Assembly (NCBI GenBank): GCA_964392305.1
Contig: CAYMPV010000008.1
Span: 1-64,000, forward strand
Length of the DNA stretch: 64,000 nt
From: an uncultured candidatus Brocadiaceae bacterium
GTDB taxonomy: Bacteria > Planctomycetota > UBA1135 > UBA2386
Reading direction: 5' to 3'
Shown here: piece by piece, positions 1 through 64,000 of the stretch
How the letters are laid out: every line of letters starts with the position of its first letter
Numbering within the stretch: position 1 is the stretch's first letter
The notes under the pieces: model-generated
Seen by the model: only the letters and a program-made list of their open reading frames with translations
Databases searched by the model: none
Told to the model about the DNA's origin: nothing
Program-made: the position numbers and the translations under genes

Positions 1-2
1 TG

Positions 3-249
3 AGGAATGCGCTGCGTTACGTCTTCGGCAACGGCAAGAAGCACGCGGCGGAAGGGCGCGAGATCACGGTCCCGCAGGCGATGGACACGTTCACGTCAGC
101 GCCGTGGTTCACGGGCTTCCGCGAGAGCATCCGGGTCTTGGGCATCGAAGCCATCGTTCGGCCGGTGGCCGACCCGGGCACGTGGATGCTGAGGGAAGGC
201 TGGCAGATCCACGGCCGGCTCAGCGTGCACGAGGTTCCGGTCACCGCGT
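3..249 (+). mobile_element. C-terminal fragment (about 82 aa, no start in window) of an IS200/IS605-type or REP-associated tyrosine-transposase-like protein
   Basis: Frame-3 translation RNALRYVFGNGKKHAAEGREITVPQAMDTFTSAPWFTGF... matches the Y(I/V)xxNPxKHG ... DWPxSS(F/Y) C-terminal signature of Y1/RAYT transposases. The ORF runs in from the window edge and stops at 247-249. Confidence 0.4.
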
Positions 250-966
250 GACGCGGCTGCTGTCGCGCATCATCTGCAGCGCCGCGTCCCGCATCCGCTT
301 GCCGTCCTCGGTCGTCATCTTCACCCCGTGCAGGCCGACGGCCGCGCGTTCGGTCAGGTAGCCGAGTCGCCGCAGTTGCGCGCGCCGTTCCTCGAGCGGC
401 AGTTGCGCATCGGCAGCCCCGGTGCACGCATCGAGCAGGGTCGGGCCATCTTGCAGTTGTCGATACTTGCCGCCCTCGGTCAGCGCGGCGTGGACCGCGG
501 CGAGCGATTCTGTGGCGTCACCGGCGAGCTCGGCGTCGTTCTGCGCGATGCCACGCAGCGTGATCAGCGCGTAGTTGCAGTGTTCGAGCAGCACGGCCAG
601 TGCCTTCATCCGGCCCGACTCGTCCGCGGCGGCGCCAGCGGCGGCGTCGATCGCGGTGGCGAACTGGTCGCCGTGGGAGCTACCCGGGTTCCTCGCGTCG
701 ACCGGCTGTCGCCCGGCCCAGGCGATCGAGCCGACCAGCAGTACGATCAGCAGCGCCGCTGCGGCGAGCAGTTGGCGGCTGACGAAGTGGCGCGGCGCCG
801 CGGTTTGCCCCACGGCGCGACGCACCCATGCTTCGATGAGTTCCGGGTGCAGCGGCGGTGCGGACTCGACCTCGGCGAGTTGTCGCTCGGCCTCCGCCAG
901 CGTGCGCGGATCCGTCAGCTGCCGCCGCAGCACGCGTTCGGCAACACGATTGGTGGAGTCAGGCAT
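241..966 (-). CDS. putative membrane anti-sigma factor (single TM helix, Ala-rich periplasmic part)
   Basis: Sits immediately downstream of the ECF sigma gene with an 8-nt overlap. Has a central hydrophobic helix LLAAAALLIVLLVGSIAWA. This is the typical sigma/anti-sigma operon arrangement. Confidence 0.5.
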   Translation of the reverse strand: MPDSTNRVAERVLRRQLTDPRTLAEAERQLAEVESAPPLHPELIEAWVRRAVGQTAAPRHFVSRQLLAAAALLIVLLVGSIAWAGRQPVDARNPGSSHGDQFATAIDAAAGAAADESGRMKALAVLLEHCNYALITLRGIAQNDAELAGDATESLAAVHAALTEGGKYRQLQDGPTLLDACTGAADAQLPLEERRAQLRRLGYLTERAAVGLHGVKMTTEDGKRMRDAALQMMRDSSRVTR

Positions 967-1657
967 GGTCCGCCCTGGGCTCGGAGGTGCGGTCGATGCC
1001 GGCTCGCTTGATGCGCCGCGAGATGTCGTGGCCGCGCCGGCGCAGGTTCTCGAGCAGCGTCTGCCGGGCCTCGCTGCGGGCGCGGTAGACGCTGCCCAGG
1101 GGGATCTGCAGCTGTGCGGCGATCTGCGTCGCCGAGGTCTCGTTGTCGGCGTCGATGTCGGCGAGGATCACTGCGCGTTGTTGATCGGGCAGCAGGAAGA
1201 TGCACGCGTACAGATCGGCGAGCAGATGGTCGCGGTCCAGTTCATGCTGGCTGGCGTCCGCCGCCGCGGGTTCGTCCTGCTCGAGTTCGTCGAGGAAGCG
1301 CAGCCCCAGCCGCTGCCTGCTGCGCAGCATGCGCAACGCGCAGTGGCGGGCGACCACCGTGATCCAGGCGCGCAGGCTGCCCAGCGACGGGTCGATGCGG
1401 CGGCGGTGGGTCCAGGCGCGGATGATGGTCAGACTCATCACCTCGTCGAGCGTCGAGGTGTCGAAGGCCTTGCCGAAGTCGAGTTGCAGGCGCGCGCGCA
1501 CCGTGGCGCCGTGGTCGCGCAGCAGGCGTCGCAGACCCTTGGCGTCGCCGTCGGCCAGGAGACGCAGCGTCCGCCGGTCACGCTTGTCGGTGCGCGTACC
1601 TCGAGGGTCTTCCTTCCTGATCACGACGGCCCCGTCACGGTAGCGGGTAGGCCTCAC
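959..1657 (-). CDS. ECF-type RNA polymerase sigma factor (sigma-70 family)
   Basis: Region 2 (IIRAWTHRRRIDPSLGSLRAWITVVARHCALRMLRSRQR) and region 4 HTH (LPDQQRAVILADIDADNETSATQIAAQLQIPLGSVYRARSEAR). Start uncertain; may be downstream of 1657 because it overlaps the glyA 3' end. Confidence 0.75.
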   Translation of the reverse strand: MRPTRYRDGAVVIRKEDPRGTRTDKRDRRTLRLLADGDAKGLRRLLRDHGATVRARLQLDFGKAFDTSTLDEVMSLTIIRAWTHRRRIDPSLGSLRAWITVVARHCALRMLRSRQRLGLRFLDELEQDEPAAADASQHELDRDHLLADLYACIFLLPDQQRAVILADIDADNETSATQIAAQLQIPLGSVYRARSEARQTLLENLRRRGHDISRRIKRAGIDRTSEPRADHA

Positions 1658-2874
1658 ACAGCTGATTCACGGTCGCCCGGAACGAGTCGGGGTCGCCGCC
1701 GCGCACCAGGCCGACGATGACGCGCGCCACGGCCTGGATCTCGTCGCGACCGAAGCCGCGCGTGGTCACGGCAGGGGTGCCCAGCCGCAGGCCCGAAGTG
1801 ACCATCGGTGGCCGCGGATCGTCGGGGATCGCGTTCTTGTTGACGGCCAGGCCGGCGGCGAGTGCGCGTTCCTCGACCTCGGCGCCGGTGACGTCGGCCT
1901 TGCGCAGATCGACGAGCACGATGTGGTTGTCGGTGCCACCGGTGACGATGTCGAGGCCGGCCTCGATCAGGCACTCGGCGAGCCAGACCGCGTTGTCCTT
2001 GACGCGCTGCTGGTAGGCCTTGAACTCGGGGCGCAACGCTTCGCCGAACGCCACGGCCTTGCCGGCGATCTGCTGCACCAGCGGTCCGCCCTGAGCGCCA
2101 GGGAACACCGCCGAACGGATCGCCTTGGCCGTTTCGGCCTTGGCCAGGATCATGCCGCCGCGCGGTCCGCGCAGGGTCTTGTGCGTGGTCATCGTCACCA
2201 CGTCGGCGATGCCGACCGGGCTGGGCACGACGCCGGCCGCGACCAGGCCGGCCGGGTGCGCGATGTCGGCCATCAGGGCGGCGCCGAACTCCTGGGCGAT
2301 CGCGGCGAAACCCGCGTAGTCGATGTTGCGTGCGTAGCTGCTGCCGCCGGCGATCAGCACCTTGGGTTGGTGCTCGCGCACGACCTTGCGCACGTCGTCG
2401 AGGTCGATGCGGCCGCTGCCGTCGACGCCGTACTGCCTGGCCGCGAACAGCATGCCCGAATGGCTGCGGTCGTGACCGTGGCTCAGGTGGCCACCGGCCT
2501 TGAGTGCCATGCCGACGATGCGACCGCCGGGGCCGGCCAGCGCGGTCAGTGCGGCGAGGTTGGCGGTCGTGCCGGAGTGCGGTTGCACGTTGGCCTCCTC
2601 GGCGCCGAACAGTTGCATCGCGCGGTGTCGGGCGAGCTCTTCGATGCCATCCGCCGCCTCGCAGCCGCCGTAGTAACGCCGGTTGGGGTAACCCTCGGCG
2701 TACTTGTCGGTGATCCGGCTGCCGCACGCTTCCCGCACCGCCGCCGAGCAGTGGTTCTCCGAAGCGATCATCGTCAGGGTGTTGGCCTGACGCCGATCCT
2801 CGCGCTGCAACCAGGCATGGACCTCGGCATCCTGCGTCTGCAGGGGACTGGGCGGTGTCTCGACGTGGCTCACG
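1635..2874 (-). CDS. glyA: serine hydroxymethyltransferase
   Basis: Strong SHMT signature: TMIASENHCSAAVREACGSRITDKYAEGYPNRRYYGGCE ... TTHKTLRGPRGGMIL. The ORF-track N-terminal extension to 3173 is probably spurious. A GTG at about 2874 precedes the conserved N-terminus. Confidence 0.9.
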
Positions 2875-3052
2875 CGGGGCACCTTAAGCGCCCCGAGCCA
2901 GTCGGGCCAGGGGGCGTTGTCGGTAGGGTGACGGCGGCAACGGCCTGCGTCGCCGAGGGATGCGGGCCGCAAAAAAGGCGTCGATCTCTGCCATGCGCCG
3001 GCTGGGTGGTGTTCAATCCGCGCCCCGGGTAGCGAACGGTCGGTGCGAGCGC

Positions 3053-5101
<2,049 letters not shown>

Positions 5102-5235
5102 CGGCCGCGCGGTCGTCGCGCCCGCGCGTCCGCGCAGGCGCGGCCCCCTGGTTCGCGTCGTCCGACGGGACGGCGCCGTTCGCGTCCGAATCTGAATCTG
5201 TCCGGATCTGAATCTACTGTCGTCCACTGATACTC

Positions 5236-6258
5236 ATGCACGCTGCAGTCTTCGTCGATTTCGAGAACCTGTTCCTGTCCCTCAAGAACCGCGAGGAGCT
5301 GACCGGTCAGCGCATCCGCGACCTGTGCCTGTCGATCCTCGAACACCTCAAGGCGCGCCTGCGCACCGACAACGCACCAATGGTGCTGGGTCGGTCCTAC
5401 GCGGCGTTCGACACCTACCCGGGTCTGGAGGTCGCGCACGATCTGGCCCTGATGGGCTTCGATCCGCAGTATGTGCTGGTCGGCCACGCGGGCAAGAACT
5501 CGGCCGACGTGCAGTTGGCGTGCGACGTCTGTCGCGTGCTCTACCGCCGGCCCGACATCGACGCGATCGTGATCGTCTCGGGCGACCGCGACTTCATCCC
5601 GATCGCGCGCCAGGTGCTCGAGGAGAACCGCGAACTGCGGGTCGTCGCGATCCCGGACAGCACCAGCGGCGACCTGCGCATGCGCGTCGGCGGCGATCGC
5701 TTCTGGAACGCGCTCGAACTGATCGGTGACGGTCATCTCGAGGTCAGGTCCGCCGACCACGCGGACGCGATCGGTGCGTTGCCCGTCGAGGTCGATGGTG
5801 TCGACGCGGCTGCGGCGATCGGGGCGGTCACGGCGGCGCGCAACGGCGACGGCCACGTCGATCACGCCGAGCACGAGGCCGCGAAGGGCCGCGCGGCGAT
5901 CGTCGGGCACATCCCGGTCACCTGGCGGACCGCCGCCGGGTTGCCAGCCGACGAAGGGTTGCAGGAGCGCCTCCTGCAGTGCATCGAACTGGTGCTCCGC
6001 GCCCAGGTCCGGCACGGCAGCAGCGAGGTCTGGCTGTCGCCGTTCCTCAAGGGGCCGATGAGCCAACACTTCAGCGGGCTGGTGCACCCCGAACGACGGG
6101 CCTTGGTCAACGAACTGCGGCAGCGCGGTGTCATTCGCATCGAGGAGCGCGAGAATCAGTACGCGGACCACCCCTACTCCGTCATCGTGCTCGACAACAC
6201 CCACCCGATGGTGCTGGCGGTCGTCGATCGCATGAAGCGCCGCGAAGAGAGCAAGTGA
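5236..6258 (+). CDS. NYN-domain (LabA-like) protein with C-terminal extension
   Basis: VFVDFENL ... NSADVQLACDV ... DAIVIVSGDRDFIPIARQV pattern of NYN/PIN-like nucleases. Confidence 0.7.
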   Translation: MHAAVFVDFENLFLSLKNREELTGQRIRDLCLSILEHLKARLRTDNAPMVLGRSYAAFDTYPGLEVAHDLALMGFDPQYVLVGHAGKNSADVQLACDVCRVLYRRPDIDAIVIVSGDRDFIPIARQVLEENRELRVVAIPDSTSGDLRMRVGGDRFWNALELIGDGHLEVRSADHADAIGALPVEVDGVDAAAAIGAVTAARNGDGHVDHAEHEAAKGRAAIVGHIPVTWRTAAGLPADEGLQERLLQCIELVLRAQVRHGSSEVWLSPFLKGPMSQHFSGLVHPERRALVNELRQRGVIRIEERENQYADHPYSVIVLDNTHPMVLAVVDRMKRREESK

Positions 6259-6262
6259 AGCG

Positions 6263-7438
6263 ATGAAGTCACGTCCCCGCGTTGTCCTCCCGGCCGCCAC
6301 CGTCGCCAGCCTGCTGGTCGCACCGGCAATGGCGCAGAGTTTCGTCGATCTCACCGAGGTGCGGCGGGCACCGCGCCCCTATTCGTCGGTGCTCGAGATC
6401 GAGGCCGGCGCGATCGGCACGATTGCGAGCGACGAGGACCTGACCGTCGGTCTCGAGAGCGACATCAGCTGGGACGGTCACCTCTACTATCGCGACGACG
6501 CGTTCGGGCAGGGGCGAAACCTGCTCGAAGGATACGCGGGACGCGACGGCATCTACCTCGGGCTCGCCGACGGTTCGCTGGTCGGCGATGACACCACCTC
6601 GCGCCTGGAGATCCGTGCACGCCCATGGCAGTTCTACCGCGACGGCTTCTATCGCGACGACAGCCTGGTGCCGAACGGCTTCTACGAGGGCAGCGACTAC
6701 GAGGCCTACGCCGGCTTCGGTCGTGAAGCGCAGCCCGGTCTCTACGTCGAGCTGGGGCCGTTCTATCGCAAGAGCAAGTTCTCCGAGTCGGACCTGACGA
6801 CGCCCGGCTTCGCCATTCCCGAGGACTACGATGCCTACGGCGCCCGCCTCTACCTCGAGCAGTCGAATCTGCAGATGGATCGCCAGCGCGGCATGCCGCA
6901 GGAGGGTTACGTGCTGACTCTCTGCGGCGAGCGGGAGTGGAACGACAGCAGCGGCAGCATCGGTAGCGCCGGCTTTGCCACCGAACTGCCGTCCGCGGTG
7001 TGGCGCGCCCGTGGCCGCCTCGAGTGGTACATCCCTTCTTCGGACGACGCCACCTGGGAAGTGTTCGCGCGCGGTGGTTGGCACGACGAGACCGATCGCG
7101 TGCAGAACTTCGAGGCGCAGCGCCCACTCGGTGATCGCTGGGGTGACGCGCAGGTCCGCCTGCGCATCAACTTTGGTGACACCGTGACCCTGGCGCCGTT
7201 CCTGCACGGGCAGTTCTCGCACGTGGACAGCGACGACCCGTCTGCGGACGAGAAGAAGTTCTTCTTCGGTGGCGGCGCGGACGCCTATCTGCATTTCAGC
7301 GACTCGATCTCCCTGCACGGTTACTACTCGTATCTCGACAACGAGAATCGGCCATCGATCCGAGTCGATCAGGATGTGCACGGTGAGCACATGTTCTTCC
7401 TCGGCATGCTGGTGAGGTTCGGCGCGCAGCGCCAGTGA
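6263..7438 (+). CDS. secreted Tyr/Asp-rich protein, possible outer-membrane beta-barrel
   Basis: Signal peptide MKSRPRVVLPAATVASLLVAPAMAQS. Alternating aromatic-rich segments and a C-terminal ...MLVRF. Starts 4 nt after the NYN gene stop. Confidence 0.5.
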   Translation: MKSRPRVVLPAATVASLLVAPAMAQSFVDLTEVRRAPRPYSSVLEIEAGAIGTIASDEDLTVGLESDISWDGHLYYRDDAFGQGRNLLEGYAGRDGIYLGLADGSLVGDDTTSRLEIRARPWQFYRDGFYRDDSLVPNGFYEGSDYEAYAGFGREAQPGLYVELGPFYRKSKFSESDLTTPGFAIPEDYDAYGARLYLEQSNLQMDRQRGMPQEGYVLTLCGEREWNDSSGSIGSAGFATELPSAVWRARGRLEWYIPSSDDATWEVFARGGWHDETDRVQNFEAQRPLGDRWGDAQVRLRINFGDTVTLAPFLHGQFSHVDSDDPSADEKKFFFGGGADAYLHFSDSISLHGYYSYLDNENRPSIRVDQDVHGEHMFFLGMLVRFGAQRQ

Positions 7439-7533
7439 TCGGCGCAGTCGCCGTTGGCACGGTGGCTTCGTCGACGGGTGGAAGGGCGCATCACGTCGGT
7501 TGACCGTGTGGGTCGATACCCACGCCGACGTCC

Positions 7534-10116
7534 GTGGCCAATCTCCCCGAAGAAGCTGATCGCCCCGCCTCCGTGCCGGCGGGAGCGCACATCGCCCTGA
7601 TCGGCCTGCGCGGGCGCTGGCGCGGCACGCCGGTGCTGGACGGGCTGTTGGCGGCGCTGCTGATCTGGCTGATCGTCGCGGCCGCGAACCACGGCTTTCG
7701 CGACTCGGCACATGCCGAGTTCCGGTCACAGATGATCGACGGCCTGCGGCGCGTCGGGCGCACGTCGGCCAGTCTGCTCGATCTGGCCGTGTTGGCGCGC
7801 ATCAGGGAGCCCGAACAGACCAACGACCCGGTCTTCGAGAGCCTCGCCCGGCCACTGCGTGCCGTGCGCGACGGCGCGGCAGACGTCAAGTACATCTACA
7901 CCTGCAAGGTCGTCGGTCGGGAACCCGACCTGCAGGTCGTCTTCCAGGTCGATTGCAGCGAGCCTGGTGACCACGACGGCGACGGCCGTGAGGATCAAGC
8001 GAGGGTCGGTGAGCAGTACGTCGATGCGCCACCGGAGTTGCTCGACGCATGGCGCACGGGTGAAGAACGTCACACCGAGCAGCCCTACAGCGACGAGTGG
8101 GGCACGTTCATGAGCTTGTTCTTGCCGGTCGTGGACGGGCACGGTGAGGTCGTCAGCGTCATCGGCGTCGACATGGACGTCGCGACCTACGAGGCGCGCA
8201 TGGCGGCGGTGGTGCGCGCGGCGGACAGCGGTCTCGTCATCGCCATGGTGGCCGGCCTGTGCGTCGGTTTCTGCGTGACCATGCTGCGGCGCAGCGGCCA
8301 ACGTTCGCTGCGCATGCGGCAGGCGGCGCAGGCCGAGCTGCGCGAGGCCAAGGAACGGGCCGAGCAGGCGAGTCTGCAGAAGAGCTCGTTCATCGACGAG
8401 TTGGTGCGCGGCCGTCAGCGGCTGCTGGCGGTCGCCAACGCCGTCTCCGAGAATTCAGGGCAGGACTTCCTCGGTCGCCTGACCGCTGCCATGGCGGTGT
8501 CACTGGGTGCCGACTTCGCGATGATCGCCGAGGTCGTCGAAGGGCGCCACGGCCGGTTGCGCAGCCTGACCAACTGGTACGAAGGCGCGTGCCTGCTGCG
8601 GTTCGAGTACGACACGGACGGCACGCCGTGCGCGCAGTCGCTGGCTGCCAACGAGCCGTTCGTGGTGCCGTTCGGCGTGCTCGAGCACTACCCCGAGGAC
8701 CGCATGTTCGCCGACTGGCGACTCGACGCCTACGCGGGCTGCGCGGTGCGCGACGCCGACGGCGTCGCGATCGGCCTGATCGTGGTTGCGAGCCGCCAGC
8801 CGTTCGTCGATGCCGAGGCGGTCAAGTCGCTGCTGCGCATCTACGCGACGCGCGCTGGGGCTGAGCTGGAACGGTTGCGTCACGAGGGAGAGTTGCGTTC
8901 GGCCAAGGAGCTGGCCGAGATCGCCAACCACAGCAAGACCGAGTTCCTGACCAACATGAGCCACGAGATCCGGACGCCGATGACGGCGATCCTGGGTTTC
9001 GCGGACCTGATCGCGGAAGACGTCGAGACCGGCGCTTCACGTTCGGCCTGGCAGGAACACCTGCGCACCATCCAGGCCAACGGCCGGGCGCTGTTGACGA
9101 TCCTCGACGATCTCCTGGACCTCTCGAAGATCGAGGCCGGCAAGATGCGCATCGAGAGCCTGCCGGTGCCGTGGGCAGCGGTCGTGCGCGAGGTCTGTGA
9201 CCTGCTGCGCCCGCGGGCCGCGGGCCGCGGTGTCGAGTTGCTGGTCGACATCGGCGATCCGCGAATGCCCCTACTGCAGACCGACCCGGTGCGCCTGCGG
9301 CAGATCCTGATGAACCTCGTCGGCAACGCAGTGAAGTTCACCGAGCGCGGTTGGGTGCGCGTGATGGTCTACAAGGAAGAGCGCGTCGGCGAAGAGGGTG
9401 AGTGGCTCGTGTTCGAGGTCGAGGACACCGGCATCGGCATGAACGAGGAGCAGTTGTCGCGGTTGTTCCGACCGTTCGAACAGGCGGACACCTCGGTGAC
9501 GCGACGGTTCGGCGGCACCGGGCTCGGTCTGCGCATCTGTCGACGGCTCGCGCGTCTGCTCGGCGGCCGCATCGACGTCGCCAGCACCCTCGACGAGGGC
9601 TCGACGTTCGTGCTGCGGCTGCCGGCGTTGGCCGCAACGATGCCCGACTTCCTGGATCCACGCCTGTTGGGAGTGCATGCCCAGAGTACCGAAGGTGCCC
9701 GGCCCGGCAATGCCGATCTCGACGGGGTGCGGGTGCTCGTCGTCGACGACGGCGCCGACAACCGTCGATTGCTCAGCGCCGTGCTCGAGCGTGCCGGTGC
9801 CGAAGTGGTAGCCGTTGCCGGGGCCACCGATGCCTACGCGCGGTTGCAGTCGCGCGCGGCGTTCGACGTCGTGCTCATGGACATGCAGATGCCGGACATC
9901 GACGGGTTGACCGCGGTGCGTGACCTGCGCGAACAGGGTTCGTCGATCCCGGTGATCGCGGTCACGGCCAACGCGATGAGCGAGGAACGCGAACGCTGCC
10001 TCGCCGCCGGTTGCGCCGGTTTCGCCAGCAAGCCCATCGATCGCCGCGAACTGGTGGCGATGATCGACCGGCTGGTCGCTCAGGGGCCGCGGAACAGCGG
10101 TTCCCACGACGAATAG
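7534..10116 (+). CDS. hybrid sensor histidine kinase/response regulator (periplasmic sensor, GAF, HisKA, HATPase_c, REC)
   Basis: Two TM helices flank a periplasmic domain. HisKA H-box HSKTEFLTNMSHEIRTPM, G-box GTGLGLRICRRL, C-terminal receiver VLVVDDGADNRRLL...VLMDMQMPDIDG. Confidence 0.85.
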   Translation: MANLPEEADRPASVPAGAHIALIGLRGRWRGTPVLDGLLAALLIWLIVAAANHGFRDSAHAEFRSQMIDGLRRVGRTSASLLDLAVLARIREPEQTNDPVFESLARPLRAVRDGAADVKYIYTCKVVGREPDLQVVFQVDCSEPGDHDGDGREDQARVGEQYVDAPPELLDAWRTGEERHTEQPYSDEWGTFMSLFLPVVDGHGEVVSVIGVDMDVATYEARMAAVVRAADSGLVIAMVAGLCVGFCVTMLRRSGQRSLRMRQAAQAELREAKERAEQASLQKSSFIDELVRGRQRLLAVANAVSENSGQDFLGRLTAAMAVSLGADFAMIAEVVEGRHGRLRSLTNWYEGACLLRFEYDTDGTPCAQSLAANEPFVVPFGVLEHYPEDRMFADWRLDAYAGCAVRDADGVAIGLIVVASRQPFVDAEAVKSLLRIYATRAGAELERLRHEGELRSAKELAEIANHSKTEFLTNMSHEIRTPMTAILGFADLIAEDVETGASRSAWQEHLRTIQANGRALLTILDDLLDLSKIEAGKMRIESLPVPWAAVVREVCDLLRPRAAGRGVELLVDIGDPRMPLLQTDPVRLRQILMNLVGNAVKFTERGWVRVMVYKEERVGEEGEWLVFEVEDTGIGMNEEQLSRLFRPFEQADTSVTRRFGGTGLGLRICRRLARLLGGRIDVASTLDEGSTFVLRLPALAATMPDFLDPRLLGVHAQSTEGARPGNADLDGVRVLVVDDGADNRRLLSAVLERAGAEVVAVAGATDAYARLQSRAAFDVVLMDMQMPDIDGLTAVRDLREQGSSIPVIAVTANAMSEERERCLAAGCAGFASKPIDRRELVAMIDRLVAQGPRNSGSHDE

Positions 10117-12212
10117 ACCGTCTCGGTGCGGCTGCTGCCGTCGTCGATCTCGGTCACGCAACGGAACGGCGCGCGCAGCCCGCCGGCGCTGCGGTAGTCG
10201 GACCAGCTCTCCTGCACGTGTGCGCGCAGCCCGCTCTCCAAGGTCTCCCAGACCTCGACCACACGCACCAGACGTGAGGTTGCATCGATGTGCACGCGAA
10301 GCCGTTCGAAGCCGGCGCCGACCGCTTCGAGCACGAGCACTTCGCGGCCGCCGATGTCGCGTTGTGCGATCGGTCGGAACTGCAGTTCGCCGCGGGCGTG
10401 CGCCGCGAGGAGGTTGATCGGATGACGGGCCTGCTCCCGCAAGATGCGCGTGGACTCGACCGAGTCCAGCGACACCCGTGTCTCGTCCAGCTTCTCCGAC
10501 GCGCCTTTGGCGGTGAGGTCGGTCGCGATCGTGCTGCCGAGGACCTGGCGCTGGCGCGACAGCTGGTCGGGAGCGCGCCATTCCAGCGTCTCCGACGTCG
10601 CTGCGACGCCGCCGACCCGACGTTCGAGGGTCGCGCGGCAGCCGTTGGTGCGGCGCAGCAGTTCGGCGCCGCCGATCGCCTCGAGTGACGGCGCGAGCCA
10701 CGGCACACCCGCGGCCGCCTGGGCCTGGGGCGGCGCGCCGACGAGTTTGGCGAGGGCGCCGGGCGGCAGCAGTTCGAAGCTGGTGACGGTGGTGAGTTCT
10801 TCGGGAGGTTTGCCGCCGAAGACGACCATCGCCGTCGGCAGCTCGAGGAAGGTGTCGATCGCCGTCGCCGCGCCGGCGCCGCCGTTGCTCGCGAGCTCGC
10901 CGAGCCGCTGCTCGACCGAGGGTTCGGTCGTGGGCCGCAGCACCTGTTCGACACGATCACGAAGGCGGGCCGTGTCGCCGGCGGTTCGCAGCCGTGTCGC
11001 CAGCGTGGCGCGGCGCAGTCCGAGTTCGAGCTCCGACGCGTTCGGTGGCGTGGCGCGAAGGGACTGGCGGGCTTCTTCCAGGACCTGCCACAGCACCATC
11101 GCTTCGGTCGGCGTGCAGCGGGTGGTCAGCACCAGTGAGGAGCTCTGCCCGACGTGCTGCCAGCGTGAACGGAACTGCAGGTGGCCCAGGCCGCGGTCGC
11201 GTTGCCGGAGTTCGAGGCGACCGCCGATGCCGTCGAGGGTGAGGCAGGCGAGCAGCACCATGGCGTCGGCTGAGCGCGGCTCGGCTGCGCTCGGCACGGG
11301 GATCACCAACGACGTCGAACCCAGTGCGTTGCCCTCCGAAGTGGCCCAGTAGATGCCGCTGCGATGCGGCCTGGCCGGCGGCGGCGGGGTCGGTTGCACG
11401 GGAACGGGGCGCCAACCCGCGGCGGTGACCAGGGCGTCCAGGGCCTGCCGCACGGCGGCGGTGTCGGCATCGGTCTCGACGCTGATGATGGTGCGGGTCG
11501 GCACGCACTGCGTGGCGAGGAACTGGCGCACTTCGCTGGCGTCGCGGTCGAGCAGGTTGGCGACGTAGGCGCCGGTGCCGGAGTCACCGAGCATCACCGC
11601 ACGGGCCGCGGCCGCCTCCGGTTCGCCCCAGATCTCGCGGCTGCGGGCATCGAGGTACTCGTCGCGCAGCCGTTCGATCTGGGTTCGCGATTCGGCCGGA
11701 TCGCGCATCGCCGCGAGCATCGCGGCAGCCACGTCCTGCCAGTTGCGGGCCGGTGCCCGCACCGTGAGCCAGATACCGGTCGGACCGACGTCGACGTCGA
11801 GGATGCCGCCGAGTTCGCCGACGCGCTGCCGCAGGCTGCGCCGGCCGCTGCTGGCGTCGCTGCCGGCCACCAGGGTCTCGGCCGCAAGCTCGGCGACCCC
11901 CGGGCGCGCTTCGTCGGCGCCGGCGCGCACGTACACCTGCACCAGGCTTTGCCCTTCGCGCATGCCGGGCAGGGCGATGGCGGTGACGCCGTTGGCGTGC
12001 TGCGTCTGCAGGGCGCCGTTCTTCGCCGGCGGCGGTGCGAGTTCGGGGCCAGCGGCGGTGGTGGGCTGCGTCGCGATCGGCTGCGTCGCTTCCGGCGCGG
12101 CTGGTCGGGGCGGCGTGGGGCCGGGCGGGCTGCCGGCGCAGCCGCCGAACAGCACTGCGAACAGTACGGCTGCGACGAGTTCGCTCGTCGCCACGGCAGG
12201 TGTTCTCATCGG
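10080..12212 (-). CDS. lipoprotein, inactive M16 (pitrilysin) peptidase homologue fused to a C-terminal extra domain of about 250 aa
   Basis: Lipobox LFGGC after the internal Met. M16 fold but no HxxEH zinc motif. The C-terminal 250 aa (…RVHIDATSRLVRVVEVWETL…) looks like a separate LolA-like/unknown domain. Confidence 0.6.
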   Translation of the reverse strand, partial: PMRTPAVATSELVAAVLFAVLFGGCAGSPPGPTPPRPAAPEATQPIATQPTTAAGPELAPPPAKNGALQTQHANGVTAIALPGMREGQSLVQVYVRAGADEARPGVAELAAETLVAGSDASSGRRSLRQRVGELGGILDVDVGPTGIWLTVRAPARNWQDVAAAMLAAMRDPAESRTQIERLRDEYLDARSREIWGEPEAAAARAVMLGDSGTGAYVANLLDRDASEVRQFLATQCVPTRTIISVETDADTAAVRQALDALVTAAGWRPVPVQPTPPPPARPHRSGIYWATSEGNALGSTSLVIPVPSAAEPRSADAMVLLACLTLDGIGGRLELRQRDRGLGHLQFRSRWQHVGQSSSLVLTTRCTPTEAMVLWQVLEEARQSLRATPPNASELELGLRRATLATRLRTAGDTARLRDRVEQVLRPTTEPSVEQRLGELASNGGAGAATAIDTFLELPTAMVVFGGKPPEELTTVTSFELLPPGALAKLVGAPPQAQAAAGVPWLAPSLEAIGGAELLRRTNGCRATLERRVGGVAATSETLEWRAPDQLSRQRQVLGSTIATDLTAKGASEKLDETRVSLDSVESTRILREQARHPINLLAAHARGELQFRPIAQRDIGGREVLVLEAVGAGFERLRVHIDATSRLVRVVEVWETLESGLRAHVQESWSDYRSAGGLRAPFRCVTEIDDGSSRTETVYSSWEPLFRGP

Positions 12213-13672
12213 CGGGCCTCCGCGACCACGGGCCGGCTGCCGAGCACGTTGTTCACCAGGGGCCGCAGCGTCTTCTCGGACAGGCGCTGCGCCACCGGGT
12301 TGCGCAGCGGTTGCCCGGGCCATCGCAGCAGCTGCACCGCGAGGTCGCGCGCGAGCCAGCGCGGATCGGCGGCCACGGCGGAGGCGGCGAGTTCGAGTTC
12401 TCGGCCCAGGGCCTGCACTTCGGCTTCACTCGGCCCTTCCTTGGCGGCGTCGCGGCAAGCCTGCAGCACGGCATCGGCGAGGTCCTTGGTGTCGTTGCTG
12501 CTCAATTCGACGAGCAGCAGGCCAGCCGTGCCGAATGCCGGCGGCCACGGCGCCGTGGCGCGCACCGCGACGCCATCGCGGCCGGCGCGGCGCAGCGCCA
12601 GCGGTATGCGTCCCTCGGGACCCGCGAGCCAGCTCGCCAGCGCATTGAGCACCAAGGGGTCCTGACCCGGCGGCAGTTGCCAGGCGATCGCGACCAGCGG
12701 TTCCCGGCTGCCGGGAACGGTCGAGCGACGTTCGCTGGCGATCGCGCGCATCGCCGCCGGCACGGTCGGTTCGGGCGCTGGCAGCGCCGTGGTGGCGAAC
12801 TTGCGTTCGAGCAGGCTGCGCAGCGCCGCAGGCGCAAAACCGCCGATCAGCACATGCACGCTGCGGCTGGGATGCTGGGTGCGGGCCCAGGCGGCGAGCG
12901 CCTGCGCGCGCCGTGGTGAGCTCACACCGGGACGCTCGAAGGCGCGAATCGCCGGGTGGCCCGGCAGCGCCAGGTTGAGCAGTTCGGTGTAGACCGCGTT
13001 GCGTGGGTTGGCGTCGAAGGCGCGTTGGCGCGTCGTGAGCTCGTCGGCCCAGACCTGCGGCAGCGCGCGCAACACCTGCTGCTCACGGCGCTCGAGGATC
13101 AGGTCGCTGACGTCGCCGAGGGCCTCGGGCACCGTGGTCATCTGCAGCACGGTCGCGGGACCGACCGACAACACCTCGGGCCGATTCACGGGCAGCGCCG
13201 CCAACACGCGGCGGAACACCGCCGTGTCGCCGAGCTGATCGCATTCGGTCTTGGCCGCGAGCAGTTCGGCCTGGGCCTCCTGGCTGCCCTTGGTCGCGAA
13301 GATCTGGCCCCAGGCGACGTCGAGCCGATCGAGGGCGGCACGTTCGCGAGCGGCATCGACGCTGCCGGTGGTCCAGGTGCCACCGAGCGAGGCGATGGCG
13401 ACCGTCACCGCCAGCCCTTCGAGTCCGGGCGGGTCCTCGGCGGGATCGGCCGGGGTGGCGATGGTCCACTCGACGTGGCGCATCGTCGGATCGGCGATCA
13501 GCACGAACCGGCTGCCGTCCGGGGTGCGGAAGTCCAGGCTCGCCGGGGCGCGTTCGGTCGGGTCACGTTCGGTCGGGTCACGTTCCGTCGGGTCACCTTG
13601 TGCGACGAGCCCGGGCGACATGGCGAGGGTGAGCAAGGCAGCCAGCATCACGCGGCTAGGCGCTGGCAGCAT
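12206..13672 (-). CDS. secreted inactive M16 peptidase-family homologue (partner of the downstream gene)
   Basis: Signal peptide MLPAPSRVMLAALLTLAMS. M16 N/C domain pattern without HxxEH. Overlaps the downstream M16 gene by a few nt, suggesting translational coupling. Confidence 0.6.
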   Translation of the reverse strand: MLPAPSRVMLAALLTLAMSPGLVAQGDPTERDPTERDPTERAPASLDFRTPDGSRFVLIADPTMRHVEWTIATPADPAEDPPGLEGLAVTVAIASLGGTWTTGSVDAARERAALDRLDVAWGQIFATKGSQEAQAELLAAKTECDQLGDTAVFRRVLAALPVNRPEVLSVGPATVLQMTTVPEALGDVSDLILERREQQVLRALPQVWADELTTRQRAFDANPRNAVYTELLNLALPGHPAIRAFERPGVSSPRRAQALAAWARTQHPSRSVHVLIGGFAPAALRSLLERKFATTALPAPEPTVPAAMRAIASERRSTVPGSREPLVAIAWQLPPGQDPLVLNALASWLAGPEGRIPLALRRAGRDGVAVRATAPWPPAFGTAGLLLVELSSNDTKDLADAVLQACRDAAKEGPSEAEVQALGRELELAASAVAADPRWLARDLAVQLLRWPGQPLRNPVAQRLSEKTLRPLVNNVLGSRPVVAEARR

Positions 13673-14570
13673 CGTCGCCGGACTCTCCTCGGTCGGTGCG
13701 TCGCCTGAAGGACTCGTTGCGTTCGCCATCCGGGCCCGATTCCGACAGGTCGGCGTCGGCCAGCTTGTGGTGCCGTCCCGCGCGCGGGCTGCAGACGCCG
13801 CGCTTGCTGCTGCTGATGAAGTCGACGATCTCGGTGCACACCGGATCGCGGTTGAGCGTGCTCGTGCGCAGCAGTTCGAGGCGCTGATGCAAGGTCGTGC
13901 CCGTGCGCCAGAACAACAGGCGGAAGACGCGTTTGACCAGCGCCTTCTGTTCCGCGGTGTAGCCGTTGCGGTGCATGCCGACGAGGTTGACGGCGACGAG
14001 CTTGGCGCGGTCGCCCTGGATCATCGCGAACGGTGGGGCGTCGTGCGACACCATCGCACCGGCGCCGATCATCGCCAGCTTGCCGACGCGCGCGAATTGG
14101 TGGATGCCGACCATCGCGCCGAGGATGGCGCGATCACCGATCCAGGTGTGGCCCGCGGCCATCGCGCCGTTGGTGAAGACGATGTTGTTGCCGACCGTGG
14201 CGTCGTGGCCGATGTGCGAGCCGACCAGCAGCATGTTGTGGTCGCCGATCAGGGTCTCGCCGCCGCCGAACGCGGTGCCACCGTGGATGGTGACGTGCTC
14301 GCGGATGCGGTTGTGGTTGCCGATGCGCAGGCGGCCGGGGCGATCGCCGGGCTTGAGCTTCTTGTCCTGGGGATGACAGCCGATCACGGCGAACGGATAG
14401 ACCTCGCAGTCTTCGCCGAGCCAGGTGTCACCGTCGATGACGACGTGCGCGTGCAACCGCGTCCTGGCGCCAAGACGGACCTGTGGACCGACCGTACAGT
14501 ACGGTCCGATCTCGACATCGTTCGCCAAGACGGCGCTGTCGGCGACAATCGCAGTAGGGTGAATGCCCAT
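13656..14570 (-). CDS. lpxA: acyl-ACP--UDP-N-acetylglucosamine O-acyltransferase
   Basis: MGIHPTAIVADSAVLANDVEIGPYCTVG... hexapeptide LbH repeats and the LpxA C-terminal helical domain. Start moved to the conserved MGIHPT. No fabZ/lpxB neighbours. Confidence 0.85.
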   Translation of the reverse strand: MGIHPTAIVADSAVLANDVEIGPYCTVGPQVRLGARTRLHAHVVIDGDTWLGEDCEVYPFAVIGCHPQDKKLKPGDRPGRLRIGNHNRIREHVTIHGGTAFGGGETLIGDHNMLLVGSHIGHDATVGNNIVFTNGAMAAGHTWIGDRAILGAMVGIHQFARVGKLAMIGAGAMVSHDAPPFAMIQGDRAKLVAVNLVGMHRNGYTAEQKALVKRVFRLLFWRTGTTLHQRLELLRTSTLNRDPVCTEIVDFISSSKRGVCSPRAGRHHKLADADLSESGPDGERNESFRRRTDRGESGDDAASA

Positions 14571-14826
14571 CGAGGGGGTAGGCGTGGAGCCGCTGATGCG
14601 GCGACTCCTGTTGGCAATGTCTACCCGAGGCCGACCGCAGACGCTACCCTTCGGCCCGCCACAGGTCGGAGCCGACGCTGGGTTTCCGTCGCGACGGGGC
14701 CATGCGGACGGAGCTTCGCTTGGGCCTTCCCGAAACGAGATCCATGGCTGTTTCGTCGCCCTTCCGCCCGCGGTCCCTTCCCGGTCTGCAGTCCTCGTGC
14801 CAGGCGGTTCGTCCGGGAGGCTGGCG

Positions 14827-16548
14827 ATGACCCGCGTGCGCGGTGAATCGGTCGCCCCGGGCGTGGCCGTGGGGCCGATCGTGATGCGCGGCTTCGCCGA
14901 CGCGACCGCCGGTCGCCGGATCGCCGCCGACGAGGTCGAGACGCAGCTCAACCAGCTGCGCACGGCCCTGGCCGCGAGCCGCACCCAGATCGAGGAGATC
15001 AAGAACAAGCAGCAGGGCAGCCTGGGCGAAGCCGAGCTGCGCATCTTCGACGCGCATCACGCCTACCTGGGCGACCCGATGTTCGTCAGTGAGATCGAGG
15101 CCCAGGTCCTGCAGGAACGGCTGTCGGTGCGCGAGGCGGTGCGGGTCGTGTTCGACAAGTACGATCGCATCTTCACCCTGGTCGAGAGCGACATGCTGCG
15201 TCGGCGGGCCAGCGACCTGCGCGACGTGGCGACACGTCTGTTGCGCAACCTCGAGGTCGACTCGGCCACCCTGGCGGGCGCCGTGCCTGCGGGGCCCTAC
15301 ATCCTCGCCGCGCGCAAGCTGACCACGGCCGACATGTTCAACCTCGACAACGAGAAGGTCGAGGGCATCGTCGCCGAAGAGGGGGGCATGAGCTCGCACG
15401 CGGCGATCCTGGCGCGCGGCATGGGCATCCCCACGGTGACCGGCATCCGCGACCTGACCAAGTTGCTGCGCGCCGGCGACGTCGTCGTGCTCGACGCGTC
15501 GGCCGGTGAGCTGGTGACCTCTCCCGACGAGGACGAACTCGCCGAAGCGACCGCCGCCGCGCAGCGGTGGTTGGCCAGCAAGACCGATGCGCCGACGCCC
15601 GAGTCGACGCACCATCAGTCGCGCGACGGCACCCCGATCCGTCTGCTCGGCTCGTGCGGCAGTGCCGGCGAGGCCGACCTCGTGCGCACTTTCGGCATGG
15701 AAGGCATCGGCGTGTTCCGCACCGAGCTGCAGTTCCTCGTCGACAAGGGGCATCCCGCCGAAGACGACCTGGTGCGCAGCTACCGCCACGTCATCGACAC
15801 GATGCCGGGCCAGCCGGTGTCGTTCCGGCTGCTCGACGTCGCTGCGGCGACGTTGGCACCTGACGCACGCCATCAGGAACGCAACCCGGCGATGGGCAAA
15901 CGCGGCGTGCGCGGCCTGCTCGCCAACCAACAGGTGCTGCGGCTGCAGTTGCGCGCGATCCTGCGCGCCGCGGCGGGCTGCGACCAGATCAGCGTGCTGG
16001 TGCCGTTCGTGACCGGTCAGAGCGACCTGCAGCGGGTGCGTTCGGCGCTGCTCGAAGAACGCGTGGCGCTGATGAAGGCCGGCATCGCCTGCGCCGACGG
16101 GCTGGCGTTGGCGCCGATCATCGAGGTGCCGGCCGCGGCGATGTCGCTCGGCGCGCTGCTCAACGAGTCCGACTTCGCGGTGGTGGCGATCGACGACCTG
16201 CAGGCGCTGCTGCTCGCGGCCGACCGCGACAACACCAGCGTGCGTGAGTATCACGAACTGGTGCACCCGGGTGTGTTCGAGATCCTCGCCCGCATGGCCA
16301 AGGACGCCGAACGGCGCAAGAAGCCGCTGATCTTGTTCGGCGAGAGCGCCGCCGACCCGGTGCGCATGCCGTTCTATCTCGGTGTCGGTTACCGCAGCTT
16401 CTCGATCGCGCCGGTGCGGCTGCGCGGCGTGACCAAGGTGCTGGCGCGATACACGATCGAGGAGTGCCGGCGCATCGCCGCGCGCATCCTCGAGGCGCCG
16501 CGCTCGCTCGACGTGCAGAAGGTGCTCGTCAATCTCGATCTGGAGTGA
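14827..16548 (+). CDS. ptsI: phosphoenolpyruvate-protein phosphotransferase (PTS enzyme I)
   Basis: About 574 aa from MTRVRGESVAPGVAVGPIV. PEP-utilizer His region GGMSSHAAILARGMGIPTV. C-terminal PEP-binding TIM barrel. No GAF N-terminus, so EI rather than PtsP. Confidence 0.85.
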   Translation: MTRVRGESVAPGVAVGPIVMRGFADATAGRRIAADEVETQLNQLRTALAASRTQIEEIKNKQQGSLGEAELRIFDAHHAYLGDPMFVSEIEAQVLQERLSVREAVRVVFDKYDRIFTLVESDMLRRRASDLRDVATRLLRNLEVDSATLAGAVPAGPYILAARKLTTADMFNLDNEKVEGIVAEEGGMSSHAAILARGMGIPTVTGIRDLTKLLRAGDVVVLDASAGELVTSPDEDELAEATAAAQRWLASKTDAPTPESTHHQSRDGTPIRLLGSCGSAGEADLVRTFGMEGIGVFRTELQFLVDKGHPAEDDLVRSYRHVIDTMPGQPVSFRLLDVAAATLAPDARHQERNPAMGKRGVRGLLANQQVLRLQLRAILRAAAGCDQISVLVPFVTGQSDLQRVRSALLEERVALMKAGIACADGLALAPIIEVPAAAMSLGALLNESDFAVVAIDDLQALLLAADRDNTSVREYHELVHPGVFEILARMAKDAERRKKPLILFGESAADPVRMPFYLGVGYRSFSIAPVRLRGVTKVLARYTIEECRRIAARILEAPRSLDVQKVLVNLDLE

Positions 16549-17119
16549 CCCGATCGGGCGCGTCCGGCGCCGGCACCGCGCGCTGCTCGAGGGGCGTGTG
16601 GATCGGCCCACCGGGCCGCAACTCGCTGGCGTAGAGCGTCAGCGACGTCGCCGCGAACGGTTTGTCGCGCAGCTTGCCGCCGACCTGCGCCAGCGCATCG
16701 ACGAGGGCCAGTGCCCCGAACGGGCTCTTGACGCGCCCCAAGGTCACGTGCGGCACGAACGGCCGTTTCTCGCGCGGTACGCCGCAGGCTTCACCGCGCG
16801 CGACCAGGTCTTCTTGCAGTGTGGTCAACGCGGCGACGTCGCCGCCGAGCGCGGCCCAGACCACACGCGGCTCACCGCGCGGCGGGAAGTGTCCGAGTCC
16901 GCTCAACGACAACGACAGCGGCGGCAAGACCACGTCGCGCACCGCGGCGCGCAGGCCGTCGACCGAAGCGTCTTCGAGCTCGCCCGCGAACAGCAGCGTC
17001 AGATGCAGCTGATGTGCCGGTACCCACTTCACGTCGCCCTTACCGCGCAACTGCGCCGGCAGACCCGCGAGGTAGTTGCAGACGGGCTTGGGGAGGTCGA
17101 TGGCGACGAAGCAACGCAC
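16529..17119 (-). CDS. thpR: RNA 2',3'-cyclic phosphodiesterase (2H phosphoesterase)
   Basis: Two H-x-T-x motifs (HLTLLF and HVTLGR) at the expected spacing. Confidence 0.8.
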   Translation of the reverse strand: MRCFVAIDLPKPVCNYLAGLPAQLRGKGDVKWVPAHQLHLTLLFAGELEDASVDGLRAAVRDVVLPPLSLSLSGLGHFPPRGEPRVVWAALGGDVAALTTLQEDLVARGEACGVPREKRPFVPHVTLGRVKSPFGALALVDALAQVGGKLRDKPFAATSLTLYASELRPGGPIHTPLEQRAVPAPDAPDRVTPDRD

Positions 17120-17130
17120 CGCCGCATGCT

Positions 17131-17297
17131 AGGAGTCTGGGACACGGAAGCACAGGGCGCATTGCACCCGCCGCCCGCCCCTGCTCGCGCCGTCGAAGCC
17201 TCGCCGAATCGGCTGGATTCGCCTGCGTTTCGCCGCCGCGACCAGAGACAGGCTGCAGGCACACTGCATCCCAGCCTCCCGTGTCCCAGACTCCTAG
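17131..17297. repeat. 167-bp intergenic element bounded by perfect 19-bp terminal inverted repeats (MITE-like, or a long regulatory hairpin)
   Basis: CTAGGAGTCTGGGACACGG at 17131-17149 and its exact reverse complement CCGTGTCCCAGACTCCTAG at 17279-17297. The interior holds further short inverted repeats (CGAATCGGCTGGATTCG). Lies between the divergent thpR and phzF starts. Confidence 0.5.
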
Positions 17298-17330
17298 GAC
17301 CGGTGCGTTGCAGCTCCTACAACGGCGTGA

Positions 17331-18136
17331 TGACGACCGTGCCCTGCTTCCACGTCGACGCGTTCGCGTCGGCGCCGTTCACCGGCAACCCCGCCGCCGT
17401 CTGCCTGCTCACGGCGCCGCGGCCGGCGAAGTGGATGCAGAACGTCGCCGCCGAGATGAACCTGTCGGAGACCGCGTTCGTGACGCCGCGCCGCAGCGGC
17501 TTCGCGTTGCGCTGGTTCACTCCCGAGGTCGAGGTCGAGTTGTGTGGTCACGCGACCCTGGCGACCGCACACGTGTTGTGGAGCGAAGGGCTCGCGCCGG
17601 CCAAGGCGGTGCTGCGCTTCGCCACCAAGGGCGGCCTCCTGACCGCGGCGCGACGTGGTGAACGTATCGAACTCGACTTCCCGGCGCGGCCGGCGCGGAT
17701 CGCCAAGGGCCCCGCGGCGTTGGCCGAGGTGCTCGGCCAGCGGCCGGTGGCCGTGGCCAGGGCCGCCGATGACCTGCTGGTCGAACTGGCGTCCGAGCAG
17801 GCCGTGCGCAAGCTGCAGCCGGACCTCGCGGCGCTCGGCAAGTTGAAGGTGCGCGGCGTGATCGTCACCGCGGCCGCGACTGGCCGCCGCCACGACTTCG
17901 TGTCGCGCTTCTTCGCGCCCGCGGTCGGCGTGCCCGAAGACCCGGTCACGGGTTCGGCGCACTGCGCGTTGGCGCCGTGGTGGAGCAAGAAGCTAGGCAA
18001 GCAGGTGCTGCGCGGTCATCAGGTGTCCACGCGCGGCGGTGAAGTCGAGGTCGAGGTGGTTGGGGATCGGGTGCTGCTGCGCGGGACGGCCGTCACGGTG
18101 GTGCGCGGTGAGTTGGTGGTTTCGCGGGACGGGTAG
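17331..18136 (+). CDS. PhzF-family epimerase/isomerase
   Basis: MTTVPCFHVDAFASAPFTGNPAAV... and the C-terminal ...DPVTGSAHCALAPWW PhzF signature. Confidence 0.8.
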
Positions 18137-18149
18137 ACCTGGATTGCGG

Positions 18150-19322
18150 TCAGGAGGCGTCCGTGTTGCCTGGGCCAAGGTTGGCATCGTTGATCTGGCG
18201 CAGCGGCAGGGCCGTGATGCGCGGCGTCAGGGGGTAGCGTTCCTTGCCGGGGTAGACGACGAAGAGATGCTCAAGGCCCAGGTCTTCGCCGGCGATGTGC
18301 ATCGACTTGGTCGTTTTCGGCGCGTCCGTGCACTTGAACTCGAAGCCCCAGCGCCGCCCGTTACGCAGCAACAGCAAGTCGAGCTCGGCACCTCGTTGCG
18401 TGCTCCAGAAGTAGGCGTCCCGCTCGCCGTGCGCGACGAGGGTCTGCTCGAGCGCGAAGCCTTCCCAGCTCGCGCCATATCGAGGGTTAGCACGAAGGCT
18501 CGCGAGGTCCGGAACGCCGAGGAAGTGGTGCAGCAACCCGCTGTCCCGCAGGTAGACCTTCGGCGACTTCACCTGGCGCTTCCCGACGTTTTCGTGCCAT
18601 GGCGGCAGCACTCGCACCATGAACGTGCCGGCGAGCAGGTCGCGATAGTGGTTCACGGTACTGGGGCCGCACGCCATCGATCGGCCCAGTTCGCTCGCGT
18701 TCCAAACCTGGCTGTGGTAGTGCGCGAGCATCGTCCAGAATCGACCGAGGGTAGCGGGCGCGACCCGCACGCCGAGTCCGGGGATGTCTCGCTCCAAGAA
18801 CGTCTGGCGGAATCCCTCCAGCCAACGATGCGCCGCCTCGTCGCTGGCGGCGAGGAGTGCCCGAGGGAAGCCCCCGCGTTGCCACAGCAGATCCTGGTCC
18901 TCGACTTCTGCGACCGACAGACCCGGCACTGGCACGAACTGCACTCGTCCCGCCAGCGACTCAGACACGCCCTTGACCAGATCGAGCGACACGCTGCCGA
19001 GCAGGAGGAACGTCGCGCGCCGATTCGGGTCATCACACAGGGGCCGCAGAATGGTGAAGAGCTCCGGCATGCGCTGCACTTCGTCGATCACGACCAGTCC
19101 CTCGAGCGCGCCAAGGGAGAGTTCCGGTGTCTTCTCCAGCGCAGCACGACTGGTGGGGCGCTCGAGATCGAAGACCGTGACCGGGCTTCGACCTTCGGCA
19201 ACCAGCGCGGCAAGGGTGGTCTTGCCAACCTGTCGGGCGCCGAGCAGGGCGACCACGGGCGACTCCTCCAGGCCGGTCTGAACCCGTCGGAAGAGCGACG
19301 ATCGGTCGACGTATTGTTGCAT
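18150..19322 (-). CDS. AAA-family ATPase with C-terminal DUF4143 (COG1373-type)
   Basis: Walker A LLGARQVGKTTL. DUF4143-like C-terminus. Visibly AT-richer start and upstream region (19323-19424). Confidence 0.75.
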   Translation of the reverse strand: MQQYVDRSSLFRRVQTGLEESPVVALLGARQVGKTTLAALVAEGRSPVTVFDLERPTSRAALEKTPELSLGALEGLVVIDEVQRMPELFTILRPLCDDPNRRATFLLLGSVSLDLVKGVSESLAGRVQFVPVPGLSVAEVEDQDLLWQRGGFPRALLAASDEAAHRWLEGFRQTFLERDIPGLGVRVAPATLGRFWTMLAHYHSQVWNASELGRSMACGPSTVNHYRDLLAGTFMVRVLPPWHENVGKRQVKSPKVYLRDSGLLHHFLGVPDLASLRANPRYGASWEGFALEQTLVAHGERDAYFWSTQRGAELDLLLLRNGRRWGFEFKCTDAPKTTKSMHIAGEDLGLEHLFVVYPGKERYPLTPRITALPLRQINDANLGPGNTDAS

Positions 19323-19424
19323 TTCCTCACACTACACGTCAATATACAACAATAGTCAAGGGAGACGCTGGTTGCTGATTCGGTCAACCGAACTATGTTG
19401 CAACCTCGCTTCCCGAGCCAAGCT

Positions 19425-20579
19425 TCAGAAGTAACGCAAGACGCTGTGCGGATGCCGCACCTTGAGGCGCCGGTACCACCGGCACACCGGGTAGAGCACG
19501 ACCACCACGACGAGCGTCGCCAGCAGCGCGTGGCGCAGACTGCCGCGTTGGTACCAGCCCAGACCATGGGCGGTGGCCTCGAGCAGCGCGAGGTGCGCGC
19601 AGTAGAAGAAGAACGCGGTCTGGCCGAAGACGAGCACCGGATGGTCGGGGCCGCTGATCGCGCCGCGCGCGGCATCGCGGCGGGCCAGCACGGCCAGGAG
19701 CACGAACATGATGCCCAGTTCGAGCGCGGCGAAGCTGAGGCTCGGCGGGTACTTGCTGACGTGCAACCACTGCACCAGCGAATCGTCGAGGCGCGGCAGG
19801 CCGAGGTTGCCGAAACCGTTGGCGCCGCGCACGACCACGAACAGGACCAGCAGCGCGACGCCCGTGAGCGCCAGCGGCCGCACGATCGGCTTGCCTTCGA
19901 GAACGTCGCCGCTGCCCGGTTGCCGCCGCAGCAACCAGCGCCCCATCACCCAACCGGCAGCCATCATCCCGCACCAGGGCAGCAGGGGGTAGACGCAGAT
20001 CACGCTCTCCATGCCCAGGACGGGGGTCGGCACGAGGCCGGCGTCGATCAACAGCGCCTGCGCGGCGGGCCGCCATTCGGCCGCCACCACCATCGACCCG
20101 GTGCGCGTGTACTCACCGACGATCAGGCAACCGAGGGCGAACACGAGCAGCACGGGATCGGGCAGCCGGCGCAGTCCGATCATGCACAGCATCGACACGC
20201 CGATCGCGTACATCACCTGCAGCAGCAGCATGCCGGGGAACCAGAACGCGTTGATGAACACCAGCTCGACGGCGACGAGCACGAGGCCGCGGATCAACAG
20301 GTCGCGATCGATGCTCACGCCGCTGGCGCCGCGTTCACGTTTGCGTTCGATGCTCAGCGCCAGGCTGGTGCCGGCGAGGAACAAGAACACCGGCGCGCAC
20401 AGGTGACTGAGCCAGCGGAACAGGAACTCGACCGGGTCCAGCGGCTCCTGCCAGTTGCCGAAGATCGCGCCGTCGGTCACGGGCCGTGCGCCGTTGAACG
20501 CATCGGACGCGTGGTCGGTGACCATGAGCACCATCACGATGCCGCGCATCCAATCCAGGGTTTGCAGGCGGTGCTTCAT
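19425..20579 (-). CDS. DUF1624 / heparan-alpha-glucosaminide N-acetyltransferase-like integral membrane protein
   Basis: LQTLDWMRGIVMVLMVTDHA N-terminal signature, about 10 TM helices. Confidence 0.6.
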   Translation of the reverse strand: MKHRLQTLDWMRGIVMVLMVTDHASDAFNGARPVTDGAIFGNWQEPLDPVEFLFRWLSHLCAPVFLFLAGTSLALSIERKRERGASGVSIDRDLLIRGLVLVAVELVFINAFWFPGMLLLQVMYAIGVSMLCMIGLRRLPDPVLLVFALGCLIVGEYTRTGSMVVAAEWRPAAQALLIDAGLVPTPVLGMESVICVYPLLPWCGMMAAGWVMGRWLLRRQPGSGDVLEGKPIVRPLALTGVALLVLFVVVRGANGFGNLGLPRLDDSLVQWLHVSKYPPSLSFAALELGIMFVLLAVLARRDAARGAISGPDHPVLVFGQTAFFFYCAHLALLEATAHGLGWYQRGSLRHALLATLVVVVVLYPVCRWYRRLKVRHPHSVLRYF

Positions 20580-20584
20580 GACGA

Positions 20585-22852
20585 TCAGCGTTTGCCCTCG
20601 GTGGTGGCGTCAGGTTGCTCGAGGCGGGTGATCGCCGATCTGGCCCGTTGTGCCACCATCGAATTGTGCGGTGCGCGTTCGAGCAGCGCCCTCAGTGCGG
20701 GCAAGGAGCGGTCCTTGGCCTGCGGCACGTTACCGAGCAGTCGCGCCGCGGCGTAGCCGACTTCCTGGTCGGCGTCGTCGAGCGCCGCGATGGCGGCGTC
20801 GATGCAGCGCAGCGCCACGGCCTGGTCGTTGGCCACCTGGAAGAACGCGTGTTGTCGAACGGTGTGGTCCTCGTGCGTGAGCATCTGCTGCAGCATCGCG
20901 AACGCCGCAGCGTCATCGCGGTCGAAGTGCAGGCGCAGCATCCCGGCGTGCACGCGCACCTTGGGATGTTCGCTCACGAACGCGGCGTCGATGGTCGCGC
21001 GCGCCGGCGCCGCGACTTCTCGTTGGGCCCAGAGCGCGTAGACGATCCACTCCTGCAGCTCGGCGTTCGCCTCGGGGAACGCGGTGACCAGTGCCTCGAC
21101 GGCGCGTTCGCGCCCGGTCTTGCAGTGCGCGAGCAAGAACGCGGCGTTACGTGCCACCTCCGGGTCGGGGTCGGCGAGCAGCGGCAGCGCGAGCTCGAGC
21201 GAGAACGGACGCTGGTGGAAACCTCGCCTCGCCGCCTCGGTCGCGCGGCGGCGGATCGTGACGTCGGCGTTCGAGAGCAGCGTGTTCCAGATCTGCTCGG
21301 GCACAGGTGTCTTGCGGTCCAGTTCGAGCCAGTCGAGCTGCGCTGCCGCAGGCAGATCAGGCAGGCATGGCGCGAGTGCGGTGACGAGCGCGTCGAGGCC
21401 GTCGCGGCGTTGCATCGGTTGGCCTGCCTTGCGCAGCATGGCGAGCCACGAGGCGAGCTGCGCCGGGGCCTCGCTGGCCGCGCGCAGATGGGCTTCGAGC
21501 ACGGTCAGATCGACGTGTGCGAGGGCCTCGCGCAGGTACTGATCGCCGTGCGGAAGGGTGACCATGCGCGGCATCAGCGCAACGAGCGCCACAGGCATGC
21601 CCCGACGCATCGCCGAATACAGCGCGCTCGACGCGACGTCGCGGGTCGACTGCGTGCTCCTGAGCAGCCGATCCTGCAAGGAACCACCTTGTGCCTCGGG
21701 CTGCGTGGCGAGGTCGACGAGGGCCGGCCACAGCTCCTCGGGGGCGTCGCGCAGATCTTGCCAGGCCAACGTCTGCAGGGTGCTCAGGATCTTGCCCTGG
21801 TCCTGCGACCGCAGCTCGGCCAACGCCGCACGCGCGGCCACAGCGCCGTCGCGGCGCCGCAGCTTGTGCACGAGTTCGATCGTGTGCTGAACAGTCGTAT
21901 CGGCGTCGAGCGCATCCGGCAACGGCATCGGGAAGCCCCCTTGTCGCGCTCGCAACTGCACCCCGGCCAGCACCGCCGTTCGCCGCAAGCTCGCGTCGGC
22001 CGCCGTTTGCCATACCTGGATCGCCTGGGTGTCGACCAATCTGCCGGCGAGCGCGCGGCGCCGTGCTTCGGCTGGCAGGTCGTCGCTCGGCAGCATGCGC
22101 AGCGGCATCATTCCTTGCAGGCACCGCGTCGAGTAGATGCAGCGCAAGGTCAGCAGCAGGTCCTCGGCGCGCCGCTGCCACTCGGGCAGCAACGACAGCT
22201 CGAGCAGCGCTTCGGTGGCGGCGGTAGCGGCGTCATCGTCGACACACAGCAGCGCTTGCAGCGCGGGCCAGCGTCGTTCGTCAGGCCCCTTGCCCAAGCA
22301 CTCGAGCAACGCGGGCACCAGTTCGTGTGCGACCTCAGGCCGCTTGGGTGGTGCGCCCTCCGGAACTGGTCCGTCCGTGGCTGCGGCGAGTTTCTCGGCG
22401 AAACCACGCAGGTGACCTTGCCGCGGCGCGGTGGCGCGCGCACGGAGTTCCGGCACGAGCGGCGCCGCGGCAGGGCCCAGGCGCAACAGCAGGTCCTGGA
22501 CCTCGTTGCTGAGCGACACCTCGGGGTCACCGAGCAGCGGCAGAGCCCAACCGCAGCGCGCGTCGAACTCGCCGAAGGCCAGCATCAGCCCGGCCCCATG
22601 AAACAACGGATCGAGCACCGCACCGAGCAGCGCTTCGTGGGCGGCGGGACCGAGTTTGCGCAGTTCGGCAGCGGCGGCGTGGTTCTTCTCGACGAGCCGG
22701 CCGAGCAGCGTCGGCAGGCTGTTGTCGGGGAACTGCGCCAGCGTCGCCTCGAGGTCCGGTCGTTGCTGCGCACCGAGCGCCGCGCATGCGCAGAACACGA
22801 GGGAAGCGACTCTCCTGACAGGGCCGAGCATGGCCGGCATAGTAGCCGCCAT
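20585..22852 (-). CDS. exported HEAT-repeat protein (about 755 aa)
   Basis: Repeated HEAT/PBS-lyase-like units (…HEDHTVRQHAFFQV…, …DQEVGYAAARLLGNV…). Signal-peptide-like N-terminus MAATMPAMLGPVRRVASLVFCACAALGAQQ. Start set at the Met at 22852. The 5' 320 nt of the ORF-track version are probably non-coding. Confidence 0.65.
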   Translation of the reverse strand: MAATMPAMLGPVRRVASLVFCACAALGAQQRPDLEATLAQFPDNSLPTLLGRLVEKNHAAAAELRKLGPAAHEALLGAVLDPLFHGAGLMLAFGEFDARCGWALPLLGDPEVSLSNEVQDLLLRLGPAAAPLVPELRARATAPRQGHLRGFAEKLAAATDGPVPEGAPPKRPEVAHELVPALLECLGKGPDERRWPALQALLCVDDDAATAATEALLELSLLPEWQRRAEDLLLTLRCIYSTRCLQGMMPLRMLPSDDLPAEARRRALAGRLVDTQAIQVWQTAADASLRRTAVLAGVQLRARQGGFPMPLPDALDADTTVQHTIELVHKLRRRDGAVAARAALAELRSQDQGKILSTLQTLAWQDLRDAPEELWPALVDLATQPEAQGGSLQDRLLRSTQSTRDVASSALYSAMRRGMPVALVALMPRMVTLPHGDQYLREALAHVDLTVLEAHLRAASEAPAQLASWLAMLRKAGQPMQRRDGLDALVTALAPCLPDLPAAAQLDWLELDRKTPVPEQIWNTLLSNADVTIRRRATEAARRGFHQRPFSLELALPLLADPDPEVARNAAFLLAHCKTGRERAVEALVTAFPEANAELQEWIVYALWAQREVAAPARATIDAAFVSEHPKVRVHAGMLRLHFDRDDAAAFAMLQQMLTHEDHTVRQHAFFQVANDQAVALRCIDAAIAALDDADQEVGYAAARLLGNVPQAKDRSLPALRALLERAPHNSMVAQRARSAITRLEQPDATTEGKR

Positions 22853-25800
22853 GTCGCGGACAGGACCATGGTGCCGGTGTGTGGGGGAGGCCGTCTGCGG
22901 CCCGCTGCTCGCGGCGTTCGTGGCCACCCCACACCTCGCCGCCCAGGACGCGGCGGCGTGGCGCGCCCGGATCGCCGGCGAACCGGCGGTTGCGGTGCGG
23001 GCGCTCGCTGAGGTTCCTGAAGCAATGGCCTCGGCGGTCGCACTCGACGTTGTGGAACTGCTGCGCAACGGCGATGTCGGTGTGCGTAACGCGGCGATCG
23101 CATGGTTGCGCGGACACCCAGGACTTGCGGACGCGGTGTTGGGGCGCATCACCGAACTGCGCCGCGACGACGACATCGATACGGCGCGGGCGGCCGGTGC
23201 GGTCTATCGCGTGATGCTCACCCACCGCAGCGTGTCGATCGACGAACTGCGTGGACAGCTGCGCGACCCCAGCCGGTGGAGCGTCGCGCGGGAGACCTTG
23301 GTAAAGGCTCCGGAGCTGGCCTTCGCGCTGCTGCCGGAGCTGCTTCAGGTTCTGCCGCACCAAGATGTCGATCTCCTGCTCAGGCAGCTGATCGGTCTCG
23401 ACCCCGGCCGCGTCGAGGCCGCAATCGCCGTGGCGATCGACGCTGGGGGGAACACCGACGCGCTGGCCCCATGCCTCGAGGCCGCGAGTGCGGACTTGCG
23501 CAGGCACGCGGCCCGGCTCGATGCGTGGCGTCCCACGATGAACTCGCACCGGACCGGGGCCACGATCATCGCCCTGACGCGCCTGGTCGCGGCAGGCTTG
23601 CCGCCGCCGCCCCACTGGCTCGACGTGCTGCGGCGCGACGATGCGTTCTACAGTCGCCAGAAGCTGCTCTCCGAGCTCGGCAAGGGCGCCATTCCCGCGA
23701 CGCTGTGGCCCGAACTGTTGCCGCTTCTGGGCGATGATCAGGCGGGCCACCAGATCGCGTCGCTGCTACTCGCCGAAGGTCGTGGCGCCGTTGTGCATCG
23801 CGATGCCGTGCGCGCCGCGCTTGCTCGGGCGACGTCGCAGACGGTCGGTGCCATCGCCGATCTGGCAGCCCAGCTCGCGCCGGTGACGCGCGACTGCGCG
23901 CCGCTGCTGTTGCGGCACCTCACCATCGACCATGCGCCGACACAGCAAGGCCTGCTGCTGGCGCTCGGGGAGCTCGGCGACGGCTCCCCCGAGATCCTCG
24001 CGGCGATCGAGCGATATGCGCAGAACCAGGACGAAGGCGTGCGTCGCGCCGCGGTCGTCGCCCTGCGGCAACTCGGTGTGCGGCAGCCGTCTGGAGGCGA
24101 ACCAGTCACCACCGAGCAGTTGCTTCAGGAAGTAGTCGATGCCCCGTGGGACCGGGCGCTGCTCGCCGAGTTCGAACTCGCCTCCCGCGGCGTGTCACCG
24201 CATGTGGTGTGGGCAAAGGCGGTGTTGCGGCCCAAGGCGAACAACGACTGGCTGCAGTATCGCGCCCAGCGGGGACTCTTCTCGGACCTGCTGCGTCGCA
24301 TGGCGGACGTGCCGTGTCGAAGTGCCGGAGAGGTCGCGGCACTCGGGGATGGGCCTTGGCTGGCGGTCCAGGACCAGGTGCGTCGCCTCGACGTGCTCGC
24401 GCGCAGCGGCGACGCCGGGCACCGGTTGCTCGCCGAATGGCTCTACGCGGGTCAGGGTCCGCGCCACGTGCTCGAGGCGATTGCCGCGATCGGCCCACAG
24501 GGAGGCGGCTTGCGTTCCGAGGTCGAGCCGTTCGTGCACCACGATCAACTCGTCGTGCGCGACGCGGCGATGACGTGCCTGATGGCGATTGGCGGGTTAG
24601 ACGCCGTGTCGCGCGCTCGCGCGCTTGCCGATCCCTGGCCCCGCTATCGCAGGATTGCGTCCGGCAGCGACCTCGACGAACTGATCGCCTTCGTCACGGA
24701 CCTGGCTCAGCCTTCGCAGTTGCGCTCGCAAGCCCTCTTGCGCCTGGCTGCGATGGCTCGGAAGTCGCGGCCCGAGCAGAGGAGGTCGCTGTTCGATCTA
24801 CTTGCGGCGCCCGAGCCGCAGCTGCGGCGCGTCGCGGTGCAAGCATGCCAGTCCGACCCCGGAGCTTTGTACCTCGATGGTCGGCGCGGCGCGCTCGACC
24901 CGCGCGTGTTGCAGGCGTTCGCAGGCGGCGCGCGCGACGTGCGTGAGCCGATCGGGTTCTTGTTGCGGTCGAGTCTCGGTGTCGTCGTGACCGATGCGCG
25001 CCTCGCGAAGATGAGCCGGCCACTGGCAGACGCGGATGTGCTGGACGCGAGCTCACTCACGCAGCTGGCTCTGGAGTCGATGCGCAGCCGTGACAGTTCG
25101 CCGGCGTTGTTGCAGGCCATGTTGGCGACGAACCATCCGATGACCGACATCGTGCTGCGGGCGCAGGGCCAGAAGGCGCCGGCGGAGCTCGTGCCGCAGC
25201 TGATCGAACGGCTCTCGCGGTCAGGTGGGAACGCCGAGGTCCTGGCGACCGCCCTGTTGCCCTTTCCGGACGGGCGCGCCGCGGTGATCCGCAACGCCGA
25301 GAAGCTGCCTGATGCGCGTCGGCTGGCGCTACTGATCGCTGCCGGCGCCGACATGTTCGAGTTTCGTGACGAGATCGCGGTGCAGCTGCGCGCTGCCGCA
25401 ATCCAGTCGAGCAGCTCCAAGGACTTCGACGCCGTCGCGAAGCTGCCGTGGCGCACGCGCACCGCGGAGCTCACCGAGATCGCCGAACTCGTGCGCCAGC
25501 TGTGGCTGCAGAGCCCGACGCGGCGCACGCAGCTGCTGCCGCTGATCGGCGTGATGGGGGCGGCCGGTGACTTCGCCACCGACGATCTCGTCGGCATGCT
25601 GCGCGGCGGCGGCAAGGAAGCCGAACTCGCCGCGGAGGCGTTGCTCACCCTCGGTCACGCCGAGCCCGTGAACGGCTGGCTGCGGGAGTTGGCGACGATG
25701 CCCGTGCGGCACTCCACGTTCGGCCCCGCGTTGCAGTTCGCCATGGGCGAGGTGGTCGCCGAGCTCGCCGCCGAGGCCCCGGACGAGCAGCTCCCGCAAC

Positions 25801-26948
25801 TGTTCGCGCACGTCCGCGACGACCAGCACCTGTCGGTGCGCGCGCGAACCGAGCTGAACCTGCGGCTGCTCGCGCTCGCGGAGGCACAGGGGATGCCGGC
25901 TTTCGCGCGCATCGGCTGGCGACGCGGCGAGCTCGACGCCGCGGCCGAGCCGGCGTTCGCCGCGTTCTTGAAGCGCCGCGCCAGGAACGGCGGTTTCGCC
26001 GACAGTCTCCAACAGCAGGTCGCGGGTCACCTGTTCGCCTCGTATCCGCGCCTGTGCCTCGACGCGGTGCGCGACGGTCTCGTCGCCGGCGCCGTCGTGA
26101 TCAATCGATGCGCCGAGCTGCACGACGTCAAACGCATCGCGGCCGTGGGCAACGACGTGCTGGACCTCGCCGCGCGCGGCCGCCACACCGGTGCTGGCGA
26201 GGCCGTCGGTCAGATGCTCGCGCACCTGCCGGATCCACCCGTCGCGAAGGTGATCGAACTGCTCGACGACGAGGAAGCTCGGCACTTCGCGTTGCGGGTA
26301 TTGCTGGGCCTGGGGCCCAAAGGGGCGCCCGCGCTCGACGCCGTCGAAGCGATCGCCGCCAGCGGCAACGATGGGGTGCGTTTCCTGGCGGCGAAGGTCC
26401 TGACCACGATCGGGCCCGGCGGCATCACGCGGCTCGGGGCGTTGCTGCGGCAATGGCCCGAGTTGGTCGGTGTGCTCGACGCCGTGTTGGCTTCGGGTGA
26501 CGCGGCTAACGTCAGCAGCGTCGCGAGCGTGTTGTTGTTGGTACCGTCAGAGCCCAACGAGGCGCGCGCCGGCGCGATCCGCAGTGCGATCGCGCGGCTG
26601 TCCGACAACAAGGCACGCGCGCTGTTGACGCTGGCGCTGTTGCGCTTCGCCAACGAAGGACTCGATCGGGACTGGCTCGGCGTCGCCTCGCTCGAACCGC
26701 CGGTCGTGCGTCGCCTCGCGGTGGTCGGCATGCGCAGCGGCAAGTGCACGTTGCTGCAACTGGGTGTGCTCGCCGAACTGCTCGACGACCCCGATGCCGG
26801 CGTGCGCGCGGCCGCCGTCGAGGCCCTGTTGGCCGATCCCACGCACATCGCCGCGTGTCGTGTGCCGTTGCGCGATTACGCGTTGCGGCCCGATGCCGAT
26901 CCGGCTTGCGTCACCAGGATCGACGCGGCGCTCGGTGTCGGTCGGTGA
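22830..26948 (+). CDS. giant HEAT/ARM-repeat protein (about 1370 aa)
   Basis: Dozens of HEAT-like repeats (…DVGVRNAAIAWL…, …DEGVRRAAVVALRQLG…, …DAGVRAAAVEALLAD…). Start at ATG 22830 or 22851. Divergent from, and start-overlapping with, the previous HEAT gene. Confidence 0.65.
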   Translation: MAGIVAAMSRTGPWCRCVGEAVCGPLLAAFVATPHLAAQDAAAWRARIAGEPAVAVRALAEVPEAMASAVALDVVELLRNGDVGVRNAAIAWLRGHPGLADAVLGRITELRRDDDIDTARAAGAVYRVMLTHRSVSIDELRGQLRDPSRWSVARETLVKAPELAFALLPELLQVLPHQDVDLLLRQLIGLDPGRVEAAIAVAIDAGGNTDALAPCLEAASADLRRHAARLDAWRPTMNSHRTGATIIALTRLVAAGLPPPPHWLDVLRRDDAFYSRQKLLSELGKGAIPATLWPELLPLLGDDQAGHQIASLLLAEGRGAVVHRDAVRAALARATSQTVGAIADLAAQLAPVTRDCAPLLLRHLTIDHAPTQQGLLLALGELGDGSPEILAAIERYAQNQDEGVRRAAVVALRQLGVRQPSGGEPVTTEQLLQEVVDAPWDRALLAEFELASRGVSPHVVWAKAVLRPKANNDWLQYRAQRGLFSDLLRRMADVPCRSAGEVAALGDGPWLAVQDQVRRLDVLARSGDAGHRLLAEWLYAGQGPRHVLEAIAAIGPQGGGLRSEVEPFVHHDQLVVRDAAMTCLMAIGGLDAVSRARALADPWPRYRRIASGSDLDELIAFVTDLAQPSQLRSQALLRLAAMARKSRPEQRRSLFDLLAAPEPQLRRVAVQACQSDPGALYLDGRRGALDPRVLQAFAGGARDVREPIGFLLRSSLGVVVTDARLAKMSRPLADADVLDASSLTQLALESMRSRDSSPALLQAMLATNHPMTDIVLRAQGQKAPAELVPQLIERLSRSGGNAEVLATALLPFPDGRAAVIRNAEKLPDARRLALLIAAGADMFEFRDEIAVQLRAAAIQSSSSKDFDAVAKLPWRTRTAELTEIAELVRQLWLQSPTRRTQLLPLIGVMGAAGDFATDDLVGMLRGGGKEAELAAEALLTLGHAEPVNGWLRELATMPVRHSTFGPALQFAMGEVVAELAAEAPDEQLPQLFAHVRDDQHLSVRARTELNLRLLALAEAQGMPAFARIGWRRGELDAAAEPAFAAFLKRRARNGGFADSLQQQVAGHLFASYPRLCLDAVRDGLVAGAVVINRCAELHDVKRIAAVGNDVLDLAARGRHTGAGEAVGQMLAHLPDPPVAKVIELLDDEEARHFALRVLLGLGPKGAPALDAVEAIAASGNDGVRFLAAKVLTTIGPGGITRLGALLRQWPELVGVLDAVLASGDAANVSSVASVLLLVPSEPNEARAGAIRSAIARLSDNKARALLTLALLRFANEGLDRDWLGVASLEPPVVRRLAVVGMRSGKCTLLQLGVLAELLDDPDAGVRAAAVEALLADPTHIAACRVPLRDYALRPDADPACVTRIDAALGVGR

Positions 26949-27161
26949 TGTGGACCGGAACCGAGGTGATCCGCCTGAGAATGTGAACATCACATGTTAA
27001 AAAACCAAAGATCGGGACGGTGTTGGGCGACCGCCCCGCGGCGGCGGACCTCGAGGTGGGCGAAGCGACCGCGGTGCGCGAAGCGTTGATGCGACGGCCG
27101 CAGGCCACGCAGAGCGGATGGGTGAAACAGGTGCGCGATCGTTTTCTTCGTGTCCCCCGTT

Positions 27162-27199
27162 GACGAACCGGAAATGCCTGCTACCCTCCGCGCCCACCA
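27162..27199 (+). promoter_or_regulatory. sigma70-like promoter (TTGACG-17-TACCCT) inside the 1.1-kb intergenic island
   Basis: gttgacgaaccggaaatgcctgctaccctccg. It is followed by a 31-codon Cys-containing ORF (MNPWQQIQTMCNHERHLAVFACTVFARSGEL, about 27230-27325) and a terminator. Confidence 0.25.
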
Positions 27200-27337
27200 A
27201 TGAATCCCTGGCAGCAAATCCAAACCATGTGCAATCACGAACGCCACCTCGCGGTGTTCGCGTGCACGGTGTTCGCACGCAGTGGCGAACTGACCCCGAG
27301 GCTCGCGCGAGCCTGACCTCCCTGCCAGCCGGCGGGA

Positions 27338-27386
27338 GATCATCCCGCGACGAAGAGCCTCGCCCGGTGCGCCGCGCGAGGCTCTT
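27338..27386 (+). terminator. intrinsic terminator-like hairpin + T-tract
   Basis: GAAGAGCCTCGC-ccggtgcgccgc-GCGAGGCTCTTTTCGTTT. Confidence 0.4.
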
Positions 27387-27551
27387 TTCGTTTCCCCCTA
27401 CACATCTTCCCCGATCAACATCGAGGAATGCCTATGAACGTCTTCATCCAGCTTCTCCCATCCTGACGCCGTCCGTCGGCGCGTTCGCGGCCCATCGGGG
27501 TTCCGCGTGCGTGTTCCGCGACCCGGGTTCACCCGGTGTCACGTTGGGGAA

Positions 27552-27626
27552 GGTCTAATAGCTCAAAGGTAGAGCACAGGACTGCTAATCCTGAGGTTGC
27601 GGGTTCGAGTCCCGCTTGTGACCACC
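27552..27626 (+). tRNA. tRNA-like element / probable tRNA pseudogene (class-I cloverleaf, anticodon GCU, mispaired acceptor stem)
   Basis: Canonical D-arm TAGCTCAAAGGTAGAGC. Anticodon arm CAGGA-CTGCTAA-TCCTG. T-arm GCGGGTTCGAGTCCCGC. But the 5' GGTCTAA and 3' TTGTGACC acceptor strands do not pair well. The short variable loop is incompatible with a bacterial tRNA-Ser(GCU). Confidence 0.35.
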
Positions 27627-28066
27627 TGTTTTGTACAGGTCTTCCGGTCCTGCAGAGGACCACCAACGAGTGTCTGCCGGCGACGTCCAGGCATGAGCCT
27701 CCGCGGTGCGTGTTCTCGCGAACGCGCGCCCTGGAACTTCGAAACCACCTTGCACTCATTGCCCGGACCGTTGTTCCGGCGCGTTTGATGCGGCTCGCGG
27801 CCACCGCCCCCTCGGGGGACCGGTGCGTCTGCACACCGCCTCGCCGCGCCGCGCTCCGGTCCGGCGTCGGGTCCGTGTCGACGAAGGGGCCAGTGCCCTG
27901 GATCGAACCGGCAGGCACCACCTTCATTCACCAATTGTCCTTCTGCGGATTCCCCACACGGCAACGCAGCGCGAACGGAACGGCGCCGCGTGGTCTTTCT
28001 CGTCCTCGTTCCTGCCAATCGACTCGAAGAAACCGAATCGCACCTCCAAAGAGAAGGAGGCTTCCC

Positions 28067-29185
28067 ATGATCCGCACCTACATCAAGCAGCACGAGCTCG
28101 GTCTCGTGTTCCGTCGCGGCGACCTGATCAAGGTCCTCGCCCCTGGCTCGCACTTCGTCCCCGGTCTGTTCCTGCCCGCGTCGCAGCTGCAGATCGTCAA
28201 CACGCTCGTCACGCGCTTCGTGCACTCGTTGCTCGACGTGCTCGTCGCGCACCCGGCGCTGCGTGAGCACCTGATGGTCGTCGACAACCCGGAGGGGCAG
28301 CGCGCGCTCGTGTGGCGCGACGGCTGCTTGTTCGACTTCGTCGGCGCCGGGCGTTTCGCCTACTGGAAGACGCCGCACAAGTTGAAGGTCGAGACCTTCG
28401 ACGTGCGCGACACCGAGTTCCGGCACGAACAGCGCGACGCGATCCTCTCGACGGAGGCCGCGCGTGTGCACCTCAAGGCGATCGACGTCGACCCGCATGA
28501 GGCCCTGCTCGTGCGGCGCGGCGGCGAGCTGTTCGGTGTCTACGGCGCCGGTCGGCACGTCTTCTGGGCGCACGGGCAGCTGATCGGCTGGAAGGCCGTG
28601 GAGCTGCGCGAGCAGGTCGCGGACGTCGCCGGTCAGGAGATCATGACTGCGGACAAGGTCACGCTGCGTTTGAACCTCGTCGTGTCGTGGCGGATCACCG
28701 ATCCGGTGCGCGCCACCACCGTCGTCGACAACGCCGGCCTCGCCGTCTACCGCGAGGCGCAGCTCGCGCTGCGCGCCGCGGTGGGTGGGCGCACGCTCGA
28801 TCATCTGCTCGCCGACAAGGATCAGGTCGCCAACGAGATCCGCACCGCCGTCGCGCGGCGCGCGGAGCAGTTCGGCGTCGCTGTCGCGTCGGTCGGTATC
28901 CGTGACATCGTGTTGCCCGGCGAGATGAAGACGATCCTGAACCAGGTCATCGAGGCGCAGAAGCAGGCCGAAGCCAACCTGATCCGGCGCCGCGAGGAGA
29001 CCGCGGCGGCGCGCAGTCAGGCCAACACGGCGCGGCTGCTCGCCGAGAACCCGGTGCTGTTGCGGCTCAAGGAGCTCGAGGCGGTCGAGGCGATCGTGCG
29101 CGGGACCCGCGCGACGTTCGTCTTCGGCCCCGGCGAGCTCGCGCCGCAGGTGAAGAGCCTCGTTGCCGCCAAGGATGACGAGTGA
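28067..29185 (+). CDS. SPFH/band-7 (slipin/stomatin-like) protein
   Basis: Strong SD (GAAGGAGG) 6 nt upstream of the ATG. Band-7 core …GQEIMTADKVTLRLNLVVSWRITDPVRATTVV… followed by a coiled-coil tail. Confidence 0.8.
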   Translation: MIRTYIKQHELGLVFRRGDLIKVLAPGSHFVPGLFLPASQLQIVNTLVTRFVHSLLDVLVAHPALREHLMVVDNPEGQRALVWRDGCLFDFVGAGRFAYWKTPHKLKVETFDVRDTEFRHEQRDAILSTEAARVHLKAIDVDPHEALLVRRGGELFGVYGAGRHVFWAHGQLIGWKAVELREQVADVAGQEIMTADKVTLRLNLVVSWRITDPVRATTVVDNAGLAVYREAQLALRAAVGGRTLDHLLADKDQVANEIRTAVARRAEQFGVAVASVGIRDIVLPGEMKTILNQVIEAQKQAEANLIRRREETAAARSQANTARLLAENPVLLRLKELEAVEAIVRGTRATFVFGPGELAPQVKSLVAAKDDE

Positions 29186-29223
29186 GCCGTTGCCGCCGGC
29201 GGAGCGATCCGCCAGCGGCGTTC

Positions 29224-30135
29224 TCATGTTCCGCTCTCGGCCGCGCCCTCACCGTGCCACTCGGCGGTGAGTTCGAGCCACATCGCCAGGCCCTGGAACG
29301 GCGCGTAACGCGCATAACGCTTCCCGATCGCGCGGTCGCTCGGCGCCTTCTTCCTGCCGTCGAGCGCGGCGATGCGGGCGCGGCACCAGCTGTCGAGCGC
29401 GAGGTGTTCGTAGTGGCCGAGCAGGCGCATCGCCTGGCCGGCGGCGTACGGGCCGAAACCGCGCAGTGACGTGAGCCGCTGCCACAGTTCGGCCGCGGGC
29501 TGCGGCGTGAGGAAGGTGTCGTCGCCGAGGCGGCCCGCGGCGAAGTCCTCGGCGAGTTGCACAGCAGCCTCGGCGCGATACCCGGCGCGCACCACGTCGC
29601 GGTAGAAGTCCGCGTCGGCACGGCACTGTTCTGGTGACGGGAACGCGCGGCGGCCGCTCGGCGCGATCGAGCCGCGCGCGGCCACGAGCTTCCTGGTCAT
29701 CGCCTCGGTGCCGGTCCACGTCGTGTTGGTCGTGAACAGCAACTTCATGAGGTCCTCGAACACGCCCGCCGAACGCAGCAGCCGGCCGGCGCCGCGCCGC
29801 GCGGCCCAGCGCAGTTTGGGCTCCTGGCTACAGATCGCATGGAACGCGGCCAGATCGTCATCGAGCCGCAGCATGTGCGTGAGCTGCTTCCCGGCCAGGC
29901 GCACGCCCTGCGCGGGCAGGCGGCGATGCGCCTGCAGTTCGAGCGTCAACGTCCCGGCGTCGGTCTGCCGCAGCGTCGCGTCGACTGCCTGGTCGCCGAG
30001 CCGCAGCACCGTCGTGAACGTCTGCGTCGCCTCGTCGAACTCGTGCGGCGCGAGCGCGACCCAGCCGTGGCCGAACAGGCACAGGCGCAGGTCGAACGGT
30101 GTGTGCACCTTCAGCTCGCTGGTGTGCCTGGCCAT
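29224..30135 (-). CDS. HhH-GPD superfamily DNA glycosylase (AlkA/Ogg-like)
   Basis: AlkA_N-like N-terminus plus helix-hairpin-helix region with catalytic Asp context (…LRGFGPYAAGQAMRLL…HLALDSW…). Confidence 0.6.
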   Translation of the reverse strand: MARHTSELKVHTPFDLRLCLFGHGWVALAPHEFDEATQTFTTVLRLGDQAVDATLRQTDAGTLTLELQAHRRLPAQGVRLAGKQLTHMLRLDDDLAAFHAICSQEPKLRWAARRGAGRLLRSAGVFEDLMKLLFTTNTTWTGTEAMTRKLVAARGSIAPSGRRAFPSPEQCRADADFYRDVVRAGYRAEAAVQLAEDFAAGRLGDDTFLTPQPAAELWQRLTSLRGFGPYAAGQAMRLLGHYEHLALDSWCRARIAALDGRKKAPSDRAIGKRYARYAPFQGLAMWLELTAEWHGEGAAESGT

Positions 30136-30228
30136 GCGCTGCCAGTGAACTGCACGGCAAGTCGCGGTGCCATGGTCAGGATCCCGTCATCGTGCAGCGA
30201 AGACCCGGCCCGTCCCGATGAGGCGGAC

Positions 30229-30429
30229 ATGGCGGACGGCTCTTCCTATGGCGGTTTGACGACGATGCTGGTGGTGCAAGGCGCCAACATCGGCCTGCTC
30301 GCCAAGGCGCTGCAGCAGCAGAAGCAGACCGGTCAGGCCGCCCTGCAGCTGATCGACGCCGGTGCGCCGGCGCCGCAGCAGGGCGCGCCCGAGCCCGGCA
30401 AGGGTTCGCTGGTCGACGTCACCGCCTGA
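30229..30429 (+). CDS. YjfB-family 'putative motility protein' mini-protein (66 aa)
   Basis: MADGSS…LLAKALQQQKQTGQAALQLIDAGAP…GKGSLVDVTA matches the YjfB pattern (LKKAxDxQxxQGxALLxLIESA…GxxLDVxA). Confidence 0.5.
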   Translation: MADGSSYGGLTTMLVVQGANIGLLAKALQQQKQTGQAALQLIDAGAPAPQQGAPEPGKGSLVDVTA

Positions 30430-30467
30430 GCTTTACTCGGTGCGTTCGGCCGGGCACGCTGCCGCCG

Positions 30468-31541
30468 ATGCAGTTCGCGCCCCTGAGCCTCGGCAAGGTC
30501 CACGTCGGCATGCCCGCCGTGCAGGCGGCGCTGAGTGGCTACTCGGACCTGCCGATGCGCGTCGTCGCGCGCGAACACGGCGCACCCTACGCGCTGCACG
30601 AGGTGGTGCTCGACACCAACGTGCTGCAGAAGGGCAAGCTGCAGCGGCGCATCCTGTCGGTGCCCGAGCAGGACCACCCGGTGGGCGGCCAGCTGATGGG
30701 TTCGGTGCCCGAGACCTTCGGCGCCGCGGCGCGCGAACTCGTCAATGCCGGGTTCGACGTCGTCGACATCAACTTCGGTTGCCCGGTCAACAAGGTGCTC
30801 GGCCGCCATCGCGGCGGCTGGCTGCTGCAGGATCCGGACACGGCGTTGGCGATGGTCGACGCGGTGCTGCAAGCGGTGGGCGGCGACGCACCCGTGACCG
30901 TCAAGATGCGGCGCGGCAGCGACGACTCGGCAGGCGCCGAACGGCGCTTCTTCACGATCCTCGAGGGCGCGATCCAACGCGGCGTCGCTGCGATCACCGT
31001 GCACCCGCGCACCGTCGCGCAGAAGTACGTCGGCCCCAGCCGTTGGCAGTTCCTGGCGCGATGCAAACGCCACGTCGGCGCGTTCCCGCTGCTCGGCAGC
31101 GGCGACCTGTTCTCGGCGTTCGACGTCGTCGCGATGCTGCAGCAGACCGGCGTCGACGGCGTCACCATCGCACGCGGTTGCATCGGCAATCCGTTCGTGT
31201 TCACGCAGGTGCGCGACCTGCTCGCCGGTCGTCCGGCGCTGCGGCCGACCGGCGCGATGCAGCGCGCCGCGATCTTGCGCCACTGGGAACTCGCCGTGCC
31301 CTACTACGGCGGCGAACGCAACGCGCTGCCGCACGTGCGCATGCACGCGATCAAGTACGGGCAGTACCACCGTGAACCGATCTGGGCGCGCGAGCAGCTG
31401 GTGTCGATGCGCGGGCCGGCCGACCTGCTGCCGCTGGTCGACGAGGTGTTCGCCGATCGTCACGACGAAGGCGTCGCGCGTGAGCTGACTGCGGCCGACG
31501 CGGTGGCGCCGGCGCTGGCGAGCTGCAACGAGGGGGAATAG
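30468..31541 (+). CDS. dus: tRNA-dihydrouridine synthase
   Basis: FMN/TIM-barrel Dus motifs: DVVDINFGCPVNKV, catalytic Cys context, ITVHPRT, GNPFVF. Confidence 0.85.
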   Translation: MQFAPLSLGKVHVGMPAVQAALSGYSDLPMRVVAREHGAPYALHEVVLDTNVLQKGKLQRRILSVPEQDHPVGGQLMGSVPETFGAAARELVNAGFDVVDINFGCPVNKVLGRHRGGWLLQDPDTALAMVDAVLQAVGGDAPVTVKMRRGSDDSAGAERRFFTILEGAIQRGVAAITVHPRTVAQKYVGPSRWQFLARCKRHVGAFPLLGSGDLFSAFDVVAMLQQTGVDGVTIARGCIGNPFVFTQVRDLLAGRPALRPTGAMQRAAILRHWELAVPYYGGERNALPHVRMHAIKYGQYHREPIWAREQLVSMRGPADLLPLVDEVFADRHDEGVARELTAADAVAPALASCNEGE

Positions 31542-31571
31542 GGTGCGTCGGGGCCCCGTCTCCGCAACTGC

Positions 31572-32060
31572 ATGAGACGCATCCTCCTCGGCCTCGCGTT
31601 GGCGATCGTCGCGTTCTTCGTTGGCCGCGCCGCCTATCGCGCCTTCGTCAGCGACCGCACGAAGATCGATTGGCTGCTCGCGGAGGAGGCGGCGGCCTTC
31701 AACGCGGCCAGCATGCTGACCGTCATGCCGAACTTCGCGGCGGACTATCGCGACGGCACGTCGGGGATCGATGGGCAGAGCCTGCGCGCGGCGGTCTTGT
31801 GGGCATGGCAGAACCATCGCGACGCAGAGGGCCGCTTCACGTGGCGGCTCGACCTGCCCGAGGGGGCCGGCGAGGTCCTGATCGACGGGGACGCGGCGAC
31901 CGCGACGTTCGGGCTGCAGCTGTCCGAGGGCGCCGGTGCCGATGGCAGGCCGCTGTGGTTGCTGGAGGTGCAGGCCGAGTTGCAGAAGCGCGACGGGCGG
32001 TGGTGGCTGACGAGTTCGCGGCACACGACCAAGGCCGGCAAGGCGCCCGGGCTGCGGTGA
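31572..32060 (+). CDS. hypothetical N-terminally anchored protein
   Basis: Signal-anchor LLGLALAIVAFFVG. No recognisable domain. Confidence 0.4.
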   Translation: MRRILLGLALAIVAFFVGRAAYRAFVSDRTKIDWLLAEEAAAFNAASMLTVMPNFAADYRDGTSGIDGQSLRAAVLWAWQNHRDAEGRFTWRLDLPEGAGEVLIDGDAATATFGLQLSEGAGADGRPLWLLEVQAELQKRDGRWWLTSSRHTTKAGKAPGLR

Positions 32061-32070
32061 ACCGGGCCGT

Positions 32071-33066
32071 TCAGATGATGCCGTCGCGGCCGCGCGCGAG
32101 GCACGTCGCGAACGTGTCGGGGTCGACGTTGGCGCCGCAGACGATGATGCCGATCTTCTTGCCCGCCAGCTGCGCCTTGACCTGCAGCAGCGCCGCCAGC
32201 GCCGCCGCGCCGGCCGGTTCGACTGCGAGTTTGGCGTCGGCGAACAGCAGCGCCATCGCGCGGCAGATGGCGTCGTCGTCGACCAGCACCAGCTCGTCGA
32301 CGAAGCGGCGGCACAGCGCGTAGGTGTACGGCATCGCCATCGGCGCGCCGAGGCTGTCGGCGATGGTGCGCACGGCGTCGATGCGCTGTGGACTGCCGGC
32401 GGCGAAGCTGCGGTGCATCGAGTCGGCGCCGGCCGGCTCGACCGCGTAGACGCGGCAACGCGGTTGCAGCTGCTTGACCGCGCAGGCGACGCCCGCGGTC
32501 AGGCCGCCGCCGCCGACCGCGACGAACAGTGCGTCGAGGTTGCCGACCTGACGCAGGAACTCCAGGCCCAGGGTCGCCGAACCGAGCACCGTGCGTTCTC
32601 CTTCGAACGGGTGCACGAAGTGCAGGCCTTGCTCGCGTTGCAGGGTCTCGGCCGTCGCGAACGCGCTGGCGATGTCGTCGGTGAGCACGACCTCGGCGCC
32701 GAGGTCGCGGCACGCGGCGACGCGGGCCGGGTTGGCGGTGCGCGGCATCACCACCTTGGCGGTCGTGCCGAGCCGGGACGCGGCGTAGGCGACCGCCATG
32801 CCGTGGTTGCCGGCGCTGACCGCGGTCACGCCGCGAGCCAGCTGCGCGGCGTCGAGGCTGCGCATCACCAGCAGCGCGCCGCGCGGCTTGAACGAACCGG
32901 TGTGCTGCAGCAGTTCGAGCTTGAGCCACAGGGTCGAGTCGGGCGGCGCGAGCCGCTGGATGCGGTGGCCGTGCCACTGCCAGGCCGGTGTCTGCAGGAT
33001 CCCGCCGTCGAAGTCGTGGCGCGCGCGCTGGATCGTTTCGATCGATGGTGCGGTGGGTTCACTCAT
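32071..33066 (-). CDS. PLP-dependent serine/threonine dehydratase family enzyme (Trp-synthase-beta fold)
   Basis: PLP lysine motif HTGSFKPRGAL, glycine-rich loop VSAGNHGMAVA, GGGGL. Start moved to MSEPTAPSIETIQRA. Confidence 0.8.
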   Translation of the reverse strand: MSEPTAPSIETIQRARHDFDGGILQTPAWQWHGHRIQRLAPPDSTLWLKLELLQHTGSFKPRGALLVMRSLDAAQLARGVTAVSAGNHGMAVAYAASRLGTTAKVVMPRTANPARVAACRDLGAEVVLTDDIASAFATAETLQREQGLHFVHPFEGERTVLGSATLGLEFLRQVGNLDALFVAVGGGGLTAGVACAVKQLQPRCRVYAVEPAGADSMHRSFAAGSPQRIDAVRTIADSLGAPMAMPYTYALCRRFVDELVLVDDDAICRAMALLFADAKLAVEPAGAAALAALLQVKAQLAGKKIGIIVCGANVDPDTFATCLARGRDGII

Positions 33067-33316
33067 CGCGAGCCTGTGGGGCGCAGGGTGGCTGCGCAGG
33101 AGCCTTGCCGAGTGCTGCTGGCGTAGAGAGAGCCCGACGCTCCCGCAACTCGGGGAACGACACACACGCCGCCGATCGGAACGAATCGACGGCAACCAGA
33201 GAACCTCCCCGTCGCAGCGTGCAAGGGATGTACGCGGCAATCACGGCTTGCGCCGTGGCGACGAGAACGCCGAGCCGAAGAAGAGTAACGGGCGATCGGC
33301 GTCGGACAAGGCAACA

Positions 33317-33793
33317 CTACCAACGATGGAACGCGGGGTGGCCTTCGCGAACGGCGACGAACAGCCCTTCGCAGGTCGCGCAGATGCGGCCGCCCGCTTC
33401 GAGCGTGCCGCTGATCTTGACGCGGTCACCGCTCGATTCGATCACCTTGGCGCGCAGCTGCACCGGGCCGTCGGTCGGCGTCGGGCGGCGCAGCTTGATC
33501 GAGTATTCCGCCGTCACCGTGCACGGCGGGTGGTCGAGTCCGCCCGACACCATCAGGTGGTGGGCCGCGGCCCAGTTGCAGTGGCAGTCGAGCAACGCGC
33601 CGATGATGCCGCCGTTGAGCATGCCCGGGAACGCTTCGTGCATCTTCGCGGGTTGCCAGGTGCAGACGACTTCGTCGCCGCGAACGAAGCTCTTGATGCG
33701 CAGTCCGTCAGGGTTCGCGGGGCCGCAGCCGAAGCAGGCGTTGCTGGGGGCGTACCGGTCCTGGAGGCTCTGATCCATCGAGGCATGATCCAT
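33317..33793 (-). CDS. hotdog-fold (PaaI/YiiD-like) thioesterase
   Basis: 158 aa. MLNGGIIGALLDCHCNWAA core typical of 4HBT/PaaI thioesterases. The ORF-track 611-aa extension is spurious. Confidence 0.6.
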   Translation of the reverse strand: MDHASMDQSLQDRYAPSNACFGCGPANPDGLRIKSFVRGDEVVCTWQPAKMHEAFPGMLNGGIIGALLDCHCNWAAAHHLMVSGGLDHPPCTVTAEYSIKLRRPTPTDGPVQLRAKVIESSGDRVKISGTLEAGGRICATCEGLFVAVREGHPAFHRW

Positions 33794-33868
33794 CGCCGAG
33801 GGCGGCGGCGCGAGGGAATCCCCCGCTGGTGGGTGGCGTGGCGACGCGCCGGTCACAATGATCCCCAC

Positions 33869-35176
33869 ATGGCACTCACGCGTCGCACCTTCCTCGCCTC
33901 CACGGCGCTCGCCGCCAGCCTGACCCCGCTCGGGTGCGCCGCGCCGCGGCCGGTGCGGCGGCCGCGCGCGCCCGACCAGAAGCTGCGTCTGATGGTGATC
34001 GGTGTCGCCAATCGCGGCGCCGCCAACCTCGGCGGCGTCGCCACCGAAGACATCCAGGTGCTGTGCGACGTCGACCGCCTGCAGCTGCAGGCCGCGGCGC
34101 AGAAGTTCCCGGCGGCGCGCACCTGCGAGGACTACCGCACCGTGCTGGCCGACGCGGCGGCGTGCGCCGGACTCGACGGCGTGGTGATCAGCACCCCGGA
34201 TCATTCGCACTTCCTGCCGGCGCTGTTGGCGCTGCGCGCGGGCCTGGACGTCTATTGCGAGAAGCCGCTGACGCTGACCGTCGGGCAGGCGCGCCAGCTG
34301 CGTGAACTCGCCGCTGCCAACGGCTGCATCACGCAGATGGGCACGCAGATCCACGCCAACGAGAACTACCACCGCGTCGTCGAGGCGGTGCGCGCCGGTG
34401 CGGTCGGACCGGTGCGTGAGGTGGTGGTGTTCGTCAACGGCACCGACTGGTCGGCGAAGGAACTGCCCGAAGTGATCGAACCACCGGCGCACCTGGCATG
34501 GGACCTGTGGCTCGGCGGTGCGCCCGAGCAGCCGTGTCGCGAGGGACTGCATCCTGCCGGCTGGCGCAGGTATTGGGCGTTCGGCGGCGGCACCACGGCG
34601 GACATGGCGTGCCACTTCGTCGACCTGGCGTTCTGGGCCCTGCAGCTCGACGCACCGATCTCGCTGCTCGCCGACGGGACCGAGCCGCATCCCGATTGTG
34701 CCCCGGCCGGACTGCGCTGCGCCTACCGTTTCGCGGCGCGCGGTGACCGTGCGGCGCTGACCCTGCATTGGCACGGGGGCAAGGACCGCCCCGAAGCGGC
34801 GCTGGCCGAGCGCGGTCTGGAGCAGTGGCGGAACGGCGTGCTGTTCGTCGGCGACGACGGCTGGCTGATCAGCGACTACAACCGTCACGAGATCGGCCCC
34901 AAGGCGCGGCAGGAGGCGTTCGTGCCGCCGGCGCCTTGGCTGGCGCCTACGCCGAGTCATCACCAGGAATGGATCGCGGCCTGCAAGGCCGGGATCGAAC
35001 CGTCGTGCTCGTTCGCGTATTCGGGGCTGCTGACCGAGACGGTGCTGCTCGCGAACGCCGCATTCCGCGGGGCTCGCGGTGCCGAACTGCAGTGGAATGC
35101 GGCCCGGATGGCTACGGGAGATGCCGCGGTCGACGCGCTGTTGCGGCACCATCCCCGCGTCGGTTGGGCGGGATGA
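33869..35176 (+). CDS. TAT-exported Gfo/Idh/MocA-family NAD(P)-dependent oxidoreductase
   Basis: Twin-arginine signal MALTRRTFLASTALAASL. Rossmann fold LRLMVIGVANRGAAN…STPDHSH…YCEKPL. Confidence 0.8.
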   Translation: MALTRRTFLASTALAASLTPLGCAAPRPVRRPRAPDQKLRLMVIGVANRGAANLGGVATEDIQVLCDVDRLQLQAAAQKFPAARTCEDYRTVLADAAACAGLDGVVISTPDHSHFLPALLALRAGLDVYCEKPLTLTVGQARQLRELAAANGCITQMGTQIHANENYHRVVEAVRAGAVGPVREVVVFVNGTDWSAKELPEVIEPPAHLAWDLWLGGAPEQPCREGLHPAGWRRYWAFGGGTTADMACHFVDLAFWALQLDAPISLLADGTEPHPDCAPAGLRCAYRFAARGDRAALTLHWHGGKDRPEAALAERGLEQWRNGVLFVGDDGWLISDYNRHEIGPKARQEAFVPPAPWLAPTPSHHQEWIAACKAGIEPSCSFAYSGLLTETVLLANAAFRGARGAELQWNAARMATGDAAVDALLRHHPRVGWAG

Positions 35177-35239
35177 CGCTGGCGTGACGATCAGGGGGCT
35201 CCCCTAGGGGCAAGACCGTCTGCGTTTCGGATACGCACT

Positions 35240-37069
35240 TTGCCGACCAAGGTCGTGATGAACGTCGTCACGAAGGTTGTGGTCGGGTGCGTCGCGTTGA
35301 CCGCGGTTGTCGCCTGCTGTTCGTTCCTGGGGCTGGGCATGGGCTCGATGGCGCGCGAAGCCACGAGCACCATCGTCGACCAGCGGCTGGTCGAACTCGG
35401 TCTGCTCGACGAGGCTCACACGAGTTTCGTGGCCGCGCGGCAGATCGAGAGCGACTTCCTGCTGAGTCGGCGCAAGGAAGCCATCGCCGAACACGCCACG
35501 GCGCTCGAGCAGTTCGGCAAGGTGGTCGGTGAACTCAGCCAGCGTCTGCACGACGACGCCAGCAAGAAGGCCACCACCGAGTGTCTCGCCGAGACCCGGT
35601 CGTACAGCGCCAGCTTCGCCAAACTCGCCGCTGCCTACGAGACGCGTGGTCTGGACGAGAAATCGGGTTGTGAGGGCGACATGCGCACCGCCGCGCACAC
35701 CGTCGAACAGCTCGCCAAGGACCTCGATCGGCAGGACTTGACGGTCGTCTACCTGATGATCCGCCGCCACGAGAAGGACTACCTGCTGCGTAGTCGCGAC
35801 AGCTACGTCGACAAGGCCAAGCAGGCGATCACGCAGTTCAAGGAGCTGGCGCGCGCCGGTGGCCTGGACGCGCAGCAGCTGGCCCGTGTCGACAGCAACT
35901 GGAAGGAATACGAGGACGCGTTCGTGGCGCTGGCCCAGAGCGTGGCGGCGATCGAGACGGCGCGCGCCGAGTGCACCGAGGCCACGAAGCTGACCGAAGC
36001 CGCGGCGCAGGCGATGACCGACAGCGTCAAGGCGGCGATCCAGAGCGACTGCGCCGCGATCGACCAGGCGCTGGCGGCGAGCGCGATGCGCATGCGCGTG
36101 ATCACCGGCGTCGGCGCGCTGATCGCCGTGGCGATGGCGTTCTGGCTGGTGCGCTCGGTGCGGCGGCCGATGGGCGCGATGACCCGGGCGCTCGACAGCG
36201 TCTTCGCCGACGACCGTTTCAACCTGCAGGTGCGGTTCGACGCGCACCAGCGCGACGAGTTCGGCCGGTTGGGCGTGGCGATGAACCACCTGTTCGAGAA
36301 GGTCAGCGAGACGGTGCGCAACATCCGCGCGGCCAGTCAGGAACTCGAACTCGGCGCCAACGACGTGCGCAAGAGCTCGGAGTCGCTGGCGAACGCGGCC
36401 AGCGGTCAGGCGGCCTCGGTGGAGGAGGTTTCGGCGGCGGTCACGGAACTGTCGTCGTCGATGCGTGAGAACCACGGCAACGTCGAACGGGCCAACGGCC
36501 TGTCGGTCGCGGCGTGCGACGCGGCGCAGCGCGGCGGCACGGCGATGGCGCGGCTGGGCACGGCGATGGACCGCATGCGCGTGTCGAGCACCGAGATCGA
36601 GCGGGTGCTGTCGACGATCGACGAGATCGCCTTCCAGACCAATCTGCTGGCGCTCAACGCCGCCGTCGAGGCGGCGCGTGCCGGCGACGCGGGCAAGGGC
36701 TTCGCGGTGGTCGCCGAAGAGGTGCGCACGCTCGCGCAGCGCTCCGCCGAGGCGGCGCGCAACTCCAAGAAGATGGTCGACGAATCGATCGAGAGCGTTC
36801 GCAACAGCGTGCACGAGACGCAGCAGGTCACCGAGGTGTTCAGCGACATCGACAAGGGCATCCGCGACGTGCGCGGCATCCTCGAACAGGTCACCGGCGC
36901 GAGCGAAGAGCAGACGCGCGGCCTCAACCAGATCTCCTCGGTCTCCGAGACCGTCGATCAGAACGCGCAGTCGACCGCTGCGCAGTCCGAGGAACTGTCC
37001 GCTGCGGCGACCTGCAGCGCCGATTCGGCCGTCGGCCTGCGCCGCATGGTGGCGCAGTTCGAGGTCTGA
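35240..37069 (+). CDS. methyl-accepting chemotaxis protein (HAMP + MCP signalling domain)
   Basis: Highly conserved MCP tip …[45 protein letters not shown]…. Two TM helices. Confidence 0.85.
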
Positions 37070-37120
37070 GCAGCCCCGTCCGCGGGGCGGCCCGATCAGG
37101 GCTGCCGCCGCGGCGCGCGG

Positions 37121-37600
37121 TCAGCTTCGCCAGCGGCGCGCGGCCTGGCTGCCGACGGCGGACAGCAGCGCGGTCTCGTTCGCGGTGAAGTCGTAGGCGG
37201 TCGGTTTGGCGATGCCGAGCACGCCGAAAAGCGTGCCGCCGTCCAGCATCGGCGCGGCCAGCGAACCTTCCATCTGCGTCAGCCTGGCCCCGGGACGCAC
37301 CACGCCGCTGGCGTCTTCCTGCAGGTTGCAGACCTGCACTGGCGTGCGTCGTTCGGCGGCGATGCCCGCCATGCCCTTGCCGATCGGGATCACGCCGACC
37401 TTGTCGAGCACCGGCGGCGGCAGGCCGCGTTGCGCGGCCAGATGCAAGTGGCCGTCGGCGGTGTCCAGCAGGTGCACGGTGCCGACCGGGCAGTCGAAGT
37501 GGTCGAGCACCATGTCGAGCAGCGCGGCCCACGGCGGCGTCGCGGCGTCGGCCAACAGGCGCTCGGTCGCGGCGAGGAGCGAATCGGACGAGGCGGTCAT
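37121..37600 (-). CDS. stand-alone GAF-domain protein
   Basis: GAF-like fold pattern. Downstream of cutC in the same orientation. Confidence 0.55.
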   Translation of the reverse strand: MTASSDSLLAATERLLADAATPPWAALLDMVLDHFDCPVGTVHLLDTADGHLHLAAQRGLPPPVLDKVGVIPIGKGMAGIAAERRTPVQVCNLQEDASGVVRPGARLTQMEGSLAAPMLDGGTLFGVLGIAKPTAYDFTANETALLSAVGSQAARRWRS

Positions 37601-37611
37601 GGCGGCAGATG

Positions 37612-38424
37612 CTACCCGGCGTCGGGTCGACCGGCAGTCGGGTCGAGGGTCGCAGCGGCGACTGCGGCGACGACTGCGGCGACTTCGGGTTCGCTGGTGA
37701 TGCGACGTCGGTACTCGTCGGGCGGCTGGCTCGATCCCATCGGCACGCCGCCGCGTCGGAACTGCATCGGCCCGTCGTTCCAGGCCGTCGCCGACAGGTG
37801 CACCTCACGCACCCCGGTGCGGTTCACGAGCGCCGCGACGTTGGCGGCGCGCACCCCGGCCCCGGCCATGACGGTGAAGCCGGGCTCCGCAGCGGCGACG
37901 AGCATGCGCAGCATCTCGGTGCCGTCCGGCGCGCTGGCTGCCTGACCGGAACTGAGCAGGCGGCGCACGCCGAGCGCGGCCAGTTCGCCTAGCGCCGCGA
38001 ACGGGTCCAGGCACAGGTCGAAGGCGCGGTGACACGTCACCGGTAGCGGCGCGGCGGCCGACACGACGGCGGCCAACGCCTCGCCATCGAGGTGCCCGTC
38101 GGGTCGCAACGCGCCGAACACGAAGCCGGCGGCACCGGCCGCGGCGAGGTGCCGCAGGTCGCGGTGCACGACGTTCCGTTCGTCGGCGTCGAAGACGAAG
38201 TCGCCGCTGCGCGGGCGCAGCATCACGAACACCGGCAGGTCGGTCGCCGCGGCGACGGCCTCGAGCAGGCCGACGCTCGGCGTCAGGCCGCCTTCGCCCA
38301 ACGCGCAACACAGTTCGAGGCGACCGGCACCGGCGCGGGTCGCTGCGCGTGCGCCGGCGACGCTGTCGATCGCCACTTCGACCAGGATGCCTTCGCTCCG
38401 GTGCGCACTTTCGGTTTGGCCCAC
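37612..38424 (-). CDS. cutC: copper homeostasis protein CutC family
   Basis: ILVEVAIDSVAGARAA…AGRLELCCALGEGGLTPS…CHRAFD… aligns with CutC from the N-terminus. Start codon uncertain (GTG near 38424 or a non-canonical start). The ORF-track 500-aa version is over-extended. Confidence 0.7.
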   Translation of the reverse strand: MGQTESAHRSEGILVEVAIDSVAGARAATRAGAGRLELCCALGEGGLTPSVGLLEAVAAATDLPVFVMLRPRSGDFVFDADERNVVHRDLRHLAAAGAAGFVFGALRPDGHLDGEALAAVVSAAAPLPVTCHRAFDLCLDPFAALGELAALGVRRLLSSGQAASAPDGTEMLRMLVAAAEPGFTVMAGAGVRAANVAALVNRTGVREVHLSATAWNDGPMQFRRGGVPMGSSQPPDEYRRRITSEPEVAAVVAAVAAATLDPTAGRPDAG

Positions 38425-38442
38425 GGGCTCTATGGTGGCGCC

Positions 38443-39825
38443 ATGCGCGCGCAATTGCTCCACCTTTCGGGTCCGCTGCGCGGCCGCACGGTCACCCACG
38501 AGCGACCCATGGTGGTCATTGGTTCGGGCGCTGATTGTGACGAGGTGGTGCGCGCCGCCGGCGTCGCGGAGCATCACGCCCGGATCGAGTTCGTGGAGGC
38601 CGAGTGCAACTTCCACCTGCGTCGCCTGGACGGCGCCGTGTTCGTCAACGGCAACGAGGTCGAGGAAGTCATCCTGCAGGACGACGACCAGCTCGAGTTG
38701 GGCGCCGGCGGACCGGTGGCGCGGTTCCGCATCTATGTTCCGCAAGGCGCGGTCTGCAAGCCCGTGCGGCGCATGCTGGCCGATGCCGGCGACGTGGCGC
38801 GGGTCAGCGGCGGATTCGAGGCGACACGCACGTTCACGCGCGATCTGCTGACTCAGGCGACGTTGTCGCTCAAGGTCGGCTTTCCGCTGTTCGTGGTGGC
38901 GATGGGGTTGCTGGCCGGCCTGCTCGGCGGATGGCTCGGCACCCGCCCCGAGGCGGCGCGCGAGCGTACCGCCAATGAACTGACGCAGAGCGAGATCGAT
39001 CGGCTGCGCGAAGAACAGCAGCAGCAGAAGGAGAAGCTCGACCGGTTGGCCAGCGTCAACGACACCGTGCGACGCATCCAGCGGGAGTGGAGTCGCGGCG
39101 TCTGCCTGTTCCACGGCGTGTTCCGCCTGCGCGGCACCGACGGCAAGTGGATCGAGGTGCGCGGTGAGCCCTACGAGATCGAGTACTCCGGCTCGGGTTT
39201 CCTCGTGTCACGCGCCGGCTACATCGCCACCAATCGCCACGTCGTGGTGCCGTGGCTCGATCTCGAGATGATCGAGCCGCTGCTCGCGATCGGCGCCGTG
39301 CCGGAGTTCGTGCAGCTGACGGTGACGTTCCCGGGTCTGTCGCCGATCGATGTGCCGTTCGGCTCGGTGGTGCGTCGCCAGGACGATCTCGACGTGGCCC
39401 TGGTCAAGGTGCCGGTCGAAGCGGTCGCCGAGGTGCCGGTGCTGCCGCTGCAGCCGGTCGGCGAGGTCAGCGAGGACCAGCACGCGATCGTCGTCGGCTA
39501 CCCGACGGGTCTGGCGGCGCTGCTGGCGCGCGCCGACCCCGCGCTGGTGCAGAAGATGCGCGACGAGTCGGCGACGATGACCATGGCGATCGCGGAACTG
39601 GCCGCGGCCGGGCAGATCCAACCGTTGCTGACCCAGGGTGTGGTCAGCGAGGTGCGGGCGGACAAGGTCACCTACGACGCGGTGACCACGCACGGCGGCA
39701 GCGGCGGGCCGGTGTTCGGCGGCAACGGCAAGGTGATCGCCGTCAACCACGCGATCCTGCAGGACTACACGGGCGCCAACTTCGGTGTGCCGATCCGGTT
39801 CGCGGCGGAATTGCTGCCCGAGTGA
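38443..39825 (+). CDS. FHA-domain protein fused via a TM/coiled-coil segment to a trypsin-like (S1) serine protease domain
   Basis: N-terminal FHA (…VVIGSGADCDEVV…HARIEF…LRRLDGAVFVNGNEV…). TM helix FPLFVVAMGLLAGLL. Coiled coil. Protease domain with GYIATNRHVV (His), DLDVALVKV (Asp) and THGGSGGPVFG (Ser). Confidence 0.75.
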   Translation: MRAQLLHLSGPLRGRTVTHERPMVVIGSGADCDEVVRAAGVAEHHARIEFVEAECNFHLRRLDGAVFVNGNEVEEVILQDDDQLELGAGGPVARFRIYVPQGAVCKPVRRMLADAGDVARVSGGFEATRTFTRDLLTQATLSLKVGFPLFVVAMGLLAGLLGGWLGTRPEAARERTANELTQSEIDRLREEQQQQKEKLDRLASVNDTVRRIQREWSRGVCLFHGVFRLRGTDGKWIEVRGEPYEIEYSGSGFLVSRAGYIATNRHVVVPWLDLEMIEPLLAIGAVPEFVQLTVTFPGLSPIDVPFGSVVRRQDDLDVALVKVPVEAVAEVPVLPLQPVGEVSEDQHAIVVGYPTGLAALLARADPALVQKMRDESATMTMAIAELAAAGQIQPLLTQGVVSEVRADKVTYDAVTTHGGSGGPVFGGNGKVIAVNHAILQDYTGANFGVPIRFAAELLPE

Positions 39826-39876
39826 GCTGCGGGCGGGCTGCCGGCGAAAAGGCAGGCGACTTCGTGCCGGGGTTCG

Positions 39877-40869
39877 GTGAAACTGCGCCGCTGCACAGGG
39901 GCGCCATGGTGGCGAGCCTGTGGCGCACCGATGGACGGAACGGCACCAGGTCGACAAACCACGAGTGGGGGGCGAGGCGGCCTCGGGCCGCGTGGCCGCG
40001 GTCTGTTCGGCCGGCTGTTCGAGAGCCTCAAGACGCCGGCCAAACCGCGCCGCGAGGCCGTGTCGGTCGCCATCGCCAGCGGCAAGGGCGGCACCGGCAA
40101 GTCGTTCCTCGCCACGTCGCTGGCCGTGCTGCTGCACCGCGCCGGCAAACGCACCGCGATCGTCGACTGCGACTTCGGCCTGGCCTGTGATCACCTGCTG
40201 ATGGGCGTCAAGCCGCACCTGACGCTGCAACAGCTGCTCGCCGGACAGGCCACGCTCGAACAGACCCTGTGCACCTCACCGTGCGGCCCGCGGCTCCTGC
40301 CCGGCGCGTCCGGCGTGCGTCGCATGGCCAACCTCACCGACAAGGAACTGCTCACGTTCGCGCGCGAACTCGGCAGCCTCGCGCAGTGCGAGGACGTGAT
40401 GCTGCTCGACCTCGGCGCCGGCATCGCACCGGCGACCGTGCTCACGATGTTGGCCGCCGACTGGATCGTGCTCGTCACCCAGCCCGAGATCGCGGCCCTC
40501 GTCGACGCCTACGCCGTCGTCAAGTGCATCGCCCAGGTGCACGACAAGGCGCGTTTCCTCGTCGTCGTCAACCACGTCGCCGTGCCCGGCCGCGGCGAGA
40601 TGGCGTTCCAGAAGCTCACCGAAGTGGCCCGCCAGCACGTCGGCGTCACCTTGAACTACCTCGGGGAGGTCGCCGAGGATCCGTCGGTGATGCAGCATCG
40701 CCTCGGCCAGCTGCCGCTCGTCGCCTCCGATCCCGAGGCGCCGATGTCCCGTTCGTTGGATGTGCTGGCCAAGCGCCTCGACGAACTCTGCGGCGGTCTG
40801 CAACCGCGCGACGTGGCCGCCGAGGCGGCGATCGAAGCCCGCTTCCGCCAGCACCGCCTGTTCTTGTGA
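39877..40869 (+). CDS. MinD/ParA-family (FlhG-like) P-loop ATPase
   Basis: Deviant Walker A IASGKGGTGKSFLATSLA. MinD-like switch regions. N-terminal Arg/Gly-rich extension. Confidence 0.75.
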   Translation: MKLRRCTGAPWWRACGAPMDGTAPGRQTTSGGRGGLGPRGRGLFGRLFESLKTPAKPRREAVSVAIASGKGGTGKSFLATSLAVLLHRAGKRTAIVDCDFGLACDHLLMGVKPHLTLQQLLAGQATLEQTLCTSPCGPRLLPGASGVRRMANLTDKELLTFARELGSLAQCEDVMLLDLGAGIAPATVLTMLAADWIVLVTQPEIAALVDAYAVVKCIAQVHDKARFLVVVNHVAVPGRGEMAFQKLTEVARQHVGVTLNYLGEVAEDPSVMQHRLGQLPLVASDPEAPMSRSLDVLAKRLDELCGGLQPRDVAAEAAIEARFRQHRLFL

Positions 40870-40900
40870 CGGTGCCCCGCCCGCGAGGCGAAGGGTACGG

Positions 40901-40967
40901 TACCCGGTTCACACCACAACCCGGCTGCCGCGCAGCGGCAGCCGGGTTGTGGTGTGTACCCGGTTCA
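40901..40967. repeat. 47-nt perfect hairpin (21-bp stem) flanked by 11-bp direct repeats TACCCGGTTCA
   Basis: CACACCACAACCCGGCTGCCG-cgcag-CGGCAGCCGGGTTGTGGTGTG. Lies between the convergent minD-like and PIG-L genes. Could be a bidirectional terminator or a tiny inserted element with target-site-duplication-like flanks. Confidence 0.5.
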
Positions 40968-41669
40968 GTACGCACACAGGGCTTCGGCGAAGCCGCGGCC
41001 GCGTTGGTGCACCATCGAGCGGTAGGCGTTCAGGCCCAAGATGGTGTGTTCGAAGTCGGTGTAGGCGAGCTGGCTGGCGTGGGCGCGGATGGCGCGGCGT
41101 TTGTGGTCGGCGACGGCGGTGATGTCGACGACGAAGTCGGGCACCATCGCGTTCCAGACCTCGTAGCCGAACGCCCTGCCCGAGAAGTGCAGCCGGCGCA
41201 GTGCTGCGAGCACGATCAGGTGGGTGGCATGGTGGTCGGGGTGGCCTTCGCGCGCCCACGGCAGGTAGACGATGTCGGGGGCCGCGTCCGTGATGGCCTT
41301 GGTCGCGAGTTGGGTGCCGAGTTCGAAGTCCGAAGGGCTGAGCACCATGTTGTCGGGTTTGCCCCAGTAGACGGCATCGTCGACGCCGAGTTGGGCGAGG
41401 CCGGCGCGCGATTCGCGTTCGCGCAGCGCGACGTAGTCGGCGGCGGGATACCGGCCTTCGGGATCACCGGCGGCGCCGGTGGTGGCGACGATCACGCGCA
41501 CGAAGTCGCCGGCGCGCCGGTGCAGGGCCAGGCAGCCGCCCGGACCGGCGATCTCGTCGTCGGGATGGGGGGCGAAGGCGAGCACGCGACCGCGCGGTAC
41601 GTCCTGCCACGCCTGCGGTTCTGGGGTCAGCGGCGGAACGACGTCGCGCATCGCGGGATTGTCGAGCAC
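40965..41669 (-). CDS. PIG-L/LmbE-family N-acetylglucosaminyl deacetylase
   Basis: AHPDDE zinc-binding motif (LAFAPHPDDEIAGPGG) and HPDH motif. Confidence 0.75.
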   Translation of the reverse strand: MLDNPAMRDVVPPLTPEPQAWQDVPRGRVLAFAPHPDDEIAGPGGCLALHRRAGDFVRVIVATTGAAGDPEGRYPAADYVALRERESRAGLAQLGVDDAVYWGKPDNMVLSPSDFELGTQLATKAITDAAPDIVYLPWAREGHPDHHATHLIVLAALRRLHFSGRAFGYEVWNAMVPDFVVDITAVADHKRRAIRAHASQLAYTDFEHTILGLNAYRSMVHQRGRGFAEALCAY

Positions 41670-41788
41670 GGGCGTGTGTCGGCAAGCCGGAAGTGCGGAT
41701 CACGGCGTTCGCCGCGTCCGTGCTTGATCTGGCCTTGCCGGGTCGTTCACTGCGTGGCGCGATTCTGCTCGCGCCTGGATCCGAACCG

Positions 41789-43685
41789 ACTTCCACCCAT
41801 GAACACGCACTTCCTCCCACTGCTCGCTCTCGCCTCTGCGGCAGCCGCCCAGGACTTCGTCTTGCCGAACGGCTTCGCGAACGCCAGCGGTCCACCCGCC
41901 GCCAACCACCCCGCTGCGCGCGTCAAGGACGCGAACTTCGACGGCATCATCCTGCCCGAGGAGATCCACGCGTTCGCGACGGTGTTGCCGACGCAGGCGC
42001 CGTCGGGCACCAACTTCATGACCGACTGCCAGATGGTGCTCGAGAACGGCGAGCCGGTCTTCTACTTCACCGACTCCGAAGACGGTCAGGTGGTGCGCTG
42101 CCGCGACGACAACCACAACGGCGTCATCGACCCCAGCGAGGCCGGCGTGTTCTTCCGTTTCGGCCTCAACAACAGCGGTGCTGGTCTGTTCGCGCCCGAC
42201 GCGGTCGGTGTGTACCGCGATCTCGCGACCAACACCACGCGCGTCTACGCGGCGCTGGACAGCTTCAACGCGACCTATGGCCGCGGCATCTACCGCCTCG
42301 TCGACCTCAACGGCGACGGCGACGCGATGGACAACGGGGAGTCGGGCGTGTTCGTCTCGGCCTCGCTGGGCCTGACGGTGCCCGGCCTCTCCGGTCCGGT
42401 CTCGATCACGCGCGACTTCTGGAGTCAGGTGCGGGTGCTTCCGGGCGGCAAGGTCGTCGCCTTCGCCTCGGGCGCTGCCGTCAACGGCGTGCTGGTGCCC
42501 AACTCCAACCCGCCGGTCTACGACTACAGCGCCAACATCCAACCCGAGATGAACTGCTGGTACGGCTTCACCGACAACAACGGCGTCGCCGTGCCCGAGG
42601 TGTTCTTCAACGCCTCGACGCTCAACAACCTGCCGATGAACCCGGCTTTCGACGATCCGCGCGTGCCGAGCACGTCGGCGTTCCCCAACTGGGACATCCA
42701 GGTGCTCGCGCAGACGGCGCAGCGCCGCAACTTCGCGCGTTGGATGGACGTCGTGCCCAACGGCGGCCCGAGCGGTGAGCCCGTCTACTACTTCGCCGCC
42801 AGCTACAACACGCTCGGTCTGGGTGACATCAACATCAACGGCCAGTCGATCGGCGGTCTCGTCTATCGCGCCGTCGACAGCAACAACAACCAGGTGATCG
42901 ACGCGGGCGAGCTGAGCCTCTACTGCAACGTCTCGGCGCAGACCCACGCCGGCGTCGCGCCGATCTCGTTCGTCAACACGGTCGCCAACCTGCCGGTCAC
43001 GCAGTTCGTCGATCGCACCTGGGGTTTCTCGGCCGACCTCAGCGGCGGCGTGCACTTCATCTACGCCAACGGTGGTACGCACGAGGCGGTGATCTCGGCG
43101 ATCGACACCAACAGCAACGGCGTCATCGATCAGGGCGAACTGGTCATGCCCTACTACACGCCGACCGGCCCGTTGGGATACCTGCCGCCGTTCGAGCAGG
43201 CGCTCGGTCCGTACTTCGACGACTTCCAGGCGCTGCCGAACCTGCTGCTGCCCGGTCCGTTCCCGGCCGGTGTGACGCCGATCGGCAACGGCTGCGTGTC
43301 GCCGACCTCGGGCAAGGAAGTGCTCATGGATGCGTTCTTCGGCGGCCCGACCGTCGGCAACGCCAGCTTCGAGGTCGCGTCGATCCGCGGGGTGCCGTCG
43401 CTGCCGGTGTTCCCCGTCGCGGACTTCGTGCTCGCGCCGACGCCGCTGAACCTGGGCGTGTTCGGCCTGCCGCCGACGTGCAGCAGCTACCTGCAGTCGC
43501 CGATCACGCTCAACACGGTGTTCGCCGACGCCGCGGGCGTGGCGCGTCAGCCGGTGCCGATCCCGACCGCCCCGGCCTTCATCGGCGTGTCGTTCGCGCT
43601 GCAGTTCGTGATCTTCGATCCGCTGCTGACGACGGCGGTGCCGTACCTGACGACCAACGCGCTGCAGATCACCGTTCAGCCGTGA
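41789..43685 (+). CDS. secreted protein with four EF-hand/dockerin-like Ca-binding repeats (DxNxNGxIDxxE)
   Basis: Signal peptide MNTHFLPLLALASAAAAQ. Motifs DDNHNGVIDPSE, DLNGDGDAMDNGE, DSNNNQVIDAGE and DTNSNGVIDQGE are spaced through a 632-aa protein. The ORF-track start at 40269 is spurious. Confidence 0.6.
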
Positions 43686-45499
43686 GCCGTGCCTGGCCCG
43701 CCGAGCCGGCGGGCCAGCACCAGCAACGCCACCAGACACGCGCTGGCGCCGCCCAGGCAACCGGCGGCCTTGCCGAATTCGCCGAAGATCACGGCGCCGA
43801 CGCCGGGCAGGGTCAGCCAGATGGTCGCGGTGCCGAGCACGGCGCAGACGATGCTCGCGCCCAGCGTGTCGTCGGGCTCCACCTCGCGCGCCGCCGCCGC
43901 GACCGGTCGCCACCCCGGACCGTCCGGCCGCACCTTGCGATAGAACGCGATCAGCCGGTCGATCGGCTCGGGCGCAGTTGCGAAGGTCGCCGCCAGCCAG
44001 ATCACCAGCGATCCCGTGGCGACCAGCAGGCTGGTGTATTGCCCCGCCAGCCGTTCGGCTTCAGGCAACGAACCCTGCCACAGCTTGACCGCGAAGTAGA
44101 GCCCGATCGACGCGACCATCGCCGCGATCTCGCTCCAGGCGTTGACGCGCCACCAGAACCAGCGCAGCAGGAAGACGCTGCCCAGGCCGCCGCCGAGCGC
44201 GGCCAGGATCGCCCAGGCGTCGTCGACCGAGATCGAATAGACGCGCATCAGGTAGGCGGCGAACGCGCCGAGCAGCAGCACCACGCCGGACATCAGCCGC
44301 GAGACCTTCACCAGCTGCCGGTCGTCGGCGTTGGGTGCGATGAAGCGCCGGTAGAGGTCGTTGACGACGTAGCTGGCGCCCCAGTTCATCTGCGTGCTGA
44401 TCGTCGACATGAACGCCGCGAAGAACGTCACCAGCAGCAGGCCGCGTAGCCCGACCGGCGCCAGCTCGGCGATCAACATCGGGTAACCGGCGCCGGGATT
44501 GGTGGCATCGTCGGTGTCGGTCGCCCACGTGCGCAGCTCCGGATGCAGCGCCAGCGCCGCGTAGGCGACCAGGATCCACGGCCACGGCCGCACGCAGTAG
44601 TGCATGAGCTGGAAGAACAGCGTCGCCTTGACCGCGTGCTGTTCGTCCTTGCACGACGCCATGCGCTGCACGATGTAGCCGCCGCCACCGGGCTCGGCCC
44701 CCGGGTACCACGTCGCCCACCATTGGCCGAGCGCCAGCGCCAGGAACACACCGGCCGGCATCCACGCGGTCGCCGCACCGAAGTCCGGGATGAAGTCGAA
44801 CACGTGCGTGTCGCCGAAGTTCGCCGCCGTCTGTTCGCGCAGCGAGTCGATGCCGCCGACGTGGTCGACGGCGACCCAGGCCAGCGCGATGCAGCCGAGC
44901 ATCGCCAGCACGAACTGCATCATGTCGGTGATCGCCACGCCCCACAGCCCCGACAGGGTGCTGTAGACGCCGGTGATCGCCAACAACCCGGCGACCAGCA
45001 GGAAGTCGGTCCAGCTGTCCGCGGGCAGGTCGGACAGCACGGTGTGTCGCAGCACCGTCAGCATCGCCTGCGTGACCCAGCCGATGACGAACGAGTTGAC
45101 GACGACCGCGACGTAGATGGCGCGGAAGCCGCGCAGGAACGCAGCCGGCCGGCCGGCGTAGCGCATCTCGATCAGCTCGACGTCGGTGAGCACTTCGGCG
45201 CGGCGCCACAGCTTGGCGTACACGAACACCGTCAACATCCCGCCGAACGCGAACGCCCACCAGAACCAGTTGCCGGCCAACCCGTTCTTGGCGATCAGTC
45301 CGGTGACCGCGAGCGGCGTGTCCGCCGCGAAGGTCGTCGCCACCATCGACGTACCGGCGATCCACCACGGCAGGCTGCGGCCCGACGCGAAGAACTCGAC
45401 GAAGCTCGAACCGGCGCGCTTCTTGAACCACAGCCCGATGCCGACCGCGATCGCGAAGTAGCCGGCGATGATCAGCCAGTCGACGAGGTGCAGTTCCAT
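43676..45499 (-). CDS. sodium:solute symporter (SSS) family transporter
   Basis: About 13 TM helices, SSS signature region. Start at MELHLVDWLIIAGYFAIAVGIGLWF. Confidence 0.8.
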   Translation of the reverse strand: MELHLVDWLIIAGYFAIAVGIGLWFKKRAGSSFVEFFASGRSLPWWIAGTSMVATTFAADTPLAVTGLIAKNGLAGNWFWWAFAFGGMLTVFVYAKLWRRAEVLTDVELIEMRYAGRPAAFLRGFRAIYVAVVVNSFVIGWVTQAMLTVLRHTVLSDLPADSWTDFLLVAGLLAITGVYSTLSGLWGVAITDMMQFVLAMLGCIALAWVAVDHVGGIDSLREQTAANFGDTHVFDFIPDFGAATAWMPAGVFLALALGQWWATWYPGAEPGGGGYIVQRMASCKDEQHAVKATLFFQLMHYCVRPWPWILVAYAALALHPELRTWATDTDDATNPGAGYPMLIAELAPVGLRGLLLVTFFAAFMSTISTQMNWGASYVVNDLYRRFIAPNADDRQLVKVSRLMSGVVLLLGAFAAYLMRVYSISVDDAWAILAALGGGLGSVFLLRWFWWRVNAWSEIAAMVASIGLYFAVKLWQGSLPEAERLAGQYTSLLVATGSLVIWLAATFATAPEPIDRLIAFYRKVRPDGPGWRPVAAAAREVEPDDTLGASIVCAVLGTATIWLTLPGVGAVIFGEFGKAAGCLGGASACLVALLVLARRLGGPGTAHG

Positions 45500-45589
45500 G
45501 GGGGGCAGATGTTGCGTCGCTGCGCACCGGCACGCCACGCCGACCAGCCGTTTCTTGCCGCCCGTCGCCTGCGCCGGTATCTCAGGCAC

Positions 45590-45889
45590 ATGGACCTCGT
45601 CGAGGTGCGCTTCCCGCTGCAGGACACGTTCGTGTTGGTGCAGCCAGGCACGACGCTGCTCGCCGCGGCGGAACTCGCGGGCGTCGAGTTGCTGACCGGG
45701 TGTCGGCGTGGGCAGTGCGGCACCGATGCGGTGCGGGTGGTCGCCGATCGCGACGATGCCCTCGAAGCGGCGGCGGATGGCGAGGCCGGCACGCTCTCGC
45801 GCATGGGCGTCGACGCCGATTGCCGGTTGGCGTGTTCGGCGCGCGTTCGGTGCGGACGCATCGAAGTACTCGGCGACCCGCTGGTCTGA
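45590..45889 (+). CDS. small 2Fe-2S ferredoxin-like protein
   Basis: 99 aa with CRRGQCGTDAV…CRLAC cysteine pattern of plant-type/BFD-like [2Fe-2S] domains. Confidence 0.5.
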   Translation: MDLVEVRFPLQDTFVLVQPGTTLLAAAELAGVELLTGCRRGQCGTDAVRVVADRDDALEAAADGEAGTLSRMGVDADCRLACSARVRCGRIEVLGDPLV

Positions 45890-46041
45890 GCGGTGCCTCG
45901 GTCCCGTTCCGCGCGCGCAGTTCTGGCAAGTCCGGCGTTTCGATGCTGGGCAGCGCCGCTCGTCGACGACATCATCCAGGCGTGTCCGAACCGATCCCCG
46001 CAACCCAAGCCTCGCAGCGGCCCGGGCGCCTGCGCGACGGC

Positions 46042-46617
46042 ATGGGCTTCTTCCGCACGTTCCTGCGCAGTCCGACGTCGGTCGGTGCGGTCTTGCCGAG
46101 TTCGCGTTACCTGGCGCGCGCGTTGGTCGGGCGGTTGTCGATGGCGCCCGGCGACGTGCTCGTCGAATACGGGCCCGGCACCGGTCCGGTGACCGCGGTC
46201 ATCGAGCAGTCCCTGCCGCCCGGCGTGCGTTACCTCGGCATCGAGCTCGAGCCGCGTTTCCACGAAGTGCTCACGCACCGCTATCCGCAGTTCGATTTCC
46301 ACCTGGGCTCGGCCGCCGACGTCAAGGCGATCCTCGCCGCGCGTGGCCTGCCGGCGCCCAAGCGCATCGTCTCGGGTCTGCCGTTCGCGAGCCTGCCGGC
46401 GACCGTGCAGGACGCGGTGATCACGGGCATCGTCGATGCCGTGCGCGAGTCGAACGGTGAGTTCCGCACGTTCCAGTACGTGCACGCCTACGGCATGAAG
46501 GCGGCGCGGCGGTTCCGCGCGCGCATGGCCGAGCGGTTCGACGGGTTCGAGCGGGTTGGGCCGGTCGTGAGGAACGTGCCGCCGGCGTTCGTGCTGCGGT
46601 ATTGGGGCGCGAAGTAG
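46042..46617 (+). CDS. class I SAM-dependent methyltransferase (COG3963-like)
   Basis: SPTSVGAVLPSSRYLARAL…VEYGPGTGPVT motif I. Confidence 0.65.
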   Translation: MGFFRTFLRSPTSVGAVLPSSRYLARALVGRLSMAPGDVLVEYGPGTGPVTAVIEQSLPPGVRYLGIELEPRFHEVLTHRYPQFDFHLGSAADVKAILAARGLPAPKRIVSGLPFASLPATVQDAVITGIVDAVRESNGEFRTFQYVHAYGMKAARRFRARMAERFDGFERVGPVVRNVPPAFVLRYWGAK

Positions 46618-46645
46618 CGCCGCGGACGGCGAGTCCTGCGAAGGC

Positions 46646-46750
46646 TCAGCCCTTCGCTGCCTTCTTCGCGTTCTTCTCGGCGCGCTTCTCCTTCAGGGTC
46701 TTCTCGGGCTTCTTCTTCTCGTCCTTCTTCGTCTTCTGTCCCTTGGCCAT
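46646..46750 (-). CDS. 34-aa Lys/Glu-rich mini-protein
   Basis: MAKGQKTKKDEKKKPEKTLKEKRAEKNAKKAAKG with a GGAGG SD 5 nt upstream of the ATG. No identifiable family. Confidence 0.35.
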   Translation of the reverse strand: MAKGQKTKKDEKKKPEKTLKEKRAEKNAKKAAKG

Positions 46751-46925
46751 GGTTGCCTCCGGTGATGGTTGCGTGCGGCGTGCCGTCGACCGGCGATGTG
46801 CCGGCCGGCTTGCGCGTCGGGGTGAGGACAGTGCGCTACTCGCCCCCTGGCGTCCAGTTGCAGTTGTTGCGCGCGCACAGAATCGGTGCCGGTGACTGTT
46901 CGACTGCGCGATCAGCCGCGACGTC

Positions 46926-47468
46926 TCAGCCACCGTCCGGACCCTTCTCCCGCGTCGGCTTCGCCGCGTACGCCGCCGAACCGCCGCGCGGGATCGACAG
47001 GCTGCGCCACGCGTCACCGGCGAAGCCGCGCGCGAGCAGCACGATCTGCCCGGTGTGATACGCGACGTGGGCGACCGAGCGCAGCAGCGCTTCGTGCACG
47101 GTCAGGGGCTGCTGGCGGATGGTGACGTTCTTGGCGAACGCGTCGGGGCCCGCCGCCGCGACGCTGTCGAGCGCCGCGTCGACGACAGCCCAGGCCTGTT
47201 GCCACGCGACGAGCAGTGCCGCGCGATCCGCCGTGGGTTCTTCGAACTCGCGATCGCGTTGCCGCCAGGGCTTCTCACCGTCGCTGGTCAAGAAGTCCGT
47301 GAAGCGCGAATGCAAGTTGCCGGACAGGTGCTGCAGCACGACGGCGATGGAGTTGCCCTGCGGGTCCGGGCACCGATGCAGATCCGCGTCCGTGACCTGC
47401 TCCAGCGCCAGTTCGCACAGGCGCCGGTAGCGTCGGTACTCGGTGCGGATCGCGTCGAGCTGCGGCAT
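46926..47468 (-). CDS. DinB/DUF1572-like four-helix-bundle protein
   Basis: His-containing motifs (VLQHLSGNLH…HVAYHTGQI) typical of the DinB_2/DUF1572 superfamily. Confidence 0.55.
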   Translation of the reverse strand: MPQLDAIRTEYRRYRRLCELALEQVTDADLHRCPDPQGNSIAVVLQHLSGNLHSRFTDFLTSDGEKPWRQRDREFEEPTADRAALLVAWQQAWAVVDAALDSVAAAGPDAFAKNVTIRQQPLTVHEALLRSVAHVAYHTGQIVLLARGFAGDAWRSLSIPRGGSAAYAAKPTREKGPDGG

Positions 47469-47478
47469 TGCGGCGCGA

Positions 47479-48941
47479 TCAGTAGATGCCGAAGCGCGCC
47501 TGCACGCCGTTGGTCACCGCGAAGCCGCCCGTCACCGCCGGGTCGATCGAGCCGAACTGGTAGTAGAACTGCAGGCCGGAGAACGCCGGGTCGCTGGCGA
47601 GGTTGAACGTGACGCTGCCGGTGGCGCCGTTCATCGGATACAGGTTGGTGGCCTCACCGCTGCAGAGCAGGTTGCAGCCGGCGCCCAGGCCGAACGGAGC
47701 CAGGTTGAGCGGCAGCACACCGAGCGGCGAGAGCGTGTTGCTGAAGCCGACCAGGCTGAAGGCGAACAGCGAACTTGGCGGCAGGTTGGCGACGTCGAGG
47801 CGGAAGCCCGTGCCCAGCACCGGGCGCGTGCCGACGCTGAGCAGCGGCGTGCCGTTGCTGCCCATGCAGCCGGTGCCGTACGGGACCGCTTCTGCCAGCG
47901 GGCCCTGCACCCAGGTTTCGTTGTTGGGCGGGCCGAAGAACGCGGTGGCGCCGCCGAACAGCACGTGCAGGTTCGCCGGGCCCTCGCTCGTCGAGAAGCG
48001 CACCCGCGGCGCGGTCGGGTTGCCGTAGATCGCGCTGACGTCGGTCCAGCTGACGCCGTCGAACAACCAGGTGTCGCTGAGCGGGGTGCTGCCGGTCGAA
48101 GTCGAGACGTAGCCGCCGTGCATCACGTAGAAGCCGGAGTTGCTGTCGAACAAGATGCTCGCACCGGCGCGTGGTGCCGGCAGTGGGCCGACGGGGATCA
48201 GCTGGGTCCAGGTGTCGGTCAGCGACGAATAGACCCAGGTGTCGTTCCAGGTGATCTCGCCGTTCGGCCCGGGCGGGTTGTTGAAGTTGGTGCCGCCGAA
48301 CAGCAGCACGCCGCCGAGGGTCGGCGCCGAACACAGCGATGCCTGGGTGCGGCGCGGTGGCGCGACGGCGGTGGTCGCCTGCGTCCAATTGACGCCGTCG
48401 TACTCGAGCGTCCACGCCGGTGCCGCCACGATGCCTTGGAACAGTTCGCCGCCGAACAGCACGACGCGCTGGCCGATCAGGTCGTAGGCCATCGAGACCT
48501 CACCGACGCCGTTGCTGCCGAAGATGCCGCCGGGGGTGTTCGCGGTGGTGACCTGTGTCCAGTTGACGCCGTCCCATTCCCACGTGTCGTTGCGGTACTG
48601 CGACTGGATCAAGGTTGTGTTGAGGCCGCCGAAGAGCACGGTGCGACCGCGCAGGACGTCGTGCGCCATGCCGGCGAAGTGGCGCGCGGGCGGACTCGTC
48701 GCGGGGTTGCGCTGCGTCCACGTGGCGCCGTTCCAGGTCCACGTGTCGGCGAAGTTGACCGGCGGGAAGGCGCTGATGTCGGCGCCGCCGAACAGCACCG
48801 TCTCACTGCCGTCGAAGGCCATCGCCGGCCGCGTGCGCGCCGACGGTGAGGTCGCGGGCGTCGCCTGGGTCCATTGCGCGGCCGCGGTGCTGGCGAAGGT
48901 CAAGAGGGACAGGGTGAATGCACGTCGTGTGCAGTGAATCA
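47479..48941 (-). CDS. secreted Kelch-repeat (beta-propeller) protein
   Basis: Signal peptide MIHCTRRAFTLSLLTFASTAAAQ. Repeated …VLFGG…NDTWxWDGxxWTQ… Kelch units. Confidence 0.7.
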
Positions 48942-49054
48942 TGCTCGTTCCTGGTGGTGAGGGGTGGGTGTGTCGGCGAGCCGTGTACTGCACGCTGCGG
49001 GCGATGCCGTTCGCCCATCGGCCCTCACCGGTGGGGATCGATGACAGCGTCGGT

Positions 49055-49345
49055 TCAGATGCGCGGCAGCGAACGGCGCGCGCGCAGGTCGTCCTCGAGC
49101 GCTTCGACCTGCAGGTTCAGGCGCTCGACCCGGTCGGTGAGCACCTTGAGTTTGTCGGCCTGTTCCTTGGCGTGGTGGTAACCCGTCATCGCCACCCAGG
49201 CCAGGCCCAGCACGAAGGTGACCACGCCGATCTGCGGCGACGACCAGTTGTGCAAGCGCGTCGTCGCCAGATGCTCGAGGAACAGGGAGGCGAGCAGCAG
49301 CGTCGCCATGCGCAGGTGGAAGTTCGTGTCGTTCGCGAACCGCAT
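49055..49345 (-). CDS. small two-TM + coiled-coil membrane protein (LapA/DUF1049-like)
   Basis: Two hydrophobic helices followed by …KEQADKLKVLTDRVERLNLQVEALEDDLRARR. Confidence 0.4.
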   Translation of the reverse strand: MRFANDTNFHLRMATLLLASLFLEHLATTRLHNWSSPQIGVVTFVLGLAWVAMTGYHHAKEQADKLKVLTDRVERLNLQVEALEDDLRARRSLPRI

Positions 49346-49427
49346 CGGCGCATGTTGACGCGTCTTCGGTGGGGCGGCGAGGGGAATCGCGATTGACTGG
49401 GTGGGGCCTGGGTCCGACCGTTCTGCG

Positions 49428-50894
49428 ATGCGCTCGTTGTCGATCGGCCTCTCCTTGTTCGTCGCCGCCTGTCACGCACCTGCGCCCGCGGCGGCGCACC
49501 GTCCGCCGAACGTCGTGGTGATCTTCATCGACGACATGGGGTACGCGGACATCGGCCCGTTCGGCGGCAAGGCGCCGACGCCCAACCTCGATCGCATGGC
49601 CGCAGAAGGCCGCCGTTTCACCGACTTCGTGGTCTCGTCTGCGGTCTGCTCGGCGTCGCGAGCTGCGCTGTTGACCGGGTGTTATCACCGCCGCATCGGC
49701 TTCTCCGGTGCGCTCGGCCCCAAAGCCGAGATCGGCATCGCGGCGGGTGAGATGACGCTCGCCGAACTCTGCAAGCAGAAGGGCTACGCGACGGCGTGTT
49801 TCGGCAAGTGGCACCTCGGCCACCACCCCAAGTTCCTGCCGACGCAGCACGGCTTCGACGAGTACTACGGCCTGCCCTACAGCAACGACATGTGGCCGTT
49901 GCATCCCAACTACGCGCACCTGCCGACCGAGGCGCAGCGTCGCAAACAGGGTTATCCGAACCTGCCGCTGATCGAAGGCGATCGCGTCGTCGACGACGAG
50001 GTCACCGGCGAGGACCAGTGCCAGCTGACGACGGCGTACACCGAACGCGCCGTGCGGTTCATCGAACAGCACCGCGAGCAGCCGTTCTTCCTCTACGTGC
50101 CGCACTCGATGGTGCACGTGCCGCTGTTCGTCTCCGAGAAGTTCGCGGGCAAGACGGGCATGGGCCTGTTCGCCGACGTCGTCGCCGAAGTCGACTGGTC
50201 GGTCGGCGAGATCCTCGAGGCGCTGCAGCGGTGCGGCATCGACGACGACACGTTGGTGGTGTTCACGTCGGACAACGGGCCGTGGCTCAGCTACGGCGAC
50301 CACGCCGGCAGCGCCGGGCCGTTCCGCGAGGGCAAGGGCACCGAGTTCGAGGGCGGCATCCGCACGCCGACCATTGCGCGGTGGCCAGGCCGCGTGCCGG
50401 CGGGAACGACCTGTGACGAGTTCGCCGCCACGATCGACCTGCTGCCTACGGTGGCGGCGCTGATCGGCGCCGAACTGCCGGAGCACGAGATCGACGGGTG
50501 CGACATCGGGCCGCTGCTGCTCGGTGCGTCGGGGGCGACCTCGCCGCACACGGTGTTCGGTTGCTGGTACGGCGGCGGCCAGCTGCAGGCGGTTCGCGAC
50601 CGGCAGTGGAAGCTGCACTTCCCGCACGGCTACCAGCGGTTCGTCGCGGGCGGCGCCGGCGGTTCACCCGCGCCCTACGGCAAGGGGGAGATCGGTCTGG
50701 AACTGTTCGACCTGCGCGCCGATCCGGGCGAGACGACCGACGTCGCGGCGCAGCATCCCGATGTGGTCGCCCGCTTGCAGCGTGCCGCGCAGGAGTTGCG
50801 CGAGGAGCTCGGTGACACGTTGACCAAGACGCCGGCCAAGGGGGCGCGTCCGGTCGGTCGGTTGGAGCCCGGGGATGCGCGCCTCGAGTGGTGA
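49428..50894 (+). CDS. secreted Cys-type sulfatase (arylsulfatase family)
   Basis: [20 protein letters not shown], sulfatase signature [17 protein letters not shown]. Signal peptide. Confidence 0.85.
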
Positions 50895-51010
50895 GCCACG
50901 GGGAGCGTCGCGACAGCTTTCTTGCACGCGCCTTGGGGCTGCGGGTGTGGACCGGATGCGCCGCGCCATAGGCTTGCTGCCTTCCCCACCCCCTACCCAA
51001 GAGAACCCCA

Positions 51011-52126
51011 ATGAAGCTGTTAGCTCACGCTGCCGTGATGCTGCTCGCTGCCGGGCTCGTCGCGCAGAGCGGCAAGCCTCCGGCCAGCCCAGCCACGGCG
51101 GCCTACGACAAGATCGTCGCCGAATGGAAGGCGACGACCGATGCGTACTCGGCGGCCATCAAGGCGATCACCGCCACCGACGAGTACAAGAAGGCCGTCG
51201 CCGACCGCGACCAGAAGGCCCTCACCGCGCTGCGCAGCGGCGTGTCGACGCCGGATGCCAAGCCGCTGGCCGAGCGGTGCCTGCAGACCGCTGCCCAATT
51301 CGATGGCGACGAGCGCGTGCCGTTCTACGCGTGGGTGCTGCAGAACGGCGGCAAGGAAGCCGCTGCGACGGCTGCCGAGAAGCTGCTCGCCGATCACGTC
51401 AAGAGCCCCAAGCTGCTGAGCGTGGTGGAGAGCGGGTCGATGTTGCTGCGATCGCTCGGCCAGGACGCGGGGCAGGAGTTCCTCGCCAAGATCGCCACCG
51501 AGAACCCCAACGACGAGATCCGCGCCTACGCGCTGTTCTGGCCGGCCTACATGGCCTCGCGCGCCAAGGACATCAGCGCCGAGGCCAAGGAAGCCGCGGC
51601 GGCGAAGATCGCCGAAGCGCGTAAGCTCGCCGATGGCACGTTGCTCGCCGACCGCATCGACGCGCCCAAGTTCATCGAGGAGCGTCTGCAGATCGGCATG
51701 GAAGCGCCGGACATCGTCGGCGAGGACGTCGACGGCGTGCCGTTCAAGCTCTCCGACTACCGCGGCAAAGTGGTGGTCATCGACTTCTGGGGATTCTGGT
51801 GAGGCCCTTGCCGGGCCATGATCCCGCACGAGCGGTCGCTCGTGGAGAAGTTGAAGGACCAACCCTTCGCGCTGATCGGTGTGAACAGCGACAAGGACAA
51901 GAGCTACTACGCGCAGCAGCAGCAGGAGATGGGCGTCTCGTGGCGCTCCTTCTGGTGCGGTGAGAAGGGCACTGGCGGTGCCATTCCGACGAAGTGGGGC
52001 GTCACCGGCTGGCCGACGATCTACATCCTCGACCACAAGGGTGTGATCCGCTTCAAGAACCTGCGCAACGAGAAGATGGAAGAAGCCGTCGTGCAGTTGC
52101 TCGAAGAGATGAAGAACGGCGACTGA
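51011..52126 (+). CDS. periplasmic TlpA/ResA-like thioredoxin-fold protein, candidate selenoprotein (in-frame TGA at 51800-51802 = Sec in a W-U-G-P-C redox motif)
   Basis: ORFs 51011..51802 and 51818..52126 are in the same frame. The translation reads …KVVVIDFWGFW-[TGA]-GPCRAMIPHERS…, the canonical thioredoxin WCGPC site with TGA replacing the first Cys codon. Hairpins sit immediately 3' of the TGA. Signal peptide MKLLAHAAVMLLAAGLVAQ. Confidence 0.6.
51803..51844 (+). promoter_or_regulatory. candidate bacterial SECIS element
   Basis: GGCCC-uugcc-GGGCC starts directly after the UGA. CACGAGC-GGUC-GCUCGUG (7-bp stem, GGU in the apical loop) begins 24 nt after the UGA, within the 16-37 nt window typical of bSECIS. 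Confidence 0.4.
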
Positions 52127-52146
52127 TCGCCTGTTCTGCGGCGGCA

Positions 52147-52176
52147 GCCCGCGAGCCGTGAGGTTCGCGGGCTGCT
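52147..52176 (+). terminator. GC-rich 10-bp-stem hairpin after the selenoprotein stop
   Basis: CAGCCCGCGA-gccgtgaggt-TCGCGGGCTG followed by CTTGCTGT. Weak U-tract. Confidence 0.35.
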
Positions 52177-52432
52177 TGCTGTACGCAGGACTTGCTGTAC
52201 GCAGGATTGTGGTGGAGTCGTGATGGGGGAGCCGGGCCGCTGGCGGATGTGCCGGCGGAGACCCCTTCTCTCCTGGGTTCTGCACCCTGGGTCTCTGCCC
52301 GCCGCCGCTGCGGCGCACTCTCCTCTCCTCGCGCCGGGCGACGGTGTGGCGGGGGCCGGGCGATGTCCTTCGTCCGGCCCCCCTTTCTTTCGAGCTGTAG
52401 AGAAACCCGACGCCCGGTGATGGCCTGCGCGA

Positions 52433-52846
52433 GTGCCGCACGGATGGCCGGTCGTGATGATCTGGCTCGCCTTCGTTTGGATCCTGGTGGCGTCGTTCCT
52501 GGCCGTGAGGGTGGGGCGTCTGCTCTCTCCCGCAGCCGAACCGCAGTCGCCGTTCGCTTCCACCGAGCGTGACGCGTCGGCGGAGTCGCCGGCGCCCGAT
52601 GCGCTCGATCCCGGCCGTCGCACGCTGCTGGATCAGGCGATCGAGACCCTCGACCGGCACGATACGAAGGTCGCCAAGATCGCCCTGCTGAGCTGGATCG
52701 GCGGGTTGTCCGCAGCCGAGATCGGCGCCGTGCTGAACGTCGAGGCTGCCGCGGTCGAGCGAGACCTGCAGACCGCGCGCGAAGTGCTGCGCGGCCTCAC
52801 ACCGGTGCCGCGTGCACGCCAGTGCAGCGGTTGCGCGACGGAGTGA
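52433..52846 (+). CDS. hypothetical TM protein carrying only a sigma-70 region-4-like HTH
   Basis: N-terminal TM helix VVMIWLAFVWILVASFLAV. C-terminus KVAKIALLSWIGGLSAAEIGAVLNVEAAAVERDLQTAREVL resembles ECF sigma region 4. Could be a fragment or a novel membrane regulator. Confidence 0.35.
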   Translation: MPHGWPVVMIWLAFVWILVASFLAVRVGRLLSPAAEPQSPFASTERDASAESPAPDALDPGRRTLLDQAIETLDRHDTKVAKIALLSWIGGLSAAEIGAVLNVEAAAVERDLQTAREVLRGLTPVPRARQCSGCATE

Positions 52847-52975
52847 CCGATGGCGCCCGGGATCTCGGGCGCGCGGTGATGGGGACGGGGCGCGGCTGGC
52901 GGATGGCAGTTGGACCGGGTTCGGCAGTGCCGAAGCGCCCGGTCGCGACTTCCGCCCGACCCCACGAGGTGACCC

Positions 52976-53755
52976 ATGGCATCGGCCACGATCCAACGTT
53001 CGTCAGACCAGGAACTGCAGAGCCGCCTGTATCAGCTGCATGAGCTGACCGGCGACGTGACCCTGCTGCGCCTTGCGCAGCAGTTGCCGCCGTTCGCCGG
53101 CGCGAACATGGCCAGCGCCGAAGAACGCCGCGACTGGGTCGACACGTGCCTGATGAACGCGTTCCGCAACGGCCGCGACTCCGAGGTGTTCGCGCTGCTG
53201 TTCGAACGCAACCGCGGCGAGTTCCTGTCCTGGATCAAACGGCACATCCGCCATCAGCCGCGCCTGGACGCCAACGACGTGCTGCAGCAGGTGTTCCTGA
53301 ACATCTGCCGCTATCCGGACCGGTTCGTCGCCGATCGCGCCGGCGCCTTCCGCATCTGGGGGCAGCGCATCGTGCGCAACACCGTGATCGGACTGGTCGA
53401 AGCCACCAGGCGTCAGCCGCGGTCGCTGCTGCACGACGACGACCTCGTGGAGGATCCCGTGGATCGGCACAACCCGTCGCCGGACGTCGCGGCGCTGCAG
53501 CACGAGGCTGCGGCCGTCGTCGATCATGCCTACCTGCTGTTCCTCGGCCTCTACCTGCGCCACTTCGAACAGCTGTCCGCCAGGGAGCAGCGGGCGTTGA
53601 CCATGGTCGAGGTCGAACAGCGCAGTTACCGCGAGGTCGCCGAACAGCTGGGGATGAGTCTGGCCAACGTCAAGATGATGATCTTCCGCGCCCGGCGACG
53701 CATCACCAACGGCGCAACGCTGTCGCTGCAGCTGTTGGGTGCAGACATGGCTTGA
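52976..53755 (+). CDS. ECF-type RNA polymerase sigma factor
   Basis: Region 2 (…DVLQQVFLNICRYPDRF…) and region 4 (…LSAREQRALTMVEVEQRSYREVAEQLGMSLANVKMMIFRARRR…). Confidence 0.75.
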   Translation: MASATIQRSSDQELQSRLYQLHELTGDVTLLRLAQQLPPFAGANMASAEERRDWVDTCLMNAFRNGRDSEVFALLFERNRGEFLSWIKRHIRHQPRLDANDVLQQVFLNICRYPDRFVADRAGAFRIWGQRIVRNTVIGLVEATRRQPRSLLHDDDLVEDPVDRHNPSPDVAALQHEAAAVVDHAYLLFLGLYLRHFEQLSAREQRALTMVEVEQRSYREVAEQLGMSLANVKMMIFRARRRITNGATLSLQLLGADMA

Positions 53756-54059
53756 TGCGGCAGTCTGCAGGGATGCAGTGCCGCGGGCTCGTGTTCGGCG
53801 GCTTGGTGCGCAGCGTGCGCCTGCCGAGCGCACCGTCGCGTGTCGCTCGAGCGCACCGTCGCGCCGTTTGCCGCGGGAGGCTGCCCCCATTGCGTGGCCA
53901 CACCGGGCTGCTGAGCGTACTGCTCGAATACGTAAGCGGCCCTCAACTGTGAGGCAAAGCCACCAACCCCTTCGCGGTAGCGAGGGGGTGTCTCTGGCCG
54001 GTCCGGTGGTGCCGGCGCTCGTTTCCGTTCTGCCTGCTCGCAGGCCCCATGGAGATGCC

Positions 54060-54488
54060 ATGACCCCGACACGGAAGCCTGCCAAGGCGAAAGATCAGAT
54101 CCTCGACGACCACCGCCAGATCGGCGCCCTGTTGTCGCAAATCCCCAGTTCCGGCAGCGCGGCGCGGACCGTCGACCTGCTGCAGACCCTGGTGCCGTTG
54201 CTGCGGCGTCACTTCCAGGAAGAGGAGGCGGAGATCAGCGGCCTGCACGCGGTGATCCAGCGGCGCACGCCACACCTCGTCTACGCGTTGCAGGACCTCA
54301 AGCGGGACCACACCGAGCTACTGCAGATCGCGCAGGAGCTGTTGGCACTGGCTGGCTCCGCCGACGTCGACGAGGCGCAGCTGCGGCGGCGTGGCCGTGA
54401 GCTCAAGGACGGCATCGCCGTGCACGAGACCAAGGAGACCGAGCTGTTCGTGGACTCGATCTGGACCGACCTGGGGGAGTGTGACTGA
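54060..54488 (+). CDS. hemerythrin-like (HHE cation-binding) domain protein
   Basis: …DHRQIGALL…LRRHFQEEE…HETKETELF… spacing of hemerythrin His/Glu ligands. Confidence 0.6.
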   Translation: MTPTRKPAKAKDQILDDHRQIGALLSQIPSSGSAARTVDLLQTLVPLLRRHFQEEEAEISGLHAVIQRRTPHLVYALQDLKRDHTELLQIAQELLALAGSADVDEAQLRRRGRELKDGIAVHETKETELFVDSIWTDLGECD

Positions 54489-56395
54489 TGACCAGCACGA
54501 CCCAAGGCGCTGGCGCGACGGCTGCCCGAACGAGCAAGGCGCAGGCGCATCGTGTGCGTGAGCACATCGTCGAGATCGTCAGCGATTCGGGTGAGGGCGC
54601 GCAGAAGGCCGGGCAGACCTATGGCGCGGTCAGCGCCAAGATGGGCAACGGCGTCTGGACGGTGGAGATCATCCCCGCGGAGATCAAGCCGCCGGCGCGC
54701 TCGAGGGCCGGCGCCAGCGGCATCCGTGTGCGCGTCGGTGTGGAGAAGGTCACCAACACCGGTGATCAGGCCGATCTCGTCGTCGCGCTCAACGAGCAGG
54801 TGCTCTACGGGCGCATCGAGCAGAAGGCCTACAAGCCGGGCACGATCGTGCTGCTCGAGAGCAAGTGGGCAAAGGACCCTCGCGAAGAGGTGCGACGCGA
54901 CTACGCCGCTGCGCTGCTCGAGTTCCGCGCGCTGGGCCTCGACGTGCGTGAGGTCGCGCTCGAGGAGGCCTGCCAGCAAGTCGCCCAGGACGTGCGGGTC
55001 GGCAAGAACATGTTCGTGCTCGGCCTGCTCTGTTACATCACCTGTCGCGACCTCGATCGCGCCATGGAAGAGGTTGCGTTCGTGTTCGCCAAGAAGGGCG
55101 CGCAGGTGATCGCGCGCAACCAGGACCTGGTGCGTGCCGGTCACGCGTTCGGCGCGCAGGTCCTGGAGCAGCGCTACGAGATCCCGCCGCGCGAAGTGAC
55201 GCGGCGGATGATGGTGCTGAACGGCAATCAGGCGATCGCGCTCGGCGTGATGGCCGCCGGCATCGAGATGGTGGCGATGTATCCGATCACGCCGGCGACT
55301 TCGGTGTCGCACCATCTGGCCAGCGCCTTCCGCGGCGTCGGCGGCGTGGTGCACCAGGCCGAGGACGAGATCGCTGCGATCGGCTTCGCGATCGGCGCGT
55401 CGTACGCGGGCAAGACCGCGTGCACGGTGACTTCCGGGCCCGGCCTCGCGCTGAAGACCGAGTTCCTCGGGCTGGCGGTGATGGCCGAGGTGCCACTCGT
55501 GTTCGTGCTGGTGCAGCGCGGCGGTCCGAGTACGGGCCTGCCCACCAAGGTCGAGCAAGGTGACCTGTTAGCGGCGCTCTACGGCCAACCAGGCGATACG
55601 CCGAAGATCGTGATCGCCCCGGCGACGATCGAGGAGTGTCTGCACTTCGTGGTCACCGCACGCAAGCTCGCCGAGGCGTTCCGCATGCCGGTGATGCTGC
55701 TGACCGACGCCAATCTGGCCACCGGTGTGCAGCCGATTCCGCGGCCCGAGGTGTCGGCCGACTGGCTGTCCCCACCGCTGGATCAGGCGCCGTGGCAGCG
55801 CGATGTCACCGCCTACGACTGGGACCCGGACACCGGCCTGTCGCCGCGGCCGATCCCTGGCCAGAAGGGCGGGGAGTACGTGCTCACCGGGCTGGCGCAC
55901 ACCAAGAACGCCAAGGTCGCCTATGACCCCGATTCCAACCAGACCGGCTGTGCGATGCGCAGCCGCAAGCTGGCGGTGTTCGGCGAATCGCTGCGGCCGC
56001 CGCAGGTGCACGGCGATCCCGACGGCGACCTGCTGGTCGTCGGCTGGGGTTCGACGCTCGGCTCGATCGAAGAGGCCGTCGACCGCGCGCGCGCCGAAGG
56101 GCACCGCGTCTCCTCGCTGCACCTGCGCTTCCTGTCGCCGCTCGAGCCGGGCCTGGCGGCGATCTTCAAGCGCTTCCGCCGGGTGGTCACCGTGGAGATC
56201 AACTACAGCGACGCGTCCGGCGCGCCACACGTGACCGCCGACAACCGCCGCATCGCGCAGCTCGCGCAGCTGCTGCGCACCCACACGCTGATGGACATCG
56301 ACTGCTGGTCCAACGTGGCCGGTCAGCCGATCCAACCGGGGGCGATCCACACCGAGGTCTTGCGCCGATTGCAGGCGCTGCGAGGAGAATCGTGA
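54488..56395 (+). CDS. korA: 2-oxoacid:ferredoxin oxidoreductase, fused gamma/alpha subunit
   Basis: N-terminal gamma-like domain then the alpha Pyr domain (…GNQAIALGVMAAGIEMVAMYPITPATSVSH…EDEIAAIGFAIGASYAGKTACTVTSGPGLALKTEFLGLAVMAEVPLVFV…). ATGA overlap with the preceding gene. Confidence 0.85.
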   Translation: MTSTTQGAGATAARTSKAQAHRVREHIVEIVSDSGEGAQKAGQTYGAVSAKMGNGVWTVEIIPAEIKPPARSRAGASGIRVRVGVEKVTNTGDQADLVVALNEQVLYGRIEQKAYKPGTIVLLESKWAKDPREEVRRDYAAALLEFRALGLDVREVALEEACQQVAQDVRVGKNMFVLGLLCYITCRDLDRAMEEVAFVFAKKGAQVIARNQDLVRAGHAFGAQVLEQRYEIPPREVTRRMMVLNGNQAIALGVMAAGIEMVAMYPITPATSVSHHLASAFRGVGGVVHQAEDEIAAIGFAIGASYAGKTACTVTSGPGLALKTEFLGLAVMAEVPLVFVLVQRGGPSTGLPTKVEQGDLLAALYGQPGDTPKIVIAPATIEECLHFVVTARKLAEAFRMPVMLLTDANLATGVQPIPRPEVSADWLSPPLDQAPWQRDVTAYDWDPDTGLSPRPIPGQKGGEYVLTGLAHTKNAKVAYDPDSNQTGCAMRSRKLAVFGESLRPPQVHGDPDGDLLVVGWGSTLGSIEEAVDRARAEGHRVSSLHLRFLSPLEPGLAAIFKRFRRVVTVEINYSDASGAPHVTADNRRIAQLAQLLRTHTLMDIDCWSNVAGQPIQPGAIHTEVLRRLQALRGES

Positions 56396-57348
56396 TGTTC
56401 GGACTCAAGGACGACTGGGAACTGGAAGTGCCCGAGCGCTACTTCACCCTCGAGGACTACGAGGGGGGCACCGCACGCTGGTGTCCTGGCTGCGGTGACC
56501 TGGCCGTGCTCACGTCCGTGCAGCGCATCTGCCGCGACGAGCAACTGCCGCCCGAGCAGACCGTGTGTGTGTCGGGCATCGGCTGCAGCAGCCGCTTCCC
56601 GCACTACATGAAGACCTACGGCTTCCACGGCCTGCACGGCCGCGCGCTGCCGGTGGCCTGCGGCGTCAAGTCGCGTCGGCCCGATCTCACCGTGTGGGTC
56701 GCCACCGGCGATGGTGACTGCTGCTCGATCGGCGCGGGGCACTGGGTGCACGCCATCCGCTACAACATGGACATGGTGGTGATGTTGTTCGACAACGCCA
56801 TCTACGGGCTGACCAAGAACCAGACGTCGCCGACCAGCCCGCAGGGGCTGCACACCAACACCCACCCGCGCGGCGCCTGGTTGCCGCCGCTCAATCCGAC
56901 GGCGGCGACGCTCGGCTTCGCCAACGTCTCGTTCGTGGCGCAGACCGTCGATTGGAACCCTGCGCACCTCTACGCGACGCTCAAGTGCGCCTACCAGCAC
57001 AAGGGGCTCAGCTTCGTGCGCATCATGCAGCGTTGCCCGACCTACACCCCGCAGGTGTTCGCGGAGATGCAGAAGGACCCGTCGCAGCTGCTGCTGCTCA
57101 CGGGTGGTGACAACCCCCAACTGGACGCTGCCACGACGCGCACCTTCCCCAACCAGCTGGCGCACGACAGCCGCGACCTCGCTGCCGCGCGCGCGGTCGC
57201 CGAGCAGCACGAGCCCCTGCCGATCGGCGTGCTCTATCGCGATCCCGATCGGCCGCGCTACGAGGACTTCACCACGGTGGGGCTGGGCATGTCCGACGGC
57301 GACAAGTTGGCCGGACTCGAACGCGAACTCGACAAGTTCTCGGTGTGA
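56392..57348 (+). CDS. korB: 2-oxoacid:ferredoxin oxidoreductase beta subunit (TPP-binding)
   Basis: WCPGCGDLAV…GIGCSSRFP…intact GDGD…N TPP motif (VATGDGDCCSIGAGHWVHAIRYNMDMVVMLFDNAIYGLTKNQ). Start overlaps the korA stop. Confidence 0.85.
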   Translation: MMFGLKDDWELEVPERYFTLEDYEGGTARWCPGCGDLAVLTSVQRICRDEQLPPEQTVCVSGIGCSSRFPHYMKTYGFHGLHGRALPVACGVKSRRPDLTVWVATGDGDCCSIGAGHWVHAIRYNMDMVVMLFDNAIYGLTKNQTSPTSPQGLHTNTHPRGAWLPPLNPTAATLGFANVSFVAQTVDWNPAHLYATLKCAYQHKGLSFVRIMQRCPTYTPQVFAEMQKDPSQLLLLTGGDNPQLDAATTRTFPNQLAHDSRDLAAARAVAEQHEPLPIGVLYRDPDRPRYEDFTTVGLGMSDGDKLAGLERELDKFSV

Positions 57349-59663
57349 CCACGATGACGCGGACCGAACCTTCGAACGCCGGCGCGCTTCGCGAACTGCG
57401 GCGCTGGCACCTGGGCGGCGGCACTGCGGCGCCGTTGCCTGCGGACGCCGTGCCGCTGCTGCTGGCGCCGTTCCGCGATCCGGCGCGGGTGCGCCACGAC
57501 TATCCACTGGTGTTGCGTCGGGTGGACGGCGCTCTCGAGGCGCGGCCGCTCGGTGATCTCCTGCCCGAGTGGTTGGCCGGCGCGAAGACCCAGGCGCGGG
57601 TGCTCGTCGACAACAGCCACCGGCTGGAGCGGCGGGTGCGGCTACAGGTCGCGCACGAACCCGACCGCGACGCGCGGGAGCTGCTGCGTGAGGCCGGCGC
57701 GCAGATGCTGGCGGAAATGCAGCTGCACAGTGAAGTCGAGTCGGCCGTGCGCGCCGACTACGACGCAATCTGCGCCGAGCTGCCCGACTTCGAGCTGTTG
57801 CCGCTGCGTAGCGAGACCGCGCTGGGTTTGCTGCAGACCGCGATCTCACAGCGCGTGGGCTCGGCCCGCGCGCAGTTCGCGGCGCACGTCCGCGATCTGG
57901 TCGGGGCGCTGCAGGCGCTGCTGCAGATCGAGGCGCAGAAGGACCCCGCCGCGCACTCCGCGCAGGCGGTCGGACGCAGTCTCGGCGGCGCCGCGGTGCA
58001 GTTCTTCGACGCCGGCGCGCTGGCGCGCACCGTCGGCCCACACCGCGGCACGGTGCGCGTCGATCCGGCCCGCCGGGCTCGCGTGCAGCAGGCGTTGACG
58101 ACGCTCGAGAGCCACCTCGTGGCCTCGCACGCGCCCGAGTGCGTGGTCGTTGCAAGCGATGCGGCCATCCGCTTCGACGGTCTCGCCGCGGACCTGCTGG
58201 CGACGGTGCGCGCCGCGCGGCTCGCCGAGCTCGAACGTCGCGGCGCCTACGACCCCGAGCGACACGACGCGCTGCTCGCCGCACTGGGCTGGCAAGAACT
58301 CACCCCCGAGGAACTGGCGATCCTGCCGGTTGTGGTGATGCAGACTTCGGTCACCGAGCTCGCCAACCACGGCCTGCAGTCACTGATGCAGCTGCTGGTG
58401 TCGGGGCGCCCCGTACAAGTGCTCGTCGAGGAGTCGCCGGGTCGCGATCCGATGTCGATGGACGGGGCGCCGCGTGTGCGGCTCGAACTGGGTTATCTCG
58501 GTATCGCCTGCCGCGAGGCGTTCGTCCAGCAGTCGACCGCGGCGCGGCCAGCACATCTGCTGCGCGGCTTCGAGCGCGCCTTGTGCGGCATGCGCACGGG
58601 TCTGCACCTGGTCGACCCGGGCCTCGACGCGATGCATCGCGAACCGCCGCTGGGTTCGTTCCTGCACGCGGGCGCGGCGATCGAAGGTCGCGCGCAGCCG
58701 CTGTTCCAATACGACCCGGCGGGCGGCGAGACCTGGGCACGCCGTCTCGACTTCGCCGGCAATCCGGCGCCCGACGCGGATTGGCCGGGCGTCGATGGAG
58801 GCAGCGCGGCCGGCGGGACCCAGGTGTTCACCTTCGCCGACTACTCGCTGCTCGAGCCGCACCTTCGCGACGCATTCGCCTTGGTGCCCGCAGAACTGGA
58901 CAGCACCGATCTCGCGCCGATCGCGGCGTTCTTGCAGCTCGACGACGACGCGGCCCGGCGCAGCATCCCGTTCGTCGTGTTCGTCACCGGCGACGGCACG
59001 CAGGGGCGCGCTGCCGTGCGCCGCTGGCTGGTGCACGCCTGCCGCGACCGGCTGCGTTACTGGCGCACGCTGCAGGAGCTGGCCGGGGTGCGCAACGAAC
59101 ACGTTCGTGAGGCCGTGCAGTTGGCGCGCCGCGAAGCCGCCGAGCAGGCCACGCGCGAGCGCGCGGCGCTGGCGCAGGCGCACGCCACAGAGCTGGCCGC
59201 GGTGCGTGAGCAGGCGACGGCGACGGCGATGCAGGGGCTCGCGCGCATGTTGCTGGAGATCGACCCGCTCGGCGAGGCCGTTGCTGCGGCGCCAGTCGTC
59301 TTGCCACGCGCGGCGACGTCGGCCGCGCCTGTTGCCGCGGCCGCGACCGCACCAACGACGGTTCTCGTGCCCGCCGCAGCGGCGGTGCCGGCCGCCGTGG
59401 ACGAAGACGACTTCGACGAACCCTGGATCGACTCGCCGCGCTGCTCGACCTGCAACGACTGCGTCAACCTCAACTCCCTGATGTTCGTCTACGACGCGAA
59501 CAAGCAGGCGCGCATCGCCGACCCGCGGGCCGGCACCTACGCGCAGCTGGTGCAAGCGGCCGAGAAGTGCCCGTCCCGCTGCATCCACCCCGGCAAGCCG
59601 CTGAACCCCGACGAGCCCGACCTGCAGGCGCTCGTCGCGCGCGCGGCGCCATTCAACACCTGA
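57345..59663 (+). CDS. hypothetical 772-aa protein with a PFOR C-terminal-like module and an atypical Cx2Cx2C…CP Fe-S motif
   Basis: …FVVFVTGDGTQG… TPP-loop remnant. LFQYDPAGGETWARRLDFAGNPAPD resembles the PFOR domain-VI end (LF-YDPR…NP). C-terminal CSTCNDCVNLN…EKCPSRCIHPG. C-terminal region is paralogous to the 1287-aa protein (WRTLQELAGVR…AHATELAAVR). Confidence 0.55.
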   Translation: MTTMTRTEPSNAGALRELRRWHLGGGTAAPLPADAVPLLLAPFRDPARVRHDYPLVLRRVDGALEARPLGDLLPEWLAGAKTQARVLVDNSHRLERRVRLQVAHEPDRDARELLREAGAQMLAEMQLHSEVESAVRADYDAICAELPDFELLPLRSETALGLLQTAISQRVGSARAQFAAHVRDLVGALQALLQIEAQKDPAAHSAQAVGRSLGGAAVQFFDAGALARTVGPHRGTVRVDPARRARVQQALTTLESHLVASHAPECVVVASDAAIRFDGLAADLLATVRAARLAELERRGAYDPERHDALLAALGWQELTPEELAILPVVVMQTSVTELANHGLQSLMQLLVSGRPVQVLVEESPGRDPMSMDGAPRVRLELGYLGIACREAFVQQSTAARPAHLLRGFERALCGMRTGLHLVDPGLDAMHREPPLGSFLHAGAAIEGRAQPLFQYDPAGGETWARRLDFAGNPAPDADWPGVDGGSAAGGTQVFTFADYSLLEPHLRDAFALVPAELDSTDLAPIAAFLQLDDDAARRSIPFVVFVTGDGTQGRAAVRRWLVHACRDRLRYWRTLQELAGVRNEHVREAVQLARREAAEQATRERAALAQAHATELAAVREQATATAMQGLARMLLEIDPLGEAVAAAPVVLPRAATSAAPVAAAATAPTTVLVPAAAAVPAAVDEDDFDEPWIDSPRCSTCNDCVNLNSLMFVYDANKQARIADPRAGTYAQLVQAAEKCPSRCIHPGKPLNPDEPDLQALVARAAPFNT

Positions 59664-59670
59664 GGCGGCG

Positions 59671-60501
59671 ATGAGCGACGTGCTGATGGCCGGAGCGATC
59701 ATGGCGGGCCTGGGCGTGCTGCTCGGCGCGATGCTCGCGTTCGCCTACCGGTTCCTGCGTGTGCCCGAGGACCCGCGCACCGCTCGTGTCGAACAGTTGC
59801 TGCCCGGTACCAACTGCGGCGGCTGCGGCGAGCCGGGTTGCCGCGCGTTCGCCGAAGCGCTCACCGCCGGCGCGCGACAGCCGTCGGGCTGCACGGTCGC
59901 CGGTCCTGATGCGGTGGCCGCGATCGCGACCTTCCTCGGAGTCGATGCGGGCACGAGCGATCGACGCGTCGCGCGGCTGCATTGCGCCGGCGGCAAGGCC
60001 CAGGCGGTGCAGATCGCCGCCTACGACGGTTTCGCGAGCTGCCGCGGTGCGCACGTCACCGGCGGCGGCGGCAAGGGTTGCAGCTGGGGCTGCCTGGGCC
60101 TCGCCGATTGCCAGCGCGCCTGCGACTTCGGCGCGATCACGATGAACGACAACGGTCTGCCGGTCGTCGACGTCGACAAGTGCACCGCGTGCGGCGATTG
60201 CGTCGTCGCCTGCCCGCGCGACCTGTTCGAGCTGTTGCCGATGCGGCAGCCGCTGCTGGTGCAGTGCCGCGTGCCGCTCGCCGGCGAGGCGGCGCGCAAC
60301 CTGTGCGCGGTGGCTTGCGACGCCTGCGGCCGCTGCGTGCAAGACGCCCCAGAGGGATTGTTGCGCATGGTCGACAACCTGCCGGTGGTCGACTACGCGA
60401 GTGTCGTCGACGCCGGGCCGACGCCGACGTTTCGCTGCCCGACCGGCGCCATCCAGTTCGTCGCCAGGACTCAGTTCGCGCGGCAGGAGGTGCGTGCATG
60501 A
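59671..60501 (+). CDS. rnfB: RnfB-like membrane-anchored Fe-S protein (stand-alone)
   Basis: N-terminal TM helix. RnfB signature LPGTNCGGCGEPGCRAFAEAL. Two 4Fe-4S ferredoxin motifs (CTACGDCVVACP, CDACGRCVQDAP). Confidence 0.75.
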   Translation: MSDVLMAGAIMAGLGVLLGAMLAFAYRFLRVPEDPRTARVEQLLPGTNCGGCGEPGCRAFAEALTAGARQPSGCTVAGPDAVAAIATFLGVDAGTSDRRVARLHCAGGKAQAVQIAAYDGFASCRGAHVTGGGGKGCSWGCLGLADCQRACDFGAITMNDNGLPVVDVDKCTACGDCVVACPRDLFELLPMRQPLLVQCRVPLAGEAARNLCAVACDACGRCVQDAPEGLLRMVDNLPVVDYASVVDAGPTPTFRCPTGAIQFVARTQFARQEVRA

Positions 60502-63500
60502 GGTTCTCCGTCGAAACGCCGTCGCGCGCCGAGTTGCCGATCGCGGGTTGTCTGTTGGCGTCCGGCGACGCGCGGGCTGACCTGGCCCAGGCGATGGGGC
60601 GCTGCGAAGCGGGCCAACGCGCGACCGCCGTGATCGCGGGTGCGGAGCTGATGCGGGTCGCCGACCTGCTGCAGGACGCGGCCCGGCGCCAGCTCGCCTG
60701 CGTGGTGCGCACCGCCCTGACCGACGGCGACGACGCGCTGTTCACAGTCGCCGACAGCGGCGCCGTCGTCTTGGTCGCGCGCGGTGACGAGGTGCCGGTC
60801 GTGCACTTGATCGCACGACTGCTCGCGGAACGCGCGCTGCTGCCCGTGGTGCTCGTGGCGGCGCCCGCGACGGCCGACGCCGCGCCTCGCGAACTGCCTG
60901 CGGCGGCGCTCGAACTGCTCGGCGCACCCGAGGACTTCGTGCGTTCGGCGACGCCCTCGCAGGAGCATCTGTTCGGTCGCGATCGGCGCCGCGTGGTGCG
61001 TTGGTTCGACCTCGAACGGCCGGTGTTGCGCGGCCAGCGGGCGCAGCCGGCCGTGGCCACGCTGCAGCGCGCGGGTTTCGGGCCGTTCGTGCAGGCGCCG
61101 GTCCGGACGCTGCTGCAGGACGTCGCCGCCGAGGTCCAGCTCGCAACGGGGGCCACCTGGTCGGCCGTGGACACTGCGAACTGCGATCGCGCCGAGGTGC
61201 TCGTGATCGGCCTCGCCGGCGTCACCGCGGCGCTGCCCGCCGACGGCAAGACGTCGCGCGTCGGGTGCGTCACCATCAACTGTCTGCGACCGTTCCCGGA
61301 GTCCTGGCAGGCACACCTGCGCGGCAAGAAGGCGGTCGTCGTGGTCACCGCAGCGGTCAACGCGCTCGCCGAGGCGCTGCTGCTACGTGAAGTGCGCGCC
61401 GCGCTGGTGCGTGAGCAGACCGAGGCGCGCGCCGCGCGTCGGCCGTTCAAGGACAAGGAGGTACCGTCGCTGCACGTGGCGGTAACCGCGCGCGCCGATG
61501 GCGGCGTGTCGCCAGAGGAACTCGCCGCGTTCGTGCGTGAGTGCGGCGAAGGTGCGGGGCGTCCGTTCGTGCACCTGGGCGTCGCGTTCGCGCCGCTGGA
61601 CGTCGCCTCGCGCAAGCGGCTGGTGCTGCACGAAGCGCTGCGCCGCTCACACCCTGGCATCGAGAGGCTCGGGGCGCGCCTGGCCCCGGCCGCCGCGCTC
61701 GCGGTGGTGCCGTCCGCACCACGCCGTGTCGCCGCACCCGCGCAGATCGCTCCGACCCACGACGATCGACTGCGCGCCTGGGATGTAGTCGCTGCGGCCT
61801 CCGTGGCCGGCACGACGGCGGACCTGGGCCCCGATCCGTACCTGACGGCCGGTTCCGCGCCGGCGCTCACGTCGCTGTTCCGCGGCAACGCCGCGACCGA
61901 CAATCTGCCGGCGTTCACGGCGCAACGGTGCACCGGCTGCGGTGCGTGTTGGACCGCCTGTCCCGACGCGGCCCTGCTGCCGGCGGTGGTCGGGGCCGGC
62001 GAACTGATCGAATGCGGCATGGCAGCGGTCGCGGCGACAGGTGCCACTGCCGAAGCACTGCGACCCGTTGTCGCGCGAATCGCCAAGGCGTTGCCCAAGG
62101 CGATCGCTGCGGGTGCCTGCACGGCGGGTGCCGCGGTGCACGGCGCGAGCGCGACCGCTCTCGCCAAACTCGACGAGTCGCGTCGGGGCGCGGCGCAGCA
62201 GGCTGCGGCAGCGGTCGCCGACGCACTCGCAGCGTTGCCGGTCGTCGGTGGCATGCCGTTCGCCGACGGTCAGCCGCTGGTGCTGGCGCTCGATCCCGAC
62301 GCCTGCAAGGGTTGCGACTTGTGCGTGACGGCCTGCGAACCCGGGGCGCTGCAGCGCGGAGCACGTTCGGCCGAGGCCGTGCAGCAGGCGCGCGCCGGCG
62401 CGGCGGCCTGGCGGGCGTTGCCCGACACGGCCGGCGCAGTGATCCACGCGGCGCGTGAACTGTCCGAGCCCGGCCTGCTCGGCGCGCTGGAGTTGTCGCG
62501 GCACTGCCTGCTGACGATGGCGCCCGGCGACGACGCCGAACCCGGCAGCGGTGCGCGGCTGGCGCTGCGCACCGTGCTGGCGGTGAGTGAAGCCCATCTG
62601 CAGCCCAAGTTGCTGCGCCACGTGCAGCACCTCGACGAGCTCGCGGCGAAGTTCGGCGAACGCATCCGCGGGATGCTCGCGGGGGCCTTGCCGGTGACCG
62701 ATCTCGAGGCGCTGCACGAAGGCCTGGCCACGCTGGGCGCCGGCGCTGTGGCCTTGTCGACGCTGGCGAGCCGTCTCGACGAGGTGCAGGTCAGTGGGCG
62801 GGTCGACGGCGGCAAGTTGCAGCTGCTGGTCGAGACCGCGCGCGCCGTCGCCGATCTGCGTTGGCGTGTGCAGCAGGGCCGCAACGGTTGCGGCCGCGCG
62901 CGCAGCGGCCTGGTGCTCGCCGGCGGCGAGGCCGAGGCGTTGGCCGGCGACTTCCCCTGGAATCCGTTCGCGTCGCCCGCTGTGCTCGACGGCAGCCGCG
63001 AGGCGGGGGCGCGCGCCCTGGGGATGCTGCGCGGACAGGTTGCGGCGTTGGCCGCGAACTTCGCGTTGCTGCGCCGCGCCGAGTCGCTGTTGCAGCAAGG
63101 TGCGCCAGGGCCACGTCACCTGGGCTTCGCCGAGCTGGAGCCGGCCGAACGCGAGTTGTGCCCGCCGCTGTGGCTGGTCGTCGACGGCGACGCCTTGCGG
63201 TGCGGCGGTCTCGCGCAGCTCGCCGCGGTCCTGGCGCACGACCTGCCCGTCAAGGTGCTGTTGCTCTCGCCATCGACCACCGCGGTCGATGGCCCGTCGC
63301 CGGCGCGCCTCGCGCTCGCGTTCCCGCGGGCGTTCGTGCTGCAGTCGACCGTCGCGCACCGCGATCACCTCGCGGCTGGTGTGCTCGCCGCGTGCGAACA
63401 TCCGGGACCGGCCCTGGTGCACGTGCTCGCGCCGAGCCCACGCGCCGCCGGCGCGGCGCCCGACCGTACGCTCGCCATCGCCGCCGACGCCGTCGCTCGG

Positions 63501-63845
63501 CGCGCCTTCCCGCTGCTGCGCTACGACCCGCGGTTGCCGGGCGCGTTCGGCCAGAAGCTGTCGCTCGACGGCAATCCATCGCCGCAGCAGCCGGGCACAG
63601 ACGACCCCGAGCACCTCGCCGCGTGGCAGCTGCTGCAGGAACTCGCGGGCGTGCGCACGCCGTTCACCCACGTGGTCGAAGAACGGGCTGCGGCTGCGGT
63701 CGCCGCCGCACACGCGCAGGAACTCGCGGCCATGCGCGCCGCGCACGAAGACGAACTGCTGCGACTGCGCAGCAGTGTCGAGACCGAACTGCTGGCCCGG
63801 TTGCAGCGCAAGCTGACGACGCTGGCGGCGGGAGCGCGGCCGTGA
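60498..63845 (+). CDS. single-chain pyruvate:ferredoxin oxidoreductase (PFOR/NifJ)-like protein with degenerate catalytic motifs (possible pseudo-enzyme)
   Basis: Domain I/II-like N-terminus (…TINCLRPFPESWQAHLRGKKAVVVV…). Two ferredoxin motifs (CTGCGACWTACP, CKGCDLCVTACEP). TPP-domain remnant LWLVVDGDALRCGGLAQLAAVLAHDLPVKVLLLSPS (GDG to DGD, no NTGGQ). PFOR-type C-terminus LLRYDPRLPGAFGQKLSLDGNPSP. ATGA overlap with rnfB, GTGA overlap with the next gene. Confidence 0.65.
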   Translation: MRFSVETPSRAELPIAGCLLASGDARADLAQAMGRCEAGQRATAVIAGAELMRVADLLQDAARRQLACVVRTALTDGDDALFTVADSGAVVLVARGDEVPVVHLIARLLAERALLPVVLVAAPATADAAPRELPAAALELLGAPEDFVRSATPSQEHLFGRDRRRVVRWFDLERPVLRGQRAQPAVATLQRAGFGPFVQAPVRTLLQDVAAEVQLATGATWSAVDTANCDRAEVLVIGLAGVTAALPADGKTSRVGCVTINCLRPFPESWQAHLRGKKAVVVVTAAVNALAEALLLREVRAALVREQTEARAARRPFKDKEVPSLHVAVTARADGGVSPEELAAFVRECGEGAGRPFVHLGVAFAPLDVASRKRLVLHEALRRSHPGIERLGARLAPAAALAVVPSAPRRVAAPAQIAPTHDDRLRAWDVVAAASVAGTTADLGPDPYLTAGSAPALTSLFRGNAATDNLPAFTAQRCTGCGACWTACPDAALLPAVVGAGELIECGMAAVAATGATAEALRPVVARIAKALPKAIAAGACTAGAAVHGASATALAKLDESRRGAAQQAAAAVADALAALPVVGGMPFADGQPLVLALDPDACKGCDLCVTACEPGALQRGARSAEAVQQARAGAAAWRALPDTAGAVIHAARELSEPGLLGALELSRHCLLTMAPGDDAEPGSGARLALRTVLAVSEAHLQPKLLRHVQHLDELAAKFGERIRGMLAGALPVTDLEALHEGLATLGAGAVALSTLASRLDEVQVSGRVDGGKLQLLVETARAVADLRWRVQQGRNGCGRARSGLVLAGGEAEALAGDFPWNPFASPAVLDGSREAGARALGMLRGQVAALAANFALLRRAESLLQQGAPGPRHLGFAELEPAERELCPPLWLVVDGDALRCGGLAQLAAVLAHDLPVKVLLLSPSTTAVDGPSPARLALAFPRAFVLQSTVAHRDHLAAGVLAACEHPGPALVHVLAPSPRAAGAAPDRTLAIAADAVARRAFPLLRYDPRLPGAFGQKLSLDGNPSPQQPGTDDPEHLAAWQLLQELAGVRTPFTHVVEERAAAAVAAAHAQELAAMRAAHEDELLRLRSSVETELLARLQRKLTTLAAGARP

Positions 63846-64000
63846 AACTGCCGTTCACGCTGCGCAGCTTCGCCCACGGCGTGCATCCGAGCGACCACAA
63901 GCAGGGCACCGAGAACCTGACCATCGAGCACATGCCGTTCGTGTCCCGTTACGTGTTGCCGCTGGCGCAGGGCGGCAAGCCGGCCGTGCCCGTCGTGCGG
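63842..64000 (+). CDS. rnfC: RnfC-like protein, 5' fragment (truncated by window end)
   Basis: GTG start. VKLPFTLRSFAHGVHPSDHKQGTENLTIEHMPFVSRYVLPLAQGGKPAVPVV parallels the RnfC N-terminus (…FNGGIHPPEMK…VPLAQ…IPL…). Confidence 0.5.
   Translation, partial: MKLPFTLRSFAHGVHPSDHKQGTENLTIEHMPFVSRYVLPLAQGGKPAVPVVR

What the first reader, a model, noticed from the sequence alone, without database searches (positions are those of the whole stretch)
51011..52126. Candidate selenoprotein: TlpA-like thioredoxin-fold protein with UGA replacing the first Cys of WCGPC
Two adjacent ORFs are in the same frame and are separated only by a TGA (51800-51802). The read-through translation gives …VVVIDFWGFW-U-GPCRAMIP…. 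That is exactly the thioredoxin/TlpA active site (VxDFWAxWCGPC) with the stop codon at the attacking Cys position. Sec-for-Cys substitutions at CxxC redox sites are a recognised signature of bacterial selenoproteins. A 7-bp stem with a GGUC loop begins 24 nt after the UGA, which is bSECIS-like geometry, and another hairpin abuts the UGA. The protein carries a signal peptide and an N-terminal domain of about 250 aa, so it would be a periplasmic selenoprotein disulfide reductase.
Basis: partly seen in the sequence, partly recalled or inferred. Interest (0 to 1): 0.85.

Follow-up and report, generated by a model that had tools for sequence, protein, structure and literature searches.

The report
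Exported TlpA-like selenoprotein gene, mis-split
The two adjacent ORFs are one gene for a secreted thioredoxin-fold protein whose active-site cysteine is replaced by selenocysteine (UGA); this kind of bacterial selenoprotein is already known, and annotation pipelines routinely cut it in two.

Summary
Window 51011-52126 (+) is one 371-codon gene. An in-frame TGA (51800-51802) sits at the first position of a WUGPC active site in a TlpA/ResA-like thioredoxin fold. A signal peptide and a helical-repeat domain of about 200 aa precede it.

In 80 related loci from Planctomycetota and Verrucomicrobiota genomes, all 90 copies found have TGA at this column. The same genes end in TAG, TGA or TAA in mixed proportions. 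The reading frame stays conserved after the TGA. Cys-containing homologues align Cys to it.

The hairpin ACGAGC-GGUC-GCUCGU (51828-51843) meets the published bacterial SECIS criteria. It is identical at the nucleotide level, synonymous sites included, in 72 of 88 copies from genomes of 48-74% GC. Four of seven Cys homologues with the same peptide have synonymous changes that disrupt it. A second subgroup uses a shifted hairpin with compensatory changes.

The hairpin abutting the UGA is not conserved. The Sec machinery of this genome could not be examined.

UxxC thiol-disulfide-isomerase-like and Prx-like selenoproteins have been catalogued since 2005, including candidates in a planctomycete. 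This is therefore a new member of a known kind, of modest interest.

The parts
51011..52126 (+). Complete selenoprotein gene: 371 codons including Sec264, with the true stop TGA at 52124-52126
   Evidence: Read-through translation. Coding signal on both sides of the internal TGA. Full-length Cys homologues of 365-413 aa align end to end.
51011..51067 (+). Probable Sec-type signal peptide, MKLLAHAAVMLLAAGLVAQ, with cleavage after the conserved A18-Q19
   Evidence: Sequence inspection. A18 and Q19 are nearly invariant or invariant in A4. The segment is a low-confidence N-terminal helix in the model. No signal-peptide predictor was available.
51089..51685 (+). N-terminal all-helical repeat (alpha-solenoid, TPR/HEAT-like) domain, residues ~27-225
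51692..52114 (+). TlpA/ResA-like thioredoxin-fold domain, residues 228-368
   Evidence: Pfam AhpC-TSA 3e-16, Redoxin 3.8e-16, Thioredoxin_8 9e-13. PDB sequence matches ResA 5e-16, DsbE-like and TlpA. Model of Cys homologue P0012 has pLDDT 91.
51800..51802 (+). Sec codon UGA (residue 264), first position of the redox motif U-G-P-C (51800-51811)
   Evidence: Aligns with Cys of WCxxC in homologues. TGA in 90 of 90 related copies.
51827..51844 (+). bSECIS hairpin CACGAGC-GGUC-GCUCGUG. The apical loop is 51834-51837 and the invariant core is 51828-51843. It lies within the His-Glu-Arg-Ser-Leu-Val codons.
   Evidence: Fold. Five codons identical in 71-72 of 72 copies while neighbouring codons vary. 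The exact 15-mer occurs in the fetched loci only 28 nt after the Sec/Cys column of this family. There is a single copy in the window.
51803..51817 (+). Hairpin GGCCC-UUGCC-GGGCC abutting the UGA. Present here, but not a conserved feature and probably not functional.
   Evidence: All five pairs are intact in only 20 of 88 copies, and the hairpin is absent in every copy with Pro-Pro-Cys.
52351..52382 (+). Nearest terminator-like site downstream on the + strand. It is a consensus match only, but it fits a transcript that runs through both ORFs.
   Evidence: No + strand terminator-like site lies between 51011 and 52126.

Best explanation
Window 51011-52126 encodes one exported, two-domain selenoprotein: a signal peptide, an alpha-solenoid domain of about 200 aa, and a TlpA/ResA-like thioredoxin fold with the active site Trp-Sec-Gly-Pro-Cys.

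During translation the UGA at 51800 is read as selenocysteine. The hairpin 24 nt downstream (51827-51844, loop GGUC) acts as a bacterial SECIS that recruits SelB-GTP-Sec-tRNASec to the ribosome. The UGA-to-Cys alignment and the conservation are shown here. The SelB step is inferred from the known mechanism.

After export, the selenolate of Sec264 would attack a substrate disulfide (or sulfenic/oxidised thiol). Cys267 would resolve the mixed selenylsulfide. The resulting Se-S bond would be re-reduced by a membrane electron shuttle of the CcdA/DsbD type. The helical N-domain would bind the substrate or a partner. All of this paragraph is inferred from the fold and from TlpA/ResA biochemistry.

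The gene belongs to a large family in Planctomycetota and Verrucomicrobiota in which the Sec form predominates. It often occurs in tandem copies.
For: Homologues
- About 70 of the best 120 protein hits are 257-278 aa long and all end in ...DFWG[FDY]W. Full-length homologues carry FWGxWC[GP]PC at the same column.
- A scan of GTDB species genomes found 584 relatives. In the best 80 loci, 88 copies (90 with the two added) all have TGA there, followed by [GPS]PC[RV]xMxPHE[RK].
- The real stop codons of the same genes are TAG 34, TGA 31 and TAA 21.

Translation through the UGA
- Codon-position entropy after the TGA keeps the coding pattern: positions 1, 2 and 3 give 0.39, 0.35 and 1.16, then 0.76, 0.37 and 1.42.

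SECIS
- The four published bSECIS criteria (PMC13188914) are met. The loop is 4 nt, the stem is 7 bp, GG occupies the first loop positions, the spacing is 31 nt, and the energy is -11.9 kcal/mol.
- The codons CAC GAG CGG TCG CTC are identical in 71-72 of 72 copies from loci of 48-74% GC. With the window's codon usage, the chance of these five codons given the peptide is 1.6%.
- Third-position entropy across all 88 copies drops to 0.28 in these codons.
- Cys homologues with the same HERSLV peptide carry disrupting synonymous changes in 4 of 7 cases, against 0 of 73 Sec forms (Fisher p = 2e-5). One of these is a Cys paralogue lying between two Sec paralogues on a single contig (L162).
- A subgroup of 12 copies uses a hairpin shifted about 7 nt in the 3' direction. 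It has 3 pairs changed on both sides, 89.6% of cells paired, and 0 of 500 shuffles reach its covariation score.

Fold and literature
- Pfam, PDB sequence matches and AlphaFold models support the domain assignment.
- Planctomycetes with complete selA/selB/selD sets, and Sec candidates annotated 'thiol-disulfide isomerase-like thioredoxin', are reported in PMC4807772.
Against: - No tRNA-Sec, selA, selB or selD lies in the 64-kb window or in any fetched flank. The rest of the genome could not be read, so the machinery is assumed.
- The hairpin alone is only marginally more stable than shuffles.
- It differs from the E. coli fdhF SECIS, which has 11-nt spacing and a bulged U17 (PMC8659212). Here the spacing is 24 nt and there is no bulge.
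- Rfam holds no matching model.
- Three Cys forms, and two variants with TGG or CGA at the Sec column, still carry the intact hairpin. The hairpin sequence is therefore not strictly tied to UGA. Recent conversion is the simplest explanation.
- Three copies (PHEREMV type) show no convincing SECIS.
- Nothing tested here addresses the reductase function, the export, or the role of the N-domain. No gene neighbour is conserved that could hint at a pathway.
Confidence: 0.88

Rival explanations
1. The TGA is a real stop. The locus would be a pseudogene, a sequencing or assembly error, or a genuinely split gene giving a 263-aa N-terminal protein and a separate 102-aa C-terminal fragment starting at Met270.
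For: Gene callers and NCBI annotate it this way: P0001 is 263 aa and P0002 is named 'redoxin domain-containing protein' at 263 aa. An ATG follows 15 nt after the TGA. The Sec machinery was not seen.
Against: The same TGA is found in an independent assembly and in 90 of 90 copies from 80 other genomes at 35-85% identity. The residues between the TGA and the Met (Gly/Pro-Pro-Cys-Arg-Ala) are conserved as amino acids while their codons vary synonymously, so they are translated. A split would leave half a thioredoxin fold on each piece and no catalytic nucleophile. The true terminal stops of these genes use all three stop codons.
Confidence: 0.02
2. The UGA is read through, but not as selenocysteine. 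It could be read by near-cognate insertion of Trp, Cys or Arg, or by a local stop-codon reassignment, with the hairpin acting as a generic read-through stimulator.
For: The Sec machinery was not observed. Variants with TGG (Trp) and CGA (Arg) at the same column exist with the hairpin intact.
Against: TGA is the normal stop of most genes in this window, so it is not reassigned. The position is the catalytic Cys of a CxxC motif, where only Cys or Sec gives an active enzyme. The hairpin has the G-G/U apical-loop signature and the spacing of the bSECIS model. UxxC Trx-fold proteins of this kind are established selenoprotein families (PMC1088965, PMC2398784, PMC13188914). Planctomycetes with full Sec machinery are documented.
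Confidence: 0.03
3. It is a selenoprotein, but not a general periplasmic disulfide reductase. It could be a dedicated maturation factor, as ResA/CcmG are for cytochrome c and TlpA is for Cu-protein assembly. It could also be a peroxide- or sulfenate-reducing antioxidant enzyme (Prx-like), or an oxidase/isomerase.
For: The top Pfam hit is AhpC-TSA. The closest solved relatives are ResA, DsbE/CcmG and TlpA, which are substrate-specific reductases. The large helical N-domain suggests a specific partner. Multiple tandem paralogues suggest diversified substrates.
Against: The peroxiredoxin signature PxxxTxxC/U is absent; the site is WUGPC. NCBIfam scores for ResA (68 against cut-off 170), TlpA (55 against 230) and DsbE (48 against 123) are all far below their cut-offs, so it is not an orthologue of any of them. 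No cytochrome c maturation or copper genes are conserved next to it.
Confidence: 0.3

Closest known systems
[quoted passage not shown] Sources: Zhang, Fomenko & Gladyshev 2005 (PMC1088965); GOS 2008 (PMC2398784); 2026 review (PMC13188914).
   Same: TlpA-like/Redoxin/AhpC-TSA domain. Sec replaces the first Cys of CxxC. Cys homologues are widespread. The SECIS lies immediately downstream inside the coding region.
   Different: This protein has a ~200-aa helical-repeat N-domain and a signal peptide. The subfamily is concentrated in Planctomycetota and Verrucomicrobiota. I could not check whether the catalogued example sequences belong to this exact subfamily. No NCBIfam selenoprotein model reaches its cut-off.
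Selenoprotein candidates 'thiol-disulfide isomerase-like thioredoxin' in planctomycete P1 (Kim et al. 2016, PMC4807772, Table S9)
   Same: Same phylum and same annotation class. Split into two gene calls. The closest hit has Cys at the aligned position.
   Different: bSECISearch found no SECIS for those two genes. Here a clear hairpin is present, and a second type sits just outside the program's spacing window, which might explain such misses (inference).
TlpA (Bradyrhizobium), ResA (Bacillus) and CcmG/DsbE: extracytoplasmic Cys-based thiol:disulfide reductases
   Same: Same fold and a WCxxC-type site. Exported or membrane-anchored. PDB sequence matches of 5e-16 to 1e-13.
   Different: Those use Cys, have no helical N-domain, and sit in or near cytochrome c or copper maturation pathways. 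This protein scores far below their equivalog cut-offs, so it is not their orthologue.
E. coli fdhF SECIS
   Same: Hairpin inside the coding sequence just 3' of the UGA. The apical loop contains the G-U needed for SelB (loop GGUC, identical to fdhF by my own recollection; G23/U24 per PMC8659212).
   Different: 24 nt lie between the UGA and the stem base here, against 11 nt in fdhF. There is no bulged U in the 5' arm. The stem is perfectly paired.

Membership tests
Bacterial selenoprotein gene | In-frame UGA with protein-coding sequence on both sides in one frame | tested here: met
   GC3 is 0.89 before and 0.90 after the UGA. It is the only such TGA in the window. The codon-position entropy pattern continues after the TGA.
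Bacterial selenoprotein gene | UGA aligns with a conserved (catalytic) Cys in homologues | tested here: met
   FWGFW-U-GPC here, against FWGxW-C-[GP]PC in more than 40 Cys homologues and in ResA.
Bacterial selenoprotein gene | UGA conserved at the same position in orthologues of other organisms | tested here: met
   90 of 90 copies in 80 genomes. Terminal stops of the same genes are TAG 34, TGA 31 and TAA 21.
Bacterial selenoprotein gene | bSECIS downstream of the UGA: loop 3-9 nt, stem 4-16 bp, G in the first two loop positions, 16-37 nt from UGA to loop, MFE <= -7.5 kcal/mol (PMC13188914) | tested here: met
   loop GGUC, 7 bp, 31 nt, -11.9 kcal/mol. Synonymous-site conservation is shown. Covariation in the variant hairpin is shown.
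Bacterial selenoprotein gene | Genome encodes selA, selB, selD and tRNA-Sec | not testable with these tools
   None is in the window or in the fetched flanks. The trait is documented in the phylum (PMC4807772).
Bacterial selenoprotein gene | Selenium actually incorporated (75Se labelling or mass spectrometry) | not testable with these tools
   This needs an experiment.
TlpA-like thioredoxin-fold family (Pfam Redoxin/AhpC-TSA; cd02966) | Domain match above the curated cut-off | tested here: met
   AhpC-TSA 59.9 bits (cut-off 26), Redoxin 59.7 (26.6), Thioredoxin_8 48.9 (27).
TlpA-like thioredoxin-fold family (Pfam Redoxin/AhpC-TSA; cd02966) | W-C-x-x-C redox motif at the start of helix alpha1 of the Trx fold | tested here: met
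   Present as W-U-G-P-C. In the model of Cys homologue P0012 the motif lies between strand 265-271 and helix 276-280.
TlpA-like thioredoxin-fold family (Pfam Redoxin/AhpC-TSA; cd02966) | Extracytoplasmic location (signal peptide or membrane anchor) | tested here: inconclusive
   The N-terminus has a hydrophobic core and a conserved A-Q. No dedicated predictor was available.
Orthologue of ResA, TlpA or DsbE/CcmG proper | Score above the NCBIfam equivalog or subfamily cut-off | tested here: not met
   ResA 68 against 170, TlpA 54.8 against 230, DsbE 47.7 against 123.
Peroxiredoxin (Prx) selenoproteins | PxxxTxxC/U peroxidatic motif | tested here: not met
   The active-site region is DFWGFWUGPC, with no Thr-x-x-Sec (motif as quoted in PMC13188914).
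E. coli fdhF-type SECIS | Upper hairpin 11 nt from the UGA with a bulged U17 and G23/U24 in the loop (PMC8659212) | tested here: not met
   G and U are present in the loop, but the spacing is 24 nt and there is no bulged U.

The most novel reading that the evidence does not exclude
This may be the founding example of a distinct, very large subfamily specific to the PVC superphylum: exported selenoproteins with an alpha-solenoid plus a TlpA-like domain. At least 584 loci were found in species-representative genomes, often in tandem arrays mixing Sec, Cys and degenerate copies. The SECIS would be written into an almost invariant His-Glu-Arg-Ser-Leu-Val coding block, and it would have been replaced at least once by a differently placed hairpin that falls just outside the standard bSECIS search window. 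If so, current SECIS-based surveys would undercount these genes, and the family could be the dominant selenoprotein of these phyla.
Probability: 0.4. Interest if true: 0.45.

Novelty: new member of a known kind. Interest (0 to 1): 0.3.

Why it matters
Practically, this is an annotation error repeated in hundreds of Planctomycetota and Verrucomicrobiota genomes. A catalytic selenoprotein is recorded as a truncated 'hypothetical' or 'redoxin domain' protein plus an orphan fragment.

Biologically, it shows that these phyla invest selenium in exported thiol-redox enzymes. It also gives a clean natural data set for studying what a bacterial SECIS needs when it must also encode a conserved peptide: Sec, Cys and decayed paralogues side by side, and two alternative hairpin solutions.

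It does not change what is known about selenoprotein biology.

Tried and rejected
- Rfam on the whole window and, permissively, on 51600-52000: no SECIS-like family, only chance hits.
- tRNA-Sec search in the window and in 80 flanks: none.
- tblastn with E. coli SelA, SelB and SelD (sequences recalled from memory) against all fetched DNA: only a PrfC GTPase in L058.
- Pfam on about 40 window ORFs: no Sec machinery.
- Retrieving the window's own contig through P0001: only a 1.5-kb Logan contig came back.
- Other same-frame ORF pairs in the window (junctions at 35176, 39825, 31541): ordinary adjacent genes.
- Metagenome scan for Cys forms: mostly distant generic TlpA proteins, only two useful loci. 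Cys controls were obtained by exact look-ups instead.
- Conserved gene neighbourhood: none.
The N-terminal ORF and a Cys homologue were modelled instead.
- The hairpin abutting the UGA was considered as part of the SECIS and rejected.

Full report
**Observation.** The window has 69.5% G+C. ORF 51011-51802 (263 aa) ends in TGA at 51800-51802. The same frame stays open to TGA at 52124-52126. The read-through product is ...SDYRGKVVVIDFWGFW-*-GPCRAMIPHERSLVEKL.... The segment after the stop has the same coding signature as the one before it: GC3 is 0.90 against 0.89, and GC2 is 0.38 against 0.47. A scan of both strands for in-frame TGAs with coding signal over 50 codons on each side returned this site alone. 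Three other same-frame ORF junctions are ordinary gene boundaries. An independent Logan assembly of run SRR15237806 carries the identical 263-aa ORF ending in the same stop, so a one-off assembly error is unlikely. The hairpin CACGAGC-GGUC-GCUCGUG is at 51827-51844, 24 nt after the UGA. A second hairpin, GGCCC-UUGCC-GGGCC, lies at 51803-51817.

**Comparative evidence for recoding.**
- A protein search returned 1717 relatives. About 70 of the best 120 are 257-278 aa long, share 43-85% identity, and all end in ...DFWG[FDY]W. That is one residue before the Cys of FWGxWC[GP]PC in the full-length homologues.
- A scan of one genome per GTDB species found 584 relatives. The best 80 loci come from Planctomycetota and Verrucomicrobiota MAGs and contain 88 copies. 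All 88 have TGA at that column, followed in frame by [GPS]PC[RV]xMxPHE[RK]SLV.... A motif search found two more copies.
- The genuine stop codons of the same genes are TAG 34, TGA 31 and TAA 21. The exclusive use of TGA internally is therefore not a compositional effect.
- Across the 88 copies, column entropy at codon positions 1, 2 and 3 is 0.30, 0.08 and 1.01 before the TGA. After it the values are 0.39, 0.35 and 1.16, and further on 0.76, 0.37 and 1.42. Purifying selection on the protein continues through the stop. This includes the Gly/Pro-Pro-Cys residues that lie before the next Met, which rules out re-initiation at that Met.

**The SECIS.** The published consensus for bacterial SECIS elements has four criteria: an apical loop of 3-9 nt, an upper stem of 4-16 bp, a G in the first two loop positions (usually followed by G or U), 16-37 nt between the UGA and the loop, and MFE <= -7.5 kcal/mol (PMC13188914). 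The window's hairpin has a GGUC loop, 7 bp, 31 nt of spacing and -11.9 kcal/mol.

Taken alone the hairpin is not statistically striking. Its z-score is about -1.9 against shuffles, and 42 of 2000 synonymous resamples fold as well. The comparison with other genomes is decisive.
- In the 72 copies that encode His-Glu-Arg-Ser-Leu at this place, the codons are CAC (71 of 72), GAG, CGG, UCG and CUC (72 of 72 each). Neighbouring Arg, Leu, Ser, Pro, Gly and Ala codons use four to six synonyms.
- The loci range from 48% to 74% G+C.
- With this window's codon usage, those five codons have a probability of 1.6% given the peptide.
- Without any pre-selection of sequences, third-position entropy over all 88 copies falls to 0.28 in these five codons.
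- The exact 15-mer occurs once in the window. In about 1.9 Mb of fetched loci it occurs only 28 nt after the Sec/Cys column of this family.
- The outermost pair is dispensable: the Val third position varies, and C-G is present in 43 of 72 copies.

The link to the UGA is shown by Cys homologues that encode the same HERSLV peptide. Four of seven have synonymous changes that break the loop or stem: CGA...CUG in P0012, CUG in P0043, CGC...CUA in P0027 and GAA in P0036. This compares with 0 of 73 Sec forms (Fisher p = 2e-5). P0012 is especially informative, because it lies between two Sec paralogues on one contig (L162) and both of those keep the hairpin. Three Cys forms, plus one TGG and one CGA variant, still have the hairpin. 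These are most simply explained as recent changes of the UGA.

A second subgroup of 12 copies (peptide PHEK[TAES]LV) lacks this hairpin. It has one about 7 nt further 3' instead, for example GACGCU-CGUGA-AGCGUC. This hairpin shows compensatory changes that couple the Thr/Ala/Ser/Glu codon to the Arg/Leu codon four positions later. On the alignment, 89.6% of cells pair, three pairs change on both sides, the covariation score is 0.248 against 0.113 for shuffles (0 of 500 reach it), and slid controls collapse to 31-48% paired. Three copies of a third type have no convincing hairpin.

It disappears whenever the motif is U-P-P-C, so it is a side effect of the Gly-Pro-Cys-Arg-Ala codons.

**What could not be shown.** No tRNA-Sec, selA, selB or selD lies in the window or in any flank. 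The rest of this genome could not be reached with the tools. The Sec trait is documented for Planctomycetes: complete selA/selB/selD sets occur in two new genomes, in Gemmata and in Isosphaera (PMC4807772). TGA is the ordinary stop of most genes here, which excludes reassignment. Export, reductase activity and the role of the helical domain are inferences from the fold. No gene neighbour is conserved across 81 loci. In this window the gene sits between a sulfatase and ECF sigma-factor genes.

**Comparison with what is known.** UxxC thioredoxin-fold selenoproteins are among the commonest bacterial selenoproteins.
- 'Prx-like 1' (pfam00578, UxxC, 225 genes) and 'Prx-like 3' (pfam08534) were defined in GOS (PMC2398784).
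- The 2026 review lists a cd02966 UxxC family and a PF08534 UxxC family (PMC13188914).
- Kim et al. 2016 list two 'thiol-disulfide isomerase-like thioredoxin' Sec candidates in a planctomycete, each split into two gene calls, for which bSECISearch found no SECIS (PMC4807772 Table S9).

The present gene is therefore a new member of a known kind. The parts I did not find described are the helical N-domain architecture, the size of the family in the PVC phyla, the frozen HERSLV-coded SECIS, and the alternative shifted hairpin. These are refinements, not a new principle. Relative to the E. coli fdhF SECIS (upper hairpin 11 nt from the UGA, bulged U17, G23/U24 in the loop; PMC8659212), this element shares the G-U-containing loop. 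It differs in having 24-nt spacing and no bulge.

**Verdict.** I put the probability that this is a genuine Sec-encoding gene at about 0.95. I put the probability that it acts as an exported thiol:disulfide reductase at about 0.6. It is a new member of a known kind, with interest about 0.3. Its main value is as an annotation correction and as a tidy natural data set on SECIS constraints.

Noticed in passing
L162:1963-5500 (also L016, L020, L022, L032, L037, L042, L050, L054): The family often occurs as tandem paralogues. L162 carries Sec, Cys and Sec copies in a row. The Cys copy has lost the SECIS through two synonymous changes, while both Sec copies keep it.
   Followed up: yes
Proteins P0013, P0015, P0017, P0018; L079:4976: Some array members are degenerate. 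These gene calls start at the Met just after one copy's UGA and run into a next copy whose CxxC motif is gone (for example FQGNRYSPGR). L079 has a decayed copy (W*GRSR) that still carries the hairpin sequence.
   Followed up: partly
L171:1234 and L172:1913: Two homologues have TGG (Trp) or CGA (Arg) at the Sec column with the type-1 hairpin intact. Both codons are single-base neighbours of TGA. They could be recent mutations, strain variants or read errors.
   Followed up: partly
L041, L042, L051, L052, L056, L059, L070, L072, L073, L076, L077, L080 (alignment A3, columns 11-31): Type-2 genes carry an extra strong hairpin around the Met codon between the UGA and the covarying hairpin. It appears in three different registers and is built from synonymous choices such as Arg CGU, Gly GGG and Pro CCC. 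Its role is unknown.
   Followed up: no
L062:10595, L069:1297, L074:10499: Three Sec copies with the peptide PHEREMV have neither type of SECIS hairpin. The only candidate is a stem AUGCUC/GAGCGU whose loop lacks a G in its first two positions.
   Followed up: no
L170:2-1081 (- strand), TGA at 860-862: An FG-GAP repeat protein has an in-frame TGA followed by TGC (…PGVW-U-CTSSTPQFVDIDGDG…), with coding sequence continuing. It is possibly another selenoprotein, of the FG-GAP/ASPIC type listed as a candidate in PMC4807772 Table S9.
   Followed up: partly
L025, L039, L043 (record titles): Contigs titled Akkermansia muciniphila, Bifidobacterium sp. and Alcaligenaceae carry this PVC-type gene. L039 is nearly identical to L038, which is titled Verrucomicrobiia. 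The MAG bins are probably mislabelled or contaminated.
   Followed up: no
window 52433-52846 and 52976-53755: Two ECF-type sigma factor ORFs lie directly downstream of the selenoprotein gene; the first matches only the C-terminal part of the model. Sigma-70/ECF genes also lie next to homologues in L162, L166 and L167, but no neighbour was conserved across 81 loci.
   Followed up: partly
window 54488-63845: This is a cluster of 2-oxoacid:ferredoxin oxidoreductase-like genes (POR/POR_N, TPP_enzyme_C) followed by two large ORFs with 4Fe-4S ferredoxin domains.
   Followed up: no
window 27552-27626: tRNA-Ser (GCU) is the only tRNA in the window. It overlaps the 5' end of long ORFs on both strands (27536-29185 +, with an SPFH/Band 7 domain, and 27563-29227 -), so those ORF starts are overcalled.
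   Followed up: no

What the first reader, a model, noticed from the sequence alone, without database searches (positions are those of the whole stretch)
54488..64000. Unusual electron-transfer cluster: korAB OFOR + two degenerate PFOR-derived paralogues + orphan rnfB + rnfC-like
A canonical two-subunit 2-oxoacid:ferredoxin oxidoreductase (fused gamma/alpha KorA plus KorB with an intact TPP GDG…N motif) is tightly coupled by ATGA/GTGA overlaps to four further genes. These are a 772-aa protein, an RnfB-like membrane Fe-S protein, a 1287-aa single-chain PFOR-like protein and an RnfC-like gene. No rnfADEG genes are visible in the window. The 1287-aa protein keeps PFOR domain order (I/II, two 4Fe-4S motifs, TPP domain, the LLRYDPRL…NP tail) but has lost the GDG and NTGGQ TPP-binding residues. 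This suggests a non-catalytic PFOR scaffold or electron-wiring subunit. Such an assembly could wire 2-oxoacid oxidation through RnfB/RnfC-type modules to NAD(H) or the membrane. I do not recognise it as a described complex.
Basis: partly seen in the sequence, partly recalled or inferred. Interest (0 to 1): 0.9.

Follow-up and report, generated by a model that had tools for sequence, protein, structure and literature searches.

The report
Rnf operon with KorAB and pseudo-PFORs
The window holds the first half of a ten-gene operon, conserved across many bacterial phyla, that joins a 2-oxoglutarate:ferredoxin oxidoreductase and a complete Rnf ion pump with two catalytically dead relatives of pyruvate:ferredoxin oxidoreductase, which probably act as built-in electron wiring.

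Summary
The genes exist as described, with two corrections. The "1287-aa" protein is really 1115 aa: it starts at ATG 60498, overlapping the rnfB stop. rnfB is also not an orphan. An assembly identical to the window continues with rnfC-D-G-E-A, so the operon is korA-korB-X-rnfB-Y-rnfCDGEA.

This order recurs in at least 41 loci from Planctomycetota, sulfur-oxidising Gammaproteobacteria, Acidobacteriota, Eisenbacteria, Myxococcota and others.

Y has a PFOR fold and keeps the two domain-V [4Fe-4S] motifs. It has lost the TPP motifs, the proximal-cluster cysteines, the domain-I catalytic loop and the CoA domain. These losses appear in 73 of 78 relatives.

X is a paralogue of the C-terminal half of PFOR. 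It carries a ferredoxin domain on a disordered Ala/Pro-rich linker of about 50 residues.

KorAB and all the Rnf subunits look intact.

Best reading: a dedicated, reversible 2-oxoglutarate/NAD(H) module built on an ion pump. X and Y would be non-catalytic electron conduits or scaffolds. This is inferred from sequence, not shown.

Two papers noticed parts of the arrangement and annotated the genes as PFOR. None describes the unit as a whole or its degeneracy. I rate it a new variant of known systems, of moderate to high interest.

The parts
52976..53755 (+). ECF-type sigma factor gene (259 aa). Possible regulator of the operon. Its association is weaker than that of the hemerythrin gene.
   Evidence: Sigma70_r2 and Sigma70_r4_2 domains. 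Its 3' end overlaps the start of the hemerythrin ORF. An ECF sigma gene also lies near the operon in L081 and L083.
53739..54488 (+). Hemerythrin-domain protein (ORF up to 249 aa; start uncertain). Its stop shares one base with the korA ATG. Candidate O2/redox sensor or protector.
   Evidence: PF01814 Hemerythrin, E 8e-10. A homologous gene lies directly upstream of korA in 13 loci, and also in L082 and L084.
54488..56395 (+). korA: fused gamma/alpha subunit of a two-subunit 2-oxoacid:ferredoxin oxidoreductase (635 aa).
   Evidence: POR, POR_N and PFOR_II domains. TIGR03710 scores 507.6 bits, above its cutoff. The best solved relative is Magnetococcus marinus 2-oxoglutarate:ferredoxin oxidoreductase 6n2n_A, E 1e-79.
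56392..57348 (+). korB: TPP- and [4Fe-4S]-binding beta subunit (318 aa), intact.
   Evidence: TPP_enzyme_C, E 8.5e-27. The GDGD...N motif and the Cys31, Cys34, Cys65 and Cys215 motifs (CPGCG, GIGCS, CPTY) are present. Best solved relative is 5b48_B, E 6e-49.
57345..59663 (+). X: pseudo-PFOR paralogue (772 aa from GTG 57345; 769 aa from ATG 57354). It is equivalent to the C-terminal half of a long PFOR: domain V without cysteines, a degenerate domain VI, domain VII and a long helix.
   Evidence: hhalign of X against the Y/long-PFOR profile gives probability 100%, E 4.7e-57. BLASTP aligns X292-484 with Y860-1035, E 7e-10. The AF2 model has pLDDT 87.6, and its top Foldseek match is PFOR 6cip, E 1e-5. 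It has no GDG motif and no proximal-cluster Cys.
59259..59408 (+). Ala/Pro-rich flexible linker of X, about 50 residues.
   Evidence: pLDDT is below 50 at residues 636-685. The linker is 39-61 aa (median about 50) and rich in A/P/S/T/G/V in the 32 of 39 homologues that carry the ferredoxin domain.
59427..59588 (+). C-terminal single-cluster ferredoxin domain of X (CxxCxxC...CP).
   Evidence: PF13370 Fer4_13, E 2e-6. D. africanus ferredoxin I matches by sequence (1dax, E 0.007) and by fold (1fxr, TM 0.81).
59671..60501 (+). rnfB: membrane-anchored polyferredoxin subunit of Rnf (276 aa, 20 Cys).
   Evidence: PF04060 FeS, E 2.5e-13, plus Fer4 domains. TIGR01944 rnfB scores 79.8 bits, above its cutoff of 68.7.
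60498..63845 (+). Y: pseudo-PFOR (1115 aa) with domains I, II, V, VI and VII plus a C-terminal helix. It has no domain III, no TPP site and no proximal cluster.
   Evidence: Collinear with D. africanus PFOR 1b0p. AF2 model pLDDT 83.6, pTM 0.82. Top Foldseek matches are PFOR 6cin (E 8e-24) and 1b0p (E 1e-19). TIGR02176 scores 25.7 bits against a cutoff of 911. Motif losses are documented.
61929..61964 (+). Y, first [4Fe-4S] motif: CTGCGACWTACP (Cys478, 481, 484, 488).
   Evidence: Invariant across all 28 aligned family members.
62304..62336 (+). Y, second [4Fe-4S] motif: CKGCDLCVTAC (Cys603, 606, 609, 613).
   Evidence: Invariant across all 28 aligned family members.
62520..62558 (+). Y, degenerate proximal-cluster site: APGDDAEPGSGAR where intact PFORs have GxGACxGCGE.
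   Evidence: Alignment with intact long PFORs. The E-x-GSG replacement is conserved in the Rnf-linked family.
63162..63212 (+). Y, degenerate TPP/Mg site: PPLWLVVDGDALRCGGL where intact PFORs have GGDGAxxDIGF. The downstream NTGGQ segment is deleted.
63842..64000 (+). rnfC, first 52 codons. The gene runs off the window edge.
   Evidence: RnfC_N, E 5e-8. The full 447-aa RnfC, followed by RnfD, RnfG, RnfE and RnfA, is on the identical contig L001.

Best explanation
The region is the 5' two-thirds of a single ten-gene operon: korA-korB-X-rnfB-Y-rnfC-rnfD-rnfG-rnfE-rnfA. A hemerythrin gene and an ECF sigma gene precede it.

Shown by sequence:
- KorAB is an intact two-subunit 2-oxoacid (most likely 2-oxoglutarate):ferredoxin oxidoreductase. 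It has no ferredoxin domain of its own.
- RnfBCDGEA is a complete ferredoxin:NAD+ oxidoreductase of the ion-pumping type.
- X and Y are two paralogous descendants of a 'long' PFOR of about 1650 aa that ends in a ferredoxin domain. Both have lost everything needed for TPP catalysis.
- Y keeps only the two [4Fe-4S] clusters of domain V.
- X keeps only the terminal single-cluster ferredoxin, held on a flexible arm of about 50 residues.

Inferred mechanism: X and Y act as non-catalytic electron conduits and scaffolds, possibly as a pseudo-PFOR heterodimer formed through their homologous C-terminal helices. They would connect the single cluster of KorB to the RnfB polyferredoxin. The operon would then work as one reversible device. 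In one direction it runs 2-oxoglutarate + CoA + NAD+ -> succinyl-CoA + CO2 + NADH with ion export. In the other, it synthesises 2-oxoglutarate using NADH and the ion gradient. Neither direction would depend on a free ferredoxin pool.

The direction cannot be decided from sequence. I lean towards oxidative, energy-conserving use in heterotrophs such as this probable planctomycete, and towards reductive or bidirectional use in sulfur-oxidising autotrophs.
For: Completeness of Rnf:
- Genes were called on contigs identical to the window.
- The flavinylation motifs SAAT (RnfD) and TGAT (RnfG) are present. So are the paired Cys of RnfA and RnfE, and the 51K, SLBB and 2x[4Fe-4S] modules of RnfC.
- ApbE lies downstream in about 10 related loci.

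Functional linkage:
- Start/stop overlaps occur at four of the five junctions inside the window.
- The eight-gene colinear order appears in 41 of 76 loci, and rnfB<Y<rnfC in 54 of 76. Many of the rest are truncated contigs. The loci come from Planctomycetota, Gammaproteobacteria, Eisenbacteria, Acidobacteriota, Myxococcota, Rhodothermales and Krumholzibacteriia.
- The same context is found when starting from X homologues.

Degeneracy is ancient and conserved:
- 73 of 78 Y-type ORFs lack both NTGGQ and CxGCGE, yet all but two fragmentary ORFs keep two CxxCxxCxxxC motifs.
- The domain-I YPITPST loop and the catalytic Glu are lost.
- No POR (CoA) domain is detected in Y or in three longer homologues.

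Ancestry:
- L081 has an intact 1672-aa long PFOR, with Fer4_13, in the Y position.
- L011, L053, L061, L064 and L082 carry an extra long PFOR in the operon; its catalytic motifs were confirmed intact in the first four.

Tethered ferredoxin:
- In the one such locus examined (L082), an X without the ferredoxin domain is followed by a long PFOR that carries Fer4-type domains.

Folds.

Expression:
- In Endoriftia the adjacent genes KorA(3), KorB(3) and 'PFOR-like ferredoxin' fall together under sulfide limitation, with log2FC of -2.62, -2.57 and -1.91 (PMC11636981 supplement).
- That the last gene is an X homologue is my inference from its position and name.
Against: - There is no experimental or structural evidence that X, Y, KorAB and Rnf touch each other. 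No multimer prediction could be run.
- Operon membership alone would also fit a looser relation, with free ferredoxin shuttling between KorAB and Rnf and with X and Y doing something else.
- In Thiocystis violacea (L050) korAB is divergently oriented and X was not detected, so the unit is not indivisible.
- The global TM-score of Y against PFOR is low (0.32). The domain arrangement may therefore differ from PFOR.
- The substrate of KorAB is assigned by homology only. KorB scores below the TIGR02177 cutoff (238.6 against 261.9).
Confidence: 0.6

Rival explanations
1. Y is a working pyruvate (or other 2-oxoacid):ferredoxin oxidoreductase that feeds Rnf, as assumed when a PFOR gene was noted between rnfB2 and rnfC2 in the Solemya velum symbiont. 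The operon would then simply encode two OFORs and an Rnf.
For: - Y has a PFOR fold and PFOR domain order.
- Some lineages do have an intact long PFOR at or near this position (L081, L011, L053, L061, L064).
- The Solemya velum symbiont paper (PMC4287430) proposed pyruvate as the donor.
Against: - In the window protein and in 73 of 78 relatives, the GDGxxxD and NTGGQ TPP/Mg motifs are absent.
- The CxxC of the proximal cluster, the domain-I PITPS loop and catalytic Glu, and the CoA-binding domain III are also absent.
- TIGR02176 scores 25.7 bits against a cutoff of 911.
Confidence: 0.04
2. KorAB and Rnf cooperate only through the soluble ferredoxin pool. X and Y are not electron carriers between them. 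Instead they are protective, regulatory or assembly factors, for example oxygen shields or stabilisers of KorAB, in the way domain VII stabilises D. africanus PFOR against O2.
For: - A hemerythrin gene (a class of O2/NO-binding proteins) recurs directly upstream of korA.
- Many hosts are aerobes or microaerophiles.
- X and Y retain the domain VII-like LLRYDP...GNP segment.
Against: - Purifying selection has kept exactly the Fe-S ligands (8 invariant Cys in Y; CxxCxxC...CP in X) while everything else catalytic decayed.
- The ferredoxin domain sits on a conserved flexible tether. That is the design of a mobile carrier, not of a shield.
- Y lies between rnfB and rnfC with overlapping start and stop codons.
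Confidence: 0.17
3. X and/or Y are neofunctionalised enzymes. The remodelled pocket would bind a different cofactor or substrate, so the operon would couple Rnf to a reaction other than 2-oxoacid oxidation.
For: - The replacement motif (G)GDxAEPGSG is itself highly conserved. This suggests a selected function at the former cluster/TPP site.
- About 150 invariant positions are spread over Y in the close family.
Against: - No known cofactor-binding signature was detected in Pfam or NCBIfam.
- Conservation at the remodelled site is equally expected for a protein-protein interface.
- KorAB already supplies a complete catalytic unit.
Confidence: 0.12
4. The adjacency has no functional meaning: a korAB operon happens to sit beside an rnf operon.
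For: In one isolate (Thiocystis violacea, L050) korAB is on the opposite strand and is separated from rnfB by succinate dehydrogenase/fumarate reductase-like genes.
Against: - The same order and strand are kept across at least seven phylum-level groups.
- The genes are translationally coupled.
- X is found only in this context in every locus examined.
Confidence: 0.03

Closest known systems
Rnf complex (ferredoxin:NAD+ oxidoreductase, RnfABCDGE), e.g. Acetobacterium woodii, Clostridium tetanomorphum, Azotobacter vinelandii Rnf1
   Same: - All six subunits are present with their cofactor motifs.
- The gene order rnfB...CDGEA is that of the Chlorobi/Bacteroidetes-type operon (PMC4014512).
- A. 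vinelandii Rnf1 sets a precedent for an extra cytoplasmic subunit (PMC12174285).
   Different: - A 1115-aa pseudo-PFOR gene is inserted between rnfB and rnfC.
- korAB and a second pseudo-PFOR are fused to the front of the operon.
- No described Rnf has such partners.
[quoted passage not shown]
   Same: - KorA has the fused gamma-alpha architecture.
- KorB has TPP and a single [4Fe-4S] cluster.
- There is no delta/ferredoxin subunit.
   Different: Here KorAB is encoded in one operon with an Rnf pump and with proteins that could replace the soluble ferredoxin partner.
Single-chain PFOR (Desulfovibrio africanus 1b0p, Moorella thermoacetica 6cin) and the uncharacterised 'long' PFORs of about 1650 aa (e.g. 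Rhodopseudomonas palustris BisB18 ABD86276)
   Same: - Y shares the fold and the order of domains I-II-V-VI-VII.
- The two domain-V clusters are kept.
- X and Y share the long-PFOR-specific C-terminal helix. X also shares the Fer4_13 tail.
   Different: - Y and X lack the TPP/Mg motifs, the proximal cluster, the catalytic Glu and PITPS loop (Y), and the CoA domain III.
- They are pseudoenzymes.
Swinging-arm carrier domains on Ala/Pro-rich linkers (lipoyl domains of 2-oxoacid dehydrogenase E2); an analogy from my own knowledge
   Same: A small redox or carrier domain is tethered by a disordered Ala/Pro-rich linker of about 50 residues to a large scaffold that works with a 2-oxoacid-oxidising enzyme.
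   Different: The carrier here is a [4Fe-4S] ferredoxin, not a lipoyl domain. There is no evidence yet that it moves between sites.
2-Oxoglutarate:NADP+ oxidoreductase KorABC of Azoarcus evansii (from my own knowledge)
   Same: A KorAB-type enzyme is hard-wired to a pyridine nucleotide through an extra redox subunit instead of free ferredoxin.
   Different: That enzyme is soluble and does not conserve energy. Here the link would pass through a membrane ion pump and pseudo-PFOR subunits.

Membership tests
Rnf complex (RnfABCDGE) | All six subunit genes present in one cluster | tested here: met
   rnfB and the 5' end of rnfC are in the window. rnfC, D, G, E and A are on L001 and L002. L001 is 100% identical to the window over the 7399-nt overlap.
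Rnf complex (RnfABCDGE) | Covalent-FMN attachment motifs (S/T-G/A-A-T) in RnfD and RnfG; conserved Cys pairs in RnfA and RnfE | tested here: met
   RnfD has SAAT at 172-175 and RnfG has TGAT at 181-184. RnfE has GMCP and VNCL; RnfA has GLCP and TNCA.
Rnf complex (RnfABCDGE) | RnfC with an NADH/FMN (51K) module and two [4Fe-4S] motifs; RnfB with an N-terminal anchor, FeS domain and ferredoxin repeats | tested here: met
   Pfam domains on the called genes. For RnfB, TIGR01944 scores 79.8 bits against a cutoff of 68.7.
Rnf complex (RnfABCDGE) | Ion-translocating ferredoxin:NAD+ oxidoreductase activity | not testable with these tools
   Needs membrane biochemistry.
Two-subunit 2-oxoacid:ferredoxin oxidoreductase (KorAB/OFOR) | Alpha subunit matches the family model above its curated cutoff | tested here: met
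   TIGR03710 scores 507.6 bits against 482.75. 6n2n_A matches at E 1e-79.
Two-subunit 2-oxoacid:ferredoxin oxidoreductase (KorAB/OFOR) | Beta subunit matches the family model above its curated cutoff | tested here: inconclusive
   TIGR02177 scores 238.6 bits, below the cutoff of 261.9. However, 5b48_B matches at E 6e-49 over residues 29-292.
Two-subunit 2-oxoacid:ferredoxin oxidoreductase (KorAB/OFOR) | TPP/Mg motif GDG(X)n N and four Cys for the single [4Fe-4S] cluster in the beta subunit | tested here: met
   GDGD at 106-109 is followed by DNAIYGLTKNQ. The Cys motifs are CPGCG, GIGCS and CPTY.
Two-subunit 2-oxoacid:ferredoxin oxidoreductase (KorAB/OFOR) | Specificity for 2-oxoglutarate | not testable with these tools
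   Only homology supports it: the best solved relative is an OGOR.
Pyruvate:ferredoxin oxidoreductase (single chain, TIGR02176), applied to Y | Match to the family model above its cutoff | tested here: not met
   25.7 bits against a cutoff of 911.35.
Pyruvate:ferredoxin oxidoreductase (single chain, TIGR02176), applied to Y | TPP/Mg binding motifs GDGxxxD and NTGGQ in domain VI | tested here: not met
   Both are absent. The NTGGQ segment is deleted.
Pyruvate:ferredoxin oxidoreductase (single chain, TIGR02176), applied to Y | Proximal [4Fe-4S] ligands (CxxC...) | tested here: not met
   GACxGCGE is replaced by DDAEPGSG. Only 8 Cys are invariant, and all lie in domain V.
Pyruvate:ferredoxin oxidoreductase (single chain, TIGR02176), applied to Y | Domain I catalytic Glu and PITPS substrate loop; CoA-binding domain III | tested here: not met
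   The loop is deleted and EPEGEH has become SGDAR. There is no PF01558 match, whereas the intact long PFOR P0023 has one at 99 bits.
Pyruvate:ferredoxin oxidoreductase (single chain, TIGR02176), applied to Y | PFOR fold and two domain-V [4Fe-4S] motifs | tested here: met
   Foldseek gives 6cin at E 8e-24 and 1b0p at E 1e-19. Both CxxCxxCxxxC motifs are invariant.
Single-cluster ferredoxin (Fer4_13, D. africanus Fd I type), applied to the X C-terminus | Domain match and cluster ligands | tested here: met
   PF13370 scores 28.6 bits against a cutoff of 24.5. 1fxr matches with TM 0.81. The CxxCxxC...CP pattern is present.

The most novel reading that the evidence does not exclude
KorAB, X, Y and RnfBCDGEA assemble into one membrane-bound supercomplex. 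A pseudo-PFOR heterodimer (X and Y) and a swinging-arm ferredoxin hard-wire 2-oxoglutarate oxidation, or synthesis, to an ion pump. The result would be a ferredoxin-independent, ion-motive 2-oxoglutarate:NAD+ oxidoreductase. Run backwards, it would let aerobic or microaerobic bacteria drive reductive carboxylation from NADH plus the membrane potential. It would also be a clear case of a metabolic enzyme duplicated and stripped down to serve as wiring.
Probability: 0.3. Interest if true: 0.85.

Novelty: new variant of a known kind. Interest (0 to 1): 0.62.

Why it matters
Rnf is a central coupling site in anaerobic and nitrogen-fixing bioenergetics. It is always drawn as working on a free ferredoxin pool.

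A widespread operon that builds an OFOR and two dead PFOR paralogues into the rnf operon suggests a dedicated donor/acceptor module for Rnf. The X family alone has 1457 clusters (at 50% identity) with E<=1e-30. The hosts include aerobes and major sulfur-oxidising autotrophs and symbionts.

If the reading is right, three things change:
- How the 2-oxoglutarate step of the TCA or reverse TCA cycle is budgeted energetically in these organisms.
- The meaning of the 'PFOR-like' genes seen in symbiont transcriptomes.
- A common annotation. These genes are labelled PFOR, '4Fe-4S binding protein' or 'ferredoxin', and pyruvate has been inferred as the donor.

It would also be a clean example of pseudoenzymes recruited as electron wires.

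Tried and rejected
- Treating the 1287-aa TTG ORF as the gene. Rejected in favour of the 1115-aa ATG start.
- 'Orphan rnfB'. Rejected once the downstream DNA was fetched.
- Y as an active PFOR. Rejected on motif, domain and model-score grounds.
- Literature. Four full-text searches and reading of six papers found only partial mentions (PMC4287430, PMC11636981). The Rnf reviews and evolution papers read (PMC12174285, PMC4014512) do not mention the arrangement. The Biegel 2011 review is not held.
- Context of the R. palustris long PFOR (P0025). It could not be retrieved.
- The rest of the window. Pfam scans of neighbouring genes found a sulfatase, DUF1572, a Kelch protein, an SSF transporter, an MCP, Dus and others. 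These give no metabolic clue beyond pointing to a planctomycete-like host. One Pfam call failed because I gave a bad coordinate.
- The 334-aa protein in the X position of L081. It shows only faint similarity to X, so calling it a 'mini-X' is tentative.
- SECIS-like folding downstream of the in-frame TGA at 51800. It is not statistically distinctive.

Full report
**What is in the window**

Six co-directional genes fill 54488-64000 on the + strand of a ~70% GC window, and the called frames have GC3 of 0.88-0.91.

- korA (54488-56395, 635 aa) has POR, POR_N and PFOR_II domains. It passes the curated 2-oxoacid:acceptor oxidoreductase alpha model (TIGR03710, 507.6 bits against 482.75). Its closest solved relative is the Magnetococcus marinus 2-oxoglutarate:ferredoxin oxidoreductase (6n2n_A, E 1e-79).
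- korB (56392-57348, 318 aa) has TPP_enzyme_C, an intact GDGD...N motif and the four cluster cysteines.
- A 772/769-aa ORF, here called X (57345 or 57354 to 59663), matches only Fer4_13, at its extreme C-terminus.
- rnfB (59671-60501) follows.
- A large PFOR-like ORF, here called Y, comes next.
- The first 52 codons of rnfC start at 63842.
- The junctions are GTGA, GTGA, a 7-nt gap, ATGA and GTGA.

First, the '1287-aa' protein is an over-extended TTG ORF that overlaps rnfB by 520 nt. The real gene starts at ATG 60498 and encodes 1115 aa. That start overlaps the rnfB stop, coincides with the N-termini of homologues, and gives the exact product on record in public assemblies.

Second, rnfB is not an orphan. 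Two Logan contigs carry the identical Y protein. One of them is 100% identical to the window over 7399 nt. Both continue downstream: L001 carries rnfC (447 aa, with RnfC_N, 51K, SLBB and 2x Fer4), rnfD (335), rnfG (220), rnfE (215) and rnfA (191), while L002 ends within rnfG.

RnfD and RnfG carry the flavinylation motifs SAAT and TGAT. RnfA and RnfE carry their conserved cysteine pairs. The unit is therefore korA-korB-X-rnfB-Y-rnfCDGEA, with a complete Rnf.

**Y is a dead PFOR**

- Y is collinear with D. africanus PFOR.
- Its AlphaFold model (pLDDT 83.6, pTM 0.82) finds single-chain PFORs as top structural matches: 6cin at E 8e-24 and 1b0p at E 1e-19.
- It scores only 25.7 bits on the PFOR equivalog model, whose cutoff is 911.
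- I aligned it with intact 'long' PFORs of 1635-1690 aa, for example Rhodopseudomonas palustris BisB18. Against these, Y has lost four things:
  - the CxxC of the proximal cluster (GACxGCGE has become DDAEPGSG);
  - the GDGxxxD motif;
  - the whole NTGGQ segment;
  - the domain-I YPITPST loop and the catalytic Glu.
- It has no CoA-binding domain III.
- Only eight cysteines are invariant. These are the two CxxCxxCxxxC motifs of domain V.

The degeneracy is not peculiar to this genome. Of 78 related ORFs, 73 lack both NTGGQ and CxGCGE, and all but two fragmentary ORFs keep both cluster motifs.

**X is a second dead PFOR paralogue**

- Profile-profile comparison aligns X residues 31-645 with Y residues 452-1114 (probability 100%, E 4.7e-57). 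X thus corresponds to domain V (without cysteines), domain VI (without TPP motifs), domain VII and a long C-terminal helix.
- Its model (pLDDT 87.6) matches PFOR domain VI.
- After the helix comes a disordered Ala/Pro-rich linker (pLDDT below 50 at residues 636-685). A ferredoxin I-type single-cluster domain follows (1fxr, TM 0.81).
- In 32 of 39 homologues this domain is present on a 39-61-residue linker, with a median of about 50.
- For one of the seven without it (P0085, locus L082), the gene context was checked and an additional long PFOR lies next to X.
- Some X relatives of about 1300 aa still carry degenerate domains I and II.
- The X family is large: 1457 representative clusters at E<=1e-30 among 1.84 billion.

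**Conservation of the operon**

A scan of species-representative genomes with the Y alignment returned 78 loci. I then ran tblastn with the ten operon proteins.

| Measure | Count |
|---|---|
| Full colinear korA-korB-X-rnfB-Y-rnfC-rnfD-rnfG order | 41 of 76 loci |
| rnfB<Y<rnfC | 54 of 76 loci |

Most of the remaining loci are truncated contigs.

The hosts include:
- Planctomycetota (the closest relatives, at 57-81% identity);
- Chromatiaceae, Sedimenticolaceae, Achromatium, Thiohalocapsa and invertebrate symbionts;
- Candidatus Eisenbacteria;
- Acidobacteriota and Thermoanaerobaculia;
- Myxococcota;
- Rhodothermales;
- Krumholzibacteriia.

Starting from X homologues leads to the same context.

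Variants show the likely history. L081 has an intact 1672-aa long PFOR, with POR, TPP_enzyme_C and Fer4_13, in the Y position, and ApbE after rnfA. Several Eisenbacteria and Acidobacteriota loci carry an extra intact long PFOR between X and rnfB. X and Y therefore look like duplicated long PFORs stripped down in complementary ways: Y kept the domain-V clusters and X kept the ferredoxin tail.

**Accessory context**

- In the window, a hemerythrin-domain gene ends one base into the korA start codon. An ECF sigma factor gene precedes it.
- A hemerythrin gene sits directly upstream of korA in at least 15 loci.
- ApbE follows rnfA in about 10 loci.
- Sedimenticolaceae loci add genes for a ferredoxin, a fumarate-reductase-like flavoprotein and a NuoF-like protein upstream.
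- Thiocystis violacea has SdhB-like and CCG-domain genes between a divergent korAB and rnfB.
- These neighbours point to the succinate/2-oxoglutarate segment of the TCA or reverse TCA cycle, and to oxygen or redox control.

**Mechanism (inferred)**

KorAB-type enzymes have one cluster and no ferredoxin domain, so they need an external carrier. RnfB is the ferredoxin-facing side of Rnf. X and Y have kept precisely their Fe-S ligands, a flexible tether and large conserved surfaces, and have lost all catalytic residues.

The simplest explanation is that they are dedicated conduits and scaffolds between KorB and RnfB. They may form a pseudo-PFOR heterodimer through their homologous C-terminal helices. 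The operon would then be a reversible, ion-coupled 2-oxoglutarate/NAD(H) device.

The direction cannot be read from sequence. The genes and their integrity or degeneracy are shown by sequence, structure prediction and comparative genomics; no protein was examined experimentally. The physical association and the electron path are inferred.

**Prior knowledge**

- A Riftia symbiont transcriptome study lists adjacent KorA(3), KorB(3) and a 'PFOR-like ferredoxin' that decrease together under sulfide limitation (PMC11636981).
- Neither paper recognises the ten-gene unit or the pseudoenzyme nature. The Rnf reviews I could read do not mention it.
- Public annotations call Y '4Fe-4S binding protein' and X 'ferredoxin'.

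**Verdict**

The wiring interpretation is plausible and now rests on broad synteny and on conserved, selective degeneracy. It is a new variant of known systems (Rnf plus OFOR), not a new category. Interest is moderate to high because the unit is widespread, mis-annotated and directly testable.

Noticed in passing
window 51011-52126 (+), TGA at 51800-51802: Two same-frame ORFs (the N-terminal part of an AhpC/TSA protein, then Thioredoxin_8) are separated only by an in-frame TGA. Reading through gives ...DFWGFW-U-GPCRAM..., a thioredoxin-fold WCGPC motif with the first Cys replaced by UGA. This is a candidate selenocysteine (UxxC) TlpA/ResA-like protein. Hairpins lie at +4 and +30 nt, but the folding z-score is only -1.15. 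No tRNA-Sec is present in the window.
   Followed up: partly
window 52976-54488 (+): An ECF sigma factor gene overlaps a hemerythrin-domain gene, whose stop shares a base with the korA ATG. A hemerythrin gene directly upstream of korA recurs in at least 15 related loci (Planctomycetota, Eisenbacteria and others). This suggests O2/redox sensing or protection tied to the operon.
   Followed up: partly
L081:1145-16288: Variant operon: korA-korB-(334-aa protein with faint similarity to X)-rnfB-intact 1672-aa long PFOR (POR_N, POR, TPP_enzyme_C, Fer4_13)-rnfCDGEA-(59 aa)-ApbE. This is probably the ancestral, catalytically active state of the Y position.
   Followed up: partly
L011:3883-8979, L053:3729-8921, L061:3493-8640, L064 (ORF ending at 8824), L082:11507-16666: Eisenbacteria/Acidobacteriota-type loci carry an additional long PFOR of about 1700 aa between X and rnfB, on top of the degenerate Y. 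The CMGCG, GDGAMLD and NTGGQ motifs were confirmed intact in L011, L053, L061 and L064; for L082 only Pfam domains were seen. X in these loci lacks its own ferredoxin tail.
   Followed up: partly
L012:72-3449, and equivalent positions in L015, L027, L039, L071: Sedimenticolaceae and symbiont loci have three extra genes upstream of korA: a 4Fe-4S dicluster protein, a 540-aa FAD_binding_2 flavoprotein (fumarate reductase/succinate dehydrogenase-like) and a 416-aa NuoF-like protein (51K plus NADH_4Fe-4S). This hints at a linked NADH:fumarate step.
   Followed up: partly
L050:3-9468 (Thiocystis violacea DSM 208): In the only isolate genome among the hits, korBA is divergently oriented and X was not detected. 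SdhB-like (Fer2_3 plus Fer4) and CCG-domain genes lie between korA and rnfB-Y-rnfCDGEA.
   Followed up: partly
L001:11762-12283 (173 aa, just downstream of rnfA; outside the window): A predicted protein with no Pfam match and a hydrophobic C-terminal half follows rnfA. It is conserved in the closest planctomycete locus (L003). ApbE, which follows rnfA in other lineages, is absent here.
   Followed up: no
proteins P0189, P0193, P0178, P0207 (X-family representatives): Some X-family members are 1100-1565 aa long. They retain weak POR_N and PFOR_II domains N-terminal to the X region, but no domain-V Fe-S motifs. X therefore also descends from a full-length PFOR.
   Followed up: partly
window 46926-47468 (-) and 49401-50894 (+): Genes for DUF1572 (DinB-like) and a sulfatase lie in the window. 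Together with ~70% GC and the nearest relatives of Y and X being Planctomycetota MAGs, this suggests the window comes from a planctomycete.
   Followed up: no
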